In this document: piece after piece, positions 1 through 64,000 of the stretch
How the letters are laid out: every line of letters starts with the position of its first letter
Numbering within the stretch: the stretch's first letter is position 1
DNA from: Spirochaetales bacterium
Lineage (GTDB): Bacteria > Spirochaetota > Spirochaetia > JABEVK01
Assembly: GCA_947478845.1 (NCBI GenBank)
Contig: CANJXC010000006.1
Location: 491 to 64,490 of the forward strand
Reading direction: 5' to 3'
Length of the DNA stretch: 64,000 nucleotides
Translations under genes and position numbers: made by a program
Notes under the pieces: model-generated
Seen by the model: the letters and a program-made list of their open reading frames with translations, nothing else
Databases searched by the model: none
What the model was told of the DNA's origin: nothing

Positions 1-345
1 GCAGATTTGATAGGTCGCATCATAGGCAGTGTAGATATCTTCCTCATCGCCGTCGTGCTGTTGATTTTTAGTTTTGGTCTTTACGAGCTGTTTATCTCCC
101 ATATCAACGCTGCAGACAACACCGAAGCTTCCAATATCCTCGACATCGGATCGCTCGATGTCCTCAAAGACAAGATTGGTCAGGTAATCCTCATGGCCCT
201 GATTGTGAAGTTCTTTCAGGTTGTTCTGGGCATGAAGCTCGAGAATATTAGCGAGATGCTTCTGTTTGCCGGCTGCGTTGCCCTCTTGGGAGTTTCGCTG
301 TTTCTGCTTCAGTTGGGCAAAAACATGGGCAAACATTCCGACTAA
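1..345 (+). CDS. YqhA/UPF0114 family membrane protein, 5' end outside the window
   Basis: Frame is open from base 1. VDIFLIAVVLLIFSFGLYELFIS and LDVLKDKIGQVILMALIVKFF match the YqhA-family pattern. Confidence 0.75.
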   Translation, partial: ADLIGRIIGSVDIFLIAVVLLIFSFGLYELFISHINAADNTEASNILDIGSLDVLKDKIGQVILMALIVKFFQVVLGMKLENISEMLLFAGCVALLGVSLFLLQLGKNMGKHSD

Positions 346-1508
346 GGTTTGCCCCAGAGGTCGATGCCCAACCATTGATTTGGGTCGGAATACTCCTGCG
401 GAATCATACCGATGGCTGGTTTATTGACGTTGTCGGTGAGCTCAGCAACAAGCCAGTTCTTTTTGTCCATCGGGAAGCGGGCCCCTGCGCCGGAGAGCTC
501 TAGCGCCGCCATGGCGTGGGAATACTTGGAACTAACCATCAATATTCCTTTGGTTCCGGTTTGTTCCAGCAAGGCGAGGTAAAGAAGGCACCGGGAGTCG
601 CAATCACCCGACTGGTTGGAGAGGGTTTGCCATGGGGTGGACAGGTCGGTCACTCCCCCCTTGCGGGAATACTCGAAGCTTTGCACCCAACTCATCATCG
701 TTTGTGGCAGAGCGGAAGAGGAAACTGTGCCTTTGGGGACGAGGGAACTCCAGTACTGCGAAAGCGGTAACAGGCTTGAAAAGAGTTCGCGGTAGATCTG
801 GCGGTAGAAGCGGCTCCACGCTGCATTGAGAAACCGGGTTTGGACCATCGGCGCTACCACGCGGCTCTCCCGCTCCATCACGGCCTGAATGCTCTCGTCG
901 GTCGTCTTGCTATAGGTCATGGTGAAACTGGAAGGCAATCCCGTCAGGGCTTTTCGCTCGAGTTCTTCCGACGGAGCGGTTTCCCGGAAGTACGCGCTCA
1001 AGGGGCCGATATCCTTTCGGCCAGCCTCGCCAAGGGCCAAGCTGTTGAGAGCCGACTGCAAAACGTCTAAATCGTTATCAAAATCTTTTTGGGCGCAATA
1101 GGCCAAGGCCGTCATATAGCTGCTCTGGTTACGCGTGACCAAGAGAATTGCCCGAACAGGGTAGGGCCCGGCCTTGTAGGTGAGGTTACCGAGCCACGAC
1201 TGTTGGCCGGACCAGGAGAATAACTCTCCCTCGCCGGTTGCACCTAGGCTGGCAAGAACGGTTTTAGCTTTTTCGGTGACGTTGTTTGCAGGATCGGCTT
1301 TCGCTCCTTGGGTAGACTGATTGAAGATCTCGAGGAAGGCGCTTCCATCCGAGTTTCGTATCAGAAAGTGCTGGGGAGTCGGGTCCTCGTAAAAAATCCA
1401 ACCGATAGGCGGATCAACATAGAAGTCCTGTTGTTCGGACCAGATAATTTCGGCTCTGAGGGGCAGTGCGGACACGAGCAGGACAAGTATAGGAAAGACA
1501 GTTCGCAT
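342..1508 (-). CDS. Secreted protein with a C-terminal transglutaminase-like (Cys-His-acid) domain
   Basis: Start moved to ATG 1508 (MRTVFPILVLLVSALPLRAE, a signal peptide) just after the upstream stop at 1516. Motifs GDCDSRCLLY, HAMAAL and WLVAELT. Confidence 0.6.
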   Translation of the reverse strand: MRTVFPILVLLVSALPLRAEIIWSEQQDFYVDPPIGWIFYEDPTPQHFLIRNSDGSAFLEIFNQSTQGAKADPANNVTEKAKTVLASLGATGEGELFSWSGQQSWLGNLTYKAGPYPVRAILLVTRNQSSYMTALAYCAQKDFDNDLDVLQSALNSLALGEAGRKDIGPLSAYFRETAPSEELERKALTGLPSSFTMTYSKTTDESIQAVMERESRVVAPMVQTRFLNAAWSRFYRQIYRELFSSLLPLSQYWSSLVPKGTVSSSALPQTMMSWVQSFEYSRKGGVTDLSTPWQTLSNQSGDCDSRCLLYLALLEQTGTKGILMVSSKYSHAMAALELSGAGARFPMDKKNWLVAELTDNVNKPAIGMIPQEYSDPNQWLGIDLWGKP

Positions 1509-1515
1509 GCGTTGA

Positions 1516-3444
1516 CTATCGGCGCATTTGGGCTCGGACTTCTTCCATTTCCAGTGCCACCACTTCCCAACGGTCCTGAATCTGTTCCCGAAGGAGCTTG
1601 TTGACGTCGAGTTGGAGGACGACAGCTTTGGCGAGTTCGCCTTGCGAGTAAACTTCCGGTGTCGATAAGTCAGCCTCAAGTTTGAGTTTTTCGCCTTCGA
1701 GAGCTTCTAATTCGGTGAGCAAAGCTTTCTCTTCGCGTTCGAGCTTTCGCCACAGGCCCTCACGTTTCTTCATGTCCTGCCTGTCGATTTGCGAACGGCT
1801 CGGAGCTGATTCAACAGCTCGCAAGCGCTCGGCAGGAACTTCTGCGGCCAAGGCCTCCTGATAAGCTTGCCAGCCCCCTAAGTGCAACCGGTGATTTCCG
1901 TCCGTAAGCTCCAAAACCTTCCCAACCAAGTGCTCGAGGAAGTACTTATCGTGGGAAACAACCAAAACCGTGCCGCCAAACTGGCGGAGGGCTTCGAGAA
2001 GGACATCCTTCGAGGCCAGATCGAGATGGTTTGTCGGTTCATCGAGCAAGAGGAGATTGGCCGGGTGCAACAGGAGTTTTACCAGAGTCAGCCGGTTCTT
2101 TTCACCTCCGGAAAGCACGGCGGTCTTCTTAAAAACGTCGTCTCCCCTGAATAGAAAGGAGCCGAGGAGGTCGCGAAGGCGCGGGATCATGGCGGTGGGA
2201 GCCTCAGACTCCACTTCTTCGAGGACAGTCTTCGCCGGATCGAGATCCTTTTCATGGTCCTGAGAGAACCAGGCCGCCTGAACATCAGTTCCCCAGCGGA
2301 GCATGCCGTCAAAGCTTTGGTCCTTGCCAGCCAGAATGCGCATGAGTGTCGATTTTCCCATACCGTTGCGGCCGGCCACCGCAATTTTTTCGCCCCGGAG
2401 GAAGGTATATTCCAGACCCCGCAGCACGGGACGCTCTCCGTAAGCCTTACCGAGATTTTGCACCTCCAGCACGATTTTGCCTGAATGTGGCGCCGGGGGG
2501 AAACTGAAGTGCATGGGTACCAGCGACTCTGGAAGGTCAACCCTTTCGAGTTTTTCCAAGGCCTTGATCCGGCTTTGAACTCCGGCGGCCTTGGTGGCTT
2601 TGGCCCGAAACCGATTGATATAGTCTTCCTGTTTTGCGATTTCCCCTTGCTGTTGCTTCCAAGCCTCCTCCATCTGTCGGATCTCAAGCCGCCGCCGGTC
2701 TTCCCAATTACTGAAGTTGCCTTTGGTGAGGGTCAGTTGACCGCGGAAGATCTCGGCCACTTCGGTCACCACGGCGTCTAGAAAACCGCGGTCGTGGGAA
2801 ACCAGAAGAAAACCGCCCGTAGCTGCCCTGAGAAACGCTTCAAGCCAGTCTTTGGCTTCGAGGTCGAGGTAATTGGTCGGTTCATCAAGAAGAAGCAGGT
2901 CTGGCTTTTCCAGAAGGCAACGCCCGAGGGCGATACGCATTTGCCAACCACCAGAAAACGTGGAGGCTGGACGATCAAGCTCGTCATCGGAGAAACCCAA
3001 ACCCTTAAGGGTCTGTTCCACCGTCTCGCGCCGTTGGTAATACCCCGACTCGAGCAGCCGTTCCTGCAACTCCTGATGTTGGTGGAGGAGTTTGCTGGCG
3101 GTGCGTTCGTCGTGGGCATCCAAACTTTCCAGCAACTCATGCATCTGAGTCTCGAGGCGCCTCCACGGGTCAAACGCCGCCTCAGCTTCCTGATACACCG
3201 TACCGCTTCCCAGTAAAATACCCGACTGCGGCAAGTAGGCGACCCGGGTGCCTTCCGGAAGAATGACTTTCCCCGAATCAACTTCCGAAAGTCCGGCCAT
3301 CACTTTGAGGAGGGTTGATTTACCGCTGCCATTGGCCCCGGCAAGCGCAACTTTCTGTCCGGAATACAGGGCAAAGCTGATATCTCGCAAAACGTCACGG
3401 TCACCGAAGGCCAAGCGGATGTCTTGAAGTTGGAGAAACGCCAT
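1516..3444 (-). CDS. ABC-F family ATP-binding protein
   Basis: Two ABC domains (GANGSGKS/FSGGWQMR/LLLDEPTN and GRNGMGKS/LSGGEKNR/LLLDEPTN), no TM segments, C-terminal coiled coil. Confidence 0.93.
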   Translation of the reverse strand: MAFLQLQDIRLAFGDRDVLRDISFALYSGQKVALAGANGSGKSTLLKVMAGLSEVDSGKVILPEGTRVAYLPQSGILLGSGTVYQEAEAAFDPWRRLETQMHELLESLDAHDERTASKLLHQHQELQERLLESGYYQRRETVEQTLKGLGFSDDELDRPASTFSGGWQMRIALGRCLLEKPDLLLLDEPTNYLDLEAKDWLEAFLRAATGGFLLVSHDRGFLDAVVTEVAEIFRGQLTLTKGNFSNWEDRRRLEIRQMEEAWKQQQGEIAKQEDYINRFRAKATKAAGVQSRIKALEKLERVDLPESLVPMHFSFPPAPHSGKIVLEVQNLGKAYGERPVLRGLEYTFLRGEKIAVAGRNGMGKSTLMRILAGKDQSFDGMLRWGTDVQAAWFSQDHEKDLDPAKTVLEEVESEAPTAMIPRLRDLLGSFLFRGDDVFKKTAVLSGGEKNRLTLVKLLLHPANLLLLDEPTNHLDLASKDVLLEALRQFGGTVLVVSHDKYFLEHLVGKVLELTDGNHRLHLGGWQAYQEALAAEVPAERLRAVESAPSRSQIDRQDMKKREGLWRKLEREEKALLTELEALEGEKLKLEADLSTPEVYSQGELAKAVVLQLDVNKLLREQIQDRWEVVALEMEEVRAQMRR

Positions 3445-3446
3445 GG

Positions 3447-4799
3447 CTAATTCTGGAACGTCAAGAACACCGAGAGCCCCGACTTGCTCTCCCGTAGAAC
3501 TGTGTGCTTGGTCTGATCCGTATCCCTCGGGAGAACTGGCAGCAATTGAAGGCCATCCTTGAGGAAGCGGTAAAGGAAGACCTGAGACGGGGGTTCGGGA
3601 GCACCGGGAGTCAAGTTTTCCTCACCGAAAACGAAACGGATGGCTTGAAACTCATTGATGAGCTTTCGGTCCTTGAACCAGTCAAAGGCAATTTTGCCAG
3701 AATGGGGCAGATTATTGGGCAGTATGTCTGCCGAAGGTGGAGAAAGCGCCTGGAATCCGTCCCAGGTGAACGAGTTCTCCTCACCAAGTGTCAGGGTTCC
3801 ATACGTCGGACTTTCGAGCAGGTGGCCGTGGTTCGTCAGCTCAGTCCACTTGCGTTGCCGGGACGCTAGTTCCTGGCTCAAGAGCGTACCCACGTCGCCC
3901 TGAAGGGTAGCGAGGGTCACATTCTTCTCCTGACCTTTCCACGTGAAGCCGACCACAATTTTAGACAGCTCAGGGGTTGTGAATTGGATGCGCAGTTTTT
4001 CTGGGCCGCCAAAATAATAAGACAACTCGTCGATTTTACGCGGCTCGTCCCAAGGAAGCTCGAAAAGCTCGTCAGGGCCAGCTTCGGCGGAGAGAGTGAG
4101 CAGAAAGGAGCGGTTCGTGTCGGCGGAACCTGTGAGTCGTAAACCTAATTCGGGCCTGAAAATCTCCGGACGTAGCCTGTCTTGGTCTACCATGGCTCGC
4201 ATCTCTTCCGGATACCAAGAGGTCGAGACAATGAGCTGCACCTTCTCGTCGCCCGGGCCGCTGTTTTTGACCGCCTCGGTGGCCCCCGGAGTTTTATCGA
4301 TGAGCTTCAGGTAGTAATCGAAGACCCACCCGCTGTACCCATCCTTGGTTAACACCTCCACCCACGTGCCTTCCAGGTTTCCCTGTTTCACCCTTTGCCC
4401 CGGACGTGAGAGGACTTTCACTTCCTCGTTCTCACCCAACTTGTACAGGCGGTTTGCGTTGGCGTCGGGGGTTTGACGGACGGGCAATCCCTGCTTGCCC
4501 GAGACGGCGAAGGTGTTTTTATACTGCTGGTAACTTTCGGAATAGGCCTTCGCGTCGGTCTCGCTATTGAAGGATTTGACCCTCCATTGATCAGTTTCCA
4601 AGGATGCAGAACCGTTAGTCGGTTGAACCCTTAAACTGTGGCGTATGCGACTTTGTTCCCAGATCCAGACCAGGTCGCCGTTCTGCAATCCAGGGGTTTC
4701 GGGGGCCCAAATCACGACCCCCGTCGCCATGCGGCCAAAACCACAAGACAACAGAACAGTCCCGGTAAGGAAAACGTACGCAAAGAAACGGAGGCTCAT
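3447..4799 (-). CDS. SH3-domain lipoprotein
   Basis: Lipobox-like LLSC near the N-terminus. The segment LPVRQTPDAN...LGENEEVKVL...WVEVLTKDGYSGWVFDYYL is SH3b-like. Confidence 0.65.
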   Translation of the reverse strand: MSLRFFAYVFLTGTVLLSCGFGRMATGVVIWAPETPGLQNGDLVWIWEQSRIRHSLRVQPTNGSASLETDQWRVKSFNSETDAKAYSESYQQYKNTFAVSGKQGLPVRQTPDANANRLYKLGENEEVKVLSRPGQRVKQGNLEGTWVEVLTKDGYSGWVFDYYLKLIDKTPGATEAVKNSGPGDEKVQLIVSTSWYPEEMRAMVDQDRLRPEIFRPELGLRLTGSADTNRSFLLTLSAEAGPDELFELPWDEPRKIDELSYYFGGPEKLRIQFTTPELSKIVVGFTWKGQEKNVTLATLQGDVGTLLSQELASRQRKWTELTNHGHLLESPTYGTLTLGEENSFTWDGFQALSPPSADILPNNLPHSGKIAFDWFKDRKLINEFQAIRFVFGEENLTPGAPEPPSQVFLYRFLKDGLQLLPVLPRDTDQTKHTVLRESKSGLSVFLTFQN

Positions 4800-5071
4800 A
4801 TGCGAAGTGTAGCTTGTCTTTCGCCGGGAAACAACGTAAAATCACCACAAGTGATCACCGACGGGCGGCACATTTTGCTTCACTCGGCCAAAAAAACCGG
4901 CAGTCTGCTGCAGTTTACCACCTACGGCTACCTTTCCGTCGAACAGGAGTCGGTAGAAGAGCTTTTCATGTCCTTTTCGCACCAAGGGCTCGATATCCAA
5001 AATAGCGAACACAACCGTACACGGATCACCCTGCCGCTGACGATACAATAGGTATTCACAAGAGGGGTTTC

Positions 5072-6445
5072 ATGGCCAAACTGTGGCAAAAAGACTACGA
5101 ACTCAATGCACTGGTGGAGTCTTTCACGGTGGGCCTTGATCCTGAGCTCGATCAACGCCTGGTAGCGGCCGATGCCCTGGCTTCGATGGCCCAAGCCCGC
5201 CAACTGGCACGCATCGGTTTGCTGACTCCTCTGGAGGCCAACCAACTTGTAGAAACCTTAGGACAGCTGGTGGTGGAATGGTCGCAAGGTCAGTTGGTTG
5301 TGGCAAGAGCCGACGAAGACTGCCATACCATGCTCGAAAATCGCCTCACCGAGCGCCTCGGCGAGGCTGGTAAAAAAATCCACACGGGCCGCTCTCGCAA
5401 CGACCAAGTACAAACTGCGCTGCGCGTCTATGGTCGGTCGCGGTTTCTTGGGTTGCGGCTGTCAATCGTCCATTTGGCTCAGAACCTAGCGAAGTTTGCG
5501 GCTACCCATCGGCTGGTGCCAATGCCCGGGCGAACTCACCTGCAGACGGGTATGCCCTCGTCGGTTGGTCTGTGGGCTGCCGCTTGGGCCGAGGAACTGG
5601 CCGATCTGCTGGTCGTGGCCGATGCCGTGGCAACGCTATGGGATCAGTGCCCGTTGGGTGCTGCTGCCGGTTACGGCGTGCCGCTGCCTTTGGACCGCGA
5701 ATATTCAGCAGCTCTCCTTGGCTTCCAAAAAGTGCAGAATAATGTGATTTACGTGAATAATTCCCGGGGAAAGTTTGAAGCAGCGCTTCTGGACACGACA
5801 GATCAGCTGGGTTTGACCCTCAGTAAAATTGCACAGGACCTCATACTGTTCTCGCTGCCGGAGTTTGGCTACTTCAGGCTTCCAGCCGCACTATGCTCAG
5901 GAAGCAGCATCATGCCGCAAAAGAAAAACCCTGATGGACTGGAATTGGTTCGGGCCAAGAGCGCGAGTCTCTCCGCTTGGTCCTCGCAAGTGAAGAACGT
6001 CATAAGATCGCTTCCTTCGGGGTACAACCGGGATTTCCAGGAAACGAAGGAACCGTTTTTGCGTGGCCTGGAAACCGCGGGAGAACTTGTAGCCATCGTC
6101 AATCTGACGTTCGCAGAGCTTGAGGTGGTCCCCGAGAAACTGCTTGCCGGCTTCACCCCCGAGATTTTCGCCACCGACGCTGCCTATGATTTGGTACGCC
6201 AAGGCTGGAGCTTCCGCGACGCGTACCGCGAAGTTGGTATGCACCTCGAACGTCTGCAAAAGATCGATCCCATCACCACCATTTCCAACCGAACGCATAC
6301 CGGATCCGCTGGAAACCTTGGCCTGGGCGCGCTGGAGGCCGATCTTGTAGCCAGAGAAAGGCATTACAGCGAAGAAGGATTTCGAATTGCCCGGGCCCTC
6401 GAGGCCTTGGCTGGAGCGACAGTTTTCCAGGCGAGCCGCCTATGA
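5072..6445 (+). CDS. argH: Argininosuccinate lyase
   Basis: KLW N-terminus, HTGRSRNDQ, MPGRTHLQ, and the fumarase-superfamily signature GSSIMPQKKNPD. Confidence 0.95.
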   Translation: MAKLWQKDYELNALVESFTVGLDPELDQRLVAADALASMAQARQLARIGLLTPLEANQLVETLGQLVVEWSQGQLVVARADEDCHTMLENRLTERLGEAGKKIHTGRSRNDQVQTALRVYGRSRFLGLRLSIVHLAQNLAKFAATHRLVPMPGRTHLQTGMPSSVGLWAAAWAEELADLLVVADAVATLWDQCPLGAAAGYGVPLPLDREYSAALLGFQKVQNNVIYVNNSRGKFEAALLDTTDQLGLTLSKIAQDLILFSLPEFGYFRLPAALCSGSSIMPQKKNPDGLELVRAKSASLSAWSSQVKNVIRSLPSGYNRDFQETKEPFLRGLETAGELVAIVNLTFAELEVVPEKLLAGFTPEIFATDAAYDLVRQGWSFRDAYREVGMHLERLQKIDPITTISNRTHTGSAGNLGLGALEADLVARERHYSEEGFRIARALEALAGATVFQASRL

Positions 6446-7017
6446 TCCTGTTTTTCCAGACCCTTTCTATGAAGACCCGTTTGGTCGCGGTTCTTGTTTC
6501 GTTTTTCCTGGTCTTCTGCGTTTTCTATGCTTTCAATAACACACCTTGGTTCTTGGTGCAGTTGAAACAATACTCTCCCGACCACAGCCTACCCGACCAG
6601 TTGTTCTGGTATAGTCCCCGCGATCTTCACCAAATTTTGGGGGCCTGGGGTCTCGTGGGCCGCGATTTTTACCGCACCACCCTGTTTCCGCTCGATCTGG
6701 TTTTTCCCGTGGTCTACAGCTCTTTCTTTTTCGTATCGCTGCTCTACATGCTCAAAAAGGTGAATCCCAAGGGAGCCTGGTGGTACCTCCTTCCGGTTTT
6801 GCCCGCCGTGGGGGGGCTTTGCGACCTGTTGGAAAACCTTGGGGTCTTCACCTCATCCCTGTTGTATCCAGACCGCTGGGATTGGCTGGGTTTGGCAACT
6901 GGGAGTGTGACGACAGCGAAATGGGGATTTTTGTCTTTGAACTTGGGTCTCTTGTTGTTCTTGGCGCTGTGGCACTGGGGCCAGAGAATGAAGCACTTGC
7001 TGAGACCAGAGCCCTAG
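6442..7017 (+). CDS. Hypothetical integral membrane protein (about 4 TM)
   Basis: ATGA overlap with the argH stop, hydrophobic segments, LDLVFPVVY and CDLLEN. Confidence 0.65.
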   Translation: MILFFQTLSMKTRLVAVLVSFFLVFCVFYAFNNTPWFLVQLKQYSPDHSLPDQLFWYSPRDLHQILGAWGLVGRDFYRTTLFPLDLVFPVVYSSFFFVSLLYMLKKVNPKGAWWYLLPVLPAVGGLCDLLENLGVFTSSLLYPDRWDWLGLATGSVTTAKWGFLSLNLGLLLFLALWHWGQRMKHLLRPEP

Positions 7018-7047
7018 GCTAAACTTGAGACTTCAGAGGAGGACCCT

Positions 7048-7167
7048 ATGGGTGACAAATCAAAGCAGAAGAAAGAGACCAAGAAGACGCCCTTGAAGAG
7101 TGCCGACGAAAAGAAAAAGGAAAAGCAAGCTAAAAAGGCCAGCCGACCTACTTCCTCGGCAGAGTAA
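7048..7167 (+). CDS. Small lysine-rich protein, 39 aa (MGDKSKQKKETKKTPLKSADEKKKEKQAKKASRPTSSAE)
   Basis: GAGGAGG Shine-Dalgarno just upstream of ATG 7048, TAA at 7165-7167. Below the ORF-track length cutoff. Confidence 0.55.
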   Translation: MGDKSKQKKETKKTPLKSADEKKKEKQAKKASRPTSSAE

Positions 7168-7534
7168 TTTCGGCCAGAAGCTTGCCGGTCAGCGTGGAAA
7201 CCCGCAGGCTTACAGCACCCGGAGGCAGAGGTACCCGTTCAGTACTCTGGCTCCCGGGTATTTTTTTGGTTTTTGACATCCAGAGTTGAGTTCCCGACTT
7301 CCATTCTAGTTTCACACCGTTCTCGGTGAGCACGTACTTCTTCAGCACCAAGCGCACCTGAGTACAACCGGCCGGAAGGGAAAGTGACTTGCTGAACTTG
7401 GGTCCGCCAAGAAGCAGGGTCAAGGTAGGAACCTCGGTCGAAGTATCCCAAACCCAAGCAGTGGGCCACGGTCCGGCGGCAGACACCGTTGTCATCCAAA
7501 GAGCCGCCACCATCAGGGGAAGTGCCCGCTTCAC
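7148..7534 (-). CDS. Hypothetical secreted protein
   Basis: Signal peptide MKRALPLMVAALWMTTVSA; abuts the aroDE stop. Confidence 0.55.
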   Translation of the reverse strand: MKRALPLMVAALWMTTVSAAGPWPTAWVWDTSTEVPTLTLLLGGPKFSKSLSLPAGCTQVRLVLKKYVLTENGVKLEWKSGTQLWMSKTKKIPGSQSTERVPLPPGAVSLRVSTLTGKLLAEITLPRK

Positions 7535-7535
7535 G

Positions 7536-8978
7536 CTAAGTTATCCCGGGATGCGCTCGACCCGTAAACAGCCGGAACTGTCTCCAGGCTTGGTGCTCCA
7601 GCATCTGACGGCCAAAAAGCAACCTGCACCCCGCTTGCTCGGCCCGCGACAAGAAGACGGTTCGCTCCGGTGAATAAATGATGTCGTAGGCAATTTCTGA
7701 ACCGTCGAAGGTGTACCATTCCAGGGGGTCTTGTCCTTCCATAGAGCCCATTCCGACATTCGTGGTCTGCACGATCACCTCCCGGAACTTCCGCAACAAC
7801 GGGAGGCTTTCTTTGTCCAACAAGGCTGCCTGCGCTCCCAAGTTCTGAGCCAGTCGGCGGGCCTTAGAAAGGTCACGTCCGAGCACCAAGACCTGAACCC
7901 CAGCCTGAACCAGCGCCCACGCCACCGCCCGGGCAGAACCGCCAGTTCCTATCACAGTTGCCGACTTCAACTCAGGTTGCACTTGGGTGAGGGGTTCAAG
8001 AAATCCTGCACCGTCTGTGTTGTCGCCATGCCAACCGGTGGTAGTACGGACCAGAGTGTTGACAGCGCCGATTTGTCGTGCCGCATCGGATAGAGATTCG
8101 ACGAGAGGGACCACCGCTTGCTTATGAGGTATGGTGCACGAAAGTCCCTTGACACCCAAACGGCCGGCCGATTTGAGAAGGAATCGGGGATCATCTGCCA
8201 AAAAGGGAAGGTAGGTGCCGGCTAGGTCTAGGGCCTCCAACGCCGGGTTGTGAATGTGCGGCGATTGGGAGTGGAACACGGGGTTGCCCATCACCCCGTA
8301 CACGGGAGTTGTCGTGGTCTGTTTTCGAAACCGGTAGAGCTCTACCAGGGTTTTCGGGTCAGTTTGCCCGGGCGCCACCACTTGCCCGGGAGGCGAGGCA
8401 TAGGTCCACAGGCTTCCCAGACGGGCAGCAAGGATGCGGCTTGAAAAACCAAAACCGCCCATGGCCAGCAGAACACGCCGGCCAGAAGGCAAGCCGAGCA
8501 CCCCCTCGAGAAAATCATCGTATTCGGCAGAGCTCCTGGGCATCAAGGCGGCTTTTACCACCACCCCCGGGCCCTCTGCGGCGAGGATCCGCTCGAGCCA
8601 GTGCTCTCCGAGGCCCTCGAACTCGTGAAAAGAGACGATCAGTTCTCGCCCGGAGGAGATCCATCGTTGTTCCCAACGGGGAATCCTCTGTTTGTCTTCG
8701 ATATCTGCCCAGCGCCACGCTCCGGTAAGCGCGTTTTCAAAAAACTCTACCCGCTCGGCCGGGGGGCCATCCCAATCACCTCCGTCGCTGCGTTGCCTCA
8801 GGGTCAGAATGAGGGGGATCCCAGCATCACGGGAGAAGCGGTTCAGCTCAGGCCACTGTTTGCTAGAGATTTTGTCGGCGCGCAACTCGGCAAGGTCTAT
8901 CCACGGCCTGCTTTCCTCCAACTGCCGGTGGCAGTCGTCCAAAGTGGGTCCGTTGAGCACCAGGCAAATCCCGGGCAC
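7536..8978 (-). CDS. aroDE: Bifunctional type I 3-dehydroquinate dehydratase / shikimate dehydrogenase
   Basis: N-terminal DHQase I (ELRAD, LILTLR, IVSFH, VVKAA, LLAMG). C-terminal SDH (GNPVFHSQSPHIHN, SCTIPHK, GAVNT, DNTD, GTGGSAR, YDIIYSP). Confidence 0.92.
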   Translation of the reverse strand: MPGICLVLNGPTLDDCHRQLEESRPWIDLAELRADKISSKQWPELNRFSRDAGIPLILTLRQRSDGGDWDGPPAERVEFFENALTGAWRWADIEDKQRIPRWEQRWISSGRELIVSFHEFEGLGEHWLERILAAEGPGVVVKAALMPRSSAEYDDFLEGVLGLPSGRRVLLAMGGFGFSSRILAARLGSLWTYASPPGQVVAPGQTDPKTLVELYRFRKQTTTTPVYGVMGNPVFHSQSPHIHNPALEALDLAGTYLPFLADDPRFLLKSAGRLGVKGLSCTIPHKQAVVPLVESLSDAARQIGAVNTLVRTTTGWHGDNTDGAGFLEPLTQVQPELKSATVIGTGGSARAVAWALVQAGVQVLVLGRDLSKARRLAQNLGAQAALLDKESLPLLRKFREVIVQTTNVGMGSMEGQDPLEWYTFDGSEIAYDIIYSPERTVFLSRAEQAGCRLLFGRQMLEHQAWRQFRLFTGRAHPGIT

Positions 8979-9439
8979 TAGAGGTCGCTCCGATAGAAAG
9001 AGGCATCGACGAGCAGTCCGTTTTCAAACACAAGCCTAATCTGCCGCGGAAAGGCCCGAAACGTCAGGGCCCACGAGTCCCAGGCGGGAACCGATCCCGC
9101 TGCATTGCTGGCAGCGGGGGCTCCCAACAACGCTATCGCCCTGTCGCGGGGTTGACCCATAGTTAACCCAAGGAACCCAGCGGCGTAGCGGCGGTCGAGC
9201 CGGACCTGCCACACGTGGTTAGACGACCAGTAGACGGTTAAATGGTTTGAATAGTAGTGCGCCACCTGCCATCGGGAACCGTCAACAGGCACAGGATATA
9301 CTTCCGAGGGTGCTCCCAATTCCTCGTAAAGGGCTTGCGGAGTGAGTCCTAGAAGCAAAGCAGGATCGGCTACCGATTGCGAGGACAAAAACGAGGGTGA
9401 CCCGAGGAGGAGCCCGAGTAACACCAGAGGCCAACGCAC
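8978..9439 (-). CDS. Hypothetical secreted protein
   Basis: GTG 9439 with an AAGGA SD, a signal peptide, and a place in the icd-aroDE gene train. Confidence 0.6.
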   Translation of the reverse strand: MRWPLVLLGLLLGSPSFLSSQSVADPALLLGLTPQALYEELGAPSEVYPVPVDGSRWQVAHYYSNHLTVYWSSNHVWQVRLDRRYAAGFLGLTMGQPRDRAIALLGAPAASNAAGSVPAWDSWALTFRAFPRQIRLVFENGLLVDASFYRSDL

Positions 9440-9441
9440 GG

Positions 9442-9984
9442 CTATTCCTTGTTTTCCGGTTGTCGGAACCAGGAGCTGGCGACGAGGGTGAGGCCCATGA
9501 AAATGAGAATAAGAGGCCACCATTTGCTCACGAACTCTGCCAACGGTTCTTTGACGACGGAAAGGCTGAACAACAGAAAAAGCGTCATCAAAAGAATAAG
9601 AAACAAGCCAGGAATGAGGAGGCTAACCCGCACAGCGCGTCGGTACTGCGCACCATAGGGGATCAGCGACACGCCAATGATTCCCATGTAGACCGGCCAG
9701 AGTTCCCGGAGGGTATAGCCGACAGGGAGAACACCAAGGCTCAGCAGCAGCGTAAAGGCTCCCCCCAGAAGCAACACGAGTCCATTGAACAGGTAACCGG
9801 GTTTGGCCTTCAAGAACCAGACGCGGTACAGCAGCCAGACACCAACCACAAGCGGGAGCAGTCCGAGCCACTTGACCAGTCCGTCGAGACTATTTTGGGT
9901 AATCACTAACAGCACTGCTCCCACGATGACGAGTGTCAGCCCTGAGACGCGGGTGGCCCGGCTCAGCAGAACGCGTCGGTTCAT
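9442..9984 (-). CDS. Membrane protein, LiaF/DUF5668-like repeats
   Basis: ATG 9984 overlaps the icd stop (ATGA). Repeated LWPxxxxIIG and [10 protein letters not shown] motifs. Confidence 0.65.
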
Positions 9985-11294
9985 CGCCCCATTCCTAGTA
10001 TCACAGCCTGACCAAACCCGCTGCAACTGACTTCGTGGGCCCCCTCCATCAAGCGGGCAAAATCATAGGTAACCGTCTTGGCTCCAATGGCGTGTCGAAT
10101 GCCGTTTTCGATCAGGTTAGCTGCTTCCGTCCAGCCCAAGTATTCGAACATCATCACTCCAGACAACAGAACCGAAGAAGGATTCACCTTGTCGAGGCCG
10201 GCATACTTGGGAGCAGTGCCGTGGGTTGCCTCAAAGATGGCATGGCCGGTGATGTAGTTGATGTTGGCTCCGGGAGCAATACCGATTCCCCCTACTTGCG
10301 CGGCAAGGGCATCGCTGAGGTAATCTCCATTAAGATTGAGGGTGGCGATCACATCAAACTCTTCGGGGCGGGTGAGCACCTGCTGCAGCGTAATGTCGGC
10401 AATTGCATCCTTGATGACCAATCCTGCTCCCGGTTTACCGGCGGGGATCTTCATCCAGGGACCACCGTCTAGCAGTTCGGCCCCGAAAAAGTCTTTAGCC
10501 ACCTGATAGCCCCAGTCACGGAAGGCGCCCTCGGTGAACTTCATGATGTTGCCTTTGTGGACCAAGGTGACGCTGCTTCGCTTTTCTTCAATGGCGTAGC
10601 TGATCGCGGTGTGAACCAGCCTTTCGGTGCCCAAGGAACTGACAGGCTTGATGCCCAAGCCAACAAGCACCGGAGTTTCCCGCTTCGGGGTACCAAAGGC
10701 TTCGAGCTGTTTCTGCCAAGCCTGGGAAGCCTCGTGGGTGCCGAAACGGATTTTGCTGAACTCTTTAGGAAAGTTGGTCTGAAGGAAGTCGAGGATTTTC
10801 TGGGCCTCGGCCGTCCCGGCGGCATATTCGATTCCCGCGTAGATGTCCTCGGTATTCTCGCGAAAAATCACCATGTCGACGGCCTCGGGACGCTTCACAG
10901 GGCTCGGAACCCCTTGGAAATACTTAACCGGACGGAGGCACACGTACAAATCAAGCATCTGCCTCAAGGCCACATTCAGAGACCTTATGCCTCCTCCTAC
11001 AGGAGTAGTCAAAGGACCCTTGATGCCAATCAGATGGCTTCGAAACACATCGAGGGTCTCCTCGGGAAGCCAGCTTCCGGTAGCTTTAAAGGCCTTTTCA
11101 CCTGCAAGTACCTCCTTCCACTGCACTTTGCGTGTGCCTGAATAGGCCTTCGCCACGGCCGCATCGAACACGTTCACGCTCGAGGCCCAGATGTCCGGGC
11201 CCGTGCCGTCTCCTTCAATGAACGGGAGGATGACGTGGGGCGGGACCTGCAGTCCTTTCGAACTCATGGACGCGGGCGCAGCGGGTGACAGCAT
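9981..11294 (-). CDS. icd: NADP-dependent isocitrate dehydrogenase (homodimeric type)
   Basis: [64 protein letters not shown]. Start is ATG 11294 or 11267. Confidence 0.96.
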
Positions 11295-11358
11295 GGGGCA
11301 ACTCCTGTGGGGAAGTGTAAGGAAAAGGACTGTCCACGGCAAGCAGGACCATGTTAGG

Positions 11359-12450
11359 ATGCCAGCCATGCGACGCGTGGCCAGCCTTCTTCCAGCCCTA
11401 ATCGCCCTCGCCCTAGCGTTTTTTTTGGGAAGTTCCAGTACCAGAGGGGACGTTTTCGTGGTGGGTAGCGACGTCCAGAAGAAAGAGCTCGCTTCACTGT
11501 TCAAGTTGCTAGTGAGCGAGAAGGAATCGGGGGCCACTCGATACACTCTGATTCAAGAAATCATCGCCAAGTTCAGGGAACAAGGGCAAGTTTCGAGAAT
11601 GAATCTGTTCCTCACCGAATACGTTAACCAGAACCCCTCTGACCCCTATTTGGCCCACTACCTCTTTGTTGTCGCCGAAAACTACCGCCAAGCTGGAGCC
11701 ACCGCCTTTGCCCTGCGGGAGTACTGGCGAGTTCTTTCCAGTACCACCGACATCTTGGAAGAGGGCAAGTCGATCCATGAACAAAGTTTGTTCCACCTCG
11801 TGCAATTGGAGCCCTCAGCCAGCAAGCGCCGGGAGCATTTCGAGGCGCTCAAGGCTCGCTTTCAATACAAGATGGTGACCCCCGATCTCTATTATTCTTG
11901 GGGACGCACAGCCGAGACGTTGGGCCTGTGGGATGAAGCCCTGCTTGCATACAACCGGTTCCTCCAGTTTCCGGACCCAACGGTCGCCGGCGACCCCAAG
12001 GCAAGCCAGCGTATCCGATCGCTCGTGGATATCTCGCAGACCGACCGCGCCTGGGTGCGGCAGGACCTCAACGCACTTGTAGCCCAGGTGAAACGGGCTG
12101 TCATCAACAGCGAGACGCAACTGATGGAAACCTTGCGTGCCAAGGTAGGGTTCTTCACCTTGTCGTGGGATAACACCGACCTCACGGATACTCTGACAGA
12201 AGCCTTCGATATCCGGGTATTTCTCAAAGACCTGGTACTCCAAGCGAACTCCGGTACCGGAAACGATGTCCGTTTTGAGCCTGAGCTCGATCCCTTGTCT
12301 AATGATAGGGAGGCCTACCTCCGGTCCACAGGCTGGAACTACCGCATTCCTACCTGGTATTTTTATTTCCGCCGTGTGGAGTATCCAGCTGACCCGGAGT
12401 CGAACGGCGCATGGGAATGGGCAGGGGTGTTTTTCGGCGAGAAACTATGA
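11359..12450 (+). CDS. Exported TPR-repeat protein
   Basis: Signal/TM segment [24 protein letters not shown] and TPR-like helices ([25 protein letters not shown]). ATGA-coupled to the next gene. Confidence 0.65.
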
Positions 12451-13577
12451 GGTTCTCGAGCCTTAGCACCGTGGTCGCGCTTCTTGCTTTCGCTGTGGCG
12501 CTCTGGGGGCAAGAATTGCCCCCGTTGGCGCCTCCAACGCTGGAGTTTGAGTCCCAGGTGTTGCCCCACCCAGGAAACCTTGAGGCGCCGGCTCTGACCT
12601 CGTTGCCCGCGGTGGAACATCCACGGATCAATAAGGCTTTGGCCTATTTGCGCGCAGAAGGCCGCTCTTGGGTGGAACTTTGCCTGAGGCGGAGTTTGCC
12701 ATACCGGGATTTCATCCACGCGCAAATCGAGGCCCGGGGCATGCCTTCCGAGCTGTTCTGGCTGGTCGCTGTCGAGTCAGGTTTTTCAACAACGGCCACC
12801 TCCCGGGCAGGTGCTGTCGGCCTTTGGCAGTTCATGCGCAACAGCATTGGAGGCTACGGCATGACGATCAGCTCGTTTGCCGACGAACGCCGGGATTTCT
12901 GGAAAGCAACCGAAGGCGCGCTGGATAAACTGCAGGACAACTATAAAACCTTTGGCGACTGGAACTTGGCTCTCGCAGCCTACAACGCGGGCGAGGGCAA
13001 AATCCGTTCTGCCCTTCGGCGCGCAAAGGGAATCACCGACTACTGGCAGCTCCTCGACAAAGGGTTTCTGCCCCGGGAGACCGCAGGATACCTTCCGCAG
13101 CTGCTTGCCCTGTCACAGATGACAAGTCGCCTCGAGGCAGAGGGGCTTTCGGTTGACTGGCCCCAGCCCAAGGTTTGGAACCGCATTGCCCTGGAGCGCA
13201 GCGTAGACCTCAAGCTCCTGGCGGAAGCAGCAGGGATTCCTTGGGATGCCTTGCGCGAAGCCAATCGAGAGCTCAACTATACGATTACCCCCATGCTGAC
13301 CGGTGGCTATTGGCTCAAAGTGGATCCCGAGTGGGTTGAGCCGCTGACTGCGGCTTTGGCCAACCCTAAACTCCCCCTGATGCGCTTTTACTTGTATAGC
13401 GTGAAAAAAGGGGATACTCTTTCGCAAATAGCCCGTTGGTACGGTGTGAGCATCCCGATGATACAGCGCTACAACCCTGGCCTCCTGCCAGAACGACTCA
13501 AAATAGCCCAAAACCTCGTGATTCCCGGCCTCAAGGACGTAGGAACCTACCGTCGTTCCGCCGAGGCAGGAGGATGA
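12447..13577 (+). CDS. Lytic transglycosylase (SLT) with LysM, MltD-like
   Basis: LVAVESGF (catalytic Glu), AVGLWQFM, ALAAYNAGEG, ETAGY, and a C-terminal LysM (YSVKKGDTLSQIARWYGVS). Confidence 0.9.
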   Translation: MRFSSLSTVVALLAFAVALWGQELPPLAPPTLEFESQVLPHPGNLEAPALTSLPAVEHPRINKALAYLRAEGRSWVELCLRRSLPYRDFIHAQIEARGMPSELFWLVAVESGFSTTATSRAGAVGLWQFMRNSIGGYGMTISSFADERRDFWKATEGALDKLQDNYKTFGDWNLALAAYNAGEGKIRSALRRAKGITDYWQLLDKGFLPRETAGYLPQLLALSQMTSRLEAEGLSVDWPQPKVWNRIALERSVDLKLLAEAAGIPWDALREANRELNYTITPMLTGGYWLKVDPEWVEPLTAALANPKLPLMRFYLYSVKKGDTLSQIARWYGVSIPMIQRYNPGLLPERLKIAQNLVIPGLKDVGTYRRSAEAGG

Positions 13578-14587
13578 AGATGCTTGGCTGGTCGTTGCGG
13601 GGTTGGATTCTTTTGCTCCTCGCCGGTACAAACTTACCGGTGCTTTCAGAAGAAGCGGCTGCACCCCCTGCGAGTACCGCTACAACCGAGTCGTCGATTG
13701 ACTGGACCGCTGGAAGGTTCTACCTGACCCTCAGGGCGGCGATGGTGAACACCGAGGCTACCCGTGAAATGGCGGCACCCAAGCGGCGCTACCTGACAGA
13801 ACAAACCTTGGGAGCCAAATTGGAACAGGCCTTTGTTGCCGAGGCGGGGAAGATTCCCGTCGATTCCAGCCGGACCTTGGCCGATCTGGAAGCGGAAGAT
13901 CCTGCGGTCACGGCGCGCTTAAGTGCTTTGGTCCCCTCGCTACGTTTTCACTATTCCCGGGTGGATGAGGCTTACACGTCACTTGAAATGCGCTGGTCGG
14001 CTTCCCTCTGGACCGACCTGCTTCCGTTGGTGTCGGAAGTAGCTGAGCCCAACCCTCTGACCAGGCTCATATCCTGGAGTCCAAGCCGTGATTTCTCGGG
14101 CCTTGTCATCTTCGCCATGGGGAACCTGCCTTGGTACGGAACCAACAAACTGATGGCCATGTGGAGCCCTGCCCTGACCTTCCGTCTGCTATCACCCGAA
14201 GGGGAAGTGTTGTTCGACCTCTCGATGGCCGATCCGAAAGCTCTCGAAGAAGCTGGTCTGGCGGGCCTGAGCCTCGGTAAGTTCAACGAAGAAGCTTGGC
14301 GCGACCGCATCGGTAACGACCCGCTTCGCATCGTGGCCCGCGGAGTGTTCGGTAAAAACCCCGGCGACCTCATTTTGGCCAGAGACGACTGGAATAAAAT
14401 TCTTGCACGCCCGGCAAATCGCGACCTTCTGGTCGGGGGCAAGATTTTGATTCTCTGGGGTCCATTTCCCGACTACACCATAAAGCCGAACCCGGACTCC
14501 GTGATCGACGTGAACCAGCCGGCCATTCAGGTTATCCCCCAGCCCCCGGTTGAGAAGGCGGCTGAACCTGCCAGCTCGGGCCATTAA
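13574..14587 (+). CDS. Conserved exported hypothetical protein
   Basis: AGGAGG SD, ATGA overlap with the transglycosylase stop, signal peptide. Confidence 0.65.
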   Translation: MKMLGWSLRGWILLLLAGTNLPVLSEEAAAPPASTATTESSIDWTAGRFYLTLRAAMVNTEATREMAAPKRRYLTEQTLGAKLEQAFVAEAGKIPVDSSRTLADLEAEDPAVTARLSALVPSLRFHYSRVDEAYTSLEMRWSASLWTDLLPLVSEVAEPNPLTRLISWSPSRDFSGLVIFAMGNLPWYGTNKLMAMWSPALTFRLLSPEGEVLFDLSMADPKALEEAGLAGLSLGKFNEEAWRDRIGNDPLRIVARGVFGKNPGDLILARDDWNKILARPANRDLLVGGKILILWGPFPDYTIKPNPDSVIDVNQPAIQVIPQPPVEKAAEPASSGH

Positions 14588-15809
14588 GACCCAGCAACCG
14601 AGCCCGATTCAAAAAAGACGGGAAGCCCGGCCGCGCGTCAAAACTCCAGTACACCTCGGCCAACGCCTCTAGGCGGCCATCCAACCTGGTGTTTTCTTGA
14701 CCCGCCTTCAGGTGTTCCGTCCAAAGACAGGCCTCACCCCCCAGGATACCGCCTGCCAAGTGCTCGCAGCCCGGTGGCACCACAGGGTTTTCATACACTT
14801 TGGAAACCGGGATGACCTTCATGTATTTCTCGTCATACCAGCTGTTTTCTGGCGTATACGGATAATCGAAGTAGCAATATTCGGTATTGGAGCTCAAAAG
14901 TGGGTTACCAGCTTCCAGAGACTTTTTTGCCAAATCGGGGTGAAGCCACCACTGTGCCACCGCTGAGTGGGGGACGTTGTGCTCGACCATCTCATTCCAT
15001 CCCACCGCCGTCTTTCCACGGGCGCCCAAGTAAGCGATGAACCTCTGAAAGAATACTTCTTCCAACCCGCGTTCGCCTGCTAGAGACTCGCTTCGGATTT
15101 TTTCCTGGCACCGCGGGCACGCTTGCCAGGCTTTACGGATCACTTCATCGCCACCAATGTGCACCCAGGGCCCCGGAAAGAGCCTGCAGGTTTCCTCCAG
15201 CACGGTTTCGAGAATCGAGGCCGCCTTTTCGGAGGAGGCGCAATAGACTTGTTCGAATATTCCCCAGGTGCGAGGGATTTCTATGCTCTCTCCGGTGCAG
15301 GAAAGCTCGGGGTAGGCGGCTATGGCGGCGCTGCTGTGGCCCGGCAGTTCGATTTCTGGTACCACCACGATGCCCCTTGAGGCTGCATAACCCACAATTT
15401 CCACCACCTCGGCCGTGGAATAGAACTCTTCGCCCGACAACGCGGTAAGGCGTGGCAGAGCCGGGATTTCGAGGCGCCAAGCCTGGTCGTCCACCAGGTG
15501 CCAGTGGAAACGGTTAAGTTTGAGGGTAGCCATGCGGTCGAGCAGAGTCTTGAGATTCGCTACCGGAAAAAAATGACGTACGCAGTCAAGCATAAGTCCG
15601 CGCCATTCAAAACGGGGTTCGTCCTGGATAAGTCCTGAAGGCAAATGCTTTTGCCCCTTGAGCTGGTTCCAGGTTGCCTTAGCGTGGGAGAGACCCGCGG
15701 GATCAAGGGCCCTGAGGACCACCTCCCCGGCGTCGAGTTCTATCTCATAAGCCTCGGAGGCGACAAACCGTGGAACAAAACTCAACGCACCGACCAGCGA
15801 TTCGGTCAC
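14532..15809 (-). CDS. Beta-N-acetylhexosaminidase, GH20
   Basis: DEPRFEWRGLMLDCVRHFF, FHWHLVDDQAWR, VPEIELPGH, catalytic HIGGDE, GGEACLWTE. GTG 15809 has an AAGGA SD. Confidence 0.92.
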   Translation of the reverse strand: MTESLVGALSFVPRFVASEAYEIELDAGEVVLRALDPAGLSHAKATWNQLKGQKHLPSGLIQDEPRFEWRGLMLDCVRHFFPVANLKTLLDRMATLKLNRFHWHLVDDQAWRLEIPALPRLTALSGEEFYSTAEVVEIVGYAASRGIVVVPEIELPGHSSAAIAAYPELSCTGESIEIPRTWGIFEQVYCASSEKAASILETVLEETCRLFPGPWVHIGGDEVIRKAWQACPRCQEKIRSESLAGERGLEEVFFQRFIAYLGARGKTAVGWNEMVEHNVPHSAVAQWWLHPDLAKKSLEAGNPLLSSNTEYCYFDYPYTPENSWYDEKYMKVIPVSKVYENPVVPPGCEHLAGGILGGEACLWTEHLKAGQENTRLDGRLEALAEVYWSFDARPGFPSFLNRARLLGLNGPSWQVQPPSQPGAGG

Positions 15810-15952
15810 GCGGGTTCCTTGGGGCGAGAAGGTGTTGTGGCTGGGAAGAAAGGTTCGGACAGCAGGAATCGCAGGTAGTGAGTGGGGCATTTTCAGACCC
15901 TAAACCTGACTTCGGGTTTTGGCAATAGATTTTAACCCCCGTTCGAAAAGTC

Positions 15953-18046
15953 TTAAAGCGCCACGAGTTCGTCGCTGAACGGCGGGCATTTTTCCCACAA
16001 CCTCTTGAGGCCGGCATGCTCCGGAAGCTCAAAACCCGGATCGCGTGACAGGCGTTGCAGCAGATCTTCCCGGCAGGCCATAAGAATGGGTAAATCGCGA
16101 CCTAAGTCGGCGATGCTGAGTTTAAGAAAGCCCGATTGCCTCGCCCCCGCAATGTCTCCCGGGCCCCTGAGCTTGAGGTCCTCCTCGGCGATTTTGAACC
16201 CGTCGGTGGTTTCCATCATCACACGGATGCGGGTCTTGCCATCGTCGGTAAGGTTTTCTCCGAACACCAGGAAACAGTAGCTCTGCAAACCCGAACGTCC
16301 CACGCGGCCCCTAAGTTGATGAAGGGCCGACAAGCCGAAACGCTCGGCGTGCTCGATCACCATGCAGGTGGCGTTGGCCACATCTACCCCCACCTCCACG
16401 ACGCTGGTGGCTACGAGAACCGCAACTTTTCCTTGGGAAAACTCCTCCATCACCAACGTCTTCTCTTCCTCCGGCAAGCGGGAATGGATGAGTCCCACTT
16501 TGTGCGTCGGAAAGAGGGAAGACAACTGTGCGGCCATACCCTGCGCATCCTTGAGGTCAAGCGATTCGCTGGCGTCGATGAGCGGGTACACGAAATAGGC
16601 CTGGTGTCCTAAGGCCAACTCGGCTTTGACGAAATCGTAAACTTTCTGTTGATTTGCCATTTTGTTGGTGTGGGTCACAATCGGTTTGCGTCCATGAGGC
16701 ATGGTTCGGATCACCGAAGTCTTCAGGTCGCCAAAGGCTGTCAGCGCCAACGTGCGGGGGATCGGCGTTGCGCTCATCAGTAGCAGGTCTACAACCTCGC
16801 CTTTTCGCAAAAGAGCCTGACGTTGAAGCACTCCGAAACGGTGTTGCTCGTCGATGATGACGGCCCGCAGGTTTTTGAACTCCACGGGGTCAGAAAACAG
16901 GGCGTGCGTTCCCACCACAAAGTCGATTTTTCCCGCAGCCAACTGTTCGAGTAGGGCATTGCGGCCAGCGGCTTTCAGGTTACCTGAAAGGAAGGCGATC
17001 TTTACACCCAAAGGATCGAGAACACGGGCCGCATTTTCGGCGTGCTGCAAAGCCAACAGTTCGGTGGGGGCCATGAGCGCGCACTGGAAACCGGCTTCAA
17101 TCAGCGGAAGGGCCGTGAGGAAGGCGACCAGAGTCTTGCCGCTTCCCACGTCGCCCTGAAGGAGCCTCGCCATGGGAACCGAGGATGATAGGTCTGCGTC
17201 GATTTCCTTCAAGACTTCCATTTGTCCGGTGGTGAGGCTGAACTCAAGGCGCCTGAGAAGCTCCTGTCGCAATCGCTGGGGAAGCACGACGGGCACCCGG
17301 TTCGGGGAAGACGAGGAGAGCGAACGGCGCAAGACTGCAGTCTGCAGGTGAAACAGTTCCCGCCACACCAAGGTGTTCTTAGCCGCCTTCAGGTCTTCCA
17401 GTGTGGGAGGAAAATGTATATGGCGAAGCGCCGAATCTAAGTCAACCAGAGCGTGCTGCGACCGGAAGTCCGCGGGGAGTTCTTCTTCGAACGCTACCGG
17501 GGCGTAGTCTTCCAGCGATTGCTTCACCAAGCGCGCCATCTGGGTGTGGTTGAGGCTACCTGCTAACGGATAATGGGGCACCATAGTCCCAGCCAGACCC
17601 AAGGGGGTCCCAGGGGCGTGGCCAGGCGGCGGAAGCTCCAAATCAAAGCCGGCAACTTGGAGCGACTGGTACTTGCTCTCGGGAAGCCCGGATAGCCATG
17701 CCTGAACGCCTACCGGCCAGGTCTTGGCGAGAAACGGGCGGTTGAAGCAGGGAAGTTCGGCAACAGTTCCCTGCCGGTCGAGTACATGGAGTTTCAAAGT
17801 TTGCCGGTGCGGCGGACCGAAGAAACTGTGGGCAGCAATGGTGACCACCGTGTTGGCCATTTTTTTCCCGGAGGCAGCCTCCAAAAGCAAAACTTCATCG
17901 CGGCGGTTCACGTGCTCCCGGGGTAAGTGCATCAGTAAACCTGCCACCGTGTGGATATTCAGTTTGTGTAGATCTCGTAAGGTGGCAGGTCCGGCTCCCT
18001 TGAGCCTGGCAACGGCTACGGTTAGTTCACCCGGAAGCATGGCCAA
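15953..18046 (-). CDS. recG: ATP-dependent DNA helicase RecG
   Basis: RLLQGDVGSGKT, MAPTELLA, IIDEQHRFGV, MSATPIPRTL, HQLRGRVGR, DLKLRGPG. Confidence 0.96.
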   Translation of the reverse strand: MAMLPGELTVAVARLKGAGPATLRDLHKLNIHTVAGLLMHLPREHVNRRDEVLLLEAASGKKMANTVVTIAAHSFFGPPHRQTLKLHVLDRQGTVAELPCFNRPFLAKTWPVGVQAWLSGLPESKYQSLQVAGFDLELPPPGHAPGTPLGLAGTMVPHYPLAGSLNHTQMARLVKQSLEDYAPVAFEEELPADFRSQHALVDLDSALRHIHFPPTLEDLKAAKNTLVWRELFHLQTAVLRRSLSSSSPNRVPVVLPQRLRQELLRRLEFSLTTGQMEVLKEIDADLSSSVPMARLLQGDVGSGKTLVAFLTALPLIEAGFQCALMAPTELLALQHAENAARVLDPLGVKIAFLSGNLKAAGRNALLEQLAAGKIDFVVGTHALFSDPVEFKNLRAVIIDEQHRFGVLQRQALLRKGEVVDLLLMSATPIPRTLALTAFGDLKTSVIRTMPHGRKPIVTHTNKMANQQKVYDFVKAELALGHQAYFVYPLIDASESLDLKDAQGMAAQLSSLFPTHKVGLIHSRLPEEEKTLVMEEFSQGKVAVLVATSVVEVGVDVANATCMVIEHAERFGLSALHQLRGRVGRSGLQSYCFLVFGENLTDDGKTRIRVMMETTDGFKIAEEDLKLRGPGDIAGARQSGFLKLSIADLGRDLPILMACREDLLQRLSRDPGFELPEHAGLKRLWEKCPPFSDELVAL

Positions 18047-18625
18047 CTACACCGGCAAGCGTTCCAGAAGCAACCCTAGCAGCCCAAATCCGATACCCCC
18101 GGCAACCGTCAGCAAAACAGTCAGAACCACCAGAAGCAAGAGGCTCGTGGCATAAGGAAAGAACGCATCCCGTTTCAAAACCCGATTGAGGTACCGCGTC
18201 ATGGGCTGGAGCAGGGCATCGAGAACCTGCCAAACCGACTCGCCGCCCCAGCGGAACTGAACCGCAAGAAAGCGGACGAGTGCCAACACGCCTATCAGAA
18301 ACACAACCGACGAAAACAAAGCCCACAACTGGCCCAGAATCGCGGCCAAGACTACCCCCACGCTCAGCGATCCTTGGCGTGCCAGCCTGAGGACCAGACC
18401 TTGGACGACAATGAGGACACCAATGGCAATCATCGGCGAGAAATCAAAAGCCCCCAGCCGTAATCTCATGCCCCGGAACAAATTGAACCAAGGGTCTGTT
18501 ACCGCGCCCAAGGCTCGGAACACGGGGTGCGATTGGTCGGCAGCTACCCACGACAGAAAAATGCGAATGGTGAGCACGAGAATATAGACTTGCAGGACAT
18601 CGGCGAGCACGATCATCAGATTCAT
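18047..18625 (-). CDS. yggT: YggT family membrane protein (two repeats)
   Basis: ATG 18625 overlaps the dnaE stop (TAATG). ILVLTIRIFLSW...TDPW...FDFSPMIA. Confidence 0.85.
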   Translation of the reverse strand: MNLMIVLADVLQVYILVLTIRIFLSWVAADQSHPVFRALGAVTDPWFNLFRGMRLRLGAFDFSPMIAIGVLIVVQGLVLRLARQGSLSVGVVLAAILGQLWALFSSVVFLIGVLALVRFLAVQFRWGGESVWQVLDALLQPMTRYLNRVLKRDAFFPYATSLLLLVVLTVLLTVAGGIGFGLLGLLLERLPV

Positions 18626-21600
18626 TATTCTCTCCACACGGCGTCGGCCCAGGCGTGCTGCCCGAGTTGGTCGAGCACATCCTGTGAACTGGCGATCCGT
18701 AACTGTTGCGGACATCGTATCTTGGCGTTTTTGGTTCCGTTGGTCAAATGCAGTATCAGTGGCGAGTTGCCCTGATGGTCGAGGAAGGTATCGCGGATGC
18801 GGGTGATCTCGGATTCCTGCCAATCCTTGGGCTTCAGGCGCACATGAACCGTGAGCGCCCTCACCTGAGCCAGCGAGCCTGGGTCAAGAATGTCGTCCAC
18901 CAGAAACTTTGCCTTCTCGTCTGCCACTTCCACCTTGCCAGTGAAACCCAGTACGGCCTCTTCGGTGAGCCAGGGCTCCACCTTCGCGTATACCTTGGGA
19001 AAAATCACAAGCTCGATGCTTCCGTTGAAGTCCTCGAGGAGGCCCCAAGCCATTTTTTGACCTTTTTTGGTGAGTATAGTCCTGATGCCGGTAATGATGC
19101 CCATCAGTTGGTCTTTTTTGTCTTCGCCTTCAGTTTTTCGCGGCGCCGCCAGGTTCACCGAAACCGTCTGCTTCCAACGCTCGCGATGAGGGTCGAGAGG
19201 GTGGCCCGAAACAAAGGTGCCAAGGTTGAGTTTTTCGAAGTTTAGCAACTCTTTTTGGTCCCATTCGGGAAAGTCCACCAGGACCAATGGCGGTGAAGCC
19301 TCGTCGCCGTCGAACAGACCTCCCTGACCCGACGAGGCTTCCTCTTTCTTCTTGGCCGCCGTTTCGAGAGCCTTATCGAGGTTATGGAACAAAGTGGCCC
19401 GGTTGGACCCCAAACCATCAAAAACCCCGCACTGTATGCCCGTCTCGAAGACCCGTTTGTTAACCGCGCGCAGATCGACTCGTTCCAGCACGTCGAGAAA
19501 GCTACTGAAAGGGCCCCCCTCCGAGCGTGCCCGCAGAATCTCTTCGACGGCACCACCGCCAATATTTTTCACGGCCTGTAGGCCGTACACGATTTTTCCC
19601 TCGACGACGGTGAAGAGCTTCTCGCTGGTATTCACGTGGGGAGGAAGAATGACGAGGCCCATCGCCTTGGCCTCGGCCATGTACTCGCCCATCTTCTCCT
19701 GGCTGTCCATTTCGTTGGTGAGGTTGGCGGCCATAAACTCGGCGGGATAGTTGGCCTTGAGCCACGCAGTCTGGAAGGCCAGCACCGAGTAGGCCGCGGC
19801 GTGGCTTTTGTTGAAGCCATAGCCGGCAAACGGGACCAAATAGTCGAAAATGCGCTGGGCAGTATCGCGGCTGTAGCCCTTTTTCTCGGCGCCGTCGAGG
19901 AACAAAGCCTGCTGCTTTTCCATTTCCTCTTTCTTCTTTTTGCCCATCACCCGACGCAAAATGTCGGCACCACCGAGGGTGTAGCCACCGATAATCTGCG
20001 CCACTTCCATCACTTGCTCCTGGTACACGATCACCCCGTAGGTTTCTTTCAGGCAGTCAACTAAGTCTTCATGGAGCCACTGAATACTCCGCGAGTTTTG
20101 TTTGCCAGCGATGAAGTTTGGAATCTGTTCCATGGGGCCGGGGCGGTACAAGGCGTTGAGAGCAATGAGGTCTTCCATGCAGGTGGGTTTCGCCTGCTTG
20201 AGGGTTTTCTGCATTCCCGTCGATTCAAACTGGAAGACGCACGCCGACTTTCCTTCCTGGAGCATTTTGAACGTTTTTTCGTCGCTATCGGGAAGATCTT
20301 CTTCGGTGAGGAGTATGCCGCGTTTGGCAATCAAACCGAGGGTGTTGCGCACTAGTGTCAGGGTTGCCAGTCCGAGAAAGTCCATTTTGACCAAGCCACA
20401 TTCCTCAAGAAGGTCCATGGTGAACTGCGTCGTGATCTGCCCGGTTTTAGGGTCCTTATAGAGGGGCACGTAGTCGGTAAGCGGAGTTTTTCCAATCACC
20501 ACCCCTGCCGCATGCGTGCTGGCATGGCGACTGAGGCCTTCCAGACGCTTGGCGGTTTCAAACAGGTTTTCATAAACCGCTCCGTTTCTGGCATACTCCC
20601 TCAGCTTGGTGCTGTTTTCCTGCCAGCCTTTGTCGATGTAGGCCTGCGGCAGGGGGTCAGACAGCAATTCCTCGAGGTGGAACTTGAACGTCGGGTCGTC
20701 TGGCACCAGCGCGGAAAGGTTGTTGGCTTCGGTAAAGCCGATGTCGAGAACGCGCGCTACGTCCTTGAGGGCTGCCTTGGGCTTGAGGGTTCCGAAGGTG
20801 ATAATTTGCCCGACTTTGTCGCTACCGTAGTGCTGGGTGACGTAATCGACCACTTCCTGGCGGCGGTCCATGCAAAAGTCGATGTCGAAGTCGGGCATGC
20901 TCACCCGCTCCGGGTTGAGGAAACGCTCAAACAGGAGCTTGTACTTCAGCGGGTCGATGTCGGTGATGCGCAGCGAGTAAGCCACGATGGAACCGGCTCC
21001 CGAGCCACGGCCAGGTCCTACAGGTATGTCATGGTCCTTGGCCCACCAAATAAAATCTGCCACAATAAGAAAATAGCCTACGAAGTCCATTGAGATGATG
21101 ACGCCCAGTTCGTAGTCGAGGCGCTCGAAGACCTCGGGGCTTGGTGGTGCTCCCCCAACACCGGGATAGCGTTTTTTCAAGCCACGATTAGACTGCCACA
21201 CAAAATACTGCACCGCCGGTTGCTCCAAGCGGTACTGGTTTTCGGTCGACAGGTGTTCGCGAAGGCGTTCTAGGTCGGTGCCCACCAGTTTTTCCGCGTC
21301 GGCGAGGAAGTCCTGCGGGACCTTGAACTCTGGCAGAAGCGGACCAGGGAGTTTCATTTCCATCGAGATGCTGCTGGCGATTCTCAGCGTGTTCGTGAGG
21401 GCCTCGGGAGTATCGAAGAACAGTTCTACCATTTCCTGAGTGCTTTTGAGGTAGAACTCCTGCCCATCAAAACGCATACGTTTAGGGTCGTTCTTTTTTT
21501 TGCCGGTACCGATGCACAGTAGTGTGTCTTGCGCATCCGCGTCTTCCCGGTCGACGTAATGACTGTCGTTGGTGCAAACCAGCGGGATGCCGGTTTCACG

Positions 21601-22191
21601 CGAAAGCTCTACGAGGATGGGGTTGACCCGCTGCTGCTCATCGAGGCCATGGTTCTGCAACTCGAGGTAGTAGTTCCCTTCACCGAAGAGCTCGTAATAT
21701 TCCAACGCCCTTTTGCGGGCCTCACCAACCTTTCCGTTCAGGATCAGCTGGGGGATTTCGCCGGCAAGGCACGCTGACAGGCAGATCAGCCCTTCGTGGT
21801 GTTTCTCAATCAGTTCCCAGTCCACCCGCGGTTTGTAGTAGAAGCCCTCGGTGTAGCCCAGGCTGCTCAGCACCCGAAGGTTCGCGTAGCCCTCATCAGA
21901 TTTGGCAAGTAAGACAAGGTGGTTGTAGCGGCTGTCGTCTTCGGTCTTTTCCTTGAGAAACCGGCTGCCGGGGGCCACGTAGAGTTCGCATCCAATGATG
22001 GGCTGTATGCCCTGCTTCTTGCATTCCTTCCAGAACTTCAGCGCACCGAAAAGGTTTCCATGGTCGGTGATGGCGAGTGCTGGTAATCCGAGTTTTTTTG
22101 CCTTCGCGACCAGTTTTTCCACCGAGGCGGCCCCGTCGAGGAGGCTGTAGTCGGTGTGGCAGTGCAGGGGCGCGTAGGCAGTGGGGGGCAT
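18625..22191 (-). CDS. dnaE: DNA polymerase III alpha subunit
   Basis: PHP domain (HCHTDYSLLDG, AITDHGN, TNDSHY), GRGSGAGS, catalytic PDFDIDF, KMDFLGL, YGFNKSHAAAY, OB fold. No intein seen. Confidence 0.97.
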   Translation of the reverse strand: MPPTAYAPLHCHTDYSLLDGAASVEKLVAKAKKLGLPALAITDHGNLFGALKFWKECKKQGIQPIIGCELYVAPGSRFLKEKTEDDSRYNHLVLLAKSDEGYANLRVLSSLGYTEGFYYKPRVDWELIEKHHEGLICLSACLAGEIPQLILNGKVGEARKRALEYYELFGEGNYYLELQNHGLDEQQRVNPILVELSRETGIPLVCTNDSHYVDREDADAQDTLLCIGTGKKKNDPKRMRFDGQEFYLKSTQEMVELFFDTPEALTNTLRIASSISMEMKLPGPLLPEFKVPQDFLADAEKLVGTDLERLREHLSTENQYRLEQPAVQYFVWQSNRGLKKRYPGVGGAPPSPEVFERLDYELGVIISMDFVGYFLIVADFIWWAKDHDIPVGPGRGSGAGSIVAYSLRITDIDPLKYKLLFERFLNPERVSMPDFDIDFCMDRRQEVVDYVTQHYGSDKVGQIITFGTLKPKAALKDVARVLDIGFTEANNLSALVPDDPTFKFHLEELLSDPLPQAYIDKGWQENSTKLREYARNGAVYENLFETAKRLEGLSRHASTHAAGVVIGKTPLTDYVPLYKDPKTGQITTQFTMDLLEECGLVKMDFLGLATLTLVRNTLGLIAKRGILLTEEDLPDSDEKTFKMLQEGKSACVFQFESTGMQKTLKQAKPTCMEDLIALNALYRPGPMEQIPNFIAGKQNSRSIQWLHEDLVDCLKETYGVIVYQEQVMEVAQIIGGYTLGGADILRRVMGKKKKEEMEKQQALFLDGAEKKGYSRDTAQRIFDYLVPFAGYGFNKSHAAAYSVLAFQTAWLKANYPAEFMAANLTNEMDSQEKMGEYMAEAKAMGLVILPPHVNTSEKLFTVVEGKIVYGLQAVKNIGGGAVEEILRARSEGGPFSSFLDVLERVDLRAVNKRVFETGIQCGVFDGLGSNRATLFHNLDKALETAAKKKEEASSGQGGLFDGDEASPPLVLVDFPEWDQKELLNFEKLNLGTFVSGHPLDPHRERWKQTVSVNLAAPRKTEGEDKKDQLMGIITGIRTILTKKGQKMAWGLLEDFNGSIELVIFPKVYAKVEPWLTEEAVLGFTGKVEVADEKAKFLVDDILDPGSLAQVRALTVHVRLKPKDWQESEITRIRDTFLDHQGNSPLILHLTNGTKNAKIRCPQQLRIASSQDVLDQLGQHAWADAVWRE

Positions 22192-22206
22192 AAAAAGAGG
22201 ATACCT

Positions 22207-24135
22207 CTACCCTAGGTTCTCGGCAAGCCAGTTCTGGTAGGAAGCCAGCGGTACCGGCTTGGAATACAGCCAACCCTGAGCATAGGTGCATCCGATCCGC
22301 TTTAAGTAGTCTGCTTGCGCCTGGGTCTCGACGCCTTCGGCGGTAACTTCGAGGCCGAGGCTGTGTCCCATCGTAATAATCGTCTCGACAATTCGGTGTT
22401 TGGTTGTATTTCCTGCCAATTTGGTATCTTCCAACGGCCGTATAAAACTCTGGTCAATTTTGAGGTTGTTCACTTTCAGGCTCGAAAGGGAACTTAAGCT
22501 GGAGTAGCCGGTACCGAAATCATCAATGGCCAGCCGGAATCCTCGGCGCCTGAGGTGTTCGAGGGCCTCTTCCACCTGTGGGTCGTGCCCCATCAGAACG
22601 CCTTCTGTGATTTCGAACTCGATTTGGTGCGCTTCGATTCCGGTTTCTGCAAGTTGTTGGTCGATGTATGGCAAGAGGTTGCGGTCGGCCAGGTCCAACG
22701 GCGAAAGGTTGATGGCATGAATCAGAGAGGGATTCAGCGTGGCAATTTCCCGGAACGCCTGGGCAATCACAAAATCGGTAATCTTGCGGATCTGACCGGT
22801 TTGTTCGGCCAAAGGGATGAACACGTCAGGTCCGATTGTTCCGGAGCGGGCGCTGTGCCAGCGGAGTAAAACCTCAGCACCGAGCCCCCGACCGGTGGCC
22901 AAGTTCAGTTTCGCGTGGTAAACCAGCGAGAACTCCCGTAGTTGAATGGCATCCCTGAGTTCCTCTCCCAAGCGGAATCGCTGGTGGTCGGCCTCCCGCT
23001 GCGCCGGGTTAAAAAACAACACTTGGCCCGGAATCCCCTGAGAATGGTACAAGGTGGTGATGAGGTTGGCAAACAGGGCTTGCTCCGTTTCCCCGTCCTG
23101 CGGAAAACGGCTGACGGCGACTTCGCAGCTCAGACTCACGAGATTGCCCGAGGGTGGTTGGTCGTCGAGATCGTTATCCAGGTCGTAGGGCTGTCCGGTG
23201 ACGAGGGAATGCAAGTAGATCGCCAACTGCTCCAGCTGAACCGGGTGGTTGTCGGGCGATGACAAAACGAAGAGGGTGCCAGAATAACGCCCCACCAAGT
23301 TGCCGGTGGGCTGAAACTGTTGGAGTCGTCTTCCGACTTTCTGCAGGATTCTGTCGGCGCGCCCGCTGCCCTGGGTGGAGGTCACCTGCGAGAACTTTCT
23401 CAACTTGAGGGCTAACAGCCCAAGTCCCAAGCGATGGGTCTTAGCCTGAGCTACTTTCGCGGCAAGGTGCTCCTCGATGCGTGCCCGGTTGGCCAGTCCG
23501 GTTACAGGGTCGACGTAGGCCACCTTTGCCAAACCGCGCAAAAGCACGTGCTGGTAGCACACGGCGGCGATTCCCAAGAAAGTAGCAACGGCGAGTATGG
23601 TGAGGTATCGTGAGGAGATATCCGGACTGTTGAAAATCGATAGCGAGTGAAAGTTGCCGAAGGGCATGCGCAATAAAGTGCCGAGCAACAAGATGAGGGG
23701 AATCAGCACACCGCCCCGCAACCCGAGGACAAAAAAGATCACCGAGTAACCAGAAACAATGTAAAGGGCTCCCAGACCCCACTGGCCACCGGCATCGATA
23801 ATCAGCTGGAGGCAGATCATAGCCACGGCCAAAAAGTAGAAAATACGCGCCAGCTGCATCCGCCGGGTGACCCAAAATGACACCACCCCGCCCAGAACAA
23901 AGCCCGAAAATAGGAGTTCACCAACCACGGCGATGGCACTTCCGGCCCTCCAGTCGATCTGGAGGTTGTAGGGAATCGCCACTGCGCTCAGCAGCGCCAC
24001 TACATACAGGGCAATGATGGATACTCGAGATTGAAGGGGAATGGTATTTGGCTCCGGATTCACCTCAAGCAGAAAGTTCGAAAGGCGTCGAAGCAGAGAA
24101 ACTTTGGTTGGCGAGTTTGGTGATTCTGCTTCCAC
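22207..24135 (-). CDS. Membrane-anchored GGDEF(degenerate)-EAL protein, probable c-di-GMP phosphodiesterase
   Basis: About 5-6 N-terminal TM segments. The GGDEF site reads RYSGTLF (degenerate). EAL motifs are intact: EVLLRW, INLS, EITEG, IDDFGTGYSSL, KIDQSF, AEGVE, QGW. Confidence 0.88.
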   Translation of the reverse strand: MEAESPNSPTKVSLLRRLSNFLLEVNPEPNTIPLQSRVSIIALYVVALLSAVAIPYNLQIDWRAGSAIAVVGELLFSGFVLGGVVSFWVTRRMQLARIFYFLAVAMICLQLIIDAGGQWGLGALYIVSGYSVIFFVLGLRGGVLIPLILLLGTLLRMPFGNFHSLSIFNSPDISSRYLTILAVATFLGIAAVCYQHVLLRGLAKVAYVDPVTGLANRARIEEHLAAKVAQAKTHRLGLGLLALKLRKFSQVTSTQGSGRADRILQKVGRRLQQFQPTGNLVGRYSGTLFVLSSPDNHPVQLEQLAIYLHSLVTGQPYDLDNDLDDQPPSGNLVSLSCEVAVSRFPQDGETEQALFANLITTLYHSQGIPGQVLFFNPAQREADHQRFRLGEELRDAIQLREFSLVYHAKLNLATGRGLGAEVLLRWHSARSGTIGPDVFIPLAEQTGQIRKITDFVIAQAFREIATLNPSLIHAINLSPLDLADRNLLPYIDQQLAETGIEAHQIEFEITEGVLMGHDPQVEEALEHLRRRGFRLAIDDFGTGYSSLSSLSSLKVNNLKIDQSFIRPLEDTKLAGNTTKHRIVETIITMGHSLGLEVTAEGVETQAQADYLKRIGCTYAQGWLYSKPVPLASYQNWLAENLG

Positions 24136-24198
24136 TGTTGCCCTAAAGGTCGCTATCGTTCAGGAAACTGTCAAACCCGAACGAAAGGCCAGTAGGTT

Positions 24199-24227
24199 TT
24201 GACTTTTACCGGCGCAATTCATACTTT
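24199..24227 (+). promoter_or_regulatory. Putative sigma70 promoter of lon
   Basis: TTGACT-17 nt-TACTTT, 20 nt before the ATG. Confidence 0.45.
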
Positions 24228-24246
24228 TGGCTTGAGGTAGGATTCC

Positions 24247-26604
24247 ATGAAAGATTTCCGCGTTGCAGACAGACATGCCCCGGTGTTGCCTCTCGATGGC
24301 CAGATGCTGTTTCCGCTGGCTACGGTGGTTCTGCGCCTGCGAAAAGAGGGTGCAGACCGCATTCTGGAGGCTGCTGCCAAAAACCAGAATCTTGTGGCCA
24401 TCCTTCAAAAACGGGCCGACGGTGAGGTTCACCGCATCGGAACCCTCGCCGAGATAGAAGGCTCCCGTTCGGGTGGCTCTGGCTGGGATGTCACCGTCAG
24501 GGGATTGGCCAAAATCCGTGTTGAGAGCTTTCAAGACGATGGCCACCACCAGATTGCTGCCTATGAGTTTGATGACGAGGCCCAAGACCTCGACGAGGCC
24601 ACCGGCCAGGTGCTCCTGAAAAACATTAAGGCCATTTCGTCTGAGATTCTTGGCATGATCGAGGGCGGCGAAAACATGATCAAGATGATTGATCAGTTTG
24701 AGGATCCTTCGGTCATGATGGCCTTTTGCCTGCAAAACATGCCCATTCCTGCCGCCGAGAAGCAATTGTACCTTGAGGTTAGTAGCCTCAAGGCCCGTGG
24801 CCTCAAAATTCTCGACCTGCTGAGCCGCCAAAAAGAAAGCCTGCGCATCCAGCTGGAAATGAACTCCAAAATCACCGATCAGGCCAGCAAGACCCACCGC
24901 GAAAACCTCCTTCGGGAGCAGTTGCGCAGCATCAAAGAGGAACTCGGTGAGGGAAAGTCCCCCTCCGGCGCTGCCAAGGACTACCGAGAGAAAATTTCCC
25001 AGGCCAACATGCCCGAGCAGGTGAGGCTGGCTGCCCTAGAGGAACTGGAAAAGCTCGAGGCCATGGGCAGTAACAATCCGGAGTCGAACATCGTCCGTAA
25101 TTACCTCGAAGTGCTGCTTAGCCTTCCTTGGGCCGAGCCTGTGGCCCTCGATATCCATCTCGCCGAAGCACGCAAGGTGCTCGACGCTGATCACCACGGC
25201 TTAGACAAGGTAAAAGATCTCATTATCCAGCACTTAGCAGTGTTGAAACTCAAGAAAGACAAAAAAGGCACAGTACTCCTCCTCGTTGGTCCTCCCGGCG
25301 TGGGAAAGACTAGCTTAGGACAGTCCATCGCCCGGGCCATGGGTCGCCAATTCGTGCGGGCCAGCCTCGGTGGAGTGCGTGACGACGCCGAAATCCGCGG
25401 TCACCGGCGCACGTATCTCGGTGCCCTTCCGGGGCGCATTCTGCAGTCGATGAAAAAACTGAAGGCCCGCAACCCGGTCTTCCTGCTCGACGAGGTCGAC
25501 AAGATGGTCAAGGGCTGGAATGGCGACCCGGCGAGCGCCTTGCTCGAGGTTCTTGACCCGGAACAGAACGATAGCTTTCAGGACCACTACCTCGACCTTC
25601 CCTACAACCTCAGCGATGTGTTCTTCATCGCCACAGCCAACAGCACAGAAAGTATTCCACAGCCCCTGCTAGACCGCATGGAAGTCATTACACTGTCGGG
25701 TTATACCGAACAAGAGAAGTTTCACATTGCCAAAGGTTACCTGGTTCCCAAACAGTTGGAACTGCACGGCCTAACAGGCAAGCTGGTGATTGAGGATGCA
25801 ACTTTGCTCGAGTTGGCGGGCAACTGGACCCGCGAAGCCGGAGTTCGCGACCTTCAGCGAAAAATCATGATGCTGTGCCGGGTCAGCGCGGAGAAAGTGG
25901 TGGGTTCAACTCCGAGTGAGCTTCCAGTGAGGGTAGCGGTGGAACAGTTGGAACCTTTGATGGGAAATAAGCCTTTCCATCACGAGGTGGCCGAAAGCGA
26001 CCAGCCACCAGGGGTGGCCACCGGTCTGGCCTGGACGCCGGTGGGCGGTGACATCCTGTTCATCGAAGCCGTTGCCATGCCAGGTTCGGGGCAACTGATT
26101 CTCACTGGCCAGTTAGGCGACGTTATGAAGGAAAGTGCCCGCATCGCGTTGAGCCTGGTACGCAGCCAGTTGGGCGTACTGGCCTCTTCTTGGGACTTCA
26201 AGACCACAGACCTCCACATCCACGTGCCCTCAGGTAGCATACCCAAGGACGGACCTAGCGCCGGTACCGCCTTGTTTGCAACCATCGCAAGCTTGGTTCT
26301 CGGGCGCAGCGTCGACAGCAAGTTGGCCATGACCGGCGAAGTGACCCTCAGGGGGGCCGTTACCCCCGTGGGGGGGATCAAGGAGAAGCTCATTGCCGCG
26401 CACCGCGCTGGTATCCGCAGAATCCTATTGCCTAAGTTCAATGAGCGAGACCTGAAGGATTTACCGTCTGAGGTCCGAGCCGATCTAGAAATTACCTTGG
26501 TTGAAAAGGTCAGCGAGGTCCTGAAGCTTGTCTTCGGAATTGCAGGTGCCGACCTTTCGGGTGTTCCGGTGCCAACCAAACGCCCCCTTTCTGTAACCTT
26601 ATGA
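24247..26604 (+). CDS. lon: ATP-dependent protease La (LonA)
   Basis: LVGPPGVGKT, RGHRRTYLGALPG, LLDEVDK, and the protease domain PKDGPSAG with a downstream catalytic Lys (GGIKEK). Confidence 0.96.
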   Translation: MKDFRVADRHAPVLPLDGQMLFPLATVVLRLRKEGADRILEAAAKNQNLVAILQKRADGEVHRIGTLAEIEGSRSGGSGWDVTVRGLAKIRVESFQDDGHHQIAAYEFDDEAQDLDEATGQVLLKNIKAISSEILGMIEGGENMIKMIDQFEDPSVMMAFCLQNMPIPAAEKQLYLEVSSLKARGLKILDLLSRQKESLRIQLEMNSKITDQASKTHRENLLREQLRSIKEELGEGKSPSGAAKDYREKISQANMPEQVRLAALEELEKLEAMGSNNPESNIVRNYLEVLLSLPWAEPVALDIHLAEARKVLDADHHGLDKVKDLIIQHLAVLKLKKDKKGTVLLLVGPPGVGKTSLGQSIARAMGRQFVRASLGGVRDDAEIRGHRRTYLGALPGRILQSMKKLKARNPVFLLDEVDKMVKGWNGDPASALLEVLDPEQNDSFQDHYLDLPYNLSDVFFIATANSTESIPQPLLDRMEVITLSGYTEQEKFHIAKGYLVPKQLELHGLTGKLVIEDATLLELAGNWTREAGVRDLQRKIMMLCRVSAEKVVGSTPSELPVRVAVEQLEPLMGNKPFHHEVAESDQPPGVATGLAWTPVGGDILFIEAVAMPGSGQLILTGQLGDVMKESARIALSLVRSQLGVLASSWDFKTTDLHIHVPSGSIPKDGPSAGTALFATIASLVLGRSVDSKLAMTGEVTLRGAVTPVGGIKEKLIAAHRAGIRRILLPKFNERDLKDLPSEVRADLEITLVEKVSEVLKLVFGIAGADLSGVPVPTKRPLSVTL

Positions 26605-27935
26605 GCCTTCTCGGAAACGACGCCCTCGAAATTTTTCAGAAGGCCCTCGACCGTGTCGAGCCTCGCCGCCTCATCAGGCAGCTTCTCAGTCTGGAAACGC
26701 GGGAAGGCCAGGAAATGCTCGTCGTTCGCACCGAAAGGCGGCAACATTTTTACCCCCTGGCCCGTTACCATACGGTGCAGGTTGTCGGGTACGGAAAGGC
26801 AAGTCCTGCGATGGCCCAGGGTGTGGAAGATCTGTTGGGCAACCGGATCCAAGGGGGTTTGGTCGTCACCAAAACCGGTCACGCCCGCCCGCTGGTCAGG
26901 ATAAAGGTTCTCGAAGCGTCGCATCCGGTACCCGACGCGTCCAGCGAACGGGCCGCGCTGGCCCTCATGGAGTTTGCGCAAGCGCAGACGGCCGGCACTC
27001 TGGTGATCAACTGTGTTTCTGGCGGCGGCTCCTCGTTATTGTGTGCGCCGGGTTTTGGCCTCTCGCTGGCCGACAAGCGCCGGGTCAATGAACTTTTGTT
27101 GGCCTCTGGGGCTCCTATCACCGAAGTCAACACCGTACGCAAGCATCTTTCTCTGGTCAAAGGAGGTCGGCTGGCCGCGTCCTTCTATCCGGCCACCGTG
27201 GTCAACCTGGTGCTTTCCGACGTCATGGGCGACGAAATGGCCACCGTGGCCTCGGGCCCCACTCTGCATGACCCAGGCACCTGGGCCGAAGCCCGCGCCA
27301 TCGTGCGTCGCTTTCGCCTCGACAGCAAAGTTCCCGCGAAGGTTCTCGAGGTCCTTGAGGCCGGGGCAGGGGGTCGGCTTCCCGAAACTCCGAAATCGGC
27401 CCATCCAGCGTTCACCTTGTGCGACAATGTGCTCGCCGGGGGCAATCAGGAGGCCTTGGCAGCAGCAGAGGCCGAGGCCAAGGCTTTAGGTTACCAGACC
27501 ACGATTGTTTCTGCCGATTTGCAGGGTGAGGCACGAAAGGCGGCCCAATTGTTCGTGAAGTTTGTTGCTGAGCACCAACCGGGCCGCAAGCGAGCCTTTC
27601 TTGCCGGCGGGGAGACCACTGTCACCGTCGTTGGTTCAGGAACCGGCGGCCGCAACCAAGAACTCGCGGTGGGCTTTGCCCAGGGGCTCTTGAAGGAAGG
27701 CCTCGAGTTTGAAAGGGGTGCCTTCCTTTCTGGCGCTACTGATGGCAGCGACGGACCAACGGACGCCGCAGGCGGCCTCGTCGACTCCAGCAATGTTCAA
27801 GCCCTCCAACCATTGGCCGCGCAGGCCCTTGAGCAAAACGATACCTACCACGCCTTAGAAAAGGTTGGCGCCCTGCTCAAGACCGGTCCCACCGGAACCA
27901 ACGTGTGTGACCTTCAGGTGTTGTTGCTCGAATAG
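26601..27935 (+). CDS. Glycerate 2-kinase (DUF4147/MOFRL family)
   Basis: GYGKAS, ASHPVPD, SGGGSSL, VRKHLS, SDVMGD, GGETTV, GGRNQE, TDGSDG, TGPTGTNVCD. Confidence 0.9.
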   Translation: MSLLGNDALEIFQKALDRVEPRRLIRQLLSLETREGQEMLVVRTERRQHFYPLARYHTVQVVGYGKASPAMAQGVEDLLGNRIQGGLVVTKTGHARPLVRIKVLEASHPVPDASSERAALALMEFAQAQTAGTLVINCVSGGGSSLLCAPGFGLSLADKRRVNELLLASGAPITEVNTVRKHLSLVKGGRLAASFYPATVVNLVLSDVMGDEMATVASGPTLHDPGTWAEARAIVRRFRLDSKVPAKVLEVLEAGAGGRLPETPKSAHPAFTLCDNVLAGGNQEALAAAEAEAKALGYQTTIVSADLQGEARKAAQLFVKFVAEHQPGRKRAFLAGGETTVTVVGSGTGGRNQELAVGFAQGLLKEGLEFERGAFLSGATDGSDGPTDAAGGLVDSSNVQALQPLAAQALEQNDTYHALEKVGALLKTGPTGTNVCDLQVLLLE

Positions 27936-28008
27936 TCACCCACAGTGATTCGTGTCGCCCCTTGCGCTAACCGGCGTTTGAGCCAACACTCAAAACAGGA
28001 GTTCATCC

Positions 28009-28809
28009 ATGAAAGAAAAATCTGCCCTGACCAAGCAAGAATATGAAGACGAGCTCAAACGTCTCAATGTTGAATTGGTGAAGCTTCAGGAGTGGGTGAA
28101 GCACGAGGGGCTTCGTGTGGTCGCTCTTTTTGAGGGTCGCGATGCCGCTGGAAAGGGCGGCGTGATCAAGGCCATCATCGAGGGGTTGAATCCCAGGCAA
28201 GCACGGATCGCGGCCCTTGGTGTTCCCACCGAAAAAGAGAAAACCCAGTGGTATTTTCAACGCTACGTAGCCCACCTGCCCAGCGCCGGCGAAATGGTGC
28301 TTTTTGACCGTTCGTGGTACAACCGTGCCGGTGTCGAGCACGTGATGGGTTTCTGCACCGAGGCCCAATACGAAGAGTTCAAGGCCTCGGTGCCTGACTT
28401 TGAGAGAATGCTCATCCACAGCGGTATTATCCTGATCAAATACTGGTTTTCGGTGAGCGACGATGTTGAGGAAATGCGTTTCAAAGAACGTCTGAAAAAT
28501 CCGGCCAAACGCTGGAAACTGAGCCCCATGGACATGACTGCCCGCACGAAGTGGGTGGACTACTCCAAGGCCAAGGATGCGATGTTTGCCTTCAGCGACA
28601 CCAAACACAGCCCCTGGTACGTGGTGGATGCCGACGACAAGCGCGCTGCGCGCCTGAACACCATCACGCATCTGTTGGGCCAGATTCCCTATCAGGATCT
28701 GACCCCGCCCGAAATCACAATTCCCGAACGTCAGAAGGTGAAGGGGTACAAGCGGCCTCCCATTTCGAAGCAAAACTGGATTCCCCAGGTGTACCCAGTG
28801 ACAAAGTAG
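28009..28809 (+). CDS. ppk2: Polyphosphate kinase 2
   Basis: FEGRDAAGKGG, WYFQRY, FDRSWYNRAGVE, KRWKLSPMD. Confidence 0.95.
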   Translation: MKEKSALTKQEYEDELKRLNVELVKLQEWVKHEGLRVVALFEGRDAAGKGGVIKAIIEGLNPRQARIAALGVPTEKEKTQWYFQRYVAHLPSAGEMVLFDRSWYNRAGVEHVMGFCTEAQYEEFKASVPDFERMLIHSGIILIKYWFSVSDDVEEMRFKERLKNPAKRWKLSPMDMTARTKWVDYSKAKDAMFAFSDTKHSPWYVVDADDKRAARLNTITHLLGQIPYQDLTPPEITIPERQKVKGYKRPPISKQNWIPQVYPVTK

Positions 28810-28812
28810 AAG

Positions 28813-29958
28813 CTATTTGTGGGCTAACCGGAACGAGGCGGCAATAGCCAGCAACGCGACACCCACCAGAGCTAGGGCCATTGACAGGCTGGTCAGACTC
28901 GACACGAATCCGATAAACGCCGGACCCACCAGTACTCCGGTGTAGGCCACCGTGGAAACGAAGGCCACCGCCAGGTGAGGTGACATGTGATTCTGACGGC
29001 CTAGGGTGGAGAAGAGCACTGGAACGATATTGGCCAAGCCGATTCCCACCAGCGCATAACCGGCCAGTGAAACCCCGGCTAAGGGTGTGAAAATCACCAC
29101 CGCGAAGCCGGCAGCGGATCCCAGCCCACCCAAAAGCAAAACGAGGCTTTGGCCGAGCCGGTTGACTATCCAGTCTCCGGTGAGACGGCCCACGAGCATC
29201 AGAACCGAAAATACTGCGTAACCCATTCCGGCCCACTCCATGGGGAGGGACTTGTGCGAGCTCAGGTAAACCGCGCTCCAGTCGAGAATCGAGCCTTCAG
29301 CAAGGAAGGCGATGAACGCTAGTGCTGCCACCGCGAGAACCAGCGGGTGGGGAAGACTGAAGGTTTTTTTCTCTTCCTGGGGGTTTCTGTCGGTCAACAA
29401 ACCTGCCCGAAAACCGCCGATGAGGCCAAGCACAAGCACCGAGGCGACAACCATGACCATAGGCGGCGTCAGGCTGACTCCTAGCATCAAGGCGACGAGG
29501 CCGGCTCCTACGAAACCTCCGATGCTCCAAAAAGCATGAAAGCCCGACATGAGCGACCGGCCACTGGCTTTCTCCACCAAAACCGCCTGAATGTTGATCA
29601 CTACATCGATGGTGCCGATGGCCGACCCGAAGAGCAGGAGGGCCACCACCAACAAGGCGACGTGGTTCACCACGGCCAGGGCCGGAAGTAGCAGAGCTAC
29701 GAGAACACTCGCGCCAAAAATAAGGGGCCGGATGCCGAAGCGGGAGGCCAAGCTGCCGGCCAGTGGCATGGTCGTCAACGATCCTATGCCGAAGCACAGC
29801 AAAATCAGTCCTAGTCCAGCGTCATCAAGGCCCAAACGCATTTTGGCAAACGGAATCAGAGGTGCCCAAGCGGCACCCGCGAAACCTCCTATGAAGAAGG
29901 CGGCCCGAGTGGACCATCGTTCGAGTCTTCCCGGATCGGTAGAAGAAGCTGTTCGCAT
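28813..29958 (-). CDS. MFS transporter
   Basis: About 12 TM helices; DVVINIQAV...MSGFHAFWSIG and GRLTGD motifs. Confidence 0.88.
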   Translation of the reverse strand: MRTASSTDPGRLERWSTRAAFFIGGFAGAAWAPLIPFAKMRLGLDDAGLGLILLCFGIGSLTTMPLAGSLASRFGIRPLIFGASVLVALLLPALAVVNHVALLVVALLLFGSAIGTIDVVINIQAVLVEKASGRSLMSGFHAFWSIGGFVGAGLVALMLGVSLTPPMVMVVASVLVLGLIGGFRAGLLTDRNPQEEKKTFSLPHPLVLAVAALAFIAFLAEGSILDWSAVYLSSHKSLPMEWAGMGYAVFSVLMLVGRLTGDWIVNRLGQSLVLLLGGLGSAAGFAVVIFTPLAGVSLAGYALVGIGLANIVPVLFSTLGRQNHMSPHLAVAFVSTVAYTGVLVGPAFIGFVSSLTSLSMALALVGVALLAIAASFRLAHK

Positions 29959-30015
29959 GGGTTTTCCTTGATTTGAGTTTTTCGCGCTCAGGTTATCGCA
30001 GTATTACCCTGTGGG

Positions 30016-30840
30016 TCAGCCCTTGACGGCCCCTTGCAGGAGCGCAGCGATAATTTGCCGCTGGAAGAGCACGAAAATCACCAGCGTGGGAATCAGGATG
30101 AGCACAGTGCCCGCGCACAACAAGGGAACATTCGTGGCGTAGTGCCCTTGAAAGGCTCCCAAGGCCCCGGCCATCGTCCGCTGCGACGGGTCTTCTACCA
30201 GCACCAAGGCGAGAAGAAACTGATTCCAAGTCCAAACGGCCATCAAGATTCCTAACGATGCTATCGGGGCCTTGGCCAGGGGAAAATGGATGCGCCAAAA
30301 CAAATCCCACGTTGAGGCTCCGTCGACTTTGGCAGCCTCTGAGATTTCGGGAGACACGCCCACAAAATGGGCTCGCATCCAGAACACCGCAAAGGGCATG
30401 TACAAGGCGATGAGCGGAAGAACCACCGCAAGGCGGGTGCTGTAAAGGCCAAGAAACCGTTCCAAGTAGTACAACGGGACGATGATGCCGCCAAAAGGCA
30501 GGGTCAAACCGAAGACAAACAGGAGGAGGAGAAACCGTGACCCCGGAACTCTCAGTTGGCCAATTGCGAAGGCGGCCATGGTAGAGATCAGGAGCGCCAC
30601 GGGGACGACCGCCAAAACTATGAAGGAACTCGACCCCAGCAAGACCAGCATATTGGCAACCTGAAAGGCTTCCACAAAGTTGACCCACTGAGGTTCTGCG
30701 GGCCAGCCAAATCCTGATGGCACAGTGTTAGAGGGGTAGAGTGCCGTGGTGAAGATGCTGATAAAGGGCAACAGCGTTACGACCATCAAAACCAGCAAAA
30801 GGAGCCTTCCGGTCAGCAGTTCCAAGCGGCTAATCTTCAT
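30016..30840 (-). CDS. Carbohydrate ABC transporter permease (MalG-like)
   Basis: ATG 30840 overlaps the upstream stop. EAA loop EAAKVDGAS and WTWNQF. Confidence 0.9.
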   Translation of the reverse strand: MKISRLELLTGRLLLLVLMVVTLLPFISIFTTALYPSNTVPSGFGWPAEPQWVNFVEAFQVANMLVLLGSSSFIVLAVVPVALLISTMAAFAIGQLRVPGSRFLLLLFVFGLTLPFGGIIVPLYYLERFLGLYSTRLAVVLPLIALYMPFAVFWMRAHFVGVSPEISEAAKVDGASTWDLFWRIHFPLAKAPIASLGILMAVWTWNQFLLALVLVEDPSQRTMAGALGAFQGHYATNVPLLCAGTVLILIPTLVIFVLFQRQIIAALLQGAVKG

Positions 30841-31763
30841 GAGCGTTCTTCCCTTGTCAGCCGTTGGATGGGCAGTATCACCAGCAGCACGAGAACCATC
30901 AATAACACCGCTAAAGCCGAGGCCGGCCCGATGCGCTGTTCTGTAAACGCCAAAATATAGATTTGAATGCCCGGCACGGCGGTTGCGTTCCCTGGCCCCC
31001 CTCCCGTCGAAACATAAACGATATCGAACGCTGCCAAGGCAGCGATGATGGTCACAGTCAGACAAACTCCGATTTCTTGCCGAAGCAGGGGAACGGTGAT
31101 AGACAAAAACTCCTGTAACCAGTTACTTCCGTCAATCCGCGCGGATTCAAACAGCGAAGGGTCAATCTTGGCAATGGCAGTGGCTAAGAGCACGGTACAG
31201 AAACCCAGTAACACCCAGATCCCAATCATCCCGACGGCGGGCAGAGCCCAATCGAAGTCCCCGAGCCAAGCCCGAGCCCAGGATTCCAGGCCCGTGGCCC
31301 TGAGGGTCTCATTGAGCAAGCCGGGCATAGCAAGAATCCACCCCCAAATGATACCAGCGGCGACCAAGGGGATAACCTGGGGCAGAAAAAGTATGGTGCG
31401 GGCCACAGAGCCAAAGGTCCCTGCAGCTACCTTGTGCATCACGCTGGCAACGACCAGTCCCAAGCCGACAGGTATCAAGCTGAAAAAGAGAACCAGCTTA
31501 AACGCATTGATAATGGATTCGAAAAGGACGGGAACCTCAAACACGGTTAGGTAGTTTTTCAGACCCACCCATTTCATGACCCCTATACCGTCCCATCGGA
31601 AGAACGAGTATTCGAGGCTCATGAGGAAGGGCACCAACACAAACAAGGCGTAGAAGGCGAGAGCTGGAAGGGCGAACAACCAGCCTACAACCAATTCCCG
31701 GCGGATAGGCCGCCGGGAATTGGCCTCTGGTCGTGGAGCCAACAGAAAACTACGTTGTTTCAT
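30837..31763 (-). CDS. Carbohydrate ABC transporter permease (MalF-like)
   Basis: VGLKNY, ESARIDGSN EAA loop, FDIVYVSTGGGP. Confidence 0.9.
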   Translation of the reverse strand: MKQRSFLLAPRPEANSRRPIRRELVVGWLFALPALAFYALFVLVPFLMSLEYSFFRWDGIGVMKWVGLKNYLTVFEVPVLFESIINAFKLVLFFSLIPVGLGLVVASVMHKVAAGTFGSVARTILFLPQVIPLVAAGIIWGWILAMPGLLNETLRATGLESWARAWLGDFDWALPAVGMIGIWVLLGFCTVLLATAIAKIDPSLFESARIDGSNWLQEFLSITVPLLRQEIGVCLTVTIIAALAAFDIVYVSTGGGPGNATAVPGIQIYILAFTEQRIGPASALAVLLMVLVLLVILPIQRLTREERS

Positions 31764-31778
31764 GTTGGCTCCACGCGC

Positions 31779-33077
31779 TTACTGTTCCAGTTCTCTCAGG
31801 TACTCGGCCTGAACAGCCTTGAGCATTCCTGCGGCTGTTTGCTTTCCGCCCACCATTTTCTGGAGTTCGGGAGTCCAACCTTGAGCAAAAATGGCACTGG
31901 TAGCGTTGGCAATGAAGTCCATCGCATTTCCAGCCTTGCCAACCTCAACTCCGGCAGCCAGAGTCTCGTTGGTTACGGAACCAGCGGCAACTTTGCCAGC
32001 AGGTGCGCTCGCAGGGCCACCGGGGTTCGAGCCGCCAATGTCGATATTGATCTGGCGAGCTACAGGGTTGATCGCGACCCAAGTCAGGAAGAAGGCGGCG
32101 GCGTCGGCGTTTTTGGCCTTGGCGGCGATGCCGTAGGTCAAAGGAGCCGACATGGCGGCGGGACCGCGGCTAGCCGTATCAGGGGGCATCGCAAAGAAAC
32201 CGACGTTGCCGGGAAGGTCCTTGTCGTAACCGGGGTTTTGCCAGTCGCCGTTGAAGGTGAACACGCCTTCGCCTTGACCAAACCGCGCTGCGGCGTCGGT
32301 ATACTCAATGGCGTTAATATCGGCTGGGAAGTAGCCCTTATTGATCCAGGCCTCCAACATCTGAGCGGCCTTGAGGTTGCTCGGAGTGTCGATGGTGGCG
32401 CCTTTTTTGTTAAAGATCCACTCGTTGATGGGTTTCACCGGACCCACAGCAGCCATAAGGGCTTGGAGCGGGAACGCGAGACCCATGCCGCTCTTGGCAC
32501 TGCCCCATTCCATGATGGGCTGGAGCTTGGCAGCCTTGGCCTTGGCTAGGATAGTTTCAAACTCAGCCAGGGTCTTGGGGGGCTTGGTCATGCCGATTTG
32601 CGCGGCCAGCTTCTTGTTGTAGAAGACGCCGGTCATGCTGTAGTTCAAGCCCATGGCGTACAGCGAGCCTGCACCGCGGATGCCGTCGGAACCTACCCGG
32701 TTCTGCACCATTTGCGGCACGGGCCACTTGTTCCAGCCCAACTTGTCGGCGTAGCTATCGAGGTTCATCAAAAGGCCCTGCTTGGCAAAAGACACCATCG
32801 TTGGGAGGCGGATCAAGTCGGGCGGATTGTCGCCCGAGAGCAGGCGCGGGGTCACGTTGATCAAGTTGGCAAACTGGTCCTGCTTGATATCCCAAGTCAC
32901 GTTGGGATACTGCTTGGTAAACTCTTCGGCGAGTTTGTAGGGAATGTCGAAACCGGTTTCAAAGTAGGCATTGAGAACCACGGGGTTCTTGCCGAACGGT
33001 GGAACCAGCGTTTGAGCCGGAAGGGTCACAGCGCCCGCAAGCGCCAGAACCACTAAGAAAGTAAGAACTTTTCTCGT
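31779..33077 (-). CDS. Carbohydrate ABC transporter substrate-binding protein (family 1); start codon uncertain
   Basis: SBP family 1 motifs (PPDLI, GVFYNKK, FGQGEGVFTFNGDW). Signal peptide RKVLTFLVVLALAGAVTLPA. The best SD points at an ACG at 33077; the alternative is ATG 33125. Confidence 0.85.
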   Translation of the reverse strand, partial: TRKVLTFLVVLALAGAVTLPAQTLVPPFGKNPVVLNAYFETGFDIPYKLAEEFTKQYPNVTWDIKQDQFANLINVTPRLLSGDNPPDLIRLPTMVSFAKQGLLMNLDSYADKLGWNKWPVPQMVQNRVGSDGIRGAGSLYAMGLNYSMTGVFYNKKLAAQIGMTKPPKTLAEFETILAKAKAAKLQPIMEWGSAKSGMGLAFPLQALMAAVGPVKPINEWIFNKKGATIDTPSNLKAAQMLEAWINKGYFPADINAIEYTDAAARFGQGEGVFTFNGDWQNPGYDKDLPGNVGFFAMPPDTASRGPAAMSAPLTYGIAAKAKNADAAAFFLTWVAINPVARQINIDIGGSNPGGPASAPAGKVAAGSVTNETLAAGVEVGKAGNAMDFIANATSAIFAQGWTPELQKMVGGKQTAAGMLKAVQAEYLRELEQ

Positions 33078-33154
33078 ACTGAGAATCTCCTCTGGTAGCG
33101 AAAAATGTTTGTCATCGCTGACCATTAAATAATTTGTCTCCATGCATCGATCTG

Positions 33155-34978
33155 TCAATTCAAACTTGGGTTTTCAGATCGTCCTCTGTTCTGCTGCTCC
33201 TCGATGGCCCGCAGGAAGACCGTTCCATAATGCTCAAGTTTGGCCTCGCCCACGCCGTGCACCTGCCGAAACTGTTCCCGGCTCCTCGGCGCCTTCGCGG
33301 CCATGTCCTTGAGCGTTTTGTCGCTGAACACCACGTAGGCCGGCACACCAACCTCGTCGGCGATGCGCCTTCGGACGGCTTTGAGGGCTTCATAGAGGTC
33401 CGGGTCGCCGTCGGTGGTCGAAACTGCCTTGGGTTGGGGGGCTGCAGCTTTCTTCTCCTCAAAGCTGCGGAACTTGACCAGAGGCACCCTTCGCTCGCCT
33501 TTGAGCACCGGGTTAGAAAGGACCGTGAGTCCCAGCGTCATCCCACGGTCGTAGGACACACCAACGTAGCCTGCGTTGATCAGTTGGCTGGCGTATTCCA
33601 TCCATTCTTCAAACTTCAGTTCTTTTCCGGCGCCAAAAGTCTTCAAATCGTGCCAGCCGGGTTCTACAACCTCTTGGGCGTTACTACCGCGTAGAATGAG
33701 CGCGCACTGGCGTGCTGTGGCCCGCCCGCCGGTGCGGTACACCGCCGAAAGCAGTTTTTGGGCCGTAACGGTGCCGTCAAAAGTCTGGGGTGGATTCTCG
33801 CAAACGTCGCAGTGCCCACAGTCGGTTTCAGGGGTCTCACCAAAATAGCTCAGCAGAATGCGGCGGCGACACTGCAAGGCCTCGGCGTACTGCTTCATGC
33901 GCTCGAGCTTGGCCGCCAGCAGGGCCCTGCGGTCGGGGTTGGCATCGTCCATGAACTTGAGTTGCTGGGCCACGTCGGAATAGCTGTAGAACAACAGGGT
34001 GTCGGCGGGGAGACCGTCGCGTCCGGCGCGGCCGATTTCCTGGTAGAACCCCTCGAGGTTTTTGGGAAGGTTGTAGTGAATCACCCAGCGCACGTTGCTC
34101 TTGTCGATACCCATGCCAAAGGCGACTGTGGCGCACACGATGTCCAAATCGTCGCGCAGGAAGGCTTCCTGAACCGCCGAACGGTCTTCCGTAGCCATTC
34201 CAGCGTGGTAGGCCCGTGCCCTGTGGCCCTTGACGCGTAGTTTTTCGGCCAGTTCCTCGGTCCCGGCACGGCTGAGACAATACACAATGCCTGCTTGTCC
34301 AGGGTGCCGGGCCAGGAAGTCAACGATGCGCTCCATCCGTTTCAGACCGGGAAGAACCGCTAGGTGCAGGTTGGGCCGGTCGAAGCTCGACTGGTACACC
34401 GCAGCCTCGTCGATGGCCAGTTGAGCGAGGATGTCGCGGCGGATAGCCGGGTCGGCCGTGGCGGTTAGCGCCATCAACGGCACCCCCGGCAGAATCGACC
34501 TCAGTTGGCCAAGCTTGGTATACTCAGGCCGGAAGTCATGTCCCCAGAAAGAAATGCAGTGCGCTTCGTCGATAGCTACCAGGCCGATGTTCCAAGAAGA
34601 CAATCGCCCCGAAAGCCCCGAAAACAGGCGTTCGGGGCTCAAGTAGAGCAGTTTCAGCGTACCAGCTTCGATGCGGGTCATCACCCGCTCGGCTTCGATG
34701 GCATTCTGGGTGCTATTGAGAAAATCGGCCGCCACGCCGTTGGCCTTCAGGGCGCCCACCTGGTCTTTCATCAAAGCCACTAGTGGCGAGATCACCAGCG
34801 TGAGCCCCTCGCGGCACAAGGCCGGCACCTGAAAGCACAACGACTTACCGCCACCTGTAGGCATGAGCACCAGAGCATCCTCACCGGCGAGTGAGCGTCG
34901 AATAATCTCCTCCTGAAGGGGAAGAAAGCTCTGGTAACCAAAAACATCGCGAAGCACATCACGGGGAAGAGGAGCCAT
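33155..34978 (-). CDS. recQ: ATP-dependent DNA helicase RecQ with RQC and HRDC domains
   Basis: MPTGGGKSLCFQ, IDEAHCISFWGHDFRPEY, ALTATA, ATVAFGMGIDK, QEIGRAGRDG, CRR...CGHCDVC, and the HRDC segment VPAYVVFSDKTL. Confidence 0.96.
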   Translation of the reverse strand: MAPLPRDVLRDVFGYQSFLPLQEEIIRRSLAGEDALVLMPTGGGKSLCFQVPALCREGLTLVISPLVALMKDQVGALKANGVAADFLNSTQNAIEAERVMTRIEAGTLKLLYLSPERLFSGLSGRLSSWNIGLVAIDEAHCISFWGHDFRPEYTKLGQLRSILPGVPLMALTATADPAIRRDILAQLAIDEAAVYQSSFDRPNLHLAVLPGLKRMERIVDFLARHPGQAGIVYCLSRAGTEELAEKLRVKGHRARAYHAGMATEDRSAVQEAFLRDDLDIVCATVAFGMGIDKSNVRWVIHYNLPKNLEGFYQEIGRAGRDGLPADTLLFYSYSDVAQQLKFMDDANPDRRALLAAKLERMKQYAEALQCRRRILLSYFGETPETDCGHCDVCENPPQTFDGTVTAQKLLSAVYRTGGRATARQCALILRGSNAQEVVEPGWHDLKTFGAGKELKFEEWMEYASQLINAGYVGVSYDRGMTLGLTVLSNPVLKGERRVPLVKFRSFEEKKAAAPQPKAVSTTDGDPDLYEALKAVRRRIADEVGVPAYVVFSDKTLKDMAAKAPRSREQFRQVHGVGEAKLEHYGTVFLRAIEEQQNRGRSENPSLN

Positions 34979-35052
34979 ATTCACCATCATACTAGAAAAC
35001 AAGCCCAACAGCGCTTGGGCTTGACGTGATGATGAGCGCCGGGGACTTTGGA

Positions 35053-35541
35053 CTAGCGCCGGGGGCCTTGGTCGTTTTCTTGACCCCAGTCCATCATTCC
35101 CCTGCCACTACGGTCACCTTTGCCTTTGCTACCCCAACCCCGAGCACGATCGTTCCCTCTGGTCAGGTCAATCTCCTTGCCGTTTACCGTAATCTTGAAA
35201 ACATGGAACACCGGCTGAACTTTCGTGTCAGCCTTGACGGTGGTCGCCGTGCCTTCCAGGGTGATGGTATCGCCGTTCTTCGCGTCCACGAGCGCCCTCG
35301 ACCAGCGGGGCAACACCAGAAGGTATTCCAAGCCCTCGGACTGAAACACCGGGTCGAGTCGCTGACCGAGCACCAGTTGTCCGGTTGCCTTCTTGTACTC
35401 CGTGGTCACCATCGTGCCGAGCTTCCACTCGAGTCCGGCAACTGCCTCGGCCCCTCTGCCCATCCCATGCATCGGCTGGGCAAAAGCCGTTATTCCGGCT
35501 CCCAGTAGCACCGCCGCCATTGTCATCGCCAACTTCTTCAT
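35053..35541 (-). CDS. Hypothetical secreted protein (OB-fold-like)
   Basis: GGAGG SD, signal peptide, Gly/Met-rich termini. Confidence 0.65.
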   Translation of the reverse strand: MKKLAMTMAAVLLGAGITAFAQPMHGMGRGAEAVAGLEWKLGTMVTTEYKKATGQLVLGQRLDPVFQSEGLEYLLVLPRWSRALVDAKNGDTITLEGTATTVKADTKVQPVFHVFKITVNGKEIDLTRGNDRARGWGSKGKGDRSGRGMMDWGQENDQGPRR

Positions 35542-35767
35542 TTTACACCTCCGTGCTCTCGCACAAAGCCTATTTGCAAGTGCCGTGCCAATCTTCAGGT
35601 TGACGAAGACGCCTCTGCCATCGACAGCGTTCAGTTCGGGCGGGAAAAATCTTCACCAGTACCGAGGCCTGGGAAACCCTTTCTCAGTGGATACATCGCT
35701 ACGGTTGACAATTCAATAAAACCGGTTCAGTGTGAACCACTACAATTTCCTTAGGAGGAAGCAACAA

Positions 35768-38335
35768 GTGAAGAAATTTTTGACTCTCGCTGTAATGGCT
35801 TTTGCCCTGACAGGCTTTGCCTTTGCTGCAGACAAAGGCCCCATCGTCGACAAGATCTTGTTCGACGGCAAGACCCAGGAAGACATCGGCCTGAAAGATG
35901 TCGCCTCCGGCAAGGGTGACCTCTGGAACTACGGAACCTCGGGCTCCGCGTTCAAGGCTCTTCCGGACGACATCAAGTCGAAGCTCGACGTGTACAACGT
36001 GACAGGCGTCAGCTACTTGTCGATCTACATGAATCCCTACCCGAACAAAGCCCCTTACCTTACCGATGCCGCCACCGACATCTCCAAGAAGGTTCAGTTC
36101 AACCCCTTCGCCATCCGTGAAGTTCGCTATGCGATGAACTTCCTTATGAACCGCAAGAAGATCATCGACGAGATCATGGTGGGCTCGGGCCTGCCCATGT
36201 ATACGGCCGTCACCCCGACTCAGCCCAACTCGTCGAAGTACGACCTGATTGCCGCCAAGCAGGGCTTCACTCCCGCAGGTAACGAGAAGAAGGCTATTGC
36301 GGATATCACCGCCGCCATCACTGCGGCCTCAAAGTTGCCTGAACTTGCTGGCAAGCTCACCTTTGATGGTAAGTTCTGGAACTTCAACGGAGCCCCGGTT
36401 ACGGTCAACTTCCTCATCCGTGTTGACGATCCAAACGTTCGTCTTCCCGAAGGCCGCTACTTGGCCGACCAGATCGAGAAGGCCGGCATCAAGGTTACCC
36501 GCACCGAGCAGAACCGCACCGCGTTACGCGTCCTTTGGGGTAACTCTGACCCCAAGACCTACCAATGGAACCTCTACACCGAAGGGTGGGGTGGCGGTCA
36601 GACCTACGCCTTTTGGGAAACCTCTATTGGCCAGATGTATGCGCCTTGGATGGCTAACTTGCCAGGCACCGGTAAGGCGGGTCAGTGGAACTACGAAAAT
36701 GCCGAACTCGACAGCCTGACCAGCGACGCCGTCAACGGCCGCGTTAAAGACACCGCCGATTATTACGACAAGCTGGCAAAGGCGACCGACCTCGGCTTGA
36801 AAGAAGCTGTACGAGTGTTTGTGGCCGCCCAGACCACCTACTACGCCGCCAGCAAGGACCGCATGAACTCCCGTATGATCTACGGTTTGGGCGACGGTAT
36901 CAACAAGTTCTCCTACTACACCGCCGATGTGAAGCCCGAAACCTCGGGACCCGACAAGGGCCTCAAGGTGCTGCGCTCCTCCGGCTTCGCCTCGCAAGGC
37001 TCGCTGTTCATGTCGTCGTGGGACCCGCTCGGCCCCAACGGCTTCAGCGACATCTATTCCTCGGCCATTATCAAGGAAGCTTCCGACATGGAAATGGAAG
37101 CCAACCCCGTCACCGGTATTCCCATGGAACTGCGTGCCAGCTACAAGGGCCTCGATACCAAGCTCGATGCCGACGGTAACGGAGCCATTCCAGTGCCGAA
37201 AACCGCGGTTTTGTGGAACGCCAAGACCCAGAAATGGGAATCTGGCCTGAATTACAAGGACATCAAGGACGACGGCTCCACCTTCGACTATGTCGCAGCT
37301 CCGAAAAACCTGGCTAAGTCGACGGCCACGTTCACCTTCAAGTTCGGAGCCTGGCACCACGGACGCGCGGTCGACATCAACGACTACCGCTACGCTTTGG
37401 CGATTCCCTACGACCTCTCCGTGAAGAAGGGTGACAACGATAAGGTGTACGAAGAAGAGTACGCCGGTGCGGTCAACCCCAACCTTCCCCGCAACAAGGG
37501 TGTTGTGTTCAACGCCGACAACACCATCACCTCTTTCGGTGACGTGAATTACCCCATGGACAAGCCTTCCTTGGCTGCTTTGCTTGCTCCCTCGCTCATG
37601 GTTCAGGGATCCAACTATGGTTCCGTGGTGCCTTGGGAAATCTTGGAAGCTGTGAAGGGTATTGTTTCGGAAGGCAATGCCTCGAAGACGGCCTACGCCT
37701 ACAACTCTGACGAGAAGTTCGTGGAGATTGACTTGCTCAGCCAGAAGGCCGTAGCCGACCTGAGGGCCAAGTTGGTCGAGTATGCCGCTGCCAAGCGTGT
37801 ACCTGCCTCTCTGGTTGGATTCGTCAAGCCCGAAACGGCTGCTGCGAACTACAACCTGGCCATCAAGTTCCTCGACGCCCATGGTCACGCCTACATGTCG
37901 AACGGCGGGTTCATGCTCGACAAGTACGACCCCACGAGCTTTAACGGCCAGTTGGTTGCCTTCCGCAATGCAGCTTACCCCTACGAGAAGGGTTACTTCA
38001 CCACCGCGTTGGCGACGAAGTTCACCCGCATCGATGGCATCAAGCTCGACACCTACAAGAAAGGTACTGATCTCAAGGTTACTGTGACCCTGAGCGAGGT
38101 GGCCTTCCCTGCCAATACCGCCAAGGCTTTGGCTAACGGCAAAGTGAACGTGACGCTGATCGCCGACAAGGAATACACCGTTGCCGCGAAGAAGCTAAAG
38201 GATGGTACCTACGAAGGCACCATTTCCGCCAAAACCCTTGATGGGCTCAAGGCTGGCAGCTACACGGTTGTTGTCGATTCGGCTCTCACCACGGAAAGCC
38301 CGACTGTCGAAACAACGAACGTCGTGATTTTCTAA
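35768..38335 (+). CDS. Large ABC substrate-binding protein (family 5, peptide/oligosaccharide) with a C-terminal beta-sandwich extension
   Basis: GTG 35768 with an AGGAGG SD, SPase I signal (AFA-AD), NPFAIREVRYAMNFLMNR. First gene of a Dpp/Opp-type operon. Confidence 0.85.
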   Translation: MKKFLTLAVMAFALTGFAFAADKGPIVDKILFDGKTQEDIGLKDVASGKGDLWNYGTSGSAFKALPDDIKSKLDVYNVTGVSYLSIYMNPYPNKAPYLTDAATDISKKVQFNPFAIREVRYAMNFLMNRKKIIDEIMVGSGLPMYTAVTPTQPNSSKYDLIAAKQGFTPAGNEKKAIADITAAITAASKLPELAGKLTFDGKFWNFNGAPVTVNFLIRVDDPNVRLPEGRYLADQIEKAGIKVTRTEQNRTALRVLWGNSDPKTYQWNLYTEGWGGGQTYAFWETSIGQMYAPWMANLPGTGKAGQWNYENAELDSLTSDAVNGRVKDTADYYDKLAKATDLGLKEAVRVFVAAQTTYYAASKDRMNSRMIYGLGDGINKFSYYTADVKPETSGPDKGLKVLRSSGFASQGSLFMSSWDPLGPNGFSDIYSSAIIKEASDMEMEANPVTGIPMELRASYKGLDTKLDADGNGAIPVPKTAVLWNAKTQKWESGLNYKDIKDDGSTFDYVAAPKNLAKSTATFTFKFGAWHHGRAVDINDYRYALAIPYDLSVKKGDNDKVYEEEYAGAVNPNLPRNKGVVFNADNTITSFGDVNYPMDKPSLAALLAPSLMVQGSNYGSVVPWEILEAVKGIVSEGNASKTAYAYNSDEKFVEIDLLSQKAVADLRAKLVEYAAAKRVPASLVGFVKPETAAANYNLAIKFLDAHGHAYMSNGGFMLDKYDPTSFNGQLVAFRNAAYPYEKGYFTTALATKFTRIDGIKLDTYKKGTDLKVTVTLSEVAFPANTAKALANGKVNVTLIADKEYTVAAKKLKDGTYEGTISAKTLDGLKAGSYTVVVDSALTTESPTVETTNVVIF

Positions 38336-38353
38336 GCTTTAACTACGTCTGAT

Positions 38354-38388
38354 ACAAGAGAGTCCGCCCGCAAGGCGGGCTCTCTTGT
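38354..38388 (+). terminator. Intercistronic stem-loop after the SBP gene
   Basis: ACAAGAGAGTCCGCC-CGCAA-GGCGGGCTCTCTTGT followed by TTT. Confidence 0.65.
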
Positions 38389-38407
38389 TTTGCCATGAGG
38401 AAGGCCC

Positions 38408-39451
38408 ATGTACCGCAAGTTTGTGTTGAAAAGGGTGATGTACGGGATCTTCATGTACATACTCATGATTTTGACGTTTTCGATTTTGTTCAACAACGTC
38501 GCGGAACAAACCCTTCATGACCAGATTGAAGAACAGATTACCCAAGAAGTTCGTGCCTACAAGAACATGAACAAGGAGCAGCTGGTCTCCATCGCCAGCG
38601 AAAAGCGAGCTCAAAAGACTCAGAAGTACCATCTTGATCAGCCGCTTGTGCTTCGAATTTTCTACCGTACCCTAGATACTTTGATGTTCAATTATGGTAA
38701 TGCCACCATCCTCAAGGCCGCCAACGGTGATAAGGAGGTGATTAATATTGAGCTGGCCTACCTCCCGAACACGCTGATTCTGTTCGCGACACAGGTGGTT
38801 ATCACGATTCTGATCGGAATCCCGATGGGGCTTTGGGCGGCCCGTAAACCCAATGGTGTTCTCGACCGCACAACCTCGGCACTTTCGATGATTACCAACG
38901 GTTTGCCCGCTTGGTGGTTGGGCCTCATCATGATTATGGCTTTTGCCTACGGGCCTCTTGGTATCTTTCCTTCGGGAGGAATCCACATCAACCCTGCCCC
39001 AGAGGGTTGGGATGGTGTTCTCGACTACCTCTGGCACCTTTCGCTACCGCTGATCACGCTTGTGTTGCTGAGCATTTGGGGAACGGCCTACCTAGTGCGA
39101 AACATTGTTTTGGGCAATTTGCAAGAAGACTTCGTCATGGCCGCTCGGGCCCGAGGTATTCCAGAGCGCTATGTTCTTTTAGGGCATACACTTCGTACCT
39201 CAATGCCCGCTATTCTGACTATTGTGATCTTAGGGCTTTTTTCTTCCATTTCGGGAAACATAGTGTTTGAAATCATTTTTGGTTGGCCGGGCCTGGGTAA
39301 ACTGTACTGGGTTGCCATTCAAGGCAATGATATCCCCGTGCTGATGGGTACTCTGGCTATCTCGACCCTTATCAATATCTTGGGCTTCGTGATACTCGAC
39401 ATCATTTACGGCTGGCTTGATCCTCGAATCAAGGTAGGAGGAACGGCATGA
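38408..39451 (+). CDS. Peptide/nickel-family ABC permease (DppB/OppB-like)
   Basis: LPNTLIL, GIFPSGG, HLSLP, EAA loop FVMAARARGIP, FGWPGLG. Confidence 0.9.
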   Translation: MYRKFVLKRVMYGIFMYILMILTFSILFNNVAEQTLHDQIEEQITQEVRAYKNMNKEQLVSIASEKRAQKTQKYHLDQPLVLRIFYRTLDTLMFNYGNATILKAANGDKEVINIELAYLPNTLILFATQVVITILIGIPMGLWAARKPNGVLDRTTSALSMITNGLPAWWLGLIMIMAFAYGPLGIFPSGGIHINPAPEGWDGVLDYLWHLSLPLITLVLLSIWGTAYLVRNIVLGNLQEDFVMAARARGIPERYVLLGHTLRTSMPAILTIVILGLFSSISGNIVFEIIFGWPGLGKLYWVAIQGNDIPVLMGTLAISTLINILGFVILDIIYGWLDPRIKVGGTA

Positions 39452-40851
39452 GCTTCCGCGAAAACCTGGAAGGACTGGGCGAGTTTTGGAAAGAATTTCG
39501 GCGCAGCACTTTGGGTTTGGTCGGACTGACCATCCTCATTCTGTTTGTACTGGTAGGTTCCTTTGGTCAGTATTTGATTCCTTTCCCTGGAGCCACCGAG
39601 AATTGGCGCAACATCGATTTCTGGCAAGACAACCCCCAAGCTGCCCCTCCCGTGTGGACCAACCTGCCATGGGGTACCCAAGCTGCCTCGTCGGAGTTTC
39701 TTACCGATGCCAAGACCGAGACAGACGAGCTCGACGGAGGCGTCAAGCAGCAGACGTGGACCATTAACTACAATTTCACCGCAGATCAGGCTCCTCGCGA
39801 TGTCATTTTTGCCTTTGCAGGCATAGGCCAAGTACCTGTGATTTTGTCGGTCACCCGCCCCGATGGCAAGACAATCGAGGTCTCCCGCGAGCAGATGGAC
39901 CTCGTGGAAGAGCAGTTGACGCGTTTTTCGGTGACCAACACGGGGGCCGGGAAGGTCATTGAGTTCATCCGGGGCGAGGATGCGGAAATCGCGACCTCGA
40001 TGCTGGCCGACATCGTCAAACCTACCCGGTTACTTTTTTCTAAAATCGCCAGCGACATGGAGACCAATCCGGTGATGCTTAAGGGTGAGTATGTGTTCAC
40101 CATTAAGGCCCTTTATCTCACCGAAAACTCTAAGGTTGAGAATCCCACGGTTCGCATCTCCGGGTTTGTTTCGGGTTTGATGGGCACAGATATTTCCAAG
40201 CGCGACATCTTCACCGGCATCATCATCGGCATCCGCTGGGCTCTCATCATTGGCCTTTTGACTTCGCTCATCACGGTTCTCATCGGTGTGCTCCTCGGGG
40301 TCATTGCCGCCTATTTTGGCGGCAAAATCGACTGGGTCATCAACCGGGTGTACGAGTACTTCTACCTTATGCCTATCATCCCTTTTCTCATCGTCATCGC
40401 GGCGATTTTTAAGATCACCATCTGGTGGCTTATTGCGCTCATCGTCATTTTCTTCTGGTCCGGGGCCTTCAAGCCAGTATATGGCATGGCCCTCCAGCTC
40501 AAGGAAGAAGTATTTGTCGAGGCCAGCAGGGCCTTGGGAGCCAGCAGTTGGCGTATCATTCTGCGCCACATCTTCCCCATGGTGCTTCCCTACAGTTTTG
40601 CTGTGATGGCTCTCAGTGTTCCTGGAGTCATTGTCTATGAGGCCACGGTGAGCATCCTGGGCTTAGGCGACCCCAGTATTGTCAGCTGGGGCCAGATTTT
40701 GCACGACGCCGAGGGGCAGGGGGCTGTGATCAACAACCTTTGGTGGTGGGTCGTACCCCCGGGACTCATGATTGCTCTGATGGGCATGTCGTTCGTGTTT
40801 CTCGGTACCGCCCTCGACAAAATCCTCCAACCCAAACTGAAAACCAGGTGA
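39448..40851 (+). CDS. Peptide/nickel-family ABC permease (DppC/OppC-like) with a large periplasmic insert
   Basis: LMGTDISKRDIF, FVEASRALGAS, ILRHIFP, SWGQIL, WWWVVPPG. Confidence 0.9.
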   Translation: MSFRENLEGLGEFWKEFRRSTLGLVGLTILILFVLVGSFGQYLIPFPGATENWRNIDFWQDNPQAAPPVWTNLPWGTQAASSEFLTDAKTETDELDGGVKQQTWTINYNFTADQAPRDVIFAFAGIGQVPVILSVTRPDGKTIEVSREQMDLVEEQLTRFSVTNTGAGKVIEFIRGEDAEIATSMLADIVKPTRLLFSKIASDMETNPVMLKGEYVFTIKALYLTENSKVENPTVRISGFVSGLMGTDISKRDIFTGIIIGIRWALIIGLLTSLITVLIGVLLGVIAAYFGGKIDWVINRVYEYFYLMPIIPFLIVIAAIFKITIWWLIALIVIFFWSGAFKPVYGMALQLKEEVFVEASRALGASSWRIILRHIFPMVLPYSFAVMALSVPGVIVYEATVSILGLGDPSIVSWGQILHDAEGQGAVINNLWWWVVPPGLMIALMGMSFVFLGTALDKILQPKLKTR

Positions 40852-40855
40852 CCTC

Positions 40856-41837
40856 ATGACAACCAACGTCCTCGAAGTGAAAAACCTCAAGCTGCATTAC
40901 TTTACCGAGCAAGGTGTGGTTCGGGCGCTCGACGGCATCAGTTTCGAAATCGCCAGGGGAGAAACCCTTGGCTTGGTTGGTGAGTCGGGTTGCGGCAAAA
41001 CGACCACCGGCGTGGCCCTGCTCAACATGCCCAGCCCTCCGGGGCGCATCGTGGAAGGTCAGATTCTCATCGACGGCATCGACATCGTCGGGATGAACAG
41101 CCGCCAGTTGCGTCGCGAGGTGCGCTGGAGCAAGATTGCCATGGTGTTCCAGGGAGCGATGAACTGCCTGACCCCCGTTTACACCATCCGGCAGTTGATG
41201 GACGAGACCTACCGAGAGCACACCGACAAATACACCAAAGAGGATGCCAACGCTTCGATGCTGAAATATGTCAACATGGTAGGTCTGCCGGATCATATCC
41301 TTGACCGCTACCCGCACGAGCTCTCGGGTGGAATGAAGCAGCGGGTTGTCATCGCTATGGCGCTTTTCTTGGAACCCAGCCTCATCATCATGGACGAACC
41401 GACCACGGCGCTCGACGTGATTGTGCAGGCGCAGATTCTCAACCTCATCAAGGGCCTCAAGAAAAACTTGGGCCTCAGCTACATCTTCATCACCCATGAC
41501 TTGGCGACCGAGGCCGAAGTGGCCGACCGGATTATGGTCATGTACGCGGGCAAGGCCGTCGAACTCGGTTCCAATGAACAGATTTTCGGCCTTCAGGGCC
41601 CGATGCATCCCTACACGGCCAAACTGCTGGCGGCCACTCCCCGCCTGCATCAGAAAGTCGACGAACTGGCTTTTATTCCCGGGTCTCCCCCCGACCTCAT
41701 CGACCCTCCCGTCGGGTGCCGTTTTGCACCGCGTTGCCCGTTCGCCAAAGCCAAGTGCCTCCAGGTGGAACCGACTATGACCGAGGTGGGCCCGCGCCAC
41801 CAGGTGGCCTGCTGGAAGGCCATCAAGGACAGTGATT

Positions 41838-41851
<14 letters not shown>
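40856..41851 (+). CDS. ABC ATP-binding protein (DppD/OppD-like)
   Basis: [42 protein letters not shown]. Confidence 0.92.
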
Positions 41852-42928
<1,077 letters not shown>

Positions 42929-42935
<7 letters not shown>

Positions 42936-42962
42936 ATATGCATGGGGTTGCATAAAGATTCC
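42929..42962 (+). promoter_or_regulatory. Tandem ARG-box-like operators upstream of argF
   Basis: CGCAT-AAAT-ATGCA (42929-42942) and TGCAT-AAAG-ATTCC (42949-42962), 20 bp apart, each one mismatch from TGmAT-N4-ATkCA. Confidence 0.6.
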
Positions 42963-42994
42963 TTTTTTGCTACGGTGAGCTCAAGGAGTTCTCC

Positions 42995-43942
42995 ATGACC
43001 CCATCGCCGCTCAAGGGCCGTTCGTGCCTGCTGATGGCCGACCTTTCCACCCCTGAGATCCGCTACCTGCTCGACTTAGCCAAAGAAGTGAAGCTACAGA
43101 AGCGTCAGGGACTTGTCACCCAGCGTTTTCAGGGAAAAACTCTGGCGATGATTTTCGAGAAACCCTCTACCCGCACCCGAGCCGCCTTCGAAACCGCGTT
43201 TGCCGAGGAAGGTGGACACCCCGTATTCCTCTCGAAAGACGACATCCAATTGGGCTACAAAGAAAGCGTGGAGGATACGGCGCGGGTGTTGGGGCGGATG
43301 TTTGACGCCATCATGTTCCGCGGCTTCCAGCAGACAACGGTTGAGCTTTTGGCTCGGTGGTCGGGTGTCCCGGTGTACAACGGTTTGACCGACATGGCCC
43401 ATCCCACACAGGTTCTTGCCGACCTCCTGACGCTTGAGGAAGCTTGGGGGGGAAGTCTCAAGGGCCGCAAACTCGTCTACTGCGGGGATGGACGCAACAA
43501 CATGAGCCATACGTTGATGGTTGGCGCGGCCCGAATGGGTATGAAGTTCGTTATTGCGGCACCGGAACCCTTATTCCCTTCTGAGGACGACGTGGAGTTC
43601 TGCCGGCAGATTGCCGCCGAGGAAGGAACCGAACTGATTATCACCTCCGACATGCAGGCGGCTATCGAGGGCGCGGATGCCATCTACACCGATGTCTGGG
43701 CTTCCATGGGGGAAGAAACGTTGCTCCACCTGCGCAAACAGATTCTCAAGCCCTACCAGGTGAACCAGCAGGTCATGGTGTCGAGTGGAAATCCCGCCTG
43801 TGTATTCCTGCATTGTCTGCCAGCCGTGAAGGGAGACGAAGTTACCGAAGAGGTCTTCGAAGGACCCCAAAGCCGGGTGTGGGACCAAGCCGAAAACCGA
43901 AAACACACAGCGAAAGCCCTGATGCTTGCAACCCTGCTGTAA
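42995..43942 (+). CDS. argF: Ornithine carbamoyltransferase
   Basis: FEKPSTRT, HPTQ, DVWASMG, FLHCLP, QAENR. Confidence 0.95.
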   Translation: MTPSPLKGRSCLLMADLSTPEIRYLLDLAKEVKLQKRQGLVTQRFQGKTLAMIFEKPSTRTRAAFETAFAEEGGHPVFLSKDDIQLGYKESVEDTARVLGRMFDAIMFRGFQQTTVELLARWSGVPVYNGLTDMAHPTQVLADLLTLEEAWGGSLKGRKLVYCGDGRNNMSHTLMVGAARMGMKFVIAAPEPLFPSEDDVEFCRQIAAEEGTELIITSDMQAAIEGADAIYTDVWASMGEETLLHLRKQILKPYQVNQQVMVSSGNPACVFLHCLPAVKGDEVTEEVFEGPQSRVWDQAENRKHTAKALMLATLL

Positions 43943-43951
43943 AAAACTCCC

Positions 43952-43980
43952 TTGCGATTCGCACCCGGTGTCGCTATACT
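43952..43980 (+). promoter_or_regulatory. Putative sigma70 promoter
   Basis: TTGCGA-17 nt-TATACT, 20 nt upstream of ATG 44001. Confidence 0.55.
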
Positions 43981-44000
43981 CATTCCAGAAAGGACATTCC

Positions 44001-44420
44001 ATGACAAAGCTGATTGCGCTTATCGCCCTGACAACCCTCTTTCTTTCAGGGCTTTCAGCGGCGGAATCGCCGATTTACGTGAAGACCACGACAGTTGCCA
44101 AAATCTACTCCCACGAAAATGGCTACAAAGTGATTTATCTGACCAATAAGTTCGAGTCGAGAACGCTTTACATCCCCATGGAGTGGATGTACCAGACTGC
44201 TGGCTACCGCACCGAGGAAGGTGGCATAAAAGCCGAGGTAGTTCGCGGCACCGGCGCAGCTTACCCATACATCCAGTTCGTCTGGAAGAATGGTGTGTTC
44301 CATCACCTGCGCCTGTTTGTGGTCGACAACTACAGTGACCCGTCTTGGGGTGCTGTTGTGGACTCAAAAGCGCTGGGAGCCATGTTTGACCCGAAGAAAG
44401 ATCTTGATCTGAAGTTCTGA
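44001..44420 (+). CDS. Conserved secreted hypothetical protein
   Basis: AAGGA SD, signal peptide MTKLIALIALTTLFLSGLSA, beta-rich sequence. Confidence 0.75.
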   Translation: MTKLIALIALTTLFLSGLSAAESPIYVKTTTVAKIYSHENGYKVIYLTNKFESRTLYIPMEWMYQTAGYRTEEGGIKAEVVRGTGAAYPYIQFVWKNGVFHHLRLFVVDNYSDPSWGAVVDSKALGAMFDPKKDLDLKF

Positions 44421-44428
44421 ATCCATCC

Positions 44429-45403
44429 ATGACGCAATCTCGGATCCCGGAGGATATGCTCCGGTTTCTTCGTGAGAGCGCGAGTTTTCTGATCTTGGGT
44501 CATCAGGAGCCCGACGCCGACTGCATAGGCTCTCAGTTGGCCTTAGCGTCCTTCCTCGCCCGTCAAGGCAAGACCGTTCGGCTCTACAACCATGGGCCGT
44601 TCAAGCGGCCGGAAATCAACCGTTACCAGCCGCTGTTCGAGACTCGCATCGATGCCTTTGCCAAAATAGACAATCCAGTCGTCGTCATTCTCGATTGTTC
44701 CACCCTCGACCGTATAGGCGATCTCAAACAGGATTTGACAGGGCTCAAGGTGGTAATGATCGACCACCACACCGCCGGCCTCGAGTTTGGCGATTACCGC
44801 TGGATTGAACCTCGGCGACCTTCTACAACCTGGATGATTCAAAAACTCATCGGCGCCTGGGGGCAAGTACCCACAGCCGAGGAGGCTCACTGGCTCCTGC
44901 TGGGCCTCTGCACCGATACCGGCTTTTTCCGACATCTGGAAGCCGGAAGTCAGGAGAGCTTCGAGGTGGCCGCCGACTTGGCTCAAGCCGGGGCCTCGCC
45001 TAAGCAGGTGTTCGGCCAGTTGCAAGGCGGAAAGCTCCTGGTAAACCAGAAGCTCATGGGGCTCGTACTCAGCCGTACCGAAAGTCACTTTGGCGGACAA
45101 TTTCTGTATTCTTGGGAAGAACTTGCCGACCGCGAGAGGCTGGGAGCAGACAGCCGCGAGTCCGACATGATTTATCAGACCCTCCAAGGCGTCATTGGTT
45201 GTGAGTTGATCATCTTGCTCCGCCAAGACACTCCTGGCAAAGTAACTGCCGGACTACGTTCCAAGTCTTTTGTTGATGTGGGAGCCCTTTCGCAGGTATT
45301 CGGAGGTGGCGGGCACCAGCGGGCCTCGGGATTTTCGTGCTCCGGGACTGTGGAAGAAGTAAAACAGCGTCTCCTGCTTGCCCTCGAGCCTCTCTTAGGT
45401 TGA
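44429..45403 (+). CDS. nrnA: DHH/DHHA1 phosphoesterase (NanoRNase/pAp phosphatase-like)
   Basis: GHQEPDADCIGS, ILDCS, IDHH, TDTGFF, GGGGHQRASG. Confidence 0.85.
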   Translation: MTQSRIPEDMLRFLRESASFLILGHQEPDADCIGSQLALASFLARQGKTVRLYNHGPFKRPEINRYQPLFETRIDAFAKIDNPVVVILDCSTLDRIGDLKQDLTGLKVVMIDHHTAGLEFGDYRWIEPRRPSTTWMIQKLIGAWGQVPTAEEAHWLLLGLCTDTGFFRHLEAGSQESFEVAADLAQAGASPKQVFGQLQGGKLLVNQKLMGLVLSRTESHFGGQFLYSWEELADRERLGADSRESDMIYQTLQGVIGCELIILLRQDTPGKVTAGLRSKSFVDVGALSQVFGGGGHQRASGFSCSGTVEEVKQRLLLALEPLLG

Positions 45404-45565
45404 CGCCCGCTATGGGCGTGAAGGCTCCTCCCCACTTCAGTCTCAATCTTTTTCTTATGTGAACGAATGTCAACGCTTCAAACAACCTTGTGAGCTCCGG
45501 TGTCATTGTCTTTGGCCCCCTACTTTGGCACGCCTTGTGCTTCGGGCGTTCACAGGAGGAAGTCT

Positions 45566-46474
45566 GTGAGTGATTCGTTAACGGAAAAAGTTTTGGCCTG
45601 TCGGGCCGGGCAGCTCGAGCAAAAACCGGTACAAGATCAAATCCTATTGCTGGTGTATGGGCATCTTCGAGCTGGTCACCGGGATGAGGATGACGTGTCT
45701 GGTTTCCTGCTGGAGTTCTTCCCGCGCATTAAAGGATTGATGGAGCGTTTTCGCGATAAAGGAGTGCCCTTCCGCCATTACTTATTGCGCACGGTGCGCT
45801 GGCACTGGACGTCCTACCTCATAGCCAAGAACCATGCCGAGGCCAACGCGCATCTCCTTCAGGAGCCAAACCACCTGAGTTATGACGACAGTTTTGTCGA
45901 CTCGATGGACGTGGCCGAATCCCCGGAGTTTGAGCCTCAGCCCCAGGTCCACCAAAAACGGTTGGTGTTGCTTGCGCTCAAGTCAGCGGCGTATTTGGAG
46001 GATCTCCAAGTGGAGGAGGTGTGTCGCAGGACAGGCACCGATCTAGCCTGGCTGCAGTCGCAGGTGGACCAGATCAAGTCTTCCGTGGAGTCTCAAGCTG
46101 GAAAAGTGAAAAACCTCACCCAGAGGCAAGGTGAGGTTTACTGGCAGAGGCTGGTCGCCGAAGACCGCGTGCGGCGCGAGCCCGACCCAGAGCGCAGAAA
46201 GGCTTGGGAAAGGCGGGCCAGTTTGTACCGCCAGCGCCTCACAGGACTTCGAGAGCGGAAAAGAAGCGTAAGCCTCACCCCGACCCACTTGGATTTAGGC
46301 AAGATGCTCGGCTTGCCCAAGGGTACGGTAGACTCGGGGATCTTCCATTTGAAAAAAGAGCTGGCGTCCCTGTATACTGATCCTCGTGACCCTCCTTCTG
46401 GCAACCAACAACCTGCACAAAAAACGCGAACTGGAAGCCATCCACCCCGGTCTGGTTCTTCTGCTCCCCGCTGA
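45566..46474 (+). CDS. Hypothetical protein with sigma-70-like region 2 and region 4 (HTH) features
   Basis: GTG 45566 with an AGGAGG SD. C-terminal THLDLGKMLGLPKGTVDSGIFHLK resembles sigma region 4.2. F..YLLRTVRWH resembles region 2.3/2.4. Confidence 0.6.
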   Translation: MSDSLTEKVLACRAGQLEQKPVQDQILLLVYGHLRAGHRDEDDVSGFLLEFFPRIKGLMERFRDKGVPFRHYLLRTVRWHWTSYLIAKNHAEANAHLLQEPNHLSYDDSFVDSMDVAESPEFEPQPQVHQKRLVLLALKSAAYLEDLQVEEVCRRTGTDLAWLQSQVDQIKSSVESQAGKVKNLTQRQGEVYWQRLVAEDRVRREPDPERRKAWERRASLYRQRLTGLRERKRSVSLTPTHLDLGKMLGLPKGTVDSGIFHLKKELASLYTDPRDPPSGNQQPAQKTRTGSHPPRSGSSAPR

Positions 46475-46994
46475 CGCCGGCTTTGCTGGCTGGGACCACG
46501 ACGAAACGGCCGATACGTTTCAGGGAAACGCGCTTGGTAAGGCCCGCTCGTTGTGGGAACTTGCCAAAGGCCAGTGGGCTGTGCTTGCCGATGATTCAGG
46601 GATCTGCGTCGATGCCCTCGGTGGGGCACCGGGAGTCATTTCGGCCCGTTGGGGCTCGGCCGAGGCGGGCCGGGCCCTCAGCGACGCCGAAAAGAACACG
46701 CTCCTGCTCGCTCGAATGCAGGGTGTTTCCGCCCGAAACGCCCGCTTTGTGTGCGCATTGGCCCTTGTCCTTTCCCCACACCGAGAAGTGGTGGTGGAAG
46801 AAACCTGGGAGGGAGAAGTGGCCCTCACCCAAAGCGGGTCAGCGGGTTTTGGTTATGATCCAGTCTTTTGGCTTCCCGAGAGAAACTGCACCTCGGCTGA
46901 CTTGTCCGTAGACGACAAAAATCGACTATCTCACCGTTACCGAGCCAGCCGGCGCCTCGCCGCTGTTCTGGCAGACCTAAAGGAGTACCCATGA
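46386..46994 (+). CDS. rdgB: dITP/XTP pyrophosphatase (HAM1 family)
   Basis: ATNNLHK, ETADTFQGNALGKA, ADDSG, GAPGVISARW, GFGYDPVF, SHR. Confidence 0.93.
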   Translation: MTLLLATNNLHKKRELEAIHPGLVLLLPADAGFAGWDHDETADTFQGNALGKARSLWELAKGQWAVLADDSGICVDALGGAPGVISARWGSAEAGRALSDAEKNTLLLARMQGVSARNARFVCALALVLSPHREVVVEETWEGEVALTQSGSAGFGYDPVFWLPERNCTSADLSVDDKNRLSHRYRASRRLAAVLADLKEYP

Positions 46995-48811
46995 GCACTA
47001 TCCCCGAGCGCAAAGACGTCGCAAAAACCGACCAGTGGAATCTCGAGCTCATCTACTCCACCGACAAGGCCTGGGAGGCGGATTTTGAGGTGTTTAAGAG
47101 CTTCCTCGCCCGGGTGGAGCCTTTAGGGGGCACCCTGGGCACTTCGAAGCACGCCTTTCGCAAGGTTCTCGACCTCAACCTCGATATTGAGCGCCTGGGA
47201 GAAAAGCTGGGCAACTACGCGCACCTCAAGACGACCGAAGATGTGGCCGACAGTGCCTCGAGCGAACGCCTAGGGCGCTTTGAAAGCGTAGCGACGCAGC
47301 TGGGGGCGGCTTTTGCCTTCCTGACCCCGGAGATTCAGGAAATCGACGACGCCACCTGGAACAGCTGGCTTGCCGACCCGCTTTTTGACGACGATCGCAT
47401 CGCTTTGCACAAGATCCGGCGCTACAAGCCCCATGTGTTGGGAACCGAGGCCGAAAAGGTGTTGGCGCTGGGCTCAGAGGCGAGGGGAGGGGTTCAGAGG
47501 GCGTTCTCGAGCCTCACGAATGCCGACCTGCAGTTTGGTTCCATCGTGGTGGAGGGCGAGCCCCGGCCCCTCACGCAGTCTTCGTATTCGGTTTTCCTGC
47601 AAAGTCCCGACGCAAAACTGCGCCGGCAAGCTTTTGACCAGTTCTACGCTGAGTTTGCCGCGCACGAGAACACCTTGGCCTCGCTGTACGCAGGGAGCCT
47701 GCAGCAAGACGTGTGGATCGCTCGGTCGCGGTCTTTTGCCAGCTCGCGGGCGAGGGCGCTGTTTGCCGACGATGTGCCGCCTGCGGTTTACGACAACCTC
47801 ATCGCCTCCGTGCACAAGGGCTTTCCGGTGCTGCACCGGTATTACGAGCTAAGGCGCAGGCTGCTAGGGCTGAAGACCCTGCATCATAGCGATGTTTATG
47901 CGCCCATGGTGGCGGTCGCCGAGATGCACCATAGTTGGGACCAAGCCGTCGACGTGGTGCTCGATGCCGTCGCGCCGCTAGGGGAGGCGTACCAGAAGAC
48001 CCTGGGGGAGGGGCTGCGGGGAGGATGGGCCGACCGCTACGAAAACAAGGGCAAACGCTCGGGTGCCTTTTCTGCAGGAGGTTTCGATACTCAGCCCTAC
48101 ATTTTGATGAACTTCAAACAAGACAGCCTCCGAGATGTCTTCACCCTGGCCCACGAAGCCGGACACTCCATGCACAGCTGGTTTTCGGTACGCAACAACC
48201 CTTTCCAGCACTACAGCTATACCATTTTTGAAGCCGAAGTAGCCTCCACCTTCAACGAGCAATTGCTGGCCAAAACCCTCCTAGAACGGAGTTCCGACAA
48301 AACCGCTCGGGCGGCCATTCTTGGCAAACAAATCGAAGACACCGTAGGAACCTTGTTCCGGCAAACCATGTTTGCCGAGTTTGAGCACTTGGTGCACGAA
48401 AAGGCCGAAGCCGGCGAAGGGTTGACCCTAGACCTGTTCAAGACCCTGTACCGCGGGTTGCTGGAGCAATACTTTGGCCCCGCAGTTCAGCTTGAGGCGT
48501 GTTCTGGGCTCGAATGCTTACGTATCCCGCACTTTTACAGCCCCTTCTACGTGTACAAGTACGCTACCGGCCTATCGGCTTCCATGGCCCTGAGCGACCA
48601 AGTGTTGAAGGGGGGCGAGGCAGAACGCAAACAGTACTTGGAGTTCCTTGGGTCCGGAGGATCCCGTTTCCCCCTCGAATCTCTCAAGCTCGCCGGAGTC
48701 GACATGAGCAGCCCCGAGCCCATTCAGAAGGCCATCGGTGTGTTCAGCCGCCTTTTGGACGAGTTGGAAGCCCTTACAGCGGGAACCTCGGGGAAGGCTT
48801 CGCATTCTTGA
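46991..48811 (+). CDS. pepF: Oligoendopeptidase F (M3B)
   Basis: WNLELIY, KGKRSGAFS, PYILMN, HEAGH zinc motif, AEVASTFNE, HFYSPFYVYKYA. Confidence 0.94.
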   Translation: MSTIPERKDVAKTDQWNLELIYSTDKAWEADFEVFKSFLARVEPLGGTLGTSKHAFRKVLDLNLDIERLGEKLGNYAHLKTTEDVADSASSERLGRFESVATQLGAAFAFLTPEIQEIDDATWNSWLADPLFDDDRIALHKIRRYKPHVLGTEAEKVLALGSEARGGVQRAFSSLTNADLQFGSIVVEGEPRPLTQSSYSVFLQSPDAKLRRQAFDQFYAEFAAHENTLASLYAGSLQQDVWIARSRSFASSRARALFADDVPPAVYDNLIASVHKGFPVLHRYYELRRRLLGLKTLHHSDVYAPMVAVAEMHHSWDQAVDVVLDAVAPLGEAYQKTLGEGLRGGWADRYENKGKRSGAFSAGGFDTQPYILMNFKQDSLRDVFTLAHEAGHSMHSWFSVRNNPFQHYSYTIFEAEVASTFNEQLLAKTLLERSSDKTARAAILGKQIEDTVGTLFRQTMFAEFEHLVHEKAEAGEGLTLDLFKTLYRGLLEQYFGPAVQLEACSGLECLRIPHFYSPFYVYKYATGLSASMALSDQVLKGGEAERKQYLEFLGSGGSRFPLESLKLAGVDMSSPEPIQKAIGVFSRLLDELEALTAGTSGKASHS

Positions 48812-48837
48812 CACCTACGCCTCCTGTGGGGTATAAA
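48808..48837 (+). promoter_or_regulatory. Putative sigma70 promoter of tRNA-Leu
   Basis: TTGACA-18 nt-TATAAA, 17 nt upstream of the tRNA. Confidence 0.6.
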
Positions 48838-48854
48838 AAGTCCGCTATCGATCC

Positions 48855-48937
48855 GCGGCGGTGGTGAAATGGTAGACACGCCAGCTTGAGGTGCTGGTGG
48901 GCGCAAGCTCGTGAAGGTTCAAGTCCTTTTCGCCGCA
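48855..48937 (+). tRNA. tRNA-Leu(GAG), CCA not encoded
   Basis: Acceptor stem GCGGCGG/TCGCCGC, D arm GTGAAATGGTAGACAC, anticodon arm CCAGC-TTGAGGT-GCTGG, long variable arm, T arm GAAGG-TTCAAGT-CCTTT, discriminator A. Confidence 0.95.
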
Positions 48938-48952
48938 CAAGTAAGTGGCTTC

Positions 48953-48976
48953 AAAAGCTCCCGGAAGGGAGCTTTT
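48953..48976 (+). terminator. Bidirectional rho-independent terminator after tRNA-Leu
   Basis: AAAAGCTCCC-GGAA-GGGAGCTTTT, a perfect hairpin with a T-run on both strands. Confidence 0.85.
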
Positions 48977-48992
48977 GTGTTTTCTGCCCCAG

Positions 48993-49148
48993 TGCGGCGA
49001 AAAGGACTTGAAAGGAGCCCCGCGCCGAGCGTGAGGCACCAAAGGTGCCGTCGAGGAGCAGCGCGCACGAGGCGCGCGACAGCGACGACGGCTGGCCGGC
49101 TGGGTTGGCAGGATGGCAACCCACGAAGGCCAAGTCCTTTTCGCCGCA
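48993..49148. repeat. 156-bp element bounded by inverted copies of the tRNA-Leu 3' end, with internal hairpins
   Basis: 48993-49012 is the exact reverse complement of tRNA 48918-48937. 49131-49148 is a direct 18-bp copy of 48920-48937. Confidence 0.85.
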
Positions 49149-49153
49149 AACGT

Positions 49154-49188
49154 AAAGCCCTTTAGGTCAATGACTTATGGGGCTTTTT
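49154..49188 (+). terminator. Imperfect hairpin plus T-tract after the third tRNA-end copy
   Basis: AAAGCCC-TT-TAGGTCA-A-TGACTTA-TG-GGGCTTT-TT. Confidence 0.55.
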
Positions 49189-49467
49189 CTTTGGCTAGAC
49201 ACGGTTAATGACACTGATACGTTCCGGGCGCAGACTAAACTCATGCCCAAACTGCGCCAACTCTATTCGTTGTATGGCCGCTCAGTTCCCCTTGTCGGCG
49301 GCAAGTCGGTCACAATGTACTACTACCGTACCTTCCCTTTGAGAACCACCGGAGTTGCGTCGCCAAACGAGTGGTAGAAGAGCACGGTGGCGGCTAGGGC
49401 GGGGACAATCGGGGTTTGGAGAAAGGGCACAGAAACCTCCAGAAACACGAGCGAAGCATGAATCCTG

Positions 49468-49846
49468 CTAGTCTATGAGGAGCCGTAGTGTTCCCGTATC
49501 GCCGGCTCCCTGAAAATGCTGACTAAGCACCTGTCGGAACACGCTCTCCGGGCCGGCTGCCAGCGCGAACAGCGTCATGCTGGAATGGAACTTCAGGTTG
49601 TCCGGCACGGGAAAGACCTGATCTACCGTCAATAGGCTCGACTGGAACGCGATCGTGGACTCTTTGAGTCTGGCGCCCAAGACGGGGTGGGCCAGGTAGA
49701 CCTTTGCCGCTTCCAGGTTGTGCAATGCGTAGAATTGAGCTGTTTCCGAGTGCCCCAATCCCGCAAGTTGCGGGAACACGAACCACATCCAGTGCCGCCG
49801 TGTAGGTGGAGCGTTGAGCGTCGACAAACCGCTGCAAGTCACTCAT
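49468..49846 (-). pseudogene. DUF1810 family pseudogene (internal deletion plus frameshift)
   Basis: One frame reads MSDLQRFVDAQRSTYTAAL. A different frame continues HWMWFVFPQLAGLGHSETAQFYAL...HPVLGARL...DNLKFHSSMTLF. The usual linker before HWMW is missing. Confidence 0.8.
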
Positions 49847-50561
49847 CCGAACACCCTTAGGAAGGGGACGAAGTTGCCTTCCGGGTTGTGCTCGCGAAAC
49901 GCGTTGTGGTCTTCGAGAATCGCGAAGACTACCAAGGCAAACGCCCCGGCGAACTCCGGTTCCTCGAACACTTCTTGGAACAGTCGAGCGGTGTGCCCGG
50001 GTGGATTGCGGAAGGCCCCACAGCCGAAGGCGCTCAGCACCAGCGCGTCGTTCCCCTGATGTGCCGCGATTCGCAGAATTGCCCGCATGCGTTCCTTCGC
50101 GGCAGGCACGAGCGAAGGATCAAGCTCCCACGTTCCATCGCGTTGCTGTAACTCGGGTCGGTTGAGGGCCGGTACACTGACAACATCGAGGTGCAACGTC
50201 GATGGCAGGAGCTGGTACCCACTCGCCTCGCTGCTGCGGAAGAAGGCCGCCTGCGGACTGAAGGCACCTCCATGATCTCGGTCGAGGGGGTAACCGGTGG
50301 ATTGGTGCGGGTACAGCGAGACGAAGAGGTTGGAGCGACGGAAGAGGTTTTCTTCCTGGGCCCCAGCGCCGCTCTTCACTCCGCCTCCGGGAGTTTGGCG
50401 GTTGGCCATGTTGAGCAGGGCAGGTCGGCGTTTACCCGTGCTGTAGTGTCAGCATAGACGTCGCGACGAAGTTGGTGCAGTTGTTCGTGGTTCTTGGTTG
50501 ATGCGGCGATACGGAAATCAGCCAGCCATTGTTGGGCATTCCAGCGGTTGTTTGGGTCCAT
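49843..50561 (-). pseudogene. TIGR02452/DUF2263 (bacterial PARG-like macrodomain) gene, frameshifted by an internal deletion
   Basis: The N-terminus (MDPNNRW...LRRDVYADTT, from 50561) is out of frame with RPALLNMANRQTPGGGVKSGAGAQEENLFRRSNL...LVLSAFGCGAFRNPP. The GGG-x7-QEE signature is intact. Confidence 0.8.
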
Positions 50562-50711
50562 GTCTCATTGTAGCTCGGAATGATGCACTGGTGATGCACT
50601 TCGAAGCGGGGCACAGACGGCCCGAGGTGCTGAGAAGTTCTTCAATCATTGCGGGGTGCCAGCAAGGGACTCGCATTCAGATTTGATACTGCCGACCAGA
50701 CGCGGGAGGCC

Positions 50712-50981
50712 CTAGGTCGACTCTTGAAGGGCTAGGAGCGACAGGTACGCAGCGTGGTACTTGGCCAAACGGGCCAGAACTTTGTCGTCCAGCTTCTGAA
50801 GGCGGGTCAGGGTCATGTTCTGGGCCAAATCTGCCAGCTTGATGGCCCGGGTCTCGGGTTGGGCACCGGCTCGCGCCACGTAGGCCGCATAGTCCGCTCC
50901 CTTGGGTTTGGTGAGCAGGACAACCCAACCGACTACCTGCTCCGAAAACCCTTCGGCGAGCAGGCACTGGGCTGTCCAGGG
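50712..50981 (-). pseudogene. C-terminal remnant of an HD-domain (RelA/SpoT-hydrolase-like) protein
   Basis: Hand translation: PWTAQCLLAEGFSEQVVGWVVLLTKPKGADYAAYVARAGAQPETRAIKLADLAQNMTLTRLQKLDDKVLARLAKYHAAYLSLLALQEST*. An in-frame stop lies upstream near 51000; no HD motif and no start. Confidence 0.7.
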
Positions 50982-51095
50982 AACGGCCTTTGTTGAGAGC
51001 TAAGAGTATACGCCTGTAAATACTTGTAGCCCATGAAGTTTCATTTCGCCGATGGAATGCACCGACAGCGCACCCGCGAGGGCCAATCTGAGTGC

Positions 51096-51311
51096 ATGAG
51101 ACACCGAAGGGGACCCATCATACCCATCTTGAGACGTATAGCCGTCGCCGTTGCTCTGGCGCTGATCCTCGGCTACATCCTGAAGGCCGAACAACCGGCA
51201 AGCTACTTGCCTGCAGTGGGTAATGGCCGTTATGGGCCGACTGAGCACTTTCGTTGGCCCATGGAATTTTCTCTGAAAGACACCGTCGCGACAAGGCTGA
51301 AGGTCGTATGA
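51096..51311 (+). CDS. Possible small membrane protein
   Basis: A basic N-terminus followed by one hydrophobic helix (IAVAVALALILGYIL). No clear SD. Confidence 0.3.
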   Translation: MRHRRGPIIPILRRIAVAVALALILGYILKAEQPASYLPAVGNGRYGPTEHFRWPMEFSLKDTVATRLKVV

Positions 51312-51441
51312 CTGCCAGAAGGTGGACATCAAGTGGTCGAGACGTGGTGACTACTTTGTGGTCATTGTGGGATGGGGAGTGCCGTGGTGTAATGAACTCT
51401 GACTCTTCGTACGATCTGATGCTGGACCAAGGAGGTTCGTG

Positions 51442-52161
51442 ATGGGGCGGGGTGGCTACACCGGCGGGAGTTCATCGTTCAACATCTACAAAGGCGGATT
51501 TGCTTCTCACGACCCGGCTGCGCCCGACCCTGGTGTCGAAGTTTATCGTCCTGAAGTGAAGTTTGCGAAGCGAACAGCCGCAGCTCAACAAGTCAGGATT
51601 GATCAGGCGACAAAAGACTACATCTCCAGCATCATTGTCAGCTATCAGCTAGGTTCTATCTTGCCGCCCTGTCCGCCCGAGCTTCTGTCGGTGGTACATG
51701 CATCGATCAGAAAGGCAGGCGGTCCGCTGGAGTGGGTAAGGAGTCGGCCCGAATACCGCGAGATCTACGAGAAACACAGAAAAAAGTCGGTCACTAAAGC
51801 CGGTGAGCGGTATGAGGCTGACTTCCGGAAAGCCTGGGCCCGTGGCACTAGTCTACCTGAGCTACCTCCGGTGATCGCCGAAACCTTTGCGCTTGCGATC
51901 AAAGAGAAGGGGGGAGTACTTGAATGGACTCTCCTCAAACTCGACCTCGTCAAAGCACCCACGAAGTCGGCACGCACGTTCCCACCCTTGCCCCACCCGA
52001 TCTCGCCCCAAAACATCCAAGCCTATCTCCTCGAAGTGGGCTTCGGCGACGACAAAATGGAACTTTCTGACCTCGATTTGGAAGCCCTTTCGAAGCACCT
52101 CTTGAAGAAAGGAATACGAATCCCATTGAAGGACAGAAACATCAAGAGGAGTATAACTTGA
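51442..52161 (+). CDS. Hypothetical protein with an internal tandem repeat
   Basis: AAGGAGG SD. Two 41-aa repeats ending GGxLEW. Its stop overlaps the next start (TTGA). Confidence 0.75.
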   Translation: MGRGGYTGGSSSFNIYKGGFASHDPAAPDPGVEVYRPEVKFAKRTAAAQQVRIDQATKDYISSIIVSYQLGSILPPCPPELLSVVHASIRKAGGPLEWVRSRPEYREIYEKHRKKSVTKAGERYEADFRKAWARGTSLPELPPVIAETFALAIKEKGGVLEWTLLKLDLVKAPTKSARTFPPLPHPISPQNIQAYLLEVGFGDDKMELSDLDLEALSKHLLKKGIRIPLKDRNIKRSIT

Positions 52162-52553
52162 AGGCAGCGAAGAAACCCCAGCTCGCGAGCGTTGAGCAGC
52201 TCTTCGGAATGGAACCGCCTCAGGTCCATTGTTCCATTTGCGGCAAGACCCTTTTTCCCGATATGGAGAACATCGAGGGCGTCGAAGCCTGTGAGCACTT
52301 GGCCTTCGTCTTCTACGGCATTGCCGGAGAGTATGGCCACAAGTCGTCCGCCTTTGAAGCGAAGTTCCAGCCCGTCGAAGACGACTTTGACTCGTCGGAG
52401 TCCGTGACGGCGCTCGCCCAGGCCGGCTACAAGAACGAACTCCTCGTGCTCGAGATCACCTACGGTGGAATGGGCCACGGGCCAAGCTGTTACACCGACT
52501 TGTATGGGTTCGACTTCAGTATCGAACGAACCTCGGACCAAGAAGACCAATGA
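52158..52553 (+). CDS. Small acidic hypothetical protein with a CxxC...CxH putative Zn site
   Basis: TTG start with a GAGGAG SD. HCSICGK...ACEH. Overlaps both neighbours by 4 nt. Confidence 0.75.
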   Translation: MKAAKKPQLASVEQLFGMEPPQVHCSICGKTLFPDMENIEGVEACEHLAFVFYGIAGEYGHKSSAFEAKFQPVEDDFDSSESVTALAQAGYKNELLVLEITYGGMGHGPSCYTDLYGFDFSIERTSDQEDQ

Positions 52554-55345
52554 TTTACCGGCAGATTCTTGCGCACAATCGTCTCGAAAAGCCAGATGGA
52601 AGGCCCCTCTTTCGCTACCGCGTGCCGGAGCGCCTTCTGAATCCCCTCGACCTCGAGATCCGTTCCGGTCTCAAAGGAACTCCAACTTGGGAGGGCGCCC
52701 CCCTGTTTTGCCTTTGGGCTAGTCGAAAACTTCGCTCGCTGAGTGAGGACTTGCCCGGAAACCTGTCTTGGAACCAGCTCGGTCTAGGTCGTGAGTTTCC
52801 TCGAAGCCTCTTGGTTGGTTGGGCTGATCTCGGCCTGGAACGTTTGAAAAGGCCGATTGCAAAGAACGTCTCGGACGCCCACCTAAGGCTGCATACTCTC
52901 TTCCTCGAAGGTGGAGTGCCACTTCGTCAACTGCAACGGGATCTTTGGACGCAAGTGAAGACCCTCTTCACCTCGTTTCGTCCCCTTGGAACCGGTGCGA
53001 CCTTGGCTCACATACACGGTCGAGTAACCGAAAGCCTTCCCGATCTTCCACCTCTCAAGCTTCAGGCCCTCACGATCTTCTTGCGCGGGCTCGTTCAGCT
53101 GGATCAGGATGTGAGTTTTCAGCGATCGCTACCGAGCAACTGGGACGAGGCGACCGTTGCTAAGGCCTCGAGCCTCCTTAATGTCGAACTGCCTTCCGAT
53201 TTGGCTTGGCTGGATGCCCTGCTCCGCGAGACCCCGAGAGAGACCCGAAGGCGTACCTGTGGTGGTCTGTGGCTCGTCGAGGGTGTTCACTCCGGGGACG
53301 TGAAGTTGCTCTTTCAGCCTGACCTTCCAAGACGGCTTTCTCAGGGTGAGCTCACAGCGGACGTTTGGCTCCACCTGGTTTCAGACGGGAAGCGCACTTT
53401 TGTAGGTCGCTATGAAAAAACGGGTGAGGGACCGCTCCTCCAAGACCAGCGCCCTGTTGAGTTTGAACCGTCAAAGTCCTGGAACTCGGTTCGGCTCTTG
53501 GCGGAAGATGAAGACGACGAACCAGTTCGCTCGCCCGTTCAGCTTAAAGGTTTTGAAACCCCGAGTTTCCCTCTTGTCGCGCGCCGTGCTGACCTTTCGG
53601 CGACACGTTGGCTAGTCGTCCCCGCAAACTGGAAGCTCGTACAGGAAGGGCAAGCTCTCCTTCCAAGGGGTTCCTGGCTTGTCGCACCGTTTGAGCCCTC
53701 GGTTCAGATCTTCGACCCAGATGGGCAGCTCTTTGCGGTACCTGAACGAGAGGCTAAGCCGATTCCTCCCCTTGAAGGCTGGGAATCCCTGGAAGGGGTC
53801 CTTTTCGCAGGAAAGCCGGTTCGGACAAAGCTACCCCGAGAGATCACTGGTTGGGTTAAGGATCGAACCGAGGGACTTGTTACCTTTCGTTTCCTGGACG
53901 CAGAGGGCCGCACCAAGAGTCGCCAGCAGGAGGTTGTCCTTCCGGGTCTCTCCGTCGAAGGTAGGGTCTATCCCGCGGCCACGGCCCAAGAGCTTGCTAA
54001 GGTTCTCTGGACTGTTCGTCTTCCCTCGCCTTGGCATTTTGCCGAAACCGCCCGGGATCAGGGCGACGAAAAGGGCGTCTTCAAGTTTCGTACCGACTTC
54101 CGACAAGACCACGGAGACGAGGCTGGTGAACGTTTTCTTGTTACCGACGGTCTTCAGACTCTCACCTTGACTGCCTTTGCCTCGCCGCAGCTCTTCCTAT
54201 GCGAAACGGCCAACGCTCCGTTGCTTCAGGTCCACGAGTCGACCGTTTGGGAACAAGACCTCGTAGACCGCTGGTGGCTCTTCAAAACGAAGCGCGTGCG
54301 GGACCTGGTCGTCAATGATGAGGCTTTCGACCTCGATGTGCCCGAAGACGTCTCTTCGCGTCCAGGGCAGCTCTTGCTTCGGTCGTTTTCTGATCGCCTT
54401 CCCGTTCAGCCACACCCGACGGACCCCCTACGGAGTTTCCGTCAGCTTCGCTTGTTGGTACGTTCCAAGACCGTGGTGCACGCCGCTGGTTACCACGAGG
54501 AGTTACAGATAACGATCGAGAGTCACGCAATCGGTCTCGCTAGGTCGGCCTTGTTCCCCCTGGGGGAAGGTTTAAAGGTTCGAATCAACGCAGAGGGGTT
54601 GAGTCAACGCGAGCAGCCACCAGTCTTGCAGGTTCTTGCACTCTGGAACCCGAAAGCCGAGCCTCTGGTTCTCGCCCAGGAGGCCGACACTTATTGGCTT
54701 CCCGACGGCTGGCAGAATTATCCTGAAGGCATGTACTTACTCTATTGTGAGGCTCAGCCTAACTGGTTCCGGCCGGCCCTCTTTCCTCTCAACTCGGGGA
54801 GGACTTACGTTGGAGACTTGTCCCCCATGCAGCGGATTGCCCATGGGGAGGAGCTTGCTGAGCGACTCAAGGCCCTTCCCGCAGGAGAGGACAACTTCTA
54901 CAACCTCTCCCTTAAGGCATATTCAGAGCTCTTCCAGACCCTGCGCAACGATCCTGATAGCCCTGAATGGCTGACCCTTTGGCACACCCTTGGTCGTTTC
55001 GTGGCCTTTGGAACAGAGTTCCTTTTTCAGATCAAAGTGCTCCGCGAGCTCCTTCAGACCCCTGGGGAGGCGTCGGTTTCGGGCTTCCTCGGCCTTTTAT
55101 GGGCGGTGCGCGCAGGGTTTCTGGCGACCGGCGAAGCCGACTTGCCGGCCCATCGCCTAAATCGTCTCCTGAACAAGACCGAACGACCAGTGTTTGTCGA
55201 CTTCAAACTCAAACATCTAGCGACTAACTCTCAACTCGCTGGAGCTTTTGTTCAGGCTGTGGACCTTCTCCCAGAAACCTGGGTAGAAGGCCAAACCAGT
55301 CTCAAGGAAGTTCTAGCGGTTGTACGTCCGGAGGCCCACCCATGA
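52550..55345 (+). CDS. druH: DruH-like (STY4851/ECs_5259-type) protein
   Basis: The N-terminus KPDGRPLFRYR...LFCLWAS...SW...GL..L.RP...LHTLFLEGGVP matches the family as I recall it. It lies directly upstream of, and is coupled to, a DUF1998 helicase, the Druantia type III arrangement. Confidence 0.65.
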   Translation: MIYRQILAHNRLEKPDGRPLFRYRVPERLLNPLDLEIRSGLKGTPTWEGAPLFCLWASRKLRSLSEDLPGNLSWNQLGLGREFPRSLLVGWADLGLERLKRPIAKNVSDAHLRLHTLFLEGGVPLRQLQRDLWTQVKTLFTSFRPLGTGATLAHIHGRVTESLPDLPPLKLQALTIFLRGLVQLDQDVSFQRSLPSNWDEATVAKASSLLNVELPSDLAWLDALLRETPRETRRRTCGGLWLVEGVHSGDVKLLFQPDLPRRLSQGELTADVWLHLVSDGKRTFVGRYEKTGEGPLLQDQRPVEFEPSKSWNSVRLLAEDEDDEPVRSPVQLKGFETPSFPLVARRADLSATRWLVVPANWKLVQEGQALLPRGSWLVAPFEPSVQIFDPDGQLFAVPEREAKPIPPLEGWESLEGVLFAGKPVRTKLPREITGWVKDRTEGLVTFRFLDAEGRTKSRQQEVVLPGLSVEGRVYPAATAQELAKVLWTVRLPSPWHFAETARDQGDEKGVFKFRTDFRQDHGDEAGERFLVTDGLQTLTLTAFASPQLFLCETANAPLLQVHESTVWEQDLVDRWWLFKTKRVRDLVVNDEAFDLDVPEDVSSRPGQLLLRSFSDRLPVQPHPTDPLRSFRQLRLLVRSKTVVHAAGYHEELQITIESHAIGLARSALFPLGEGLKVRINAEGLSQREQPPVLQVLALWNPKAEPLVLAQEADTYWLPDGWQNYPEGMYLLYCEAQPNWFRPALFPLNSGRTYVGDLSPMQRIAHGEELAERLKALPAGEDNFYNLSLKAYSELFQTLRNDPDSPEWLTLWHTLGRFVAFGTEFLFQIKVLRELLQTPGEASVSGFLGLLWAVRAGFLATGEADLPAHRLNRLLNKTERPVFVDFKLKHLATNSQLAGAFVQAVDLLPETWVEGQTSLKEVLAVVRPEAHP

Positions 55346-58300
55346 ACCCTTTACTTGCTTTCCCCTCGGAACTCCGCAAGACTCTTGCGGAGGCAATTCT
55401 CTCCGACTGGAAACTCCGCAACGCCGACCTCGCCAACTGGCTGAAAACAGAGTTTACGAAAGAGGCCGGCTCTGACCTGTCATTGCTGGGTGAACCCCTC
55501 CTCAAGGCGCTTTTCGGCTATCGCCCCTACGAGAGATCCATGCGGCAGCTCGTGGACGACGGTTTGCTTAGCCGAAATCTTTTTGAGAAAGTGCCCCGCC
55601 TTCTCGGCGGTCTTGACAACTCAATGGCAAGACCGTACTCCCATCAGGGGGAGGCTTGGGCTTCGCTGCTAGCTCCAGAGCCAAGAGCCACGCTTCTCAG
55701 TGCCGGTACCGCCGCAGGCAAGACGCAGGCCTTTATGGTTCCCATCGTCAACTCCCTCGTCAGGCAACTTGAGGAGCGAGGTGAGGTGGAACAAGGAGTG
55801 CAGGCCTTGATCTTGTACCCGCTAAACGCCCTCATTGAGGACCAGCAACAACGGTTGACCGGCTACCTGAAACCGTTTCAAGGGGAACTTCGCTTCAGCC
55901 GCTGGAATGGTCTGACCCCGGAACAGGTCTCGAGGGCGGAACAAGCCAAGGTTCCGTGGGAAGTGTTGGACCGCTTCGGCATGCGTAACAGTCCTGCCTC
56001 GATTCTTATCACGAACATCACCATGCTCGAGTACCTCCTACTTCGGGACCAAGACGCTCCGATTTTGGCCAAGTCTCAAGGCAAACTTAAGTACGTTGTC
56101 GTTGACGAGGCACACAACTATCAGGGGGCTCAGGCCGAAGAATTGGCCCTTTTGCTCAAGCGCGTCCTTGATGCCTTCGGGGTAACTCCAAACGAGGTCC
56201 GTTTCTCAGCGTTCTCGGCTACCCTGGGGGATCGGACCAAGCCGGAGCCTCTCAGGAATTTTCTTCGGAACCTCTCTGGACGCACGGACTCTCGCCTCGA
56301 CGTGATCCATGACTCGCCCGTGTTCGTATCCCCCACGCTTGAGCCCAGCAACCCGTTCCTTCCTTGGACCCAAGCTCTTGAAGCCGCAGACAGCCATGCG
56401 GTTTTCGTCAAGGATTTACCGATTCTTTCCCAGACGAACGACCAGAAACCGCTCGAACTGCTGACCACCTTCACCCAAAAGGCGCCGGTGGGCACAGGTC
56501 TCAGCCTGCGCCTGAATCTCTTCGTGAAGACCTTGCCAGGACTCTTCGCCTGTTCCAATGCGAGCTGCCCGAGCCGACCTCCCGTGCCCTCCTGGAAGTA
56601 CGGTCAATTCTTGTCGGAACAACGTGAGACTTGCCCAGTTTGTTCTTACCCGGTTGGCCAAGTTGTGCGCTGCGGCTCCTGTGGCGAACCCCATCTCGCC
56701 CTTGCTGAAGACCCCGATGCGGCCGGGAAGCCGCACCTCAAGGCCCTAGGCGTGCCCTTCAAGACACTTGCGGAGGAGGAGGAGCAGGATGAGGAGCTCG
56801 ACCTCGATCCCGGGGTACTCCGCCTTCTGGGGCCTCCCCGTTCTGACAACTGTCGGTATCTTGAAGCGTCGGGTCGCGTATTCTCCACACCTTCAAAGGG
56901 CACACCCATCGCCTACGAGCTATATCTGGACTCCAACAAGAAGAACCAGCCGAGTTGCCTTGGTTGTTCGGCTAGGGGACTCCGACATTTCTCGCCCTTG
57001 AGGGCGGATGAGCCCTTTCTGCTCAATCAGTTTCCCTCGGCCGTTCTGAAGGTTTCCTCTCCTTCGTTGGCGGCCAGTAGTGAGGATCTTCCTTGGCAAG
57101 GAAGACGAGCGCTAAGTTTCACCGATGCCCGTCAAAAGACGGCACGCTACGCGCTCAACGCTCGCCTCGACGCGGAACGTAACTGGGTAAGACAGTGGCT
57201 TCTGCGGTTCTTGGCGTTGAAGGGTGGTCGTACGCCTAGAGTTCTCATCAATGCCCTGGACCTCGAATTGCAGAAGCCAACACGCGCGTACCTTCGAGAG
57301 TACTATCAGCCTGCACTCACGAGCCCACGGGATCTTGCCACCGTTCTGGTTCTTCGAGAACTTGGGCGTCGCTCGCTCCGGGGGACAAACCTCGAGGCCC
57401 TCGGACTTCTAGCTCTCGACTTCCCCGAACTTCAGGAGGTAGTCCTTCCGGTCGTCGCCGCCGAACTCCAGGTGGACCTCGCAAATTGGCGTCAGTTCCT
57501 TGCCGTTTTTCTCACAACAAGGGTTCGCACCAACTGGTGGCTGGACCTCGACGAGTTGGACTCGGCCACCGAGTGGCTCCAGGCCTACGTGACCTACAAT
57601 CGGCAACGCCCCCTTCTCAAGAGTTTCGTTCCGGAGGACTGCTCCTTCGTAAACAAGACTACCCAGAAGGCCAATTCCTACGGCGAACTTCTGTTTGGGA
57701 TGGACACGCAAGTTCTCGAAGACGAGACCGTTCACGAACGCTTAAAGCATGCGGTTTTTGATAGTTTGAAGTCCGTCTGCAATCTTGGGCTCGACAACGG
57801 GCTTCGACTGGATTTCCTCAACAAAGTCTCGGTTCGTCTTTTACCGGAGTTCTGGTACGGCACTGGTTTCGGTGAGGTGGTTTCCGAGACGGTCCAAGGG
57901 CGACATCCTCTCTTTGGTCGGGGCGAGCCAAAGAAACTGGCGTGGAACCTCGATTTTCCCAACCTGTTTCACAGCAGGGCGCAGGAACTGGAACCTTCCG
58001 TGGAGGCCCGCCTGACGGAACTCCGCGAGTTAGGGTTTTGGAACCACTATCACCAACGGCTCCTAACTGGAACCCACGACTTCGTCGTTCAGGAACACAG
58101 CGCCCAGATTCCACCGGCGGAGCTCAAAGTGAGAAACCAAGGCTTTCGGGACGGAACGATCAACTACTTGTTCTGTACTACGACCATGGAAATGGGCGTC
58201 GATATAGGCGAGCTGAACGCGGTAGTCATGAACAACGTACCGCCGCTCCCCGGCAACTATCAGCAGCGCGCCGGGCGCGCGGGTCGCGCCGGTCAACCCG

Positions 58301-59988
58301 TCTCGCTTGCCCTTACCTTGTGTCCGCCACGTCCGCTCGCGCTGCAACTCTACCAGAACCCCCGCTGGCTTCTCGGCCCGACGAAGGTCCCTCAGGTAAG
58401 GTTCCGCTCTCGTGAAGTCGTTTTTCGGCAGTTCCGTGCTTTGGCCCTAGGCCTTTGGGTTCGAGAGACGAACACGCACGACCCTTGGAAGAGCGTCAAG
58501 GACTTCTTTTTAGCTGATTCAGGCGTTGAAAGCCGCAGCGAAACGTTTCTGGCCTGGCTTTCAGCTCCTCCCGAAAAAGCAAAACTCCAACTATCAGACT
58601 TCCTCAACGGGACGCCCTTTGACGGCCTCTCCACCTTAGCAACTCGTCTGGCAGGCGAGAACCTACAAGAAGTTGCCGAGGCCTGGACTTCGTTGCGGGT
58701 ACGCCTTGAGCAGGACCTGCTCACGGTAAAGCGGGAAGGCAACTCAAAGGCAGAAGGTGCGGTCAACAGTCGGCTTCAGGCGGTTGAGGGTGAGAATCTG
58801 ATCGTGCATCTCTGCAGGCAGCTTTTCCTTCCTAGCTATGGCTTTCCGACCCGCGTCGTGGAACTCGAACTCCCCAAGACGTATTACGCTGGGACAGGGG
58901 GGCGTGGCCACCAAAGAGGTGGAGAGGGCCCCAGTCGCTCCCTCTCGATGGCCCTTCGCGAATACGCACCCAGCGCGAGCGTGCTTCTCGATCAGCACAA
59001 TTTCCGCGTCGCAGGAGTTCTCCCGAAGAGCCGGTTTCAAGCCGACAGCAAACTGCCCATCGTCAAGAACGACGTCTGGTATTGTTTGAACTGCGGCACT
59101 TCGGGGGATGGCTTTCTCGAGACGTGTCCGGTCTGCGCCAAACCCGTTGAGCATGTGGCCTATCTAGAACCTCAAGGGTTCTCCGTCGATGAGGCCCGGC
59201 CCCTGGTACCCTTGGACGAGGATTCGCAACGCGGGACCGTAGAGGTTCGGCCCCTATTGCCGACGGACGGAAAGGCCAGTGCTCGGTACTCCTCTGCCGA
59301 CAACAGACTCGTACTAGACCTGTACCAAGAAGGCTCTGGTCGCGTGTTCCAGGCCAATCGTGGCCTTGGCAAGCGCCCCTTTTTCTCGGGCTTCATCTAC
59401 TGCTGGGATTGTCATAGAGCGGTGCTCCATACCCCCGGTTCGGCGTGGCGCGAGGAGTTTACCCTAAACACTGCGGGCCGGCACTACCACCTCACAAAGC
59501 CCGGTCAGTTCTGCAAAGCCAGCGAGAACCAACTGCACCTGAAGATGTCACTGGGCTTCGTCATGAAGACTGACGTCTTGGTCTTTCGGGGTTCAAGCTT
59601 GTGGGGCGAGGACGAAGTTGTTGCCTGGACTCTCGGCGAAGCTCTTCGCGAAGTCCTGGCCCAAGACCTCAGCATCGTTGTCGATGATCTCGGTTTGGAA
59701 CTGGTGGCCTGGGAAGGGCAACTGGTCGTAGTCTTCTTCGATAGCCAAGAAGGGGGAGCGGGGCTAGTGGCCCAGATCCCGGAACTGTTGCCGAGCCTGT
59801 GGACTCGAGCCCTTAGGTTGCTTTCGTGTCGAGACGCGACCGACCAAGGCTGCGACGTTGTGTGTCACCACTGTCTGCTTTCAAGTCACACGCAGTTTCG
59901 TGCCGATCAGAGGCTGCTCGATCGCAAGAAGGGCCTTGCGGCCTTGCGAAGCTGGACGCCGGACCAGCTCAAGAAGGAGGTTTTGTGA
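55342..59988 (+). CDS. druE: Large SF2 DEAH helicase with Zn-finger inserts and a C-terminal DUF1998 (DruE-like)
   Basis: Q motif PYSHQ, GTAAGKT, YPLNALIEDQ, TNITMLEYLLLR, DEAH, SATLG, FTDARQ, EHSAQ, TTTMEMGVDIG, YQQRAGRAGR. DUF1998 reads FDSQEGGAG...C...C..VCHHCL. Confidence 0.85.
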   Translation: MNPLLAFPSELRKTLAEAILSDWKLRNADLANWLKTEFTKEAGSDLSLLGEPLLKALFGYRPYERSMRQLVDDGLLSRNLFEKVPRLLGGLDNSMARPYSHQGEAWASLLAPEPRATLLSAGTAAGKTQAFMVPIVNSLVRQLEERGEVEQGVQALILYPLNALIEDQQQRLTGYLKPFQGELRFSRWNGLTPEQVSRAEQAKVPWEVLDRFGMRNSPASILITNITMLEYLLLRDQDAPILAKSQGKLKYVVVDEAHNYQGAQAEELALLLKRVLDAFGVTPNEVRFSAFSATLGDRTKPEPLRNFLRNLSGRTDSRLDVIHDSPVFVSPTLEPSNPFLPWTQALEAADSHAVFVKDLPILSQTNDQKPLELLTTFTQKAPVGTGLSLRLNLFVKTLPGLFACSNASCPSRPPVPSWKYGQFLSEQRETCPVCSYPVGQVVRCGSCGEPHLALAEDPDAAGKPHLKALGVPFKTLAEEEEQDEELDLDPGVLRLLGPPRSDNCRYLEASGRVFSTPSKGTPIAYELYLDSNKKNQPSCLGCSARGLRHFSPLRADEPFLLNQFPSAVLKVSSPSLAASSEDLPWQGRRALSFTDARQKTARYALNARLDAERNWVRQWLLRFLALKGGRTPRVLINALDLELQKPTRAYLREYYQPALTSPRDLATVLVLRELGRRSLRGTNLEALGLLALDFPELQEVVLPVVAAELQVDLANWRQFLAVFLTTRVRTNWWLDLDELDSATEWLQAYVTYNRQRPLLKSFVPEDCSFVNKTTQKANSYGELLFGMDTQVLEDETVHERLKHAVFDSLKSVCNLGLDNGLRLDFLNKVSVRLLPEFWYGTGFGEVVSETVQGRHPLFGRGEPKKLAWNLDFPNLFHSRAQELEPSVEARLTELRELGFWNHYHQRLLTGTHDFVVQEHSAQIPPAELKVRNQGFRDGTINYLFCTTTMEMGVDIGELNAVVMNNVPPLPGNYQQRAGRAGRAGQPVSLALTLCPPRPLALQLYQNPRWLLGPTKVPQVRFRSREVVFRQFRALALGLWVRETNTHDPWKSVKDFFLADSGVESRSETFLAWLSAPPEKAKLQLSDFLNGTPFDGLSTLATRLAGENLQEVAEAWTSLRVRLEQDLLTVKREGNSKAEGAVNSRLQAVEGENLIVHLCRQLFLPSYGFPTRVVELELPKTYYAGTGGRGHQRGGEGPSRSLSMALREYAPSASVLLDQHNFRVAGVLPKSRFQADSKLPIVKNDVWYCLNCGTSGDGFLETCPVCAKPVEHVAYLEPQGFSVDEARPLVPLDEDSQRGTVEVRPLLPTDGKASARYSSADNRLVLDLYQEGSGRVFQANRGLGKRPFFSGFIYCWDCHRAVLHTPGSAWREEFTLNTAGRHYHLTKPGQFCKASENQLHLKMSLGFVMKTDVLVFRGSSLWGEDEVVAWTLGEALREVLAQDLSIVVDDLGLELVAWEGQLVVVFFDSQEGGAGLVAQIPELLPSLWTRALRLLSCRDATDQGCDVVCHHCLLSSHTQFRADQRLLDRKKGLAALRSWTPDQLKKEVL

Positions 59989-60041
59989 CCCAAGCCTTTC
60001 ACTCGCAGTGCGATCCATGCTGGAATGGTGCCCATGGCTAA
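59985..60041 (+). other. 18-codon mini-ORF bridging the helicase stop and the res start
   Basis: AAGGAGG SD plus a GTG overlapping the helicase TGA. Its TAA (60039-60041) lies inside ATGGCTAA of res. Confidence 0.45.
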
Positions 60042-63000
60042 CCCCTTCTTCGACCAACCGATTCTGAACTCTCCTTACGAGAAACCGGGCCGCCACTGGG
60101 AACTCGATGCGGAAGGGCAACCAACCCAGCAAATCATCCTTCGGCGACGCGAAGCGAAGTTCGTGACGCCGATTCCCAAGGCCAAGACCAGCGGAACTGG
60201 TGGCCGCAAAGGTTCCAAGAAAAAAGGGCAGGACACCTCAAAGTTGCTCGACCTCGTCTACGACGAGCAGGCTGCCGCCGTTTCAACGGACGAGCTGAAC
60301 TATGACCTGACGCAGACGATCAGTTCACTCCGTCACCAGGTAGACGAATGGCGCGCCCTGACAAACCCGAGTGACTGGAGGGTGACACCTGAAACGGCGC
60401 GCCTGCTCCAACATTGGCGCAGCCACCCCTTTACCAGCGTTCGCCCGTTCTTCTGCCAGCTGGAGGCCGTCGAGACCCTCATTTGGTTGACTGAAGTTGC
60501 TCCCAAGGCCGGCAAGAAGGGGGAGGACTTCCTGTCGAGCCTCAACGCCGCCAACGAGCAGGCCAACCCAGGCCTCGACCGTGTGGCCCTGAAACTGGCA
60601 ACCGGTGCCGGCAAAACTACGGTCATGGCCCTCGTCATCGCGTGGCAGACCATCAACGCCGTCCGTTACAAGAACAGCCGCTTCACGAAAGCCTTCCTGA
60701 TCGTCACCCCAGGGATCACGATCCGTGACCGGCTTCGGGTATTGCAACCCAATGACCCCGATAGTTACTACAAGAGCCGTGAGCTGGTTCCCGAGGAGTT
60801 GCTTCCCGAGCTCCAGAAGGCTCGCATCGTCATCACGAACTACCATGCCTTCAAACTCCGCGAGAAACTCGAACTCTCCAAGGGCACCCGATCGCTCCTT
60901 CAGGGCAACGGCGAGGATCTCAAGACGCTCGAGTCCGAAGGGCAGATGTTGCAGCGGGTGATGCCCGAGCTCCTAAACCTCAAGAATGTGCTGGTGCTGA
61001 ACGACGAGGCCCACCATTGCTACCAGGCTCGTCCAGAAACGAACGAGGAGAAGGAACTTCGCGGCGAGGAAAAGGCGGAGGCCGAGGAAAACAAGAAGGC
61101 GGCCAGCCTCTGGATCAACGGCCTGCGCGCGGTCGGAAATCAGCTCGGTTTGAACAAGGTCCTCGACCTCTCGGCAACCCCGTTCTTCCTCCGTGGCTCG
61201 GGCTACCAGGAAGGGACGCTCTTCCCGTGGACGATGTCCGACTTCTCGCTGATGGATGCGATCGAGTGCGGCATCGTTAAGCTTCCCCGCGTCCCCATTT
61301 CCGACAACATCTCCGGCGAGGAACTACCCATGTTCCGCAACCTTTGGGCCCACATCCGCGACAAGATGCCCAAGAAGGGACGTGGCAAGGGCGACGATGG
61401 CTTTCTGGATCCACATTCTCTACCCCCCCCGCTGTTGACGGCCCTTGAGGCGCTTTACGGCCACTACAAGGCCACCTACGAAGCCTGGGAGTCCGAAGGG
61501 ATGGGCGTGCCCCCATGCCTCATTGTAGTTTGTAATAACGTCACTGCCTCCAAACTCGTTTACGACTACATCTCGGGCTTCAATAGGCCCCACTCGGACG
61601 GGAGCACAAGTTTTGAGCACGGGAGACTCGAGCTTTTTCAGAACTTCGACAAAAACGGCACCCCCCATGCAAGACCTCGCACCCTGCTGATTGACAGCCG
61701 TGAACTCGACTCAGGCGAACCACTTAGTGACGCTTTCCATAAGGCGGCTGCAAGCGAACTTGAACGCTTTAGGCGCGAATACATTGAACGGACAAACGAT
61801 GTTGTTGGAGCCGCAAACCTAAAGGACGAAGACATACTCCGGGAAGTCATGAACACAGTCGGGAAGAGGGGACGTCTTGGCGCCTCGATTCGTTGCGTTG
61901 TCTCAGTTTCCATGCTGACCGAAGGTTGGGACACCAACACGGTGACGCACGTGCTCGGCGTGCGAGCGTTCGGCACCCAGCTGTTGTGCGAGCAGGTCGT
62001 CGGCCGAGCGCTCCGGCGCCAATCCTACGAGCTGAACGAAGAAAAGCTCTTCAACGTCGAGTATGCAGACGTGCTCGGCATTCCCTTCGACTTCACGGCA
62101 ACCCCAGTGTTGCCCAAGCCGATCAAGCCGCGTGAAACCGTGCAGGTGTTCGCAATCCGGCCCGACCGCGATGCGCTCGAGCTCACGTTCCCCCGGGTGA
62201 AAGGCTACCGCATCAAGCTCGAAGACCAGACACTTACCGCGCAATTCACCGAAGACTCGAAGCTTGTGCTGAGCGAAGAGCTCATCGGATCGACCCTGAC
62301 AGTAACATCAGGCATCATCGGCAAAACCGCCGAACTCAATCTCGAACACACAGGCGACCTTCGTCGATCAACCCTTGTGTACGAACTCACGTCGTACCTT
62401 TTGCTGAACTTCTGGAAGGATGAAGACGGCAATCCGCGCCTGACGCTCTTCAACAAATTGCGACCCCACGTGATGAAGTGGCTCGACCACTACTTGGTAT
62501 GCGAACCCGGAACCTACCCGGCCCAGCTGCGCTACAAATACCTTGCGAACTTGGCCGCAGAACGGATTCAAAACGCAATCACGCGGTCGGAGCAGCAGAA
62601 CAACCGTCCCGTGCTCGCCGTGCTCGACCCGTACAACCCGCAGGGGTCCACCAAACACGTTAACTTCTACACGTCGAATCCTCTGAAGTGGGAGACAAGG
62701 GCCGACAGGTGCCACGTCAACTGGGCCATTCTCGACAGCACTTGGGAAAAGGAGTTCTGTCGGGTGGTCGAGAACCACCCTCGGGTGCTAGCCTACGTGA
62801 AGAATCAGGACCTCGGTTTCGAGGTGCCGTACCTGATGGGGGCCGAGAAGCGGACCTACCTACCGGACTTTCTGGTGCACCTGGACGACGGTCACCGGCC
62901 TGAAGACCCGCTCAACTTGATCGTCGAGATCAAGGGCTACCGGGGCGAAGACGCCAAGACCAAGCGCGAGACCATGGACGTCTACTGGGTCCCCGGGGTG

Positions 63001-63153
63001 AATAACCTGGGCACCCACGGCCGCTGGGCGTTCGTGGAGCTCACCAACTTGTATCAGATGGAGGCCGACTTCGAGGCCTCGCTCACCCCGACCGTAAACC
63101 AGGCCTTTGAGGCCTTCGCTCAACCTGCCAACGCTGGAGCTAAGCATGCCTAA
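60034..63153 (+). CDS. res: Type III-like restriction subunit (SF2 helicase plus PD-(D/E)xK nuclease, BPTD_3080-type)
   Basis: RPFFCQLEA, KLATGAGKT, NDEAHH, LSATP, SMLTEGWD, QVVGRALRR, and the C-terminal YLPDF...IVEIKG. Confidence 0.88.
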   Translation: MANPFFDQPILNSPYEKPGRHWELDAEGQPTQQIILRRREAKFVTPIPKAKTSGTGGRKGSKKKGQDTSKLLDLVYDEQAAAVSTDELNYDLTQTISSLRHQVDEWRALTNPSDWRVTPETARLLQHWRSHPFTSVRPFFCQLEAVETLIWLTEVAPKAGKKGEDFLSSLNAANEQANPGLDRVALKLATGAGKTTVMALVIAWQTINAVRYKNSRFTKAFLIVTPGITIRDRLRVLQPNDPDSYYKSRELVPEELLPELQKARIVITNYHAFKLREKLELSKGTRSLLQGNGEDLKTLESEGQMLQRVMPELLNLKNVLVLNDEAHHCYQARPETNEEKELRGEEKAEAEENKKAASLWINGLRAVGNQLGLNKVLDLSATPFFLRGSGYQEGTLFPWTMSDFSLMDAIECGIVKLPRVPISDNISGEELPMFRNLWAHIRDKMPKKGRGKGDDGFLDPHSLPPPLLTALEALYGHYKATYEAWESEGMGVPPCLIVVCNNVTASKLVYDYISGFNRPHSDGSTSFEHGRLELFQNFDKNGTPHARPRTLLIDSRELDSGEPLSDAFHKAAASELERFRREYIERTNDVVGAANLKDEDILREVMNTVGKRGRLGASIRCVVSVSMLTEGWDTNTVTHVLGVRAFGTQLLCEQVVGRALRRQSYELNEEKLFNVEYADVLGIPFDFTATPVLPKPIKPRETVQVFAIRPDRDALELTFPRVKGYRIKLEDQTLTAQFTEDSKLVLSEELIGSTLTVTSGIIGKTAELNLEHTGDLRRSTLVYELTSYLLLNFWKDEDGNPRLTLFNKLRPHVMKWLDHYLVCEPGTYPAQLRYKYLANLAAERIQNAITRSEQQNNRPVLAVLDPYNPQGSTKHVNFYTSNPLKWETRADRCHVNWAILDSTWEKEFCRVVENHPRVLAYVKNQDLGFEVPYLMGAEKRTYLPDFLVHLDDGHRPEDPLNLIVEIKGYRGEDAKTKRETMDVYWVPGVNNLGTHGRWAFVELTNLYQMEADFEASLTPTVNQAFEAFAQPANAGAKHA

Positions 63154-64000
63154 GGATCTCGAAACCTTCCTGCACAACGACGAAACCCGCAAGAATCTCC
63201 CCACCGCCGAATACCAGGCCCTCGCTGATCCGCAGCTTAACGCGGCGATGAAGGTGGCGTTCGAGCGCCGCAACCCTGAACTCGACCCGCAGTTTGTGTG
63301 GCGCGGGAAGGACACCCAGGACTGGTCCGATCTGGTGGTCAACGCGCCTCCGCTGTACGTGCAGGAAAAGGTGCACCCCAAGGTGTTGATCGATGATCTG
63401 TTGAGGCAGACCGCAGCAAACCGTAAGCCCGACGATCAGATTGATCTCTTTGGTGACTTTGACGGAAAGGCCGTCGGCGCGGGAAAGACCGACTTCTATC
63501 AGCAGGAAGTGCCGTGGACTAACCGGATGATTCTAGGTGACAGCCTGAACGTGATGGCTAGTCTGGCGGAGCGTGATGGGCTTCGAGGAAAGGTGCAATG
63601 CATTTATCTTGATCCGCCGTATGGTATCAAGTTCAATAGCAACTTTCAGTGGAGTACGACGACAACTACCGTTAAAGATGGAGACCCAGCACACATTAGT
63701 CGCGAGCCTGAGATGGTTAAGGCATTTCGTGACACATGGCGTAATGGTATTCATAGCTACTTGACCTACCTTAGAGATAGGCTTGCAGTAGGCCGGGACC
63801 TTCTCTCCGATTCCGGATGTATCTTCGTTCAAATTGGAGACGAAAACGTTCATCGCATTCGCTCACTCTTGGATGAAGTGTTCGGCGATGAGAACTTTGT
63901 CAGCGAGATTGTAGTAGTTAAGACTTCGGGATTGGGCGCGAACACCCTTCCGAGACAAAACGATTTTATCCTCAAGTATGCGAAAGACCTGGATCGACTG
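63146..64000 (+). CDS. mod: Site-specific N6-adenine DNA methyltransferase (type III Mod-like), truncated by the window end
   Basis: Hand translation from ATG 63146: MPKDLETFLHNDETRKNLPTAE...NRMILGDSLNVM...IYLDPPYGIKFNSN...SYLTYLRDRL...IFVQIGDENVH. The frame is open to 64000. Missing from the ORF track because it has no stop. Confidence 0.92.
   Translation, partial: MPKDLETFLHNDETRKNLPTAEYQALADPQLNAAMKVAFERRNPELDPQFVWRGKDTQDWSDLVVNAPPLYVQEKVHPKVLIDDLLRQTAANRKPDDQIDLFGDFDGKAVGAGKTDFYQQEVPWTNRMILGDSLNVMASLAERDGLRGKVQCIYLDPPYGIKFNSNFQWSTTTTTVKDGDPAHISREPEMVKAFRDTWRNGIHSYLTYLRDRLAVGRDLLSDSGCIFVQIGDENVHRIRSLLDEVFGDENFVSEIVVVKTSGLGANTLPRQNDFILKYAKDLDRL

Follow-up and report, generated by a model that had tools for sequence, protein, structure and literature searches.

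Direct repeats of tRNA ends are the usual footprint of integrative elements. In the window examined here (the whole stretch of DNA that was analyzed, 64 kb in length), the end of a tRNA-Leu(GAG) gene is repeated close behind the gene itself, and one of the copies is inverted. Why is a tRNA gene followed by both a reversed and a direct copy of its own 3′ end, and what is the hairpin-rich sequence that these copies enclose?

Anatomy of the tRNA-Leu(GAG) locus

The features relevant to this question are listed by position, strand, and description.

48808..48837, + strand: promoter-like TTGACA-N18-TATAAA before the tRNA-Leu gene (read from sequence)
48855..48937, + strand: tRNA-Leu(GAG) (ARAGORN; calls end at 48937 or 48938; Rfam tRNA, 52.4 bits)
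48918-48937, + strand: copy 1, the last 20 nt of the tRNA (T-loop, 3′ half of the T-stem, 3′ strand of the acceptor stem, discriminator A)
48938..48992, + strand: spacer X, with an intrinsic-terminator hairpin at 48952-48977, flanked by an A-tract (5′) and a T-tract (3′) (repeat finder, terminator scan)
48993..49148, + strand: the unit, a 156-nt structured element and family member (fold, covariance model)
48993..49010, + strand: 5′ arm of helix P1 (copy 2), exact reverse complement of the last 18 nt of the tRNA (repeat finder)
49035..49049, + strand: hairpin GGCACC-AAA-GGTGCC, at the position of family helix P3 (sequence, fold)
49061..49077, + strand: hairpin P4, GCGCGC-ACGAG-GCGCGC (covarying stem, with 5 of 6 pairs changed on both sides)
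49094..49131, + strand: helix P5 (GGCC 49094-49097 with GGCC 49128-49131) around P6 (covariation at 3 of 4 P5 pairs)
49102-49122, + strand: hairpin P6, loop AGGAU (covariation at 6 of 6 pairs)
49131..49148, + strand: 3′ arm of P1 (copy 3), direct exact copy of the last 18 nt of the tRNA (repeat finder)
49154..49193, + strand: second terminator-like hairpin after the unit, AAAGCCC...GGGGCTTTTTCTTT (74% complementary; fold)
49156..63153, no strand: strain-variable DNA, degraded genes and then a defense-type island (comparison with locus L090, gene content)

An initial sequence-only reading had described three copies of the tRNA-Leu end, one of them inverted, and the repeat finder confirmed this arrangement base for base. 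An exact inverted repeat of 21 nt joins positions 48918-48938 with 48992-49012, and a second, of 18 nt, joins 48993-49010 with 49131-49148, such that copies 2 and 3 form the 18-bp terminal inverted repeat that had been proposed. The direct repeat comprising copies 1 and 3 (48920-48944 with 49131-49155) is exact over 18 nt and 92% identical over 25 nt. The 18-mer occurs exactly three times in the window, where approximately 0.09 occurrences are expected even with three mismatches allowed. Copy 2 was also correctly placed just past the terminator, given that the terminator scan locates the hairpin at 48952-48977 followed by the T-tract. The terminator-like hairpin behind the unit is weaker than this first terminator and does not appear in the scan output.

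The 5′ arm of P1 combines the 5′ strand of the acceptor stem, the 5′ strand of the T-stem, and the complement of the T-loop in one unbroken strand. Because the two strands of P1 are the tRNA 3′ end and its complement, this helix is a continuous copy of the acceptor-stem/T-stem stack. The unit has neither a T-loop nor a D-arm because the helix runs on through the T-loop. The residues AA at 49011-49012 are complementary to the tRNA, not to the unit's own 3′ arm. Directly 5′ of copy 3, GAAGG-C corresponds to the 5′ half of the T-stem with a loop that is one base short, which agrees with the earlier observation that copy 3 keeps the T-stem and alters the T-loop.

At most, the 3′ ~25 nt of the unit are derived from the tRNA. 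We considered whether the unit, with its anticodon-like and variable-arm-like hairpins, could be a diverged duplicate tRNA and rejected this idea: the anticodon-like hairpin is already lost in L090, and in the consensus fold the bases that resemble a T-stem are paired within P5. Neither ARAGORN nor Rfam RF00005 calls the unit a tRNA, even at E <= 10, and the same is true for L089, L093, L094, and L096. A primer-binding site, in which the 5′ arm would pair with the tRNA 3′ end, was likewise rejected, as the bases opposite CCA do not fit.

The promoter-like sequence ahead of the tRNA is the sole recognizable promoter of the locus. It was omitted by the consensus scan because its second hexamer ends in A, and TTGACA...TATAAA/TAAAAA sequences are likewise found upstream of the tRNA in L081, L082, and L084. 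The same scan found no sigma-70-like promoter between the terminator and the unit, and none was recognizable by reading before each unit in the relatives. The A/T-rich bases just 5′ of the unit were evaluated as a -10 box, which would lie too near the unit. Expression of the units would therefore need read-through of the strong terminator, because no recognizable promoter separates it from each unit, and this counts against an RNA role.

The arrangement might also have been produced by genome assembly. This explanation is excluded because six or more independent lake metagenomes carry the locus unchanged. Contigs from independent runs cover positions 48400-49800 with zero differences and no joints within the element.

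A family of units with a shared fold

The same architecture is present in 12 loci that together carry 17 units, and we conclude that the stretch 48993-49148 belongs to an undescribed family of structured elements. A scan of metagenome contigs yielded nine further loci, all at tRNA-Leu(GAG); it was anchored on tRNA-type termini. The L081 locus was reached via its PepF neighbor, and L070 was found by using the covariance model on a GTDB Spirochaetales metagenome-assembled genome. In every case the order is tRNA-Leu(GAG), terminator hairpin, inverted tRNA end, an interior of ~100-150 nt, and direct tRNA end, and relative to the tRNA all 17 units point in one direction. The elements measure ~135-180 nt and are closed by a P1 helix of 16-18 bp; the window unit has 18-bp arms around a branched interior of ~120 nt. 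Units occur in arrays of one to three, with a copy of the terminator after almost every unit, and within an array the spacers are near-identical while the interiors differ. Membership of the element in a tandem-array family is not visible from the window alone.

Spacer X is homologous to the terminator of the tRNA in relatives that lack the element, and GCTCCC-N4-GGGAGC hairpins homologous to the spacer X terminator are located 3′ of the tRNA in L082, L084, and L085.

The carriers, probably Spirochaetota, are patchily distributed. L081 has the element and L082 does not, and the PepF proteins of both are 78% identical to that of the window; across all carriers, the hosts diverge down to 45% PepF identity. 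A scan of GTDB genomes with the PepF neighbor gave no close genome (best match 54% identity), supplied L070, and revealed that the PepF/tRNA-Leu(GAG) neighborhood is widespread in Spirochaetota. Rfam searches of the window locus and four others at permissive thresholds returned only tRNA and noise, and no described equivalent was found in the literature searched.

Does the family represent a selfish tRNA-derived repeat, akin to MITEs or REPINs, or a by-product of palindrome-driven duplication, with hairpins that serve its own propagation and no host function? The small size, terminal inverted repeats, and lack of ORFs would suit such a repeat, as would the patchy occurrence in close relatives and the existence of recombinant units such as L091_1, in which an L089_1-type 5′ part is joined to an L089_2-type 3′ part. 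However, a model search of the window and 97 fetched loci (0.84 Mb) found no unit away from tRNA-Leu(GAG), there is no linked transposase or RAYT, and no target-site duplication was seen. Moreover, the loop motifs are conserved over varying stems in distant hosts, which points to selection on more than a terminal hairpin. We regard a purely selfish repeat as distinctly improbable.

The sequence-only reading had turned on whether the interior has homologs and covariation, and both were found. The interiors diverge in sequence yet retain a common fold, wherein P1 closes the unit, P2 encloses P3 and P4, and P5 encloses P6. Among 16 units, 95.5% of the cells predicted to be paired can pair, compared to 40-51% in controls with slid partners, and 81 cells carry double compensatory changes, compared to 1-24 in the slid controls; none of 500 shuffles reaches this value. 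In subfamily S, 17 of 53 pairs have compensatory changes, including pairs of the long-range helix P2. Independent minimum free energy (MFE) folds of single sequences agree with the consensus, and the 156-nt stretch in the window has an MFE of -94.1 kcal/mol (z = -7.2 versus shuffles). Four interior hairpins had been proposed from the window. All four are in the sequence, and those at 49035-49049, 49061-49077, and 49102-49122 match helices that are kept in relatives, but the fourth (CAGC-N7-GCTG, 49080-49094) does not and is lost even in the 97%-identical strain L090.

The fold is also biased toward one strand. On the tRNA-sense strand, the interiors consist of 43% G, 20% A, 29% C, and 8% T, with 96 GGA versus 11 TCC and 127 GAG versus 5 CTC trinucleotides. 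With the covariance model, the tRNA strand scores 90-158 bits and the opposite strand 16-40 bits; for the window unit, model R1 gives 129 versus 32 bits. Hairpins P4 and P6 are capped by conserved C-A(N)GGA(N)-G loops, such that GGA is present in 28 of 34 P4/P6 loops over variable stems, and one subfamily has symmetric GGA/GGA internal loops in three helices. Each unit carries 3 to 10 GGA trinucleotides, and these are mostly unpaired (79 of 106, or 75%, versus 34% overall). Because GAG and CGA match GGA both in frequency and in unpaired share, this signal partly reflects general purine richness.

Arms that follow the tRNA at an island hot spot

The arms of each unit match the tRNA beside which it resides. 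CCTTTT-type tRNAs are accompanied by GAAAAGG arms and CCTCTT-type tRNAs by GAAGAGG arms, and the divergent tRNA end of L070 (AAGTCGTCTCCGCAGCA) is mirrored in its unit. The prediction that the termini would be swapped to match each tRNA holds for the local variant, in a comparison that covers variants of tRNA-Leu(GAG). Such identity is unneeded for an RNA clamp and, together with the islands that start at the distal copy, fits a DNA-level att role equally well.

Several observations bear on a DNA-level role. The locus is a hot spot for integration of islands: L090 matches the window at 96.7% identity over 41614-49155 and shows no relation past that point; the two part exactly at copy 3, with spacer and interior combinations reshuffled between them. 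An integrase gene is located directly 3′ of the tRNA in L087 and L091, and integrase or integrase-like ORFs begin ~100 nt past the last core in L093, L092, L081, and L089. Five loci have the order tRNA, array, and integrase(-like) ORF with a spacing of ~95-120 nt between core and start codon; this spacing matches that of L087, in which no array separates the tRNA from the integrase. L091 contains a true island junction, comprising the tRNA, an integrase, 8.2 kb of DNA, and a tRNA 3′ fragment. The presence of an integrase or its remnant was upheld for L087, L091, and L093, whereas a remnant right behind the window element was unsupported by tblastn with two integrases and by translation.

These data could be accommodated by a recombination cassette that acts as DNA, either a miniature non-autonomous element or a folded att site like attC or CTX-phi, whose stem reproduces the att-core duplex of the tRNA and which is inserted by the tyrosine integrase of the islands. 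A circle with a hairpin att site that integrates into the tRNA core would generate the order core, spacer, inverted core, interior, and core. The hot spot, the nearby integrases, the divergence at copy 3, the shuffled combinations, and the arms matching the local tRNA are all compatible with this route. However, insertion requires that the element brings the spacer between copies 1 and 2, and this spacer is the homolog of the native terminator in element-less relatives. The integrases are ordinary arm-type tyrosine recombinases that fall under every NCBIfam cutoff, including those of the integron and Xer models (the L087 integrase reaches 36 bits, where the Xer/integron model has a cutoff of 220), and only half of the arrays have one nearby. 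Copies were absent from viral contigs (interior 28-mer and termini pattern) and from phage and plasmid collections (blastn of the unit). A cassette also provides no role for the GGA loops, the purine-rich symmetric internal loops, or the terminators of the individual units. On balance, we judge this explanation unlikely.

Alternatively, the direct copies might be kept as auxiliary or decoy attB sites, a landing pad where islands integrate and spare the tRNA, with the interior incidental or otherwise used. The five loci with L087-like spacing fit this proposal, as does the defense island that begins at copy 3 in the window. The inverted copy, the covarying interior, and the strand bias are left unexplained by it, and in L091 and L097 the array was displaced by islands whose entry point was the anticodon loop of the genuine tRNA. 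In addition, the unit's equivalent of the T-loop is one base shorter than that of the tRNA, and an integrase with its crossover point there might no longer work. Although we consider a landing pad quite unlikely as the whole explanation, it is compatible with an RNA role. For the earlier suggestion of a possible tRNA-targeting miniature element or decoy att site, the hot spot and the variable DNA that starts at the distal copy speak in favor, whereas the confinement of the units found to tRNA-Leu(GAG) and their absence from phage, plasmid, and viral collections speak against it.

Two further DNA-level proposals are largely refuted, and we give them hardly any weight. One holds that islands integrating and excising repeatedly left a scar, which would account for direct tRNA-end repeats. 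The repeats formed by copies 1 and 3 enclose only 193 gene-free bp and flank no integrase-bearing element in the window, and a scar would not retain a covarying fold across lineages. The other is the invertible switch raised in the sequence-only reading, which draws on the inverted repeats that flank spacer and interior alike. Yet all 17 units point one way, and no strand-changing joints were detected in the short-read contigs of four runs, from which rare variants could escape.

A probable tRNA-linked RNA and its relation to known systems

The observed architecture, recurrence, covariation, orientation, strand bias, tRNA-tracking arms, and coincidence with the boundary of variable island DNA are best explained, in our estimate with a probability of roughly 55%, by a new family of structured RNAs in which the closing helix reproduces the acceptor/T-stem stack of the tRNA. 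These RNAs would probably be matured from the tRNA transcript and may titrate CsrA or another protein that binds GGA. Among the options first listed was a structured RNA acting as a mimic or pairing partner of the tRNA 3′ end, and this option agrees best with the conserved covarying fold, strand asymmetry, fixed orientation, and terminators.

The functional form would be an RNA made from the tRNA-sense strand. Because no separate promoter is visible, the simplest route would be read-through from the tRNA promoter. The tRNA-like clamp could then serve maturation or stability, with RNase P and tRNA 3′-end enzymes acting on a minihelix mimic, or RNase III might instead cleave the 18-bp stem, as in rRNA processing stalks. 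The element appeared in no RNA run; the four metatranscriptomes that touch the organism hold scraps of neighboring genes and are uninformative.

The exposed GGA loops may bind a protein that recognizes GGA, for which CsrA is an obvious candidate, and the array would thereby act as a titrating sponge. We hold this step to be doubtful when taken alone. Most relatives have A(U/A)GGA(U/C) in the P4 loop, but the window copy lacks it, which counts against an RNA with GGA-binding sites. No csrA-like ORF is present in the 64-kb window. Cultured spirochaetes have a conserved csrA-fliW operon and lack csrB/csrC, and CsrA control in these organisms is thought to run through FliW (PMC8668096). Motifs with two hairpins and GGA loops have been proposed as CsrA sponges (PMC4333381).

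Rather doubtful, too, is a more elaborate scheme in which the arrays would be the first case in Spirochaetota of RNAs that antagonize CsrA or another regulator that binds GGA, carried as passengers on the tRNA-Leu(GAG) transcript and released or stabilized by a clamp whose identity to the acceptor/T-stem stack of the tRNA is maintained. The array could switch register, because each 5′ arm has two possible partners, its own 3′ arm and the end of the preceding tRNA or unit. Such switching could couple maturation of tRNA-Leu, sponge output, and availability of att cores to island integrases.

If the units act as RNA, they would add a new and well-supported family of structured RNAs to a bacterial group that has been little studied, with an unusual design in which the closing helix is copied from, and coevolves with, the 3′ end of a neighboring tRNA and tandem units share the tRNA's terminator. 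They would also be a concrete candidate for the RNA component that is missing from CsrA control in spirochaetes and a natural case of tRNA-scaffolded RNA production. If they act as DNA, a tRNA integration site would here carry cassette arrays of a new, gene-less kind. In both cases, repeated tRNA ends beside tRNA genes are not always island scars, and the locus marks a boundary where near-identical strains exchange defense islands.

Known systems resemble the unit in part. MITEs such as Correia/NEMIS elements and REPINs are likewise non-coding, ~150 nt long, and found beside terminators, with terminal inverted repeats of 18-20 nt like the arms of the unit. Unlike them, the repeats of the unit are copied from the neighboring tRNA and follow its variants, they occur at one locus in the available data, and the interior fold and loops are conserved. 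Integron attC sites and CTX-phi attP(+) share inverted cores that pair in one strand around a variable structured spacer, arrays beside a tyrosine-recombinase target, and a copy order like that expected from hairpin-site integration. In contrast, the unit's stem is perfectly paired, with no extrahelical bases or unpaired central spacer; there is no integron integrase, the 'cassettes' lack ORFs, the first spacer is the native terminator, and the neighboring integrases are of the ordinary island type and often missing.

Other RNAs are known to derive from tRNA transcripts or tRNA-like maturation, including the 3′ETS-leuZ sponge of E. coli, mascRNA/MALAT1, and minihelix substrates of RNase P and the CCA-adding enzyme. 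The unit is similarly located in the 3′ trailer region of a tRNA-Leu gene, and its closing helix contains the acceptor stem, T-stem, and discriminator A, the part that these enzymes recognize. Unlike these RNAs, it lies past a strong terminator, occurs in tandem arrays, and is not recognized as a tRNA, and its continuous helix of 16-18 bp runs on through the T-loop.

In loop content, the unit resembles the Csr/Rsm RNAs (CsrB, CsrC, RsmX/Y/Z) and the TwoAYGGAY and Bacillaceae-1 motifs, which are also short, non-coding, and rich in unpaired GGA. The known Csr/Rsm families are proteobacterial and the unit is from probable Spirochaetota; unlike them, the unit has no visible promoter of its own and carries an 18-bp clamp derived from a tRNA. 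Among the CsrB, CsrC, RsmX, RsmY, and PrrB_RsmZ models, the best match was PrrB_RsmZ to one L096 unit (17.7 bits, E = 1.7, against a gathering threshold of 44), and the window gave none. The units do have multiple, mostly unpaired GGA trinucleotides, several in A(N)GGA(N) hairpin loops, although GAG and CGA are equally enriched. RsmX also occurs in multiple tandem copies, and Bacillaceae-1 is likewise linked to stable-RNA operons. All these RNAs and the unit are alike in having two hairpins with A(N)GGA(N) loops and freely varying stems, and in the terminator behind each unit.

The tRNA-end copies and the family of units

The tRNA-Leu(GAG) gene lies at 48855-48937/8 (ARAGORN; Rfam tRNA, 52.4 bits), and an intrinsic terminator is found at 48952-48977. 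The sequence-only reading had proposed that the 3' end of this tRNA occurs three times, once inverted, and a repeat finder recovered this arrangement. The end of the gene itself (copy 1) forms a perfect 21-nt inverted repeat with copy 2 (48918-48938 versus 48992-49012), copy 2 forms a perfect 18-nt inverted repeat with copy 3 (48993-49010 versus 49131-49148), and copies 1 and 3 form a direct repeat of 25 nt at 92%, with 18 nt exact (48920-48944 versus 49131-49155). The window contains the 18-mer exactly three times, whereas about 0.09 occurrences are expected even when up to three mismatches are allowed. The unit bounded by copies 2 and 3 (48993-49148, 156 nt) is predicted to fold at -94.1 kcal/mol (z = -7.2), and all four hairpins initially described for it are present in the sequence.

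At least six independent metagenome runs from freshwater or lakes contain the window locus at full word share, and contigs from two of these runs cover 48400-49800. Because these contigs carry the element without any difference or joint, an assembly artefact is ruled out. As a separate observation, more abundant contigs in metagenome runs X1 and X3 match the GC-rich interior at 49011-49104 with at least 85% likeness (depth of 90 versus 15.6). These contigs part from the window at positions 49040 and 49075, where they continue into sequence that looks unrelated, and may represent either chance matches of GC-rich DNA or related units from other organisms.

The gene upstream of the tRNA in the window encodes M3 oligoendopeptidase F (PepF). 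The closest genomes that carry a name belong to Spirochaetota, so the source is probably an uncultured spirochaete. In relatives, the upstream order is OTCase, TP_0437, DHH, an unknown gene, Ham1 and PepF, and the succession of PepF, tRNA-Leu(GAG) and terminator is common in Spirochaetota. Among the compared loci, L081 (PepF 78% identical) has the same three-copy architecture around a diverged interior whose hairpins are maintained through compensatory changes, whereas in L082 (78%) and L084-L087 (70%) the tRNA and terminator are present without the element. A scan of metagenome contigs using two arms 112-142 nt apart as the query yielded nine additional loci, each linked to a tRNA-Leu(GAG). 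A covariance model made from the units added L070, which comes from a MAG listed in GTDB as 'uncultured Spirochaetales' and has a PepF of only 45% identity. Spread as a selfish repeat is disfavoured as an explanation, given that every unit in the data available lies at a single locus.

In tRNA orientation, each locus reads tRNA, spacer X, inverted tRNA end, interior (approximately 100-150 nt), direct tRNA end and spacer X; many loci continue past the repeated spacer with one or two further units. Spacer X (41-77 nt) contains a GC-rich hairpin, preceded by an A-tract and in most cases followed by a T-tract. With respect to the tRNA, the 17 units all point one way. This uniformity gives no support to the suggested recombinase-invertible cassette, and neither a simple scar nor an invertible switch is supported.

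Spacers are identical or near-identical inside single arrays at L092, L094 and L097, with interiors from different subfamilies, and the first unit of L091 is a recombinant of the 5' two-thirds of one L089 unit type (L089_1) and the 3' hairpin of another (L089_2). Strain L090, which is 96.7% identical to the window across 41614-49155, has the window's unit with a few changes, preceded by a different spacer; the window's 53-nt spacer is located after this unit and before a second one. Thus, spacers and interiors are reshuffled or homogenised between near-identical strains. One unit subtype (L090 3801-3976 and L093 509-690) carries an extra GC-rich hairpin (GGCCGA...TCGGCC) where the 3' arm would have its T-loop portion, and therefore its closing helix is only about 14 bp.

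Fold, loops and tRNA-tracking arms

RNAalifold on an alignment of 16 units gave a consensus comprising the closing helix (P1), the P4 hairpin and a four-pair P5 stem around the P6 hairpin, with double changes in 15 of 32 consensus pairs. When 3' partners were slid by 1-3 columns as controls, paired cells fell from 95.5% to 40-51% and double-change cells from 81 to 1-24, and none of 500 shuffles covaried as strongly as the alignment itself. Five units make up the best-aligned subfamily; compensatory changes affect 17 of its 53 consensus pairs, including pairs of the long-range P2 helix (GCAGC/GCTGC, GCGCC/GGCGC, GUGGC/GCCAC, GCACC/GGUGC). Single-sequence minimum free energy folds of individual units show the same structural plan.

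Interiors are strongly asymmetric, with 43% G, 20% A, 29% C and 8% T in the tRNA sense, 96 GGA versus 11 TCC, and 127 GAG versus 5 CTC. Covariance model scores are 90-158 bits on the tRNA-sense strand and 16-40 bits on the opposite strand. Together, these asymmetries indicate that the functional form is the tRNA-sense single strand.

Most P4 and P6 loops read C-A(N)GGA(N)-G on freely varying stems (for example CAUGGAUG, CAAGGAUG, CAGGACG, CAGGAUG and CAGGAAG). GGA is present in 28 of the 34 P4 and P6 loops, the window's own P4 being without it. One group of units, subfamily S, has symmetric GGA/GGA internal loops in three helices, and L070 is GC- and GGA-rich within an AT-rich genome and has two AGGA(C/A) loops. 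Although 75% of GGA triplets are unpaired versus 34% of all triplets, GAG, CGA and AAG are unpaired to an equal degree, and thus the GGA signal is partly plain purine-rich unpaired sequence.

It had also been asked whether the termini match the local tRNA, and this holds among tRNA-Leu(GAG) variants, in sequence that included only four non-Leu tRNAs. Arms with GAAAAGG/CCTTTT accompany tRNAs ending ...CCTTTTCGCCGCA, and arms with GAAGAGG/CCTCTT accompany those ending ...CCTCTTCGCCGCA; in L070, the tRNA ends ...AAGTCGTCTCCGCAGCA, the 3' arm is AAGTCGTCTGTGCAGCA and the matching 5' arm is degenerate. Along one strand, the 5' arm runs through the acceptor 5' strand, the T-stem 5' strand and the T-loop complement. 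P1 therefore copies the coaxial stack of acceptor and T-stem as one continuous helix, with the discriminator A at its end. In one unit of L094 (868-1005), the 5' arm has the GAAAAGG typical of the other tRNA type while the local tRNA and 3' arm have CCTCTT, producing an A-C mismatch in P1. This discord suggests that homogenisation with the tRNA reaches the 3' arm before the 5' arm.

Island exchange at tRNA-Leu(GAG)

Judged from its sequence context, tRNA-Leu(GAG) is an integration hot spot. A tyrosine integrase directly follows the tRNA in L087 and L091, and islands in L091 and L097 have entered at the anticodon loop, displacing the 3' tRNA fragment and array to the far end.

Features of island exchange
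L091 1540-1680 and 8600-9920; L097 8410-8545: islands inserted at the tRNA-Leu(GAG) anticodon loop
Window 51439-63153, + strand: defence-type island, missing from 97%-identical L090
Island protein 1: 240 aa, unknown
Island protein 2: 931 aa, YjiT/STY4851-like N-terminus
Island protein 3: 1548 aa, DEAD/DEAH helicase with C-terminal MrfA Zn-binding (MZB) domain; DpdJ/Cas3-like partial matches
Island protein 4: 1042 aa, BPTD_3080-family restriction endonuclease (1258 bits)
Window 49468-50409, - strand: two adjacent ORFs, N-terminally truncated in appearance; one DUF1810 (profile positions 22-136 only), one TIGR02452/microbial PARG-like (profile 87-256 of 266)

The L091 and L097 islands have a complete tRNA and integrase at one end and, at the other, the tRNA 3' fragment from ...TTGAGGTGCT followed by the spacer/unit array; the two ends in L091 are 8.2 kb apart. 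Identity between the window and L090 ends at 49155, 7 bases past copy 3, after which the window has degraded genes and then the defence-type island. Long ORFs are missing from 49200-51400 (approximately 2 kb), a stretch that resembles decaying DNA of an island edge. In the window itself, a search confirmed no integrase remnant. An integrase in L093, with weak hits to Pfam and truncated by the contig end, starts about 100 nt past the core of the last unit, and ORFs with integrase-like N-termini begin at the same distance in L092, L081 and L089. The motif TAAGG(A/G)TTTAC, which may be an integrase arm-type site, occurs shortly past the tRNA or last core (L084 5950-5975, L092 5105-5135, L093 695-725).

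A DNA-level cassette or att mimic predicts the observed copy order and suits the island association. However, element-free relatives have the first spacer as their native terminator, the unit's stem is perfectly paired, the loops and terminators would have no role, and the integrases are often absent and otherwise ordinary tyrosine recombinases far under integron and Xer model cut-offs. We consider this explanation unlikely. That the direct copies serve as a landing pad, which is compatible with an RNA, is somewhat less probable still.

A candidate RNA and its possible activity

The branched covarying fold, fixed orientation, purine-rich sense strand, loop motifs over variable stems and per-unit terminators all point to structured RNAs made in the tRNA direction. 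A promoter-like TTGACA-N18-TATAAA precedes the tRNA at 48808-48837 and overlaps the 3' end of PepF (ORF including stop to 48811), and the site is conserved in L081, L082 and L084. The consensus scan of the window passed over it owing to its final base, and showed no promoter between the terminator and the unit. Read-through from the tRNA promoter and subsequent processing would therefore be the simplest route of expression. Established enzyme specificities suggest two handles: tRNA-end enzymes might act on the P1 clamp as a minihelix mimic, or RNase III might act on the 18-bp stem, as in rRNA processing stalks. In the predicted minimum-energy fold of the whole read-through precursor (48855-49195), the tRNA is not formed; its 3' end reaches across the terminator to pair with copy 2, and its 5' acceptor strand pairs with copy 3. 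Mutually exclusive pairing registers would thus be available to the precursor as predicted.

With low confidence, we propose that the most likely activity is titration of a GGA-binding protein by the GGA loops, which are similar to CsrA hairpin sites. Spirochaetes keep a csrA-fliW operon and csrB/csrC are absent (PMC8668096), and two-hairpin GGA-loop motifs have been proposed elsewhere as CsrA sponges (PMC4333381), both of which motivate this proposal. Our confidence is low because the GGA enrichment is not unique and the window's P4 is without GGA.

The element matched no Rfam family and nothing in phage, plasmid and viral collections, and the literature searched held no description of an equivalent. 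Its motif content is like that of Csr/Rsm sponges, its position and clamp are like those of tRNA-linked or tRNA-scaffolded RNAs, and its topology is like that of attC or CTX-phi sites, but it lacks defining features of each. We rate it as a candidate structured bacterial non-coding RNA with tandem organisation, located at a boundary of island exchange and unusual in that its closing helix is both tRNA-derived and tRNA-tracking.

Follow-up and report, generated by a model that had tools for sequence, protein, structure and literature searches.

A compact Druantia system and a separate restriction-modification (R-M) system stand side by side at the downstream end of the 64,000-nt stretch of DNA analyzed here (the window). 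We suggest, with a probability of about three in four, that they form a defense island whose genes are probably co-transcribed and do not encode a composite machine. An earlier note on this DNA had proposed that two unknown genes, a Druantia-III-like pair and a type III-like R-M enzyme, chained by overlapping junctions, may work as one system. The host genome is probably a freshwater Spirochaetales MAG. In the arrangement that we propose, the island would lie downstream of tRNA-Leu in this uncultured, Spirochaetales-like genome and would hold at least two autonomous systems set head to tail, probably on one long transcript (Table 1).

Table 1. Features of the island region in window coordinates
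Feature	Position	Strand	Description
tRNA-Leu(GAG)	48855..48938	+	ARAGORN; Rfam tRNA 52.4 bits; upstream edge of island region
25-nt direct repeat of tRNA-Leu 3' end	48920-48944 and 49131-49155	+	92% identical; repeat search on L008 (positions converted by adding 45341)
Terminator-like hairpin, strong	48952-48977		After tRNA-Leu; terminator scan
ORF1	51442..52161	+	239 aa, basic, pI 9.6
ORF2	52158..52553	+	131 aa, acidic, pI 4.4
DruH-like	52550..55345	+	931 aa
DruE	55342..59988	+	1548 aa; YprA-like SF2 helicase (DEAD, Helicase_C, MZB/DUF1998)
Mini-ORF	59985..60041	+	18 codons; bridges DruE stop and Res start
Res	60034..63153	+	1039 aa; BPTD_3080-family restriction endonuclease, SF2 ATPase
Mod	63146..64000, continues past window edge	+	284 of 922 aa in window; DPPY before GxG

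Junctions and extent of the gene train

All six junctions (6/6) lie exactly where they had been placed. The sequence check returned TTGA at 52158-61, ATGA at 52550-53 and at 55342-45, and GTGA at 59985-88; the mini-ORF/res junction is ATGGCTAA at 60034-41, and the res/mod junction is ATGCCTAA at 63146-53. The statement that every junction overlaps holds if the mini-ORF is counted as a gene; otherwise, DruE and Res are 45 nt apart. The same spacer qualifies the further statement that the train has neither a gap nor a terminator, the second half of which agrees with the pattern scans, where 19 terminator-like sites were observed against 19.9 expected, which is no excess. These scans also found one weak sigma-70-like site and no other, and no recognizable promoter or terminator in the druE-res interval. 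The sole strong hairpin is the one located 3' of tRNA-Leu, outside the train. From this layout we infer that the genes from ORF1 to mod are probably co-transcribed. A run search did not find the locus in RNA runs, and low-share DNA runs contained this strain at shallow depth and without structural variants.

Overlapping junctions are not distinctive here, as tight packing is common in this genome: elsewhere in the window, at least six same-strand junctions are exact -4/-1 overlaps in a crude longest-ORF gene call. On the same contig past the window edge, mod is followed by genes for RmuC (gap 0), a UvrD-like protein (TTGA), and an SfsA-like protein (ATGA). Since the train runs past the window edge, the tightness of its junctions cannot delimit one system. 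The AT skew reverses where DruE meets Res, consistent with separate origins of the modules.

The mini-ORF is preceded by a perfect SD sequence, AAGGAGG, at 59973-79, and res has no SD sequence. The N-termini of Res homologues (M..FFxxPILNSPY) place the Res start at 60034, and this start leaves the 45-nt spacer when the mini-ORF is disregarded. Translation of the mini-ORF, which is known from one strain only, is plausible, and it may provide translational coupling for the SD-less res. The spacer showed no significant RNA structure (z = -0.13). An SD-less res behind an SD-bearing, bridging mini-ORF suggests selection for co-expression, and the unusually intimate druE-res fusion would be compatible with functional cooperation.

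At the upstream edge, the direct repeat of the 3' end of tRNA-Leu has the appearance of an att scar, in which case tRNA-Leu would be an integration hot spot. Within the 24.6 kb examined, the repeat search found no att repeats that would enclose the island as a whole.

Compact type III-B Druantia

The description of the two large genes as a Druantia-III-like pair was borne out by profile searches. DruE matches PADLOC DruE3 (6.3e-302), the solved DruE structure PDB 9tu7 (2.5e-157), and the Pfam families DEAD (8e-22), Helicase_C (2e-12), and MZB (1.7e-9). The DruH-like protein matches PADLOC DruH3 (5.6e-7), NCBIfam YjiT_fam (1e-11), and the precomputed PF27201 YjiT_N; the DruH profile of the compact clade matches PDB 9tud DruH (1.2e-11). 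Homology to canonical DruH/YjiT covers its N-terminal ~400 residues (hhalign 98.3%, residues 4-396). For the remainder, only members of the compact clade show similarity, and no homology to canonical DruH was detected in the C-terminal ~530 aa. By sequence, the 931-aa protein is a divergent DruH.

When DruE is aligned with DruEs of 2075-2108 aa, the match breaks off at about residues 1695-1716, and the C-terminal PLD region of ~390 aa is absent, which assigns it to the compact type III-B form. Druantia III-B has been defined as the combination of DruH with a compact DruE (10.64898/2026.05.13.724758; PMC12458937), E. coli III-A does not need its PLD domains (10.64898/2026.05.13.724758), and a nuclease-less two-gene DruHE of M. 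smegmatis suffices for defense (PMC13316683). Judged by these likenesses, DruH-like and DruE are a compact, PLD-less type III-B Druantia, a self-contained pair. By analogy with characterized Druantia III, the direct target of DruH, as an ssDNA-binding sensor or partner, and of the PLD-less DruE would be phage DNA in which ssDNA or 3' overhangs are exposed.

This pairing is conserved. In the window, druH is immediately upstream of druE with an ATGA overlap, and the three closest DruE relatives (44-49% identity, 1423-1545 aa) all have a DruH-like gene directly upstream (L012-L014), encoding full-length orthologues of 31-35% identity. In L013, druH is the first gene following a divergent cas gene cluster, and the neighbors of canonical DruHE vary as well: type I R-M, Zorya II/ARMADA II, or a WYL gene. 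A scan of GTDB genomes with the DruE sequence alone returned no relatives.

The functionally closest studied III-B example is the M. smegmatis DruH-DruE (PMC13316683), and the structural reference is the E. coli III-A system (PDB 9tu7, 9tud). Like other III-B systems, the window pair consists of two overlapping genes that are kept together in all close relatives, and its DruE carries DEAD, Helicase_C, and MZB/DUF1998 without a PLD nuclease. Unlike canonical Druantia III, its DruE is only ~29% identical to the canonical protein, and its DruH has 931 aa compared with ~1120 aa, with similarity confined to the first ~400 residues. It also differs from known III-B pairs in its location in a Spirochaetales-like MAG, with two small genes ahead and an R-M operon fused behind.

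Restriction-modification module and its UvrD-like partner

The designation of the downstream genes as type III-like R-M proved sound. Res scored 1258 bits against NCBIfam NF046055 (BPTD_3080 equivalog; cut-off 800), and the full-length Mod matches PADLOC MTase_III PDLC03632 with E=0 and 1299 bits (1.4e-120 for the fragment in the window), as well as Pfam N6_N4_Mtase. The full mod gene occupies 17805-20573 on L008. Res has a Pfam ResIII match, and its RE_endonuc score (21.3 bits) is under the 23.4-bit cut-off. An alignment with nine homologues has 217 invariant columns, including GAGKT191, DEAH324, the C-terminal D901/E913/K923, and P944-D945. PADLOC REase_III matches Res at 1.6e-5 over 43 residues, and no solved structure in the PDB matches it by sequence. 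The order of res before mod, the weak REase_III match, and the lack of a PDB match make "type III-like" the appropriate term, rather than classical type III. As in EcoP1I/EcoP15I, there is a predicted N6-adenine Mod with DPPY before GxG and a predicted ATP-dependent SF2 Res with a C-terminal endonuclease region; unlike in EcoP1I/EcoP15I, res precedes mod, the REase_III match is weak and partial, and a UvrD-like gene is a third conserved member.

Mod shares 57-64% identity with its counterparts at the closest Res loci. A full-length UvrD-like orthologue (44-56% identity) follows Mod in 5/6 of the closest plasmid loci and in 12/14 of the closest IMG/VR loci, and we conclude from this gene order that the UvrD-like helicase encoded downstream is the partner with which Res-Mod is conserved (17/20 closest loci). 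BPTD_3080 operons often carry passenger genes between their own components, and rmuC appears to be such an insertion between mod and the UvrD-like gene. The loci of Gemmobacter fulvus p6 and Pseudomonas avellanae p1NCPPB4222 share with the window the order of res then mod (Res 59-61%, Mod 57-60% identity), a downstream UvrD-like protein of ~690 aa (49-50% identity), and passenger genes between the components. The window operon is unlike these in that its res is not the first gene and is SD-less, standing after druE and a 45-nt spacer, and in that its passenger is rmuC. In the mechanism that we propose for this second module, Mod would be the methylase of host sites, the ATP-dependent Res would cleave DNA that lacks the modification, and the UvrD-like helicase would be their partner.

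ORF1 and ORF2

PADLOC, which identified DruE3, DruH3, and MTase_III, returned nothing for ORF1 and ORF2, and searches of PHROGs, Pfam, and NCBIfam were likewise without matches, apart from a hit of ORF1 to Pfam ORF68_C whose score was sub-threshold and which was disregarded. Both families are rare; a pattern scan of IMG/VR found neither. In our proposal, they would be small accessory or passenger genes.

ORF1 starts with MGRGGYTGGSS (family signature MGRGGYxGGS), contains two copies of a "PP..L....I.KAGG.LEW" module, and has an SD sequence, AGGAGG, 6 nt upstream. A word-indexed search returned only ORF1 itself, and a full phmmer search returned nine remote homologues. Three loci were obtained from a GTDB scan with the family, and tblastn of family proteins against plasmids gave nothing but the query itself. 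The AF2 model is confident only for a helical core at 46-134 and was a poor query in the fold search against the PDB, which gave no match.

The family recurs in R-M operons, which raises the alternative that ORF1 belongs to the R-M system, the unit being ORF1 ... Res-Mod-RmuC-UvrD-like with ORF2-DruH-DruE inserted within it. In type I operons, family members immediately follow hsdR (L015/L022, L016, L017/L018, L021, and L023), although these cases come partly from related Phyllobacteriaceae, and one is flanked by an HNH-like gene and an Mrr gene (L020). In two BPTD_3080 loci (L028 and L127), a member lies between mod and the UvrD-like gene, but it resembles ORF1 only in the first ~40 residues and in a basic, coiled-coil tail. 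The frequency of passenger genes inside BPTD_3080 operons also favors this alternative. However, ORF1 in the window is 7.9 kb upstream of res and outside the triad, and we consider the assignment doubtful.

ORF2 has a CxxC...CxH motif that is invariant in an alignment with eight homologues and is a putative Zn site, and a C-terminal motif, ITYGGM..GP..YGFDF. Its AF2 model (pLDDT 79.8) was a good query, and the fold search against the PDB and BFVD found no match. One homologue lies inside a distant DruE-type operon (L210), and others are in non-Druantia contexts, so that by its sequence relatives the family seems to occur once more beside a DruE-type helicase and also elsewhere. The L210 member and the ORF1-family member of L127 came to light only in local HMM scans of loci that had been retrieved for another purpose. 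The 1256-aa gene in L210 was considered as a druH and is not DruH-like; similarly, the 180-aa (L001) and 154-aa (L024) genes upstream of ORF2 homologues are not ORF1-like.

The suggestion that ORF1 and ORF2 are extra subunits or regulators thus stands in part: each family does occur within operons of one of the two kinds of system, but the two are split between these systems.

Independent distribution of the modules

If the whole train were an obligate composite, then ORF1, ORF2, DruH, DruE, Res, and Mod would be one machine, in which the nuclease-less DruE borrows the nuclease of Res according to a DISARM-like helicase-plus-methylase logic. The co-directional genes and tight junctions, the nuclease-bearing Res behind a DruE that has none, and the mini-ORF bridging druE and res speak for this idea, as does the precedent of DISARM, in which a YprA-like helicase works with a methylase (PMC12458937). 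However, the components do not co-occur. DruH, DruE, and ORF2 were absent within 10 kb of BPTD_3080 Res in all of 88 loci (12 plasmid and 76 IMG/VR, samples that are biased towards mobile elements), and BPTD_3080 Res/Mod were absent from all of 16 other full-length DruE loci (3+4+9). The loci L012-L014, where the downstream sequence is visible in two of the three, share DruH-like and DruE and no other gene with the window, and contain no ORF1, ORF2, Res, or Mod. Homologues of ORF1 and ORF2 occur without druHE, and among the loci scanned, the HMMs of both co-occur at the window locus only. A metagenome scan for sister strains anchored on PepF returned only PepFs of ~50% identity and was used as an 845-kb negative background.

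With zero co-occurrence in all of these comparisons, the single-system idea of the earlier note is not supported. Two of the outcomes that the note had named as refuting it were observed: relatives of ORF1 and ORF2 exist apart from druHE, and the druHE-res/mod linkage turned up at no other locus among those compared. In addition, the closest nuclease-less DruHE pairs stand alone, such a pair protects by itself in M. smegmatis (PMC13316683), and Res-Mod has another conserved partner, the UvrD-like helicase. DISARM is the nearest known system to the composite idea, as it also has a YprA-like DUF1998 helicase gene adjoining a DNA methyltransferase gene, but the window genes do not co-occur as a set, and their helicase is DruE3 (6e-302) and not DrmA (1.6e-12, a partial match). 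DISARM itself was rejected as an identification: the locus has no PLD protein (DrmC), and its methylase is of an MTase_III/BPTD_3080-linked family. We regard an obligate composite as highly improbable.

It is also conceivable that the modules are independent but selected for synergy, such that R-M cleavage and end processing yield ssDNA or 3'-overhang substrates for DruHE and the coverage exceeds the sum of the two. DruE is activated by ssDNA or 3'-overhang DNA, and Druantia III-A preferentially clears restriction-sensitive phages (10.64898/2026.05.13.724758). Druantia III synergizes with Zorya II and ARMADA II neighbors in co-directional arrays (PMC12458937). The island resembles the E. coli Zorya II-Druantia III-ARMADA II array, in which co-directional, independent systems lie beside a tRNA gene and synergize without forming one machine (PMC12458937; 10.1101/2025.09.22.677730), and the SD-less res with its bridging mini-ORF is in line with selection for co-expression. 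However, synergy was demonstrated with other partner systems and not with BPTD_3080 R-M, and tightly packed genes are usual in this genome. The E. coli array is present in hundreds of strains, whereas the partners in the window are different, and the pairing of DruHE with BPTD_3080 does not recur elsewhere and is found in one strain. We consider selected synergy unlikely, although it has the most weight of the alternatives to two autonomous systems lying side by side.

Implications

Translational coupling and the absence of gaps do not bound a defense system: here they span two or more systems whose distributions are independent, and they extend past the window. The locus, which we interpret as a Druantia and a separate R-M system in one island, adds a divergent case from the Spirochaetales lineage to the little-studied PLD-less type III-B Druantia. 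In BPTD_3080 R-M, Res, Mod, and a UvrD-like helicase make up the conserved unit, which has slots where passenger genes accumulate.

Two rare families of small proteins are flagged as candidates for genetics, that of ORF1 in restriction operons and that of ORF2 in a DruE-type operon. As a speculative extension, to which we give little credence at present, ORF1 and ORF2 might be the founders of two unrecognized accessory families of DNA-targeting immunity. The MGRGGYxGGS proteins would modulate ATP-dependent restriction enzymes (type I HsdR and BPTD_3080 Res-Mod-UvrD), the CxxC..CxH proteins would associate facultatively with DruE-type helicase systems, and the mini-ORF-bridged fusion would let the III-B Druantia and the R-M system cooperate on shared DNA intermediates. 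If the modules do synergize, the mini-ORF bridge would be a concrete case of separate immune systems becoming co-regulated.

Organization of the gene train

The co-directional array running from ORF1 to Mod, which the earlier note had read as one coupled train, is real, was correctly annotated and is tightly coupled; all six junction strings quoted for it were found at the positions claimed. Two further claims, that every junction overlaps and that the train holds neither terminator nor gap, stood in part. Terminator-like sites are not in excess within the train (19 against 19.9 expected from a pattern scan with shuffles), but the N-termini of eleven homologues (M..FFxxPILNSPY) place the Res start at 60034, which therefore leaves 45 nt between DruE and Res unless the mini-ORF is counted. 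The sole strong hairpin (48952-77) lies upstream of the train, after tRNA-Leu, and the pattern scan gave one sigma-70-like site, a weak one. The genes of the train are very probably co-expressed.

The mini-ORF spans the druE stop as well as the start of res, and 5 nt ahead of its GTG stands a perfect AAGGAGG, its Shine-Dalgarno (SD) sequence (region 59973-60041). Res has none, and several plasmid-borne homologues that head their own operons have one; that res lacks an SD while the mini-ORF before it carries one suggests that the fusion of druE to res has been tuned. No significant RNA structure was found in the druE-res spacer (z = -0.13). The predicted fold pairs the mini-ORF SD with res codons 4-7 (CCCCUUCUUC), at an energy no better than that of shuffled sequences.

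The window sequence lies, without a single difference, within a 151.6-kb metagenome contig, and there the train continues past the window with Mod (922 aa), RmuC, a UvrD-like helicase and an SfsA-like protein. The start codon of RmuC (488 aa) directly follows the Mod stop; the UvrD-like helicase (692 aa, with an extra N-terminal domain of ~230 aa and matches to PADLOC NERD+UvrD/GajB-like and phrog_1967) is joined to it by a TTGA overlap, and the divergent SfsA-like nuclease follows through an ATGA overlap. Because the train runs on beyond the window, junction tightness cannot delimit a system here. Overlaps of -4/-1 are common in the host genome: a crude longest-ORF gene call counts no fewer than six others at same-strand junctions elsewhere in the window.

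The island lies after pepF and tRNA-Leu(GAG). The 3' end of the tRNA gene is repeated 211 nt downstream, the pair enclosing a terminator-like hairpin, and the repeat is probably the scar of an att site; no further downstream copy was found within 24.6 kb of available sequence. The DUF1810 and PARG-like ORFs are probably decayed genes, the latter retaining only the C-terminal part of its catalytic domain, and no convincing gene occupies the ~1 kb upstream of ORF1 (50410-51440). Gene calls upstream of ORF1 disagree between the two identical contigs, L008 and L009. Several studies of freshwater and lake metagenomes contain the window DNA, and no RNA sequencing runs containing it were found.

Features of the train, its surroundings and related loci (window coordinates unless a contig or locus is named)
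Feature	Contig or locus	Position	Strand	Remark
tRNA-Leu(GAG)		48855-48938
25-nt direct repeat of tRNA-Leu 3' end		48920-48944 and 49131-49155		92% identical
DUF1810 ORF and truncated PARG-like ORF		49468-50409	-
ORF1		51442-52161	+	ORF call
ORF2		52158-52553	+	ORF call
DruH-like, 931 aa		52550-55345	+	ORF call
DruE helicase, 1548 aa		55342-59988	+	ORF call
Mini-ORF, 18 codons		59985-60041	+	ORF call
Res		60034-63153	+	ORF call, start from homologue N-termini
Mod		from 63146	+	ORF call; first 284 codons in window
Post-Mod train genes	L008, identical contig	20574-24647 (window-equivalent 65915-69988)		all junctions 0 or -4
ORF1-family genes	L015/L022	8001-8609
ORF1-family gene	L021	7998-8606
ORF1-family gene	L023	7779-8435
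ORF1-family genes	L016; L017/L018; L020
ORF1-family gene in BPTD_3080 locus	L028	16922-17281
ORF1-family gene in BPTD_3080 locus	L127	17914-18306
578-aa unknown / ORF2-like 119 aa / 1256-aa unknown / DruE 2098 aa	L210 (IMG/VR UViG_3300004097_003605)	3426-15874
Res-Mod with UvrD-like gene, plasmid	L025, L026, L028, L029, L032
Res-Mod with UvrD-like gene, IMG/VR	L121-L128, L130, L134, L143, L144

A compact Druantia III pair

The annotation of a Druantia-III-like pair is borne out. The helicase, with DEAD, Helicase_C and MZB/DUF1998 domains, matches PADLOC DruE3 (6.3e-302) and the solved DruE (PDB 9tu7; 2.5e-157). Its partner matches the DruH profile at the N-terminus only; a profile of this protein and three orthologues matches the solved DruH (9tud) at 1.2e-11, and residues 4-396 align to canonical DruH with an hhalign probability of 98.3%. 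The alignment to canonical DruEs (2075-2108 aa) ends near canonical residue 1700, and the window DruE therefore lacks the C-terminal PLD region. Subtype III-B is defined as DruH with a compact DruE without PLDs (10.64898/2026.05.13.724758), and judged by sequence the pair belongs to Druantia III-B, whose definition it matches exactly. A nuclease domain is mostly lacking from DruEs of the 'type III-like' branch (PMC12458937), a nuclease-less DruH-DruE pair suffices for defence in M. smegmatis (PMC13316683), and the DruE PLDs are dispensable in E. coli (10.64898/2026.05.13.724758).

Among 5.8 billion protein clusters this DruE has only three close relatives (1423-1545 aa, 44-49% identity), each directly preceded by a full-length DruH-like gene (31-35% identity). 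ORF1, ORF2, Res and Mod occur at none of these three loci, downstream sequence being visible in two of them; beside the pairs lie cas6-cas1-cas2, a CARF protein or unrelated genes. At L013 (786-4205), cas6-cas1-cas2 and an unknown 406-aa gene lie in divergent orientation beside the compact DruHE, and at L014 (1523-2638) a Cas_APE2256/CARF gene abuts druH. The BPTD_3080 R-M is likewise absent from four canonical DruHE plasmid loci and nine near-full-length IMG/VR DruE loci, which have type I R-M, Zorya II/ARMADA II or a WYL gene as varying neighbours.

The Res-Mod-UvrD-like unit

Res is an NCBIfam BPTD_3080 equivalog (1258 bits, cut-off 800) with GAGKT, DEAH and a C-terminal set of acidic residues and lysines all invariant, and Mod matches MTase_III PDLC03632 (E=0), in agreement with the proposed type III-like R-M. 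Since, unlike in classical type III systems, res precedes mod and Res matches REase_III profiles only weakly, and since no solved relative of Res was found, the system is type III-like rather than classical type III. Among 12 plasmid and 76 IMG/VR loci of Res relatives, Mod is present at 11 and 61, respectively, and DruH, DruE or ORF2 within 10 kb at none. A full-length UvrD-like orthologue (44-56% identity), labelled '3'-5' exonuclease' by NCBI when it follows Res-Mod, is found at 5/6 of the closest plasmid and 12/14 of the closest IMG/VR loci, and the conserved unit is therefore Res-Mod-UvrD-like. Toxin-antitoxin pairs, DUF3883, CBASS genes and hypothetical genes ride between its components; in the window train the passenger is rmuC.

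The two small genes

For ORF1 (239 aa, pI 9.6), a word-indexed search found no relatives, and a full phmmer search of 1.8 billion representatives recovered nine remote homologues. This rare family of small basic proteins is marked by an invariant N-terminal signature, MG(R/K)GGYxGGST, by a stretch of basic residues, and by the module 'PP..K....L...I..AGG...WA..QPE(Y/F)', which is present one to three times and twice in ORF1. Every readable context is a restriction locus, with the gene lying within the operon or closing it at the 3' end: immediately behind hsdR in operons of the form hsdM-hsdS-x-hsdR (Aquibium, two Mesorhizobium, two metagenome contigs; cases partly from related Phyllobacteriaceae), flanked by HNH-like and Mrr genes in one context, and with mod on one side and the UvrD-like gene on the other at two BPTD_3080 loci, whose proteins (L028, L127) have both the N-terminal signature and a basic coiled-coil tail. 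A GTDB scan gave 68 further signature-motif matches, without tblastn confirmation. The AF2 model of ORF1 is confident only in a helical core (residues 46-134) and gave no fold match.

Eight homologues were found for ORF2 (131 aa, pI 4.4), and common to the family are an invariant CxxC...CxH and, at the C-terminus, ITYGGM..GP..YGFDF; despite a good AF2 model of ORF2 (pLDDT 80), no fold match was found in PDB or BFVD. The contexts of the ORF2 family are mixed. A 154-aa clade (>90 contigs) is chromosomal and has an ArsR-type regulator on one side and a VTT/DedA gene on the other, with arsenic-resistance genes nearby. Two loci, L001 (1677-12063) and L024, carry TerB-domain and DUF4007-like genes, L024 also a WYL-like regulator, which suggests another island context. 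The remaining one, the viral-database locus L210, is a DruE-type operon adjoining a divergent RtcR-like CARF-sigma54 regulator; its 119-aa protein aligns with ORF2 over the full length (hhalign 97.9%), and its DruE best matches DruE1 (1.7e-185) and DruE3 (1.4e-167). The operon is Druantia-like but unclassified. The 1256-aa protein of L210 was rejected as a DruH, being not DruH-like and having no PADLOC match. The ORF1 and ORF2 HMMs were found together only in the window locus, and both families are absent from PHROGs and from 845 kb of unrelated background.

One system or neighbours

The earlier note had proposed that the train works as a single composite system. The modules are distributed independently across the comparison sets of plasmids and IMG/VR contigs, the full locus being known from one strain, and the druHE-res/mod linkage was found in none of the other loci; a new composite system is thereby made unlikely. 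The train consists instead of independently moving units: DruH-DruE, Res-Mod-(passenger)-UvrD-like and the two small genes. AT skew, -0.02 to -0.12 over druH/druE and +0.09 to +0.16 over res (53000-63000), changes sign at ~60 kb, the DruE/Res module boundary, in keeping with separate origins. The suggestion that ORF1 and ORF2 are subunits or regulators keeps some ground in that each family has a non-random association with one type of system, ORF1 with R-M and ORF2 with DruE, but homologues of both occur without druHE.

Synergy of Druantia III with adjacent Zorya II and ARMADA II is documented (PMC12458937). DruE is a 3'-5' helicase activated by ssDNA or a 3'-overhang, and DruH is an ssDNA-binding protein; synergy between DruHE and the R-M would be mechanistically conceivable, in that the products of restriction could supply a helicase activated by ssDNA. 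The activities of all train proteins are here predicted from their homologues.

The most fitting reading of the locus is thus a defence island in which a type III-B Druantia and a BPTD_3080 R-M triad lie together, accompanied by two uncharacterised accessory genes. The leads worth following are the link of ORF1 to R-M, the link of ORF2 to DruE, and the Res-Mod-UvrD triad.

Follow-up and report, generated by a model that had tools for sequence, protein, structure and literature searches.

Druantia type III-A systems, described in E. coli (EDL933/ATCC8739) and in P. aeruginosa and represented in the PDB by entries 9tu7-9tud, have the two-gene order druH-druE, and in their canonical DruE proteins (~2000-2100 aa) the C-terminal extension past the MZB domain consists, in the published structures, of two PLD nuclease-like domains. 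E. coli DruE also contains a helical dimerisation domain or stalk (DD; residues 678-759), and protection is lost when this domain is deleted. Whether the effector nuclease of Druantia III resides in these PLD domains is disputed among four 2026 preprints: in two of them defence is reported to be lost when PLD sites are mutated, one finds that the PLDs are fully dispensable, and the fourth models a mechanism without a nuclease.

DruE proteins devoid of a nuclease are already published. Subtype III-B DruE lacks PLDs (Bell et al. 2025, bioRxiv 10.1101/2025.09.15.676423); the M. smegmatis MSMEG_1253/1254 pair, made of a DruH of 1132 aa and a DruE of 1667 aa whose annotated domains are the helicase and DUF1998 only, does provide defence (PMC13316683); and an engineered E. 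coli DruE limited to residues 1-1723 retains DNA-binding, ATPase and unwinding activities and continues to protect against Bas26 (bioRxiv 10.64898/2026.05.13.724758). More distantly, MrfA/YprA and the DrmA-DrmB proteins of DISARM are built on the same YprA-family SF2 core, topped by an OB + DUF1998/MZB canopy, and their nuclease is supplied in trans (MrfB and DrmC).

Here, we describe a druH-druE pair found in a window (the whole stretch of DNA that was analysed, 64,000 nucleotides) from a Spirochaetales bacterium, which has the same gene order as III-A and in which DruE ends right after its MZB domain. We consider it very likely that these two genes constitute a complete and self-contained Druantia type III phage-defence module, belonging to a compact PLD-less lineage. 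Compared with it, the MrfA/YprA and DISARM proteins are considerably smaller and come without a DruH partner and without the zinc and duplex-binding inserts specific to DruE.

DruE of the window is an intact helicase ending after its MZB domain

The druE gene (55342-59988, forward strand, as all genes described below) is a reading frame with zero internal stop codons that encodes a complete YprA-like SF2 helicase of 1548 aa without PLD domains. The first-pass annotation had reported intact SF2 motifs and several CxxC inserts, and each of these motifs was found. The RecA1 domain (Pfam DEAD; 55639-56229, residues 100-296) contains the Walker A motif A-GTAAGKT at residues 121-128 (55702-55725), the DEAH box at residues 255-258 and the SAT motif at residues 292-294; the RecA2 domain (Pfam Helicase_C; 58060-58293, residues 907-984) includes motif VI, QRAGRAGR, at residues 975-982; and cysteine pairs are present as seven CxxC and one Cx4C. 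The MZB zinc-binding domain (Pfam; formerly DUF1998) lies at 59635-59877 (residues 1432-1512) and displays the cysteines C1496...C1504..C1508HHC1511, of which C1511, the last cysteine of the protein, stands 37 aa before its end, very near the ~35 aa initially estimated. The remaining C-terminal tail (59878-59988; 36 aa and the stop codon) includes a conserved LLDRK..G helix, and its end corresponds to residue ~1729 of E. coli DruE.

The best PADLOC model for this protein is DruE3 PDLC00037 (E = 6e-302, compared with only 3e-126 for DruE1), and its PDB match is the DruE chain 9tu7_Y (E = 2.5e-157). No nuclease domain was found, in agreement with the earlier proposal of a DruE-like helicase without an effector domain of its own, and no lineage-specific insert longer than 24 aa that could hide an effector was detected within the protein. 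Another PADLOC DruE3 model, PDLC00035 (1460 positions), was rejected as a proof of a known short form, since its alignment stops at window residue ~1319, before the MZB domain, and is therefore mute on the C-terminus. The domain content suggests that DruE of this lineage is a helicase-only motor made of RecA1, zinc-binding inserts, RecA2, an OB/zinc region and MZB, all of which belong to the core shared with III-A DruE (28-35% identity over the full core).

Segments of III-A DruE with no counterpart in the window

Compared to III-A proteins, the window DruE lacks the PLD1/PLD2 tail (~370-400 aa) and is short by ~80 aa at the DD site and by ~35 aa in the 330-400 segment. The first-pass statement that DruH-associated helicases of enterobacteria (2000+ aa) continue past DUF1998 turned out to be accurate: among 119 other best homologues, 116 show no more than 35% identity over their best BLAST segment and most have a length of 2000-2137 aa, while the solved chain 9tu7_Y (2108 aa) runs ~390 aa beyond the window end point. 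Alignment to this chain, together with the published structures, identified the missing C-terminal part as the PLD pair. Using an HMM of 213 III-A tails, which gave a match at 7.8e-35 in a positive control, we detected no PLD remnant in a six-frame search of the complete genome (E <= 10) and no PLD tail in any fetched locus with a PLD-less DruE. A split gene, with the PLDs encoded separately, was rejected on the basis of this silence, and the 388-aa gene located after P0054 was also rejected as a PLD tail.

The DD site (57199-57318, residues 620-659) comprises ~40 residues, compared with the ~80-aa DD of E. coli-type DruE. In the HMMER alignment to 9tu7_Y, query residue 619 corresponds to chain residue 673 and query residue 660 to chain residue 798, meaning that 40 window residues face 124 residues of the chain according to this alignment. 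The median length of this segment is 45 aa in the short clade (the window DruE and its close homologues), 98 aa in III-A and 45 aa in III-B-like proteins, and short-clade DruE appears to be devoid of the ~80-aa dimerisation insert of the E. coli protein. The engineered E. coli DruE 1-1723 stops at the same domain boundary as the window DruE, but it retains the dimerisation domain that is essential in E. coli.

A DruH-like protein is encoded directly upstream

The gene preceding druE (52550-55345) encodes a DruH-like protein of 931 aa and shares its last 4 nt with the start of druE. The layout is that of type III, with a large DruH gene directly upstream of druE and genes for DruA-D and DruM/F/G absent. 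An upstream DruH-like gene of this kind, overlapping the druE start and encoding 914-944 aa, was found at all six short-clade loci. Only the N-terminal domain (52571-53095, residues 8-182) has sequence-detectable DruH homology: PADLOC DruH3 matches residues 5-128 only (E = 5.6e-7), a profile of six orthologues matches 9tud_A, entitled 'DruH', in the PDB (E = 5e-11, query 8-182 to chain 19-203), and the orthologues carry a Pfam YjiT_N annotation. This domain is homologous to that of III-A DruH, whereas no sequence-detectable similarity was seen beyond it, and the window protein is ~190 aa shorter (~930 aa instead of 1100-1200).

An AF2 model built from six sequences (pLDDT 76, pTM 0.41) predicts an N-domain (1-226) and a C-domain (759-925) that are both helical, on either side of a beta-rich middle part (235-750), an order that would be the same as in published DruH. 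A Foldseek search with this model returned matches to generic multi-Ig proteins alone, all with a TM score under 0.16, and is uninformative, because the PDB library that was used predates the DruH entries. Two small ORFs overlapping druH (51439-52553) were rejected as further Druantia components, being absent from all other short-clade loci; a paralogous pair of these ORFs exists elsewhere in the genome.

Short DruE proteins form a sister clade of III-A

At five other loci, mostly from Spirochaetales MAGs, DruE proteins with 44-64% identity to that of the window stop at the same point. The closest one (L009, 64% identity) is also 1548 aa long, and others count 1545 (P0005), 1456 (P0006) and 1423 aa (P0007); in all four, as in the window protein, no more than ~37 aa follow the last cysteine of MZB. 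The helicase motifs, the CRDA..GC..C..C motif and the four cysteines of MZB show no variation among the aligned short-clade proteins. As judged from these comparisons, 1423-1548 aa is the normal full-length form of DruE in this lineage. In the profile search of a representative library, the C-terminal 648 aa of the alignment were used as the query.

Phylogenetic trees were then inferred from 67 sequences and 1307 columns (MAFFT FFT-NS-2, trimmed columns; FastTree and IQ-TREE LG+G4). The short clade (support 100) branches as the sister group of the whole III-A sample of 34 sequences (support 100 for the two together), and III-A is monophyletic without it (support 99). The III-B-like set is a proxy, consisting of sequences from Actinomycetota genomes with a DruH-sized gene and a ~1600-aa DruE, and does not include the published representative GIH50614.1; plasmid Streptomyces and Rhodococcus matches were rejected as III-B references, as they belong to other helicase systems. 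Compact nuclease-less DruE proteins are common, the III-B-like sequences with a length of 1570-1700 aa numbering in the thousands. Since the short clade is sister to III-A and since the next outgroup, III-B-like, is also PLD-less, the simplest account is that III-A gained the PLD pair. The earlier description of the window DruE as a shortened variant is thus probably backwards.

The window DruE has no PLD pair after MZB, shows no DD/stalk in the alignment and does not branch within III-A. Another reading is that its clade is a member of the published subtype III-B rather than a lineage of its own. In support of this, a PLD-less DruE with ~45 residues at the DD site in a two-gene druH-druE system is the architecture of III-B, and the M. 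smegmatis DruE is likewise compact, nuclease-less, ended after MZB and paired only with a DruH-sized protein; moreover, the tree was built without the published III-B representative. However, the clade joins III-A (with the support given above) and not the actinobacterial-type PLD-less clade, an AU test rejected a single clade formed with the 19 sequences of this proxy set (p = 0.011), and an exhaustive HMMER search showed a sharp drop, from 584 to 255 bits, between the short clade and everything else. We regard III-B membership as unlikely. The window DruH keeps a III-A-type N-domain, whereas no DruH match was detected in the one III-B-like partner examined (L070, 1117 aa). NNM53638.1 had no match in the supplementary text of the YprA paper.

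Predicted mechanism of a PLD-less Druantia module

The window module is best described as an ordinary compact Druantia III system, which would be a natural PLD-less and DD-less variant residing in a defence island, and it is probably functional. By analogy with III-A and M. smegmatis, DruE would load on exposed 3' ssDNA or on forked intermediates of phage replication or recombination, and would unwind them in the 3'-to-5' direction using ATP. DruH, by the same analogy, would act as a sensor, would bind ssDNA and, as reported in two preprints, would also be an exonuclease, and because of these activities it may supply the DNA-destroying or sequestering function needed for defence. Since III-A defence or nuclease activity is lost upon mutation of PLD sites according to two preprints, a PLD-less DruE may not work as III-A does.

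Considering that DruE lacks both the PLD nuclease and the dimerisation domain, one may also propose a third Druantia III lineage in which DruE is a monomeric DNA-unwinding sensor and killing comes wholly from DruH or from a downstream restriction nuclease. This seems very unlikely to us; if true, it would be a natural case of a hand-off from a helicase to a neighbouring nuclease (type III Res in the window, McrBC in the closest relative). Coming back to the self-contained druH-druE module, its lineage is a ready-made test object, because it is closest to III-A, lacks PLDs and DD and conserves druH together with the helicase and zinc motifs. If the window druHE defends alone, the minimal Druantia III machine would be DruH together with a helicase core. 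In other respects the finding is ordinary, and the neighbouring restriction-modification (R-M) system is simply a further occupant of this defence island.

The neighbouring restriction-modification genes form a separate module

Downstream of druE lie genes encoding Res, a type III restriction subunit of 1042 aa (60025-63153; Pfam ResIII + RE_endonuc), and Mod, a type III methyltransferase (63107-64000; PADLOC MTase_III, E = 1.3e-120) that leaves the window and counts 935 aa in the genome. Since the gap between druE and res is only 36 nt and contains no terminator-like site, co-transcription is allowed, and the two modules may be co-transcribed and act additively. The first-pass annotation had gone further, proposing that the PLD-less DruE relies on the PD-(D/E)xK nuclease of the co-transcribed Res as its effector, a situation that can be likened to E. 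coli Druantia III passing DNA intermediates to ZorE of Zorya. Besides the short gap, the McrBC restriction nuclease system that follows the L009 druE in the same orientation would fit such an arrangement. The partner is nevertheless not conserved: when the suggested recurrence of short DruE beside res/mod was checked, type III R-M was found at one of the six loci, that of the window, while the others had McrBC (L009), CRISPR-Cas (L002 and L010, with housekeeping genes directly after druE in L002), a Cas_APE2256 protein (L003) or unknown genes (L001). Conversely, res-mod homologues with 44-59% identity stand without druHE in three further genomes from this phylum, their conserved companion being a UvrD-like gene that is located downstream and not upstream, and the PLD-less DruHE pair of M. 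smegmatis works alone (PMC13316683). We thus judge this composite system highly improbable and conclude that res-mod is a separate defence module of the same tRNA-Leu-linked defence island, rather than a required partner of druHE.

Lastly, the proposal that the window druE is a decaying relic of a once ~2000-aa gene, which lost its PLD region by deletion or by R-M gene insertion, could draw on its being ~500 aa shorter than most homologues and on the degenerate look of some PLD-less alleles within III-A (such as P0131, next to a split DruH), but it is largely refuted and deserves almost no credence, given the intact frame, the invariant motifs and MZB cysteines, the end point shared with five homologues, the absence of PLD-like sequence from the genome with the III-A tail HMM and the position of the clade beside rather than inside III-A. 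Because the ~1550-aa form is normal for close homologues, and five of the six loci have no type III R-M neighbour, neither of the two explanations initially put forward for the short protein is supported. The lineage itself is rare and has so far been found almost only in Spirochaetales-type genomes.

The druH-druE pair of the window, a Druantia type III module

The druE ORF (55342-59988, + strand) is an open frame of 1548 codons, whose product carries Pfam DEAD (residues 100-296), Helicase_C (907-984) and MZB (MrfA zinc-binding domain, formerly DUF1998; 1432-1512) domains. Walker A (A-GTAAGKT, 121-128), DEAH (255-258), SAT (292-294) and motif VI (QRAGRAGR, 975-982) were all located; CxxC occurs seven times and Cx4C once. 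The first-pass annotation had accurately described intact SF2 motifs, CxxC inserts and an end about 35 aa past the DUF1998 cysteines, the measured distance from the final cysteine (C1511) to the C-terminus being 37 residues. The best PADLOC model was DruE3 (PDLC00037, E = 6e-302), with DruE1, DruE2 and DruE4 far behind, and the top solved-structure match was the 2108-aa DruE chain 9tu7_Y (E = 2.5e-157).

Directly upstream lies a druH-like gene (52550-55345, 931 aa), whose last 4 nt are shared with the start of druE. Its product matched PADLOC DruH3 weakly (E = 5.6e-7), and a profile of six orthologues matched the solved DruH chain 9tud_A over the N-terminal ~180 residues (E = 5e-11). An AlphaFold2 model built from six sequences only (mean pLDDT 76, pTM 0.41) predicts a helical N-domain, a beta-rich middle of ~515 aa and a helical C-domain, an order shared with published DruH, in which an N-domain is followed by six Ig-like domains and then a helical C-domain. 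Because the DruE family matches are accompanied by this overlapping DruH-like gene, the locus is a Druantia type III module made up of two genes, druH and druE.

Regions missing relative to E. coli-type DruE

When the window DruE was compared with 5.8 billion proteins by word-indexed search, only three close homologues were found (44-49% identity; 1545, 1456 and 1423 aa), while nearly all other matches among the best 119 homologues were ~2000-2137 aa long and at most 35% identical. Alignment with E. coli-type DruE showed that the window protein lacks a 369-aa C-terminal extension and has 67 aa fewer after residue 632 and 36 aa fewer after residue 353. The putative nuclease region that the first-pass annotation gave for longer DruE proteins does exist: recent preprints identify two PLD-like (nuclease-like) domains in the extension, named PLDi/PLDa in one and PLD1/PLD2 in another. 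In the HMMER alignment to 9tu7_Y, window residues 620-659 (40 aa) face chain residues 674-797 (124 aa), which span the dimerisation domain (DD) of E. coli DruE (residues 678-759), so that the DD insert is, judging from this alignment, likewise absent. The window C-terminus corresponds to E. coli residue ~1729, essentially the same boundary as that of an engineered E. coli DruE 1-1723 that retained DNA binding, ATPase, unwinding and Bas26 protection (bioRxiv 10.64898/2026.05.13.724758).

A compact DruE lineage that is neither a relic nor apparently shortened

The C-terminal 648 aa, searched exhaustively with HMMER against 1.84 billion representatives, recovered four representatives of the short clade, the lineage to which the window protein belongs, at 584-722 bits, the next score being 255 bits. 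In a DruE tree (67 sequences, 1307 columns; FastTree and IQ-TREE LG+G4), the short clade was monophyletic (support 100) and sister (support 100) to canonical III-A, which carries the PLDs and was itself recovered without the short clade (support 99). As a stand-in for published subtype III-B, we used a large actinobacterial-type PLD-less family of 1564-1700 aa (Ilumatobacter, Ferrimicrobium, Acidimicrobiales, Gemmatimonas), with sequences drawn from Actinomycetota genomes; this III-B-like proxy formed a separate clade (support 100), and its union with the short clade was rejected by an AU test (p = 0.011). Since PLDs are missing from the short clade as well as from the III-B-like proxy, the simplest history would be a gain of the PLD pair in III-A, with the window DruE never having been shortened, contrary to the proposal of a shortened variant. 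In our sample, 29 of 214 N-complete DruE proteins, counting the short clade, terminate no more than 40 aa from the window end point, and true PLD-less alleles are also dispersed within III-A, as exemplified by P0131 on a 4.77-Mb contig.

The idea of a 3'-truncated relic failed on several counts. Scanning the species genomes of GTDB brought in L009, a Spirochaetales MAG DruE that is 64% identical to the window protein and likewise exactly 1548 aa long, and also L010, which is interrupted by a contig end. In all complete short-clade proteins, no more than ~37 residues follow the last MZB cysteine, and the helicase motifs and four MZB cysteines are unchanged across four aligned members. An HMM made from 213 III-A PLD tails, whose positive control was recovered at 7.8e-35, gave no match at E <= 10 across all six reading frames of the entire 2.99-Mb genome, nor any match at the compared loci with a PLD-less DruE. 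The gap from the druE stop to res is just 36 nt. Thus, the window druE is not a relic; as no lineage-specific insert above 24 aa was found, it also leaves no space for a hidden replacement effector.

Inside the III-A clade, L080 (P0131) and L081/L082 (P0054) carry PLD-less DruE proteins of 1659-1713 aa on long contigs. At L080, the upstream DruH is broken into 516-aa and 587-aa parts, which suggests decay of that Druantia locus. An actinobacterial III-B-like DruE has a 1117-aa partner (L070, 10532-13885, - strand) with no PADLOC DruH match and no sequence match to solved DruH, so III-B 'DruH' proteins may be related to III-A DruH only distantly, if at all.

Independent distribution of druHE and res-mod

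The first-pass annotation had also proposed that DruE relies on the nuclease of a coupled Res protein. The sole constant neighbour of short-clade druE is druH (914-944 aa), directly upstream at every locus. The other flanks differ: type III res-mod downstream in the window, which is the only short-clade locus with this pair, McrB/McrC downstream at L009, divergent CRISPR-Cas upstream and a housekeeping dehydrogenase 3 nt downstream at L002/L008, a Cas6 neighbourhood like that of L002 at L010, a Cas_APE2256 protein upstream at L003, and three convergent genes at L001. Among 401 genomes of the phylum, short DruE occurs in the window's own genome only; Res homologues (44-59% identity) occur in three, each with mod next to res in unchanged order, and no druH or druE was found within 10 kb upstream of res in these three. 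Since short druE flanks vary and res-mod is found without druHE nearby, the two are distributed independently and the proposed reliance on Res was not borne out. Co-transcription of druE and res, with additive or synergistic action, is possible, because no terminator-like site was found between them.

In the loci with these homologues (L089, L090 and L091), res then mod encode proteins 44-59% (Res) and 46-64% (Mod) identical to those of the window's own region, which covers window 60025-64000 and runs on over positions 1-5947 of L054 (C6:64000-80000), the contig portion past the window's 3' end. At L089, a UvrD-like homologue (41%) again lies downstream. Because the res-mod order and the UvrD-like follower recur elsewhere, it is the downstream genes (RmuC-like, UvrD-like), not Druantia, that form the conserved company of this R-M system.

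Relation to described Druantia III systems

The window module is a compact nuclease-less Druantia III of a kind already described. Bell et al. 2025 (bioRxiv 10.1101/2025.09.15.676423) reported a distinct Druantia III-like branch whose helicases most often have 'no nuclease domain at all', and M. smegmatis DruH (1132 aa) and DruE (1667 aa; annotated domains helicase and DUF1998 only) defend as a two-gene system (PMC13316683). What stands of the earlier interpretation is a DruE type III helicase without its own nuclease, but not shortening, Res coupling or decay. Its added value is modest: a natural relative of III-A without PLD and, by alignment, without DD.

The PLD requirement in III-A is disputed: PLDs were not needed in E. 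coli against Bas26 (bioRxiv 10.64898/2026.05.13.724758), were required in a P. aeruginosa system and, in a separate E. coli study, for nuclease activity, and were regarded as inactive in a fourth study. DruH was reported as an ssDNA binder in one study and an exonuclease in others. In the window module, DruE would load on 3' ssDNA or forked phage DNA and unwind it 3'-to-5', and DruH would sense, bind and possibly degrade the unwound product, DruE itself having no nuclease. With DD apparently absent, the short-clade assembly state and DruE-DruH interface would have to differ from those seen in the structures from E. coli and P. aeruginosa.

The surrounding defence island

The druHE genes belong to a long defence island of co-directional genes, which begins after tRNA-Leu(GAG) (48855-48938), itself directly after pepF and a plausible integration site. 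Past res-mod, the island continues in L054 with an RmuC-like gene (PADLOC RTasRmuC, 7.9e-73), a UvrD/GajB-like helicase, an SfsA-like nuclease, an NsnB-like AAA_15 ATPase (1.6e-69) followed by two genes without assigned identity, a retron-type reverse transcriptase (983 aa), an adjacent N6/N4 methylase (256 aa) and a 294-aa ORF.

Leading directly into druH are two small ORFs that overlap each other (240 and 131 aa; window 51439-52553, + strand); the five remaining short-clade loci lack them. Contig C1 (195601-196277, - strand) carries a paralogous pair (56% and 34% identity), with paralogues of the reverse transcriptase (56% over 341 aa) and methylase (49%) a few kb away; on the window contig, the reverse transcriptase and methylase genes lie ~23 kb downstream. 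All four genes look like a single orf240-orf131-...-RT-MTase module, interrupted here by a run of other defence genes.

The three convergent genes adjoining short-clade druHE at L001 (7675-14762, - strand; 375, 1430 and 569 aa, the second with a weak AAA_22 hit), which have no Pfam or PADLOC assignment, may form an undescribed defence system.
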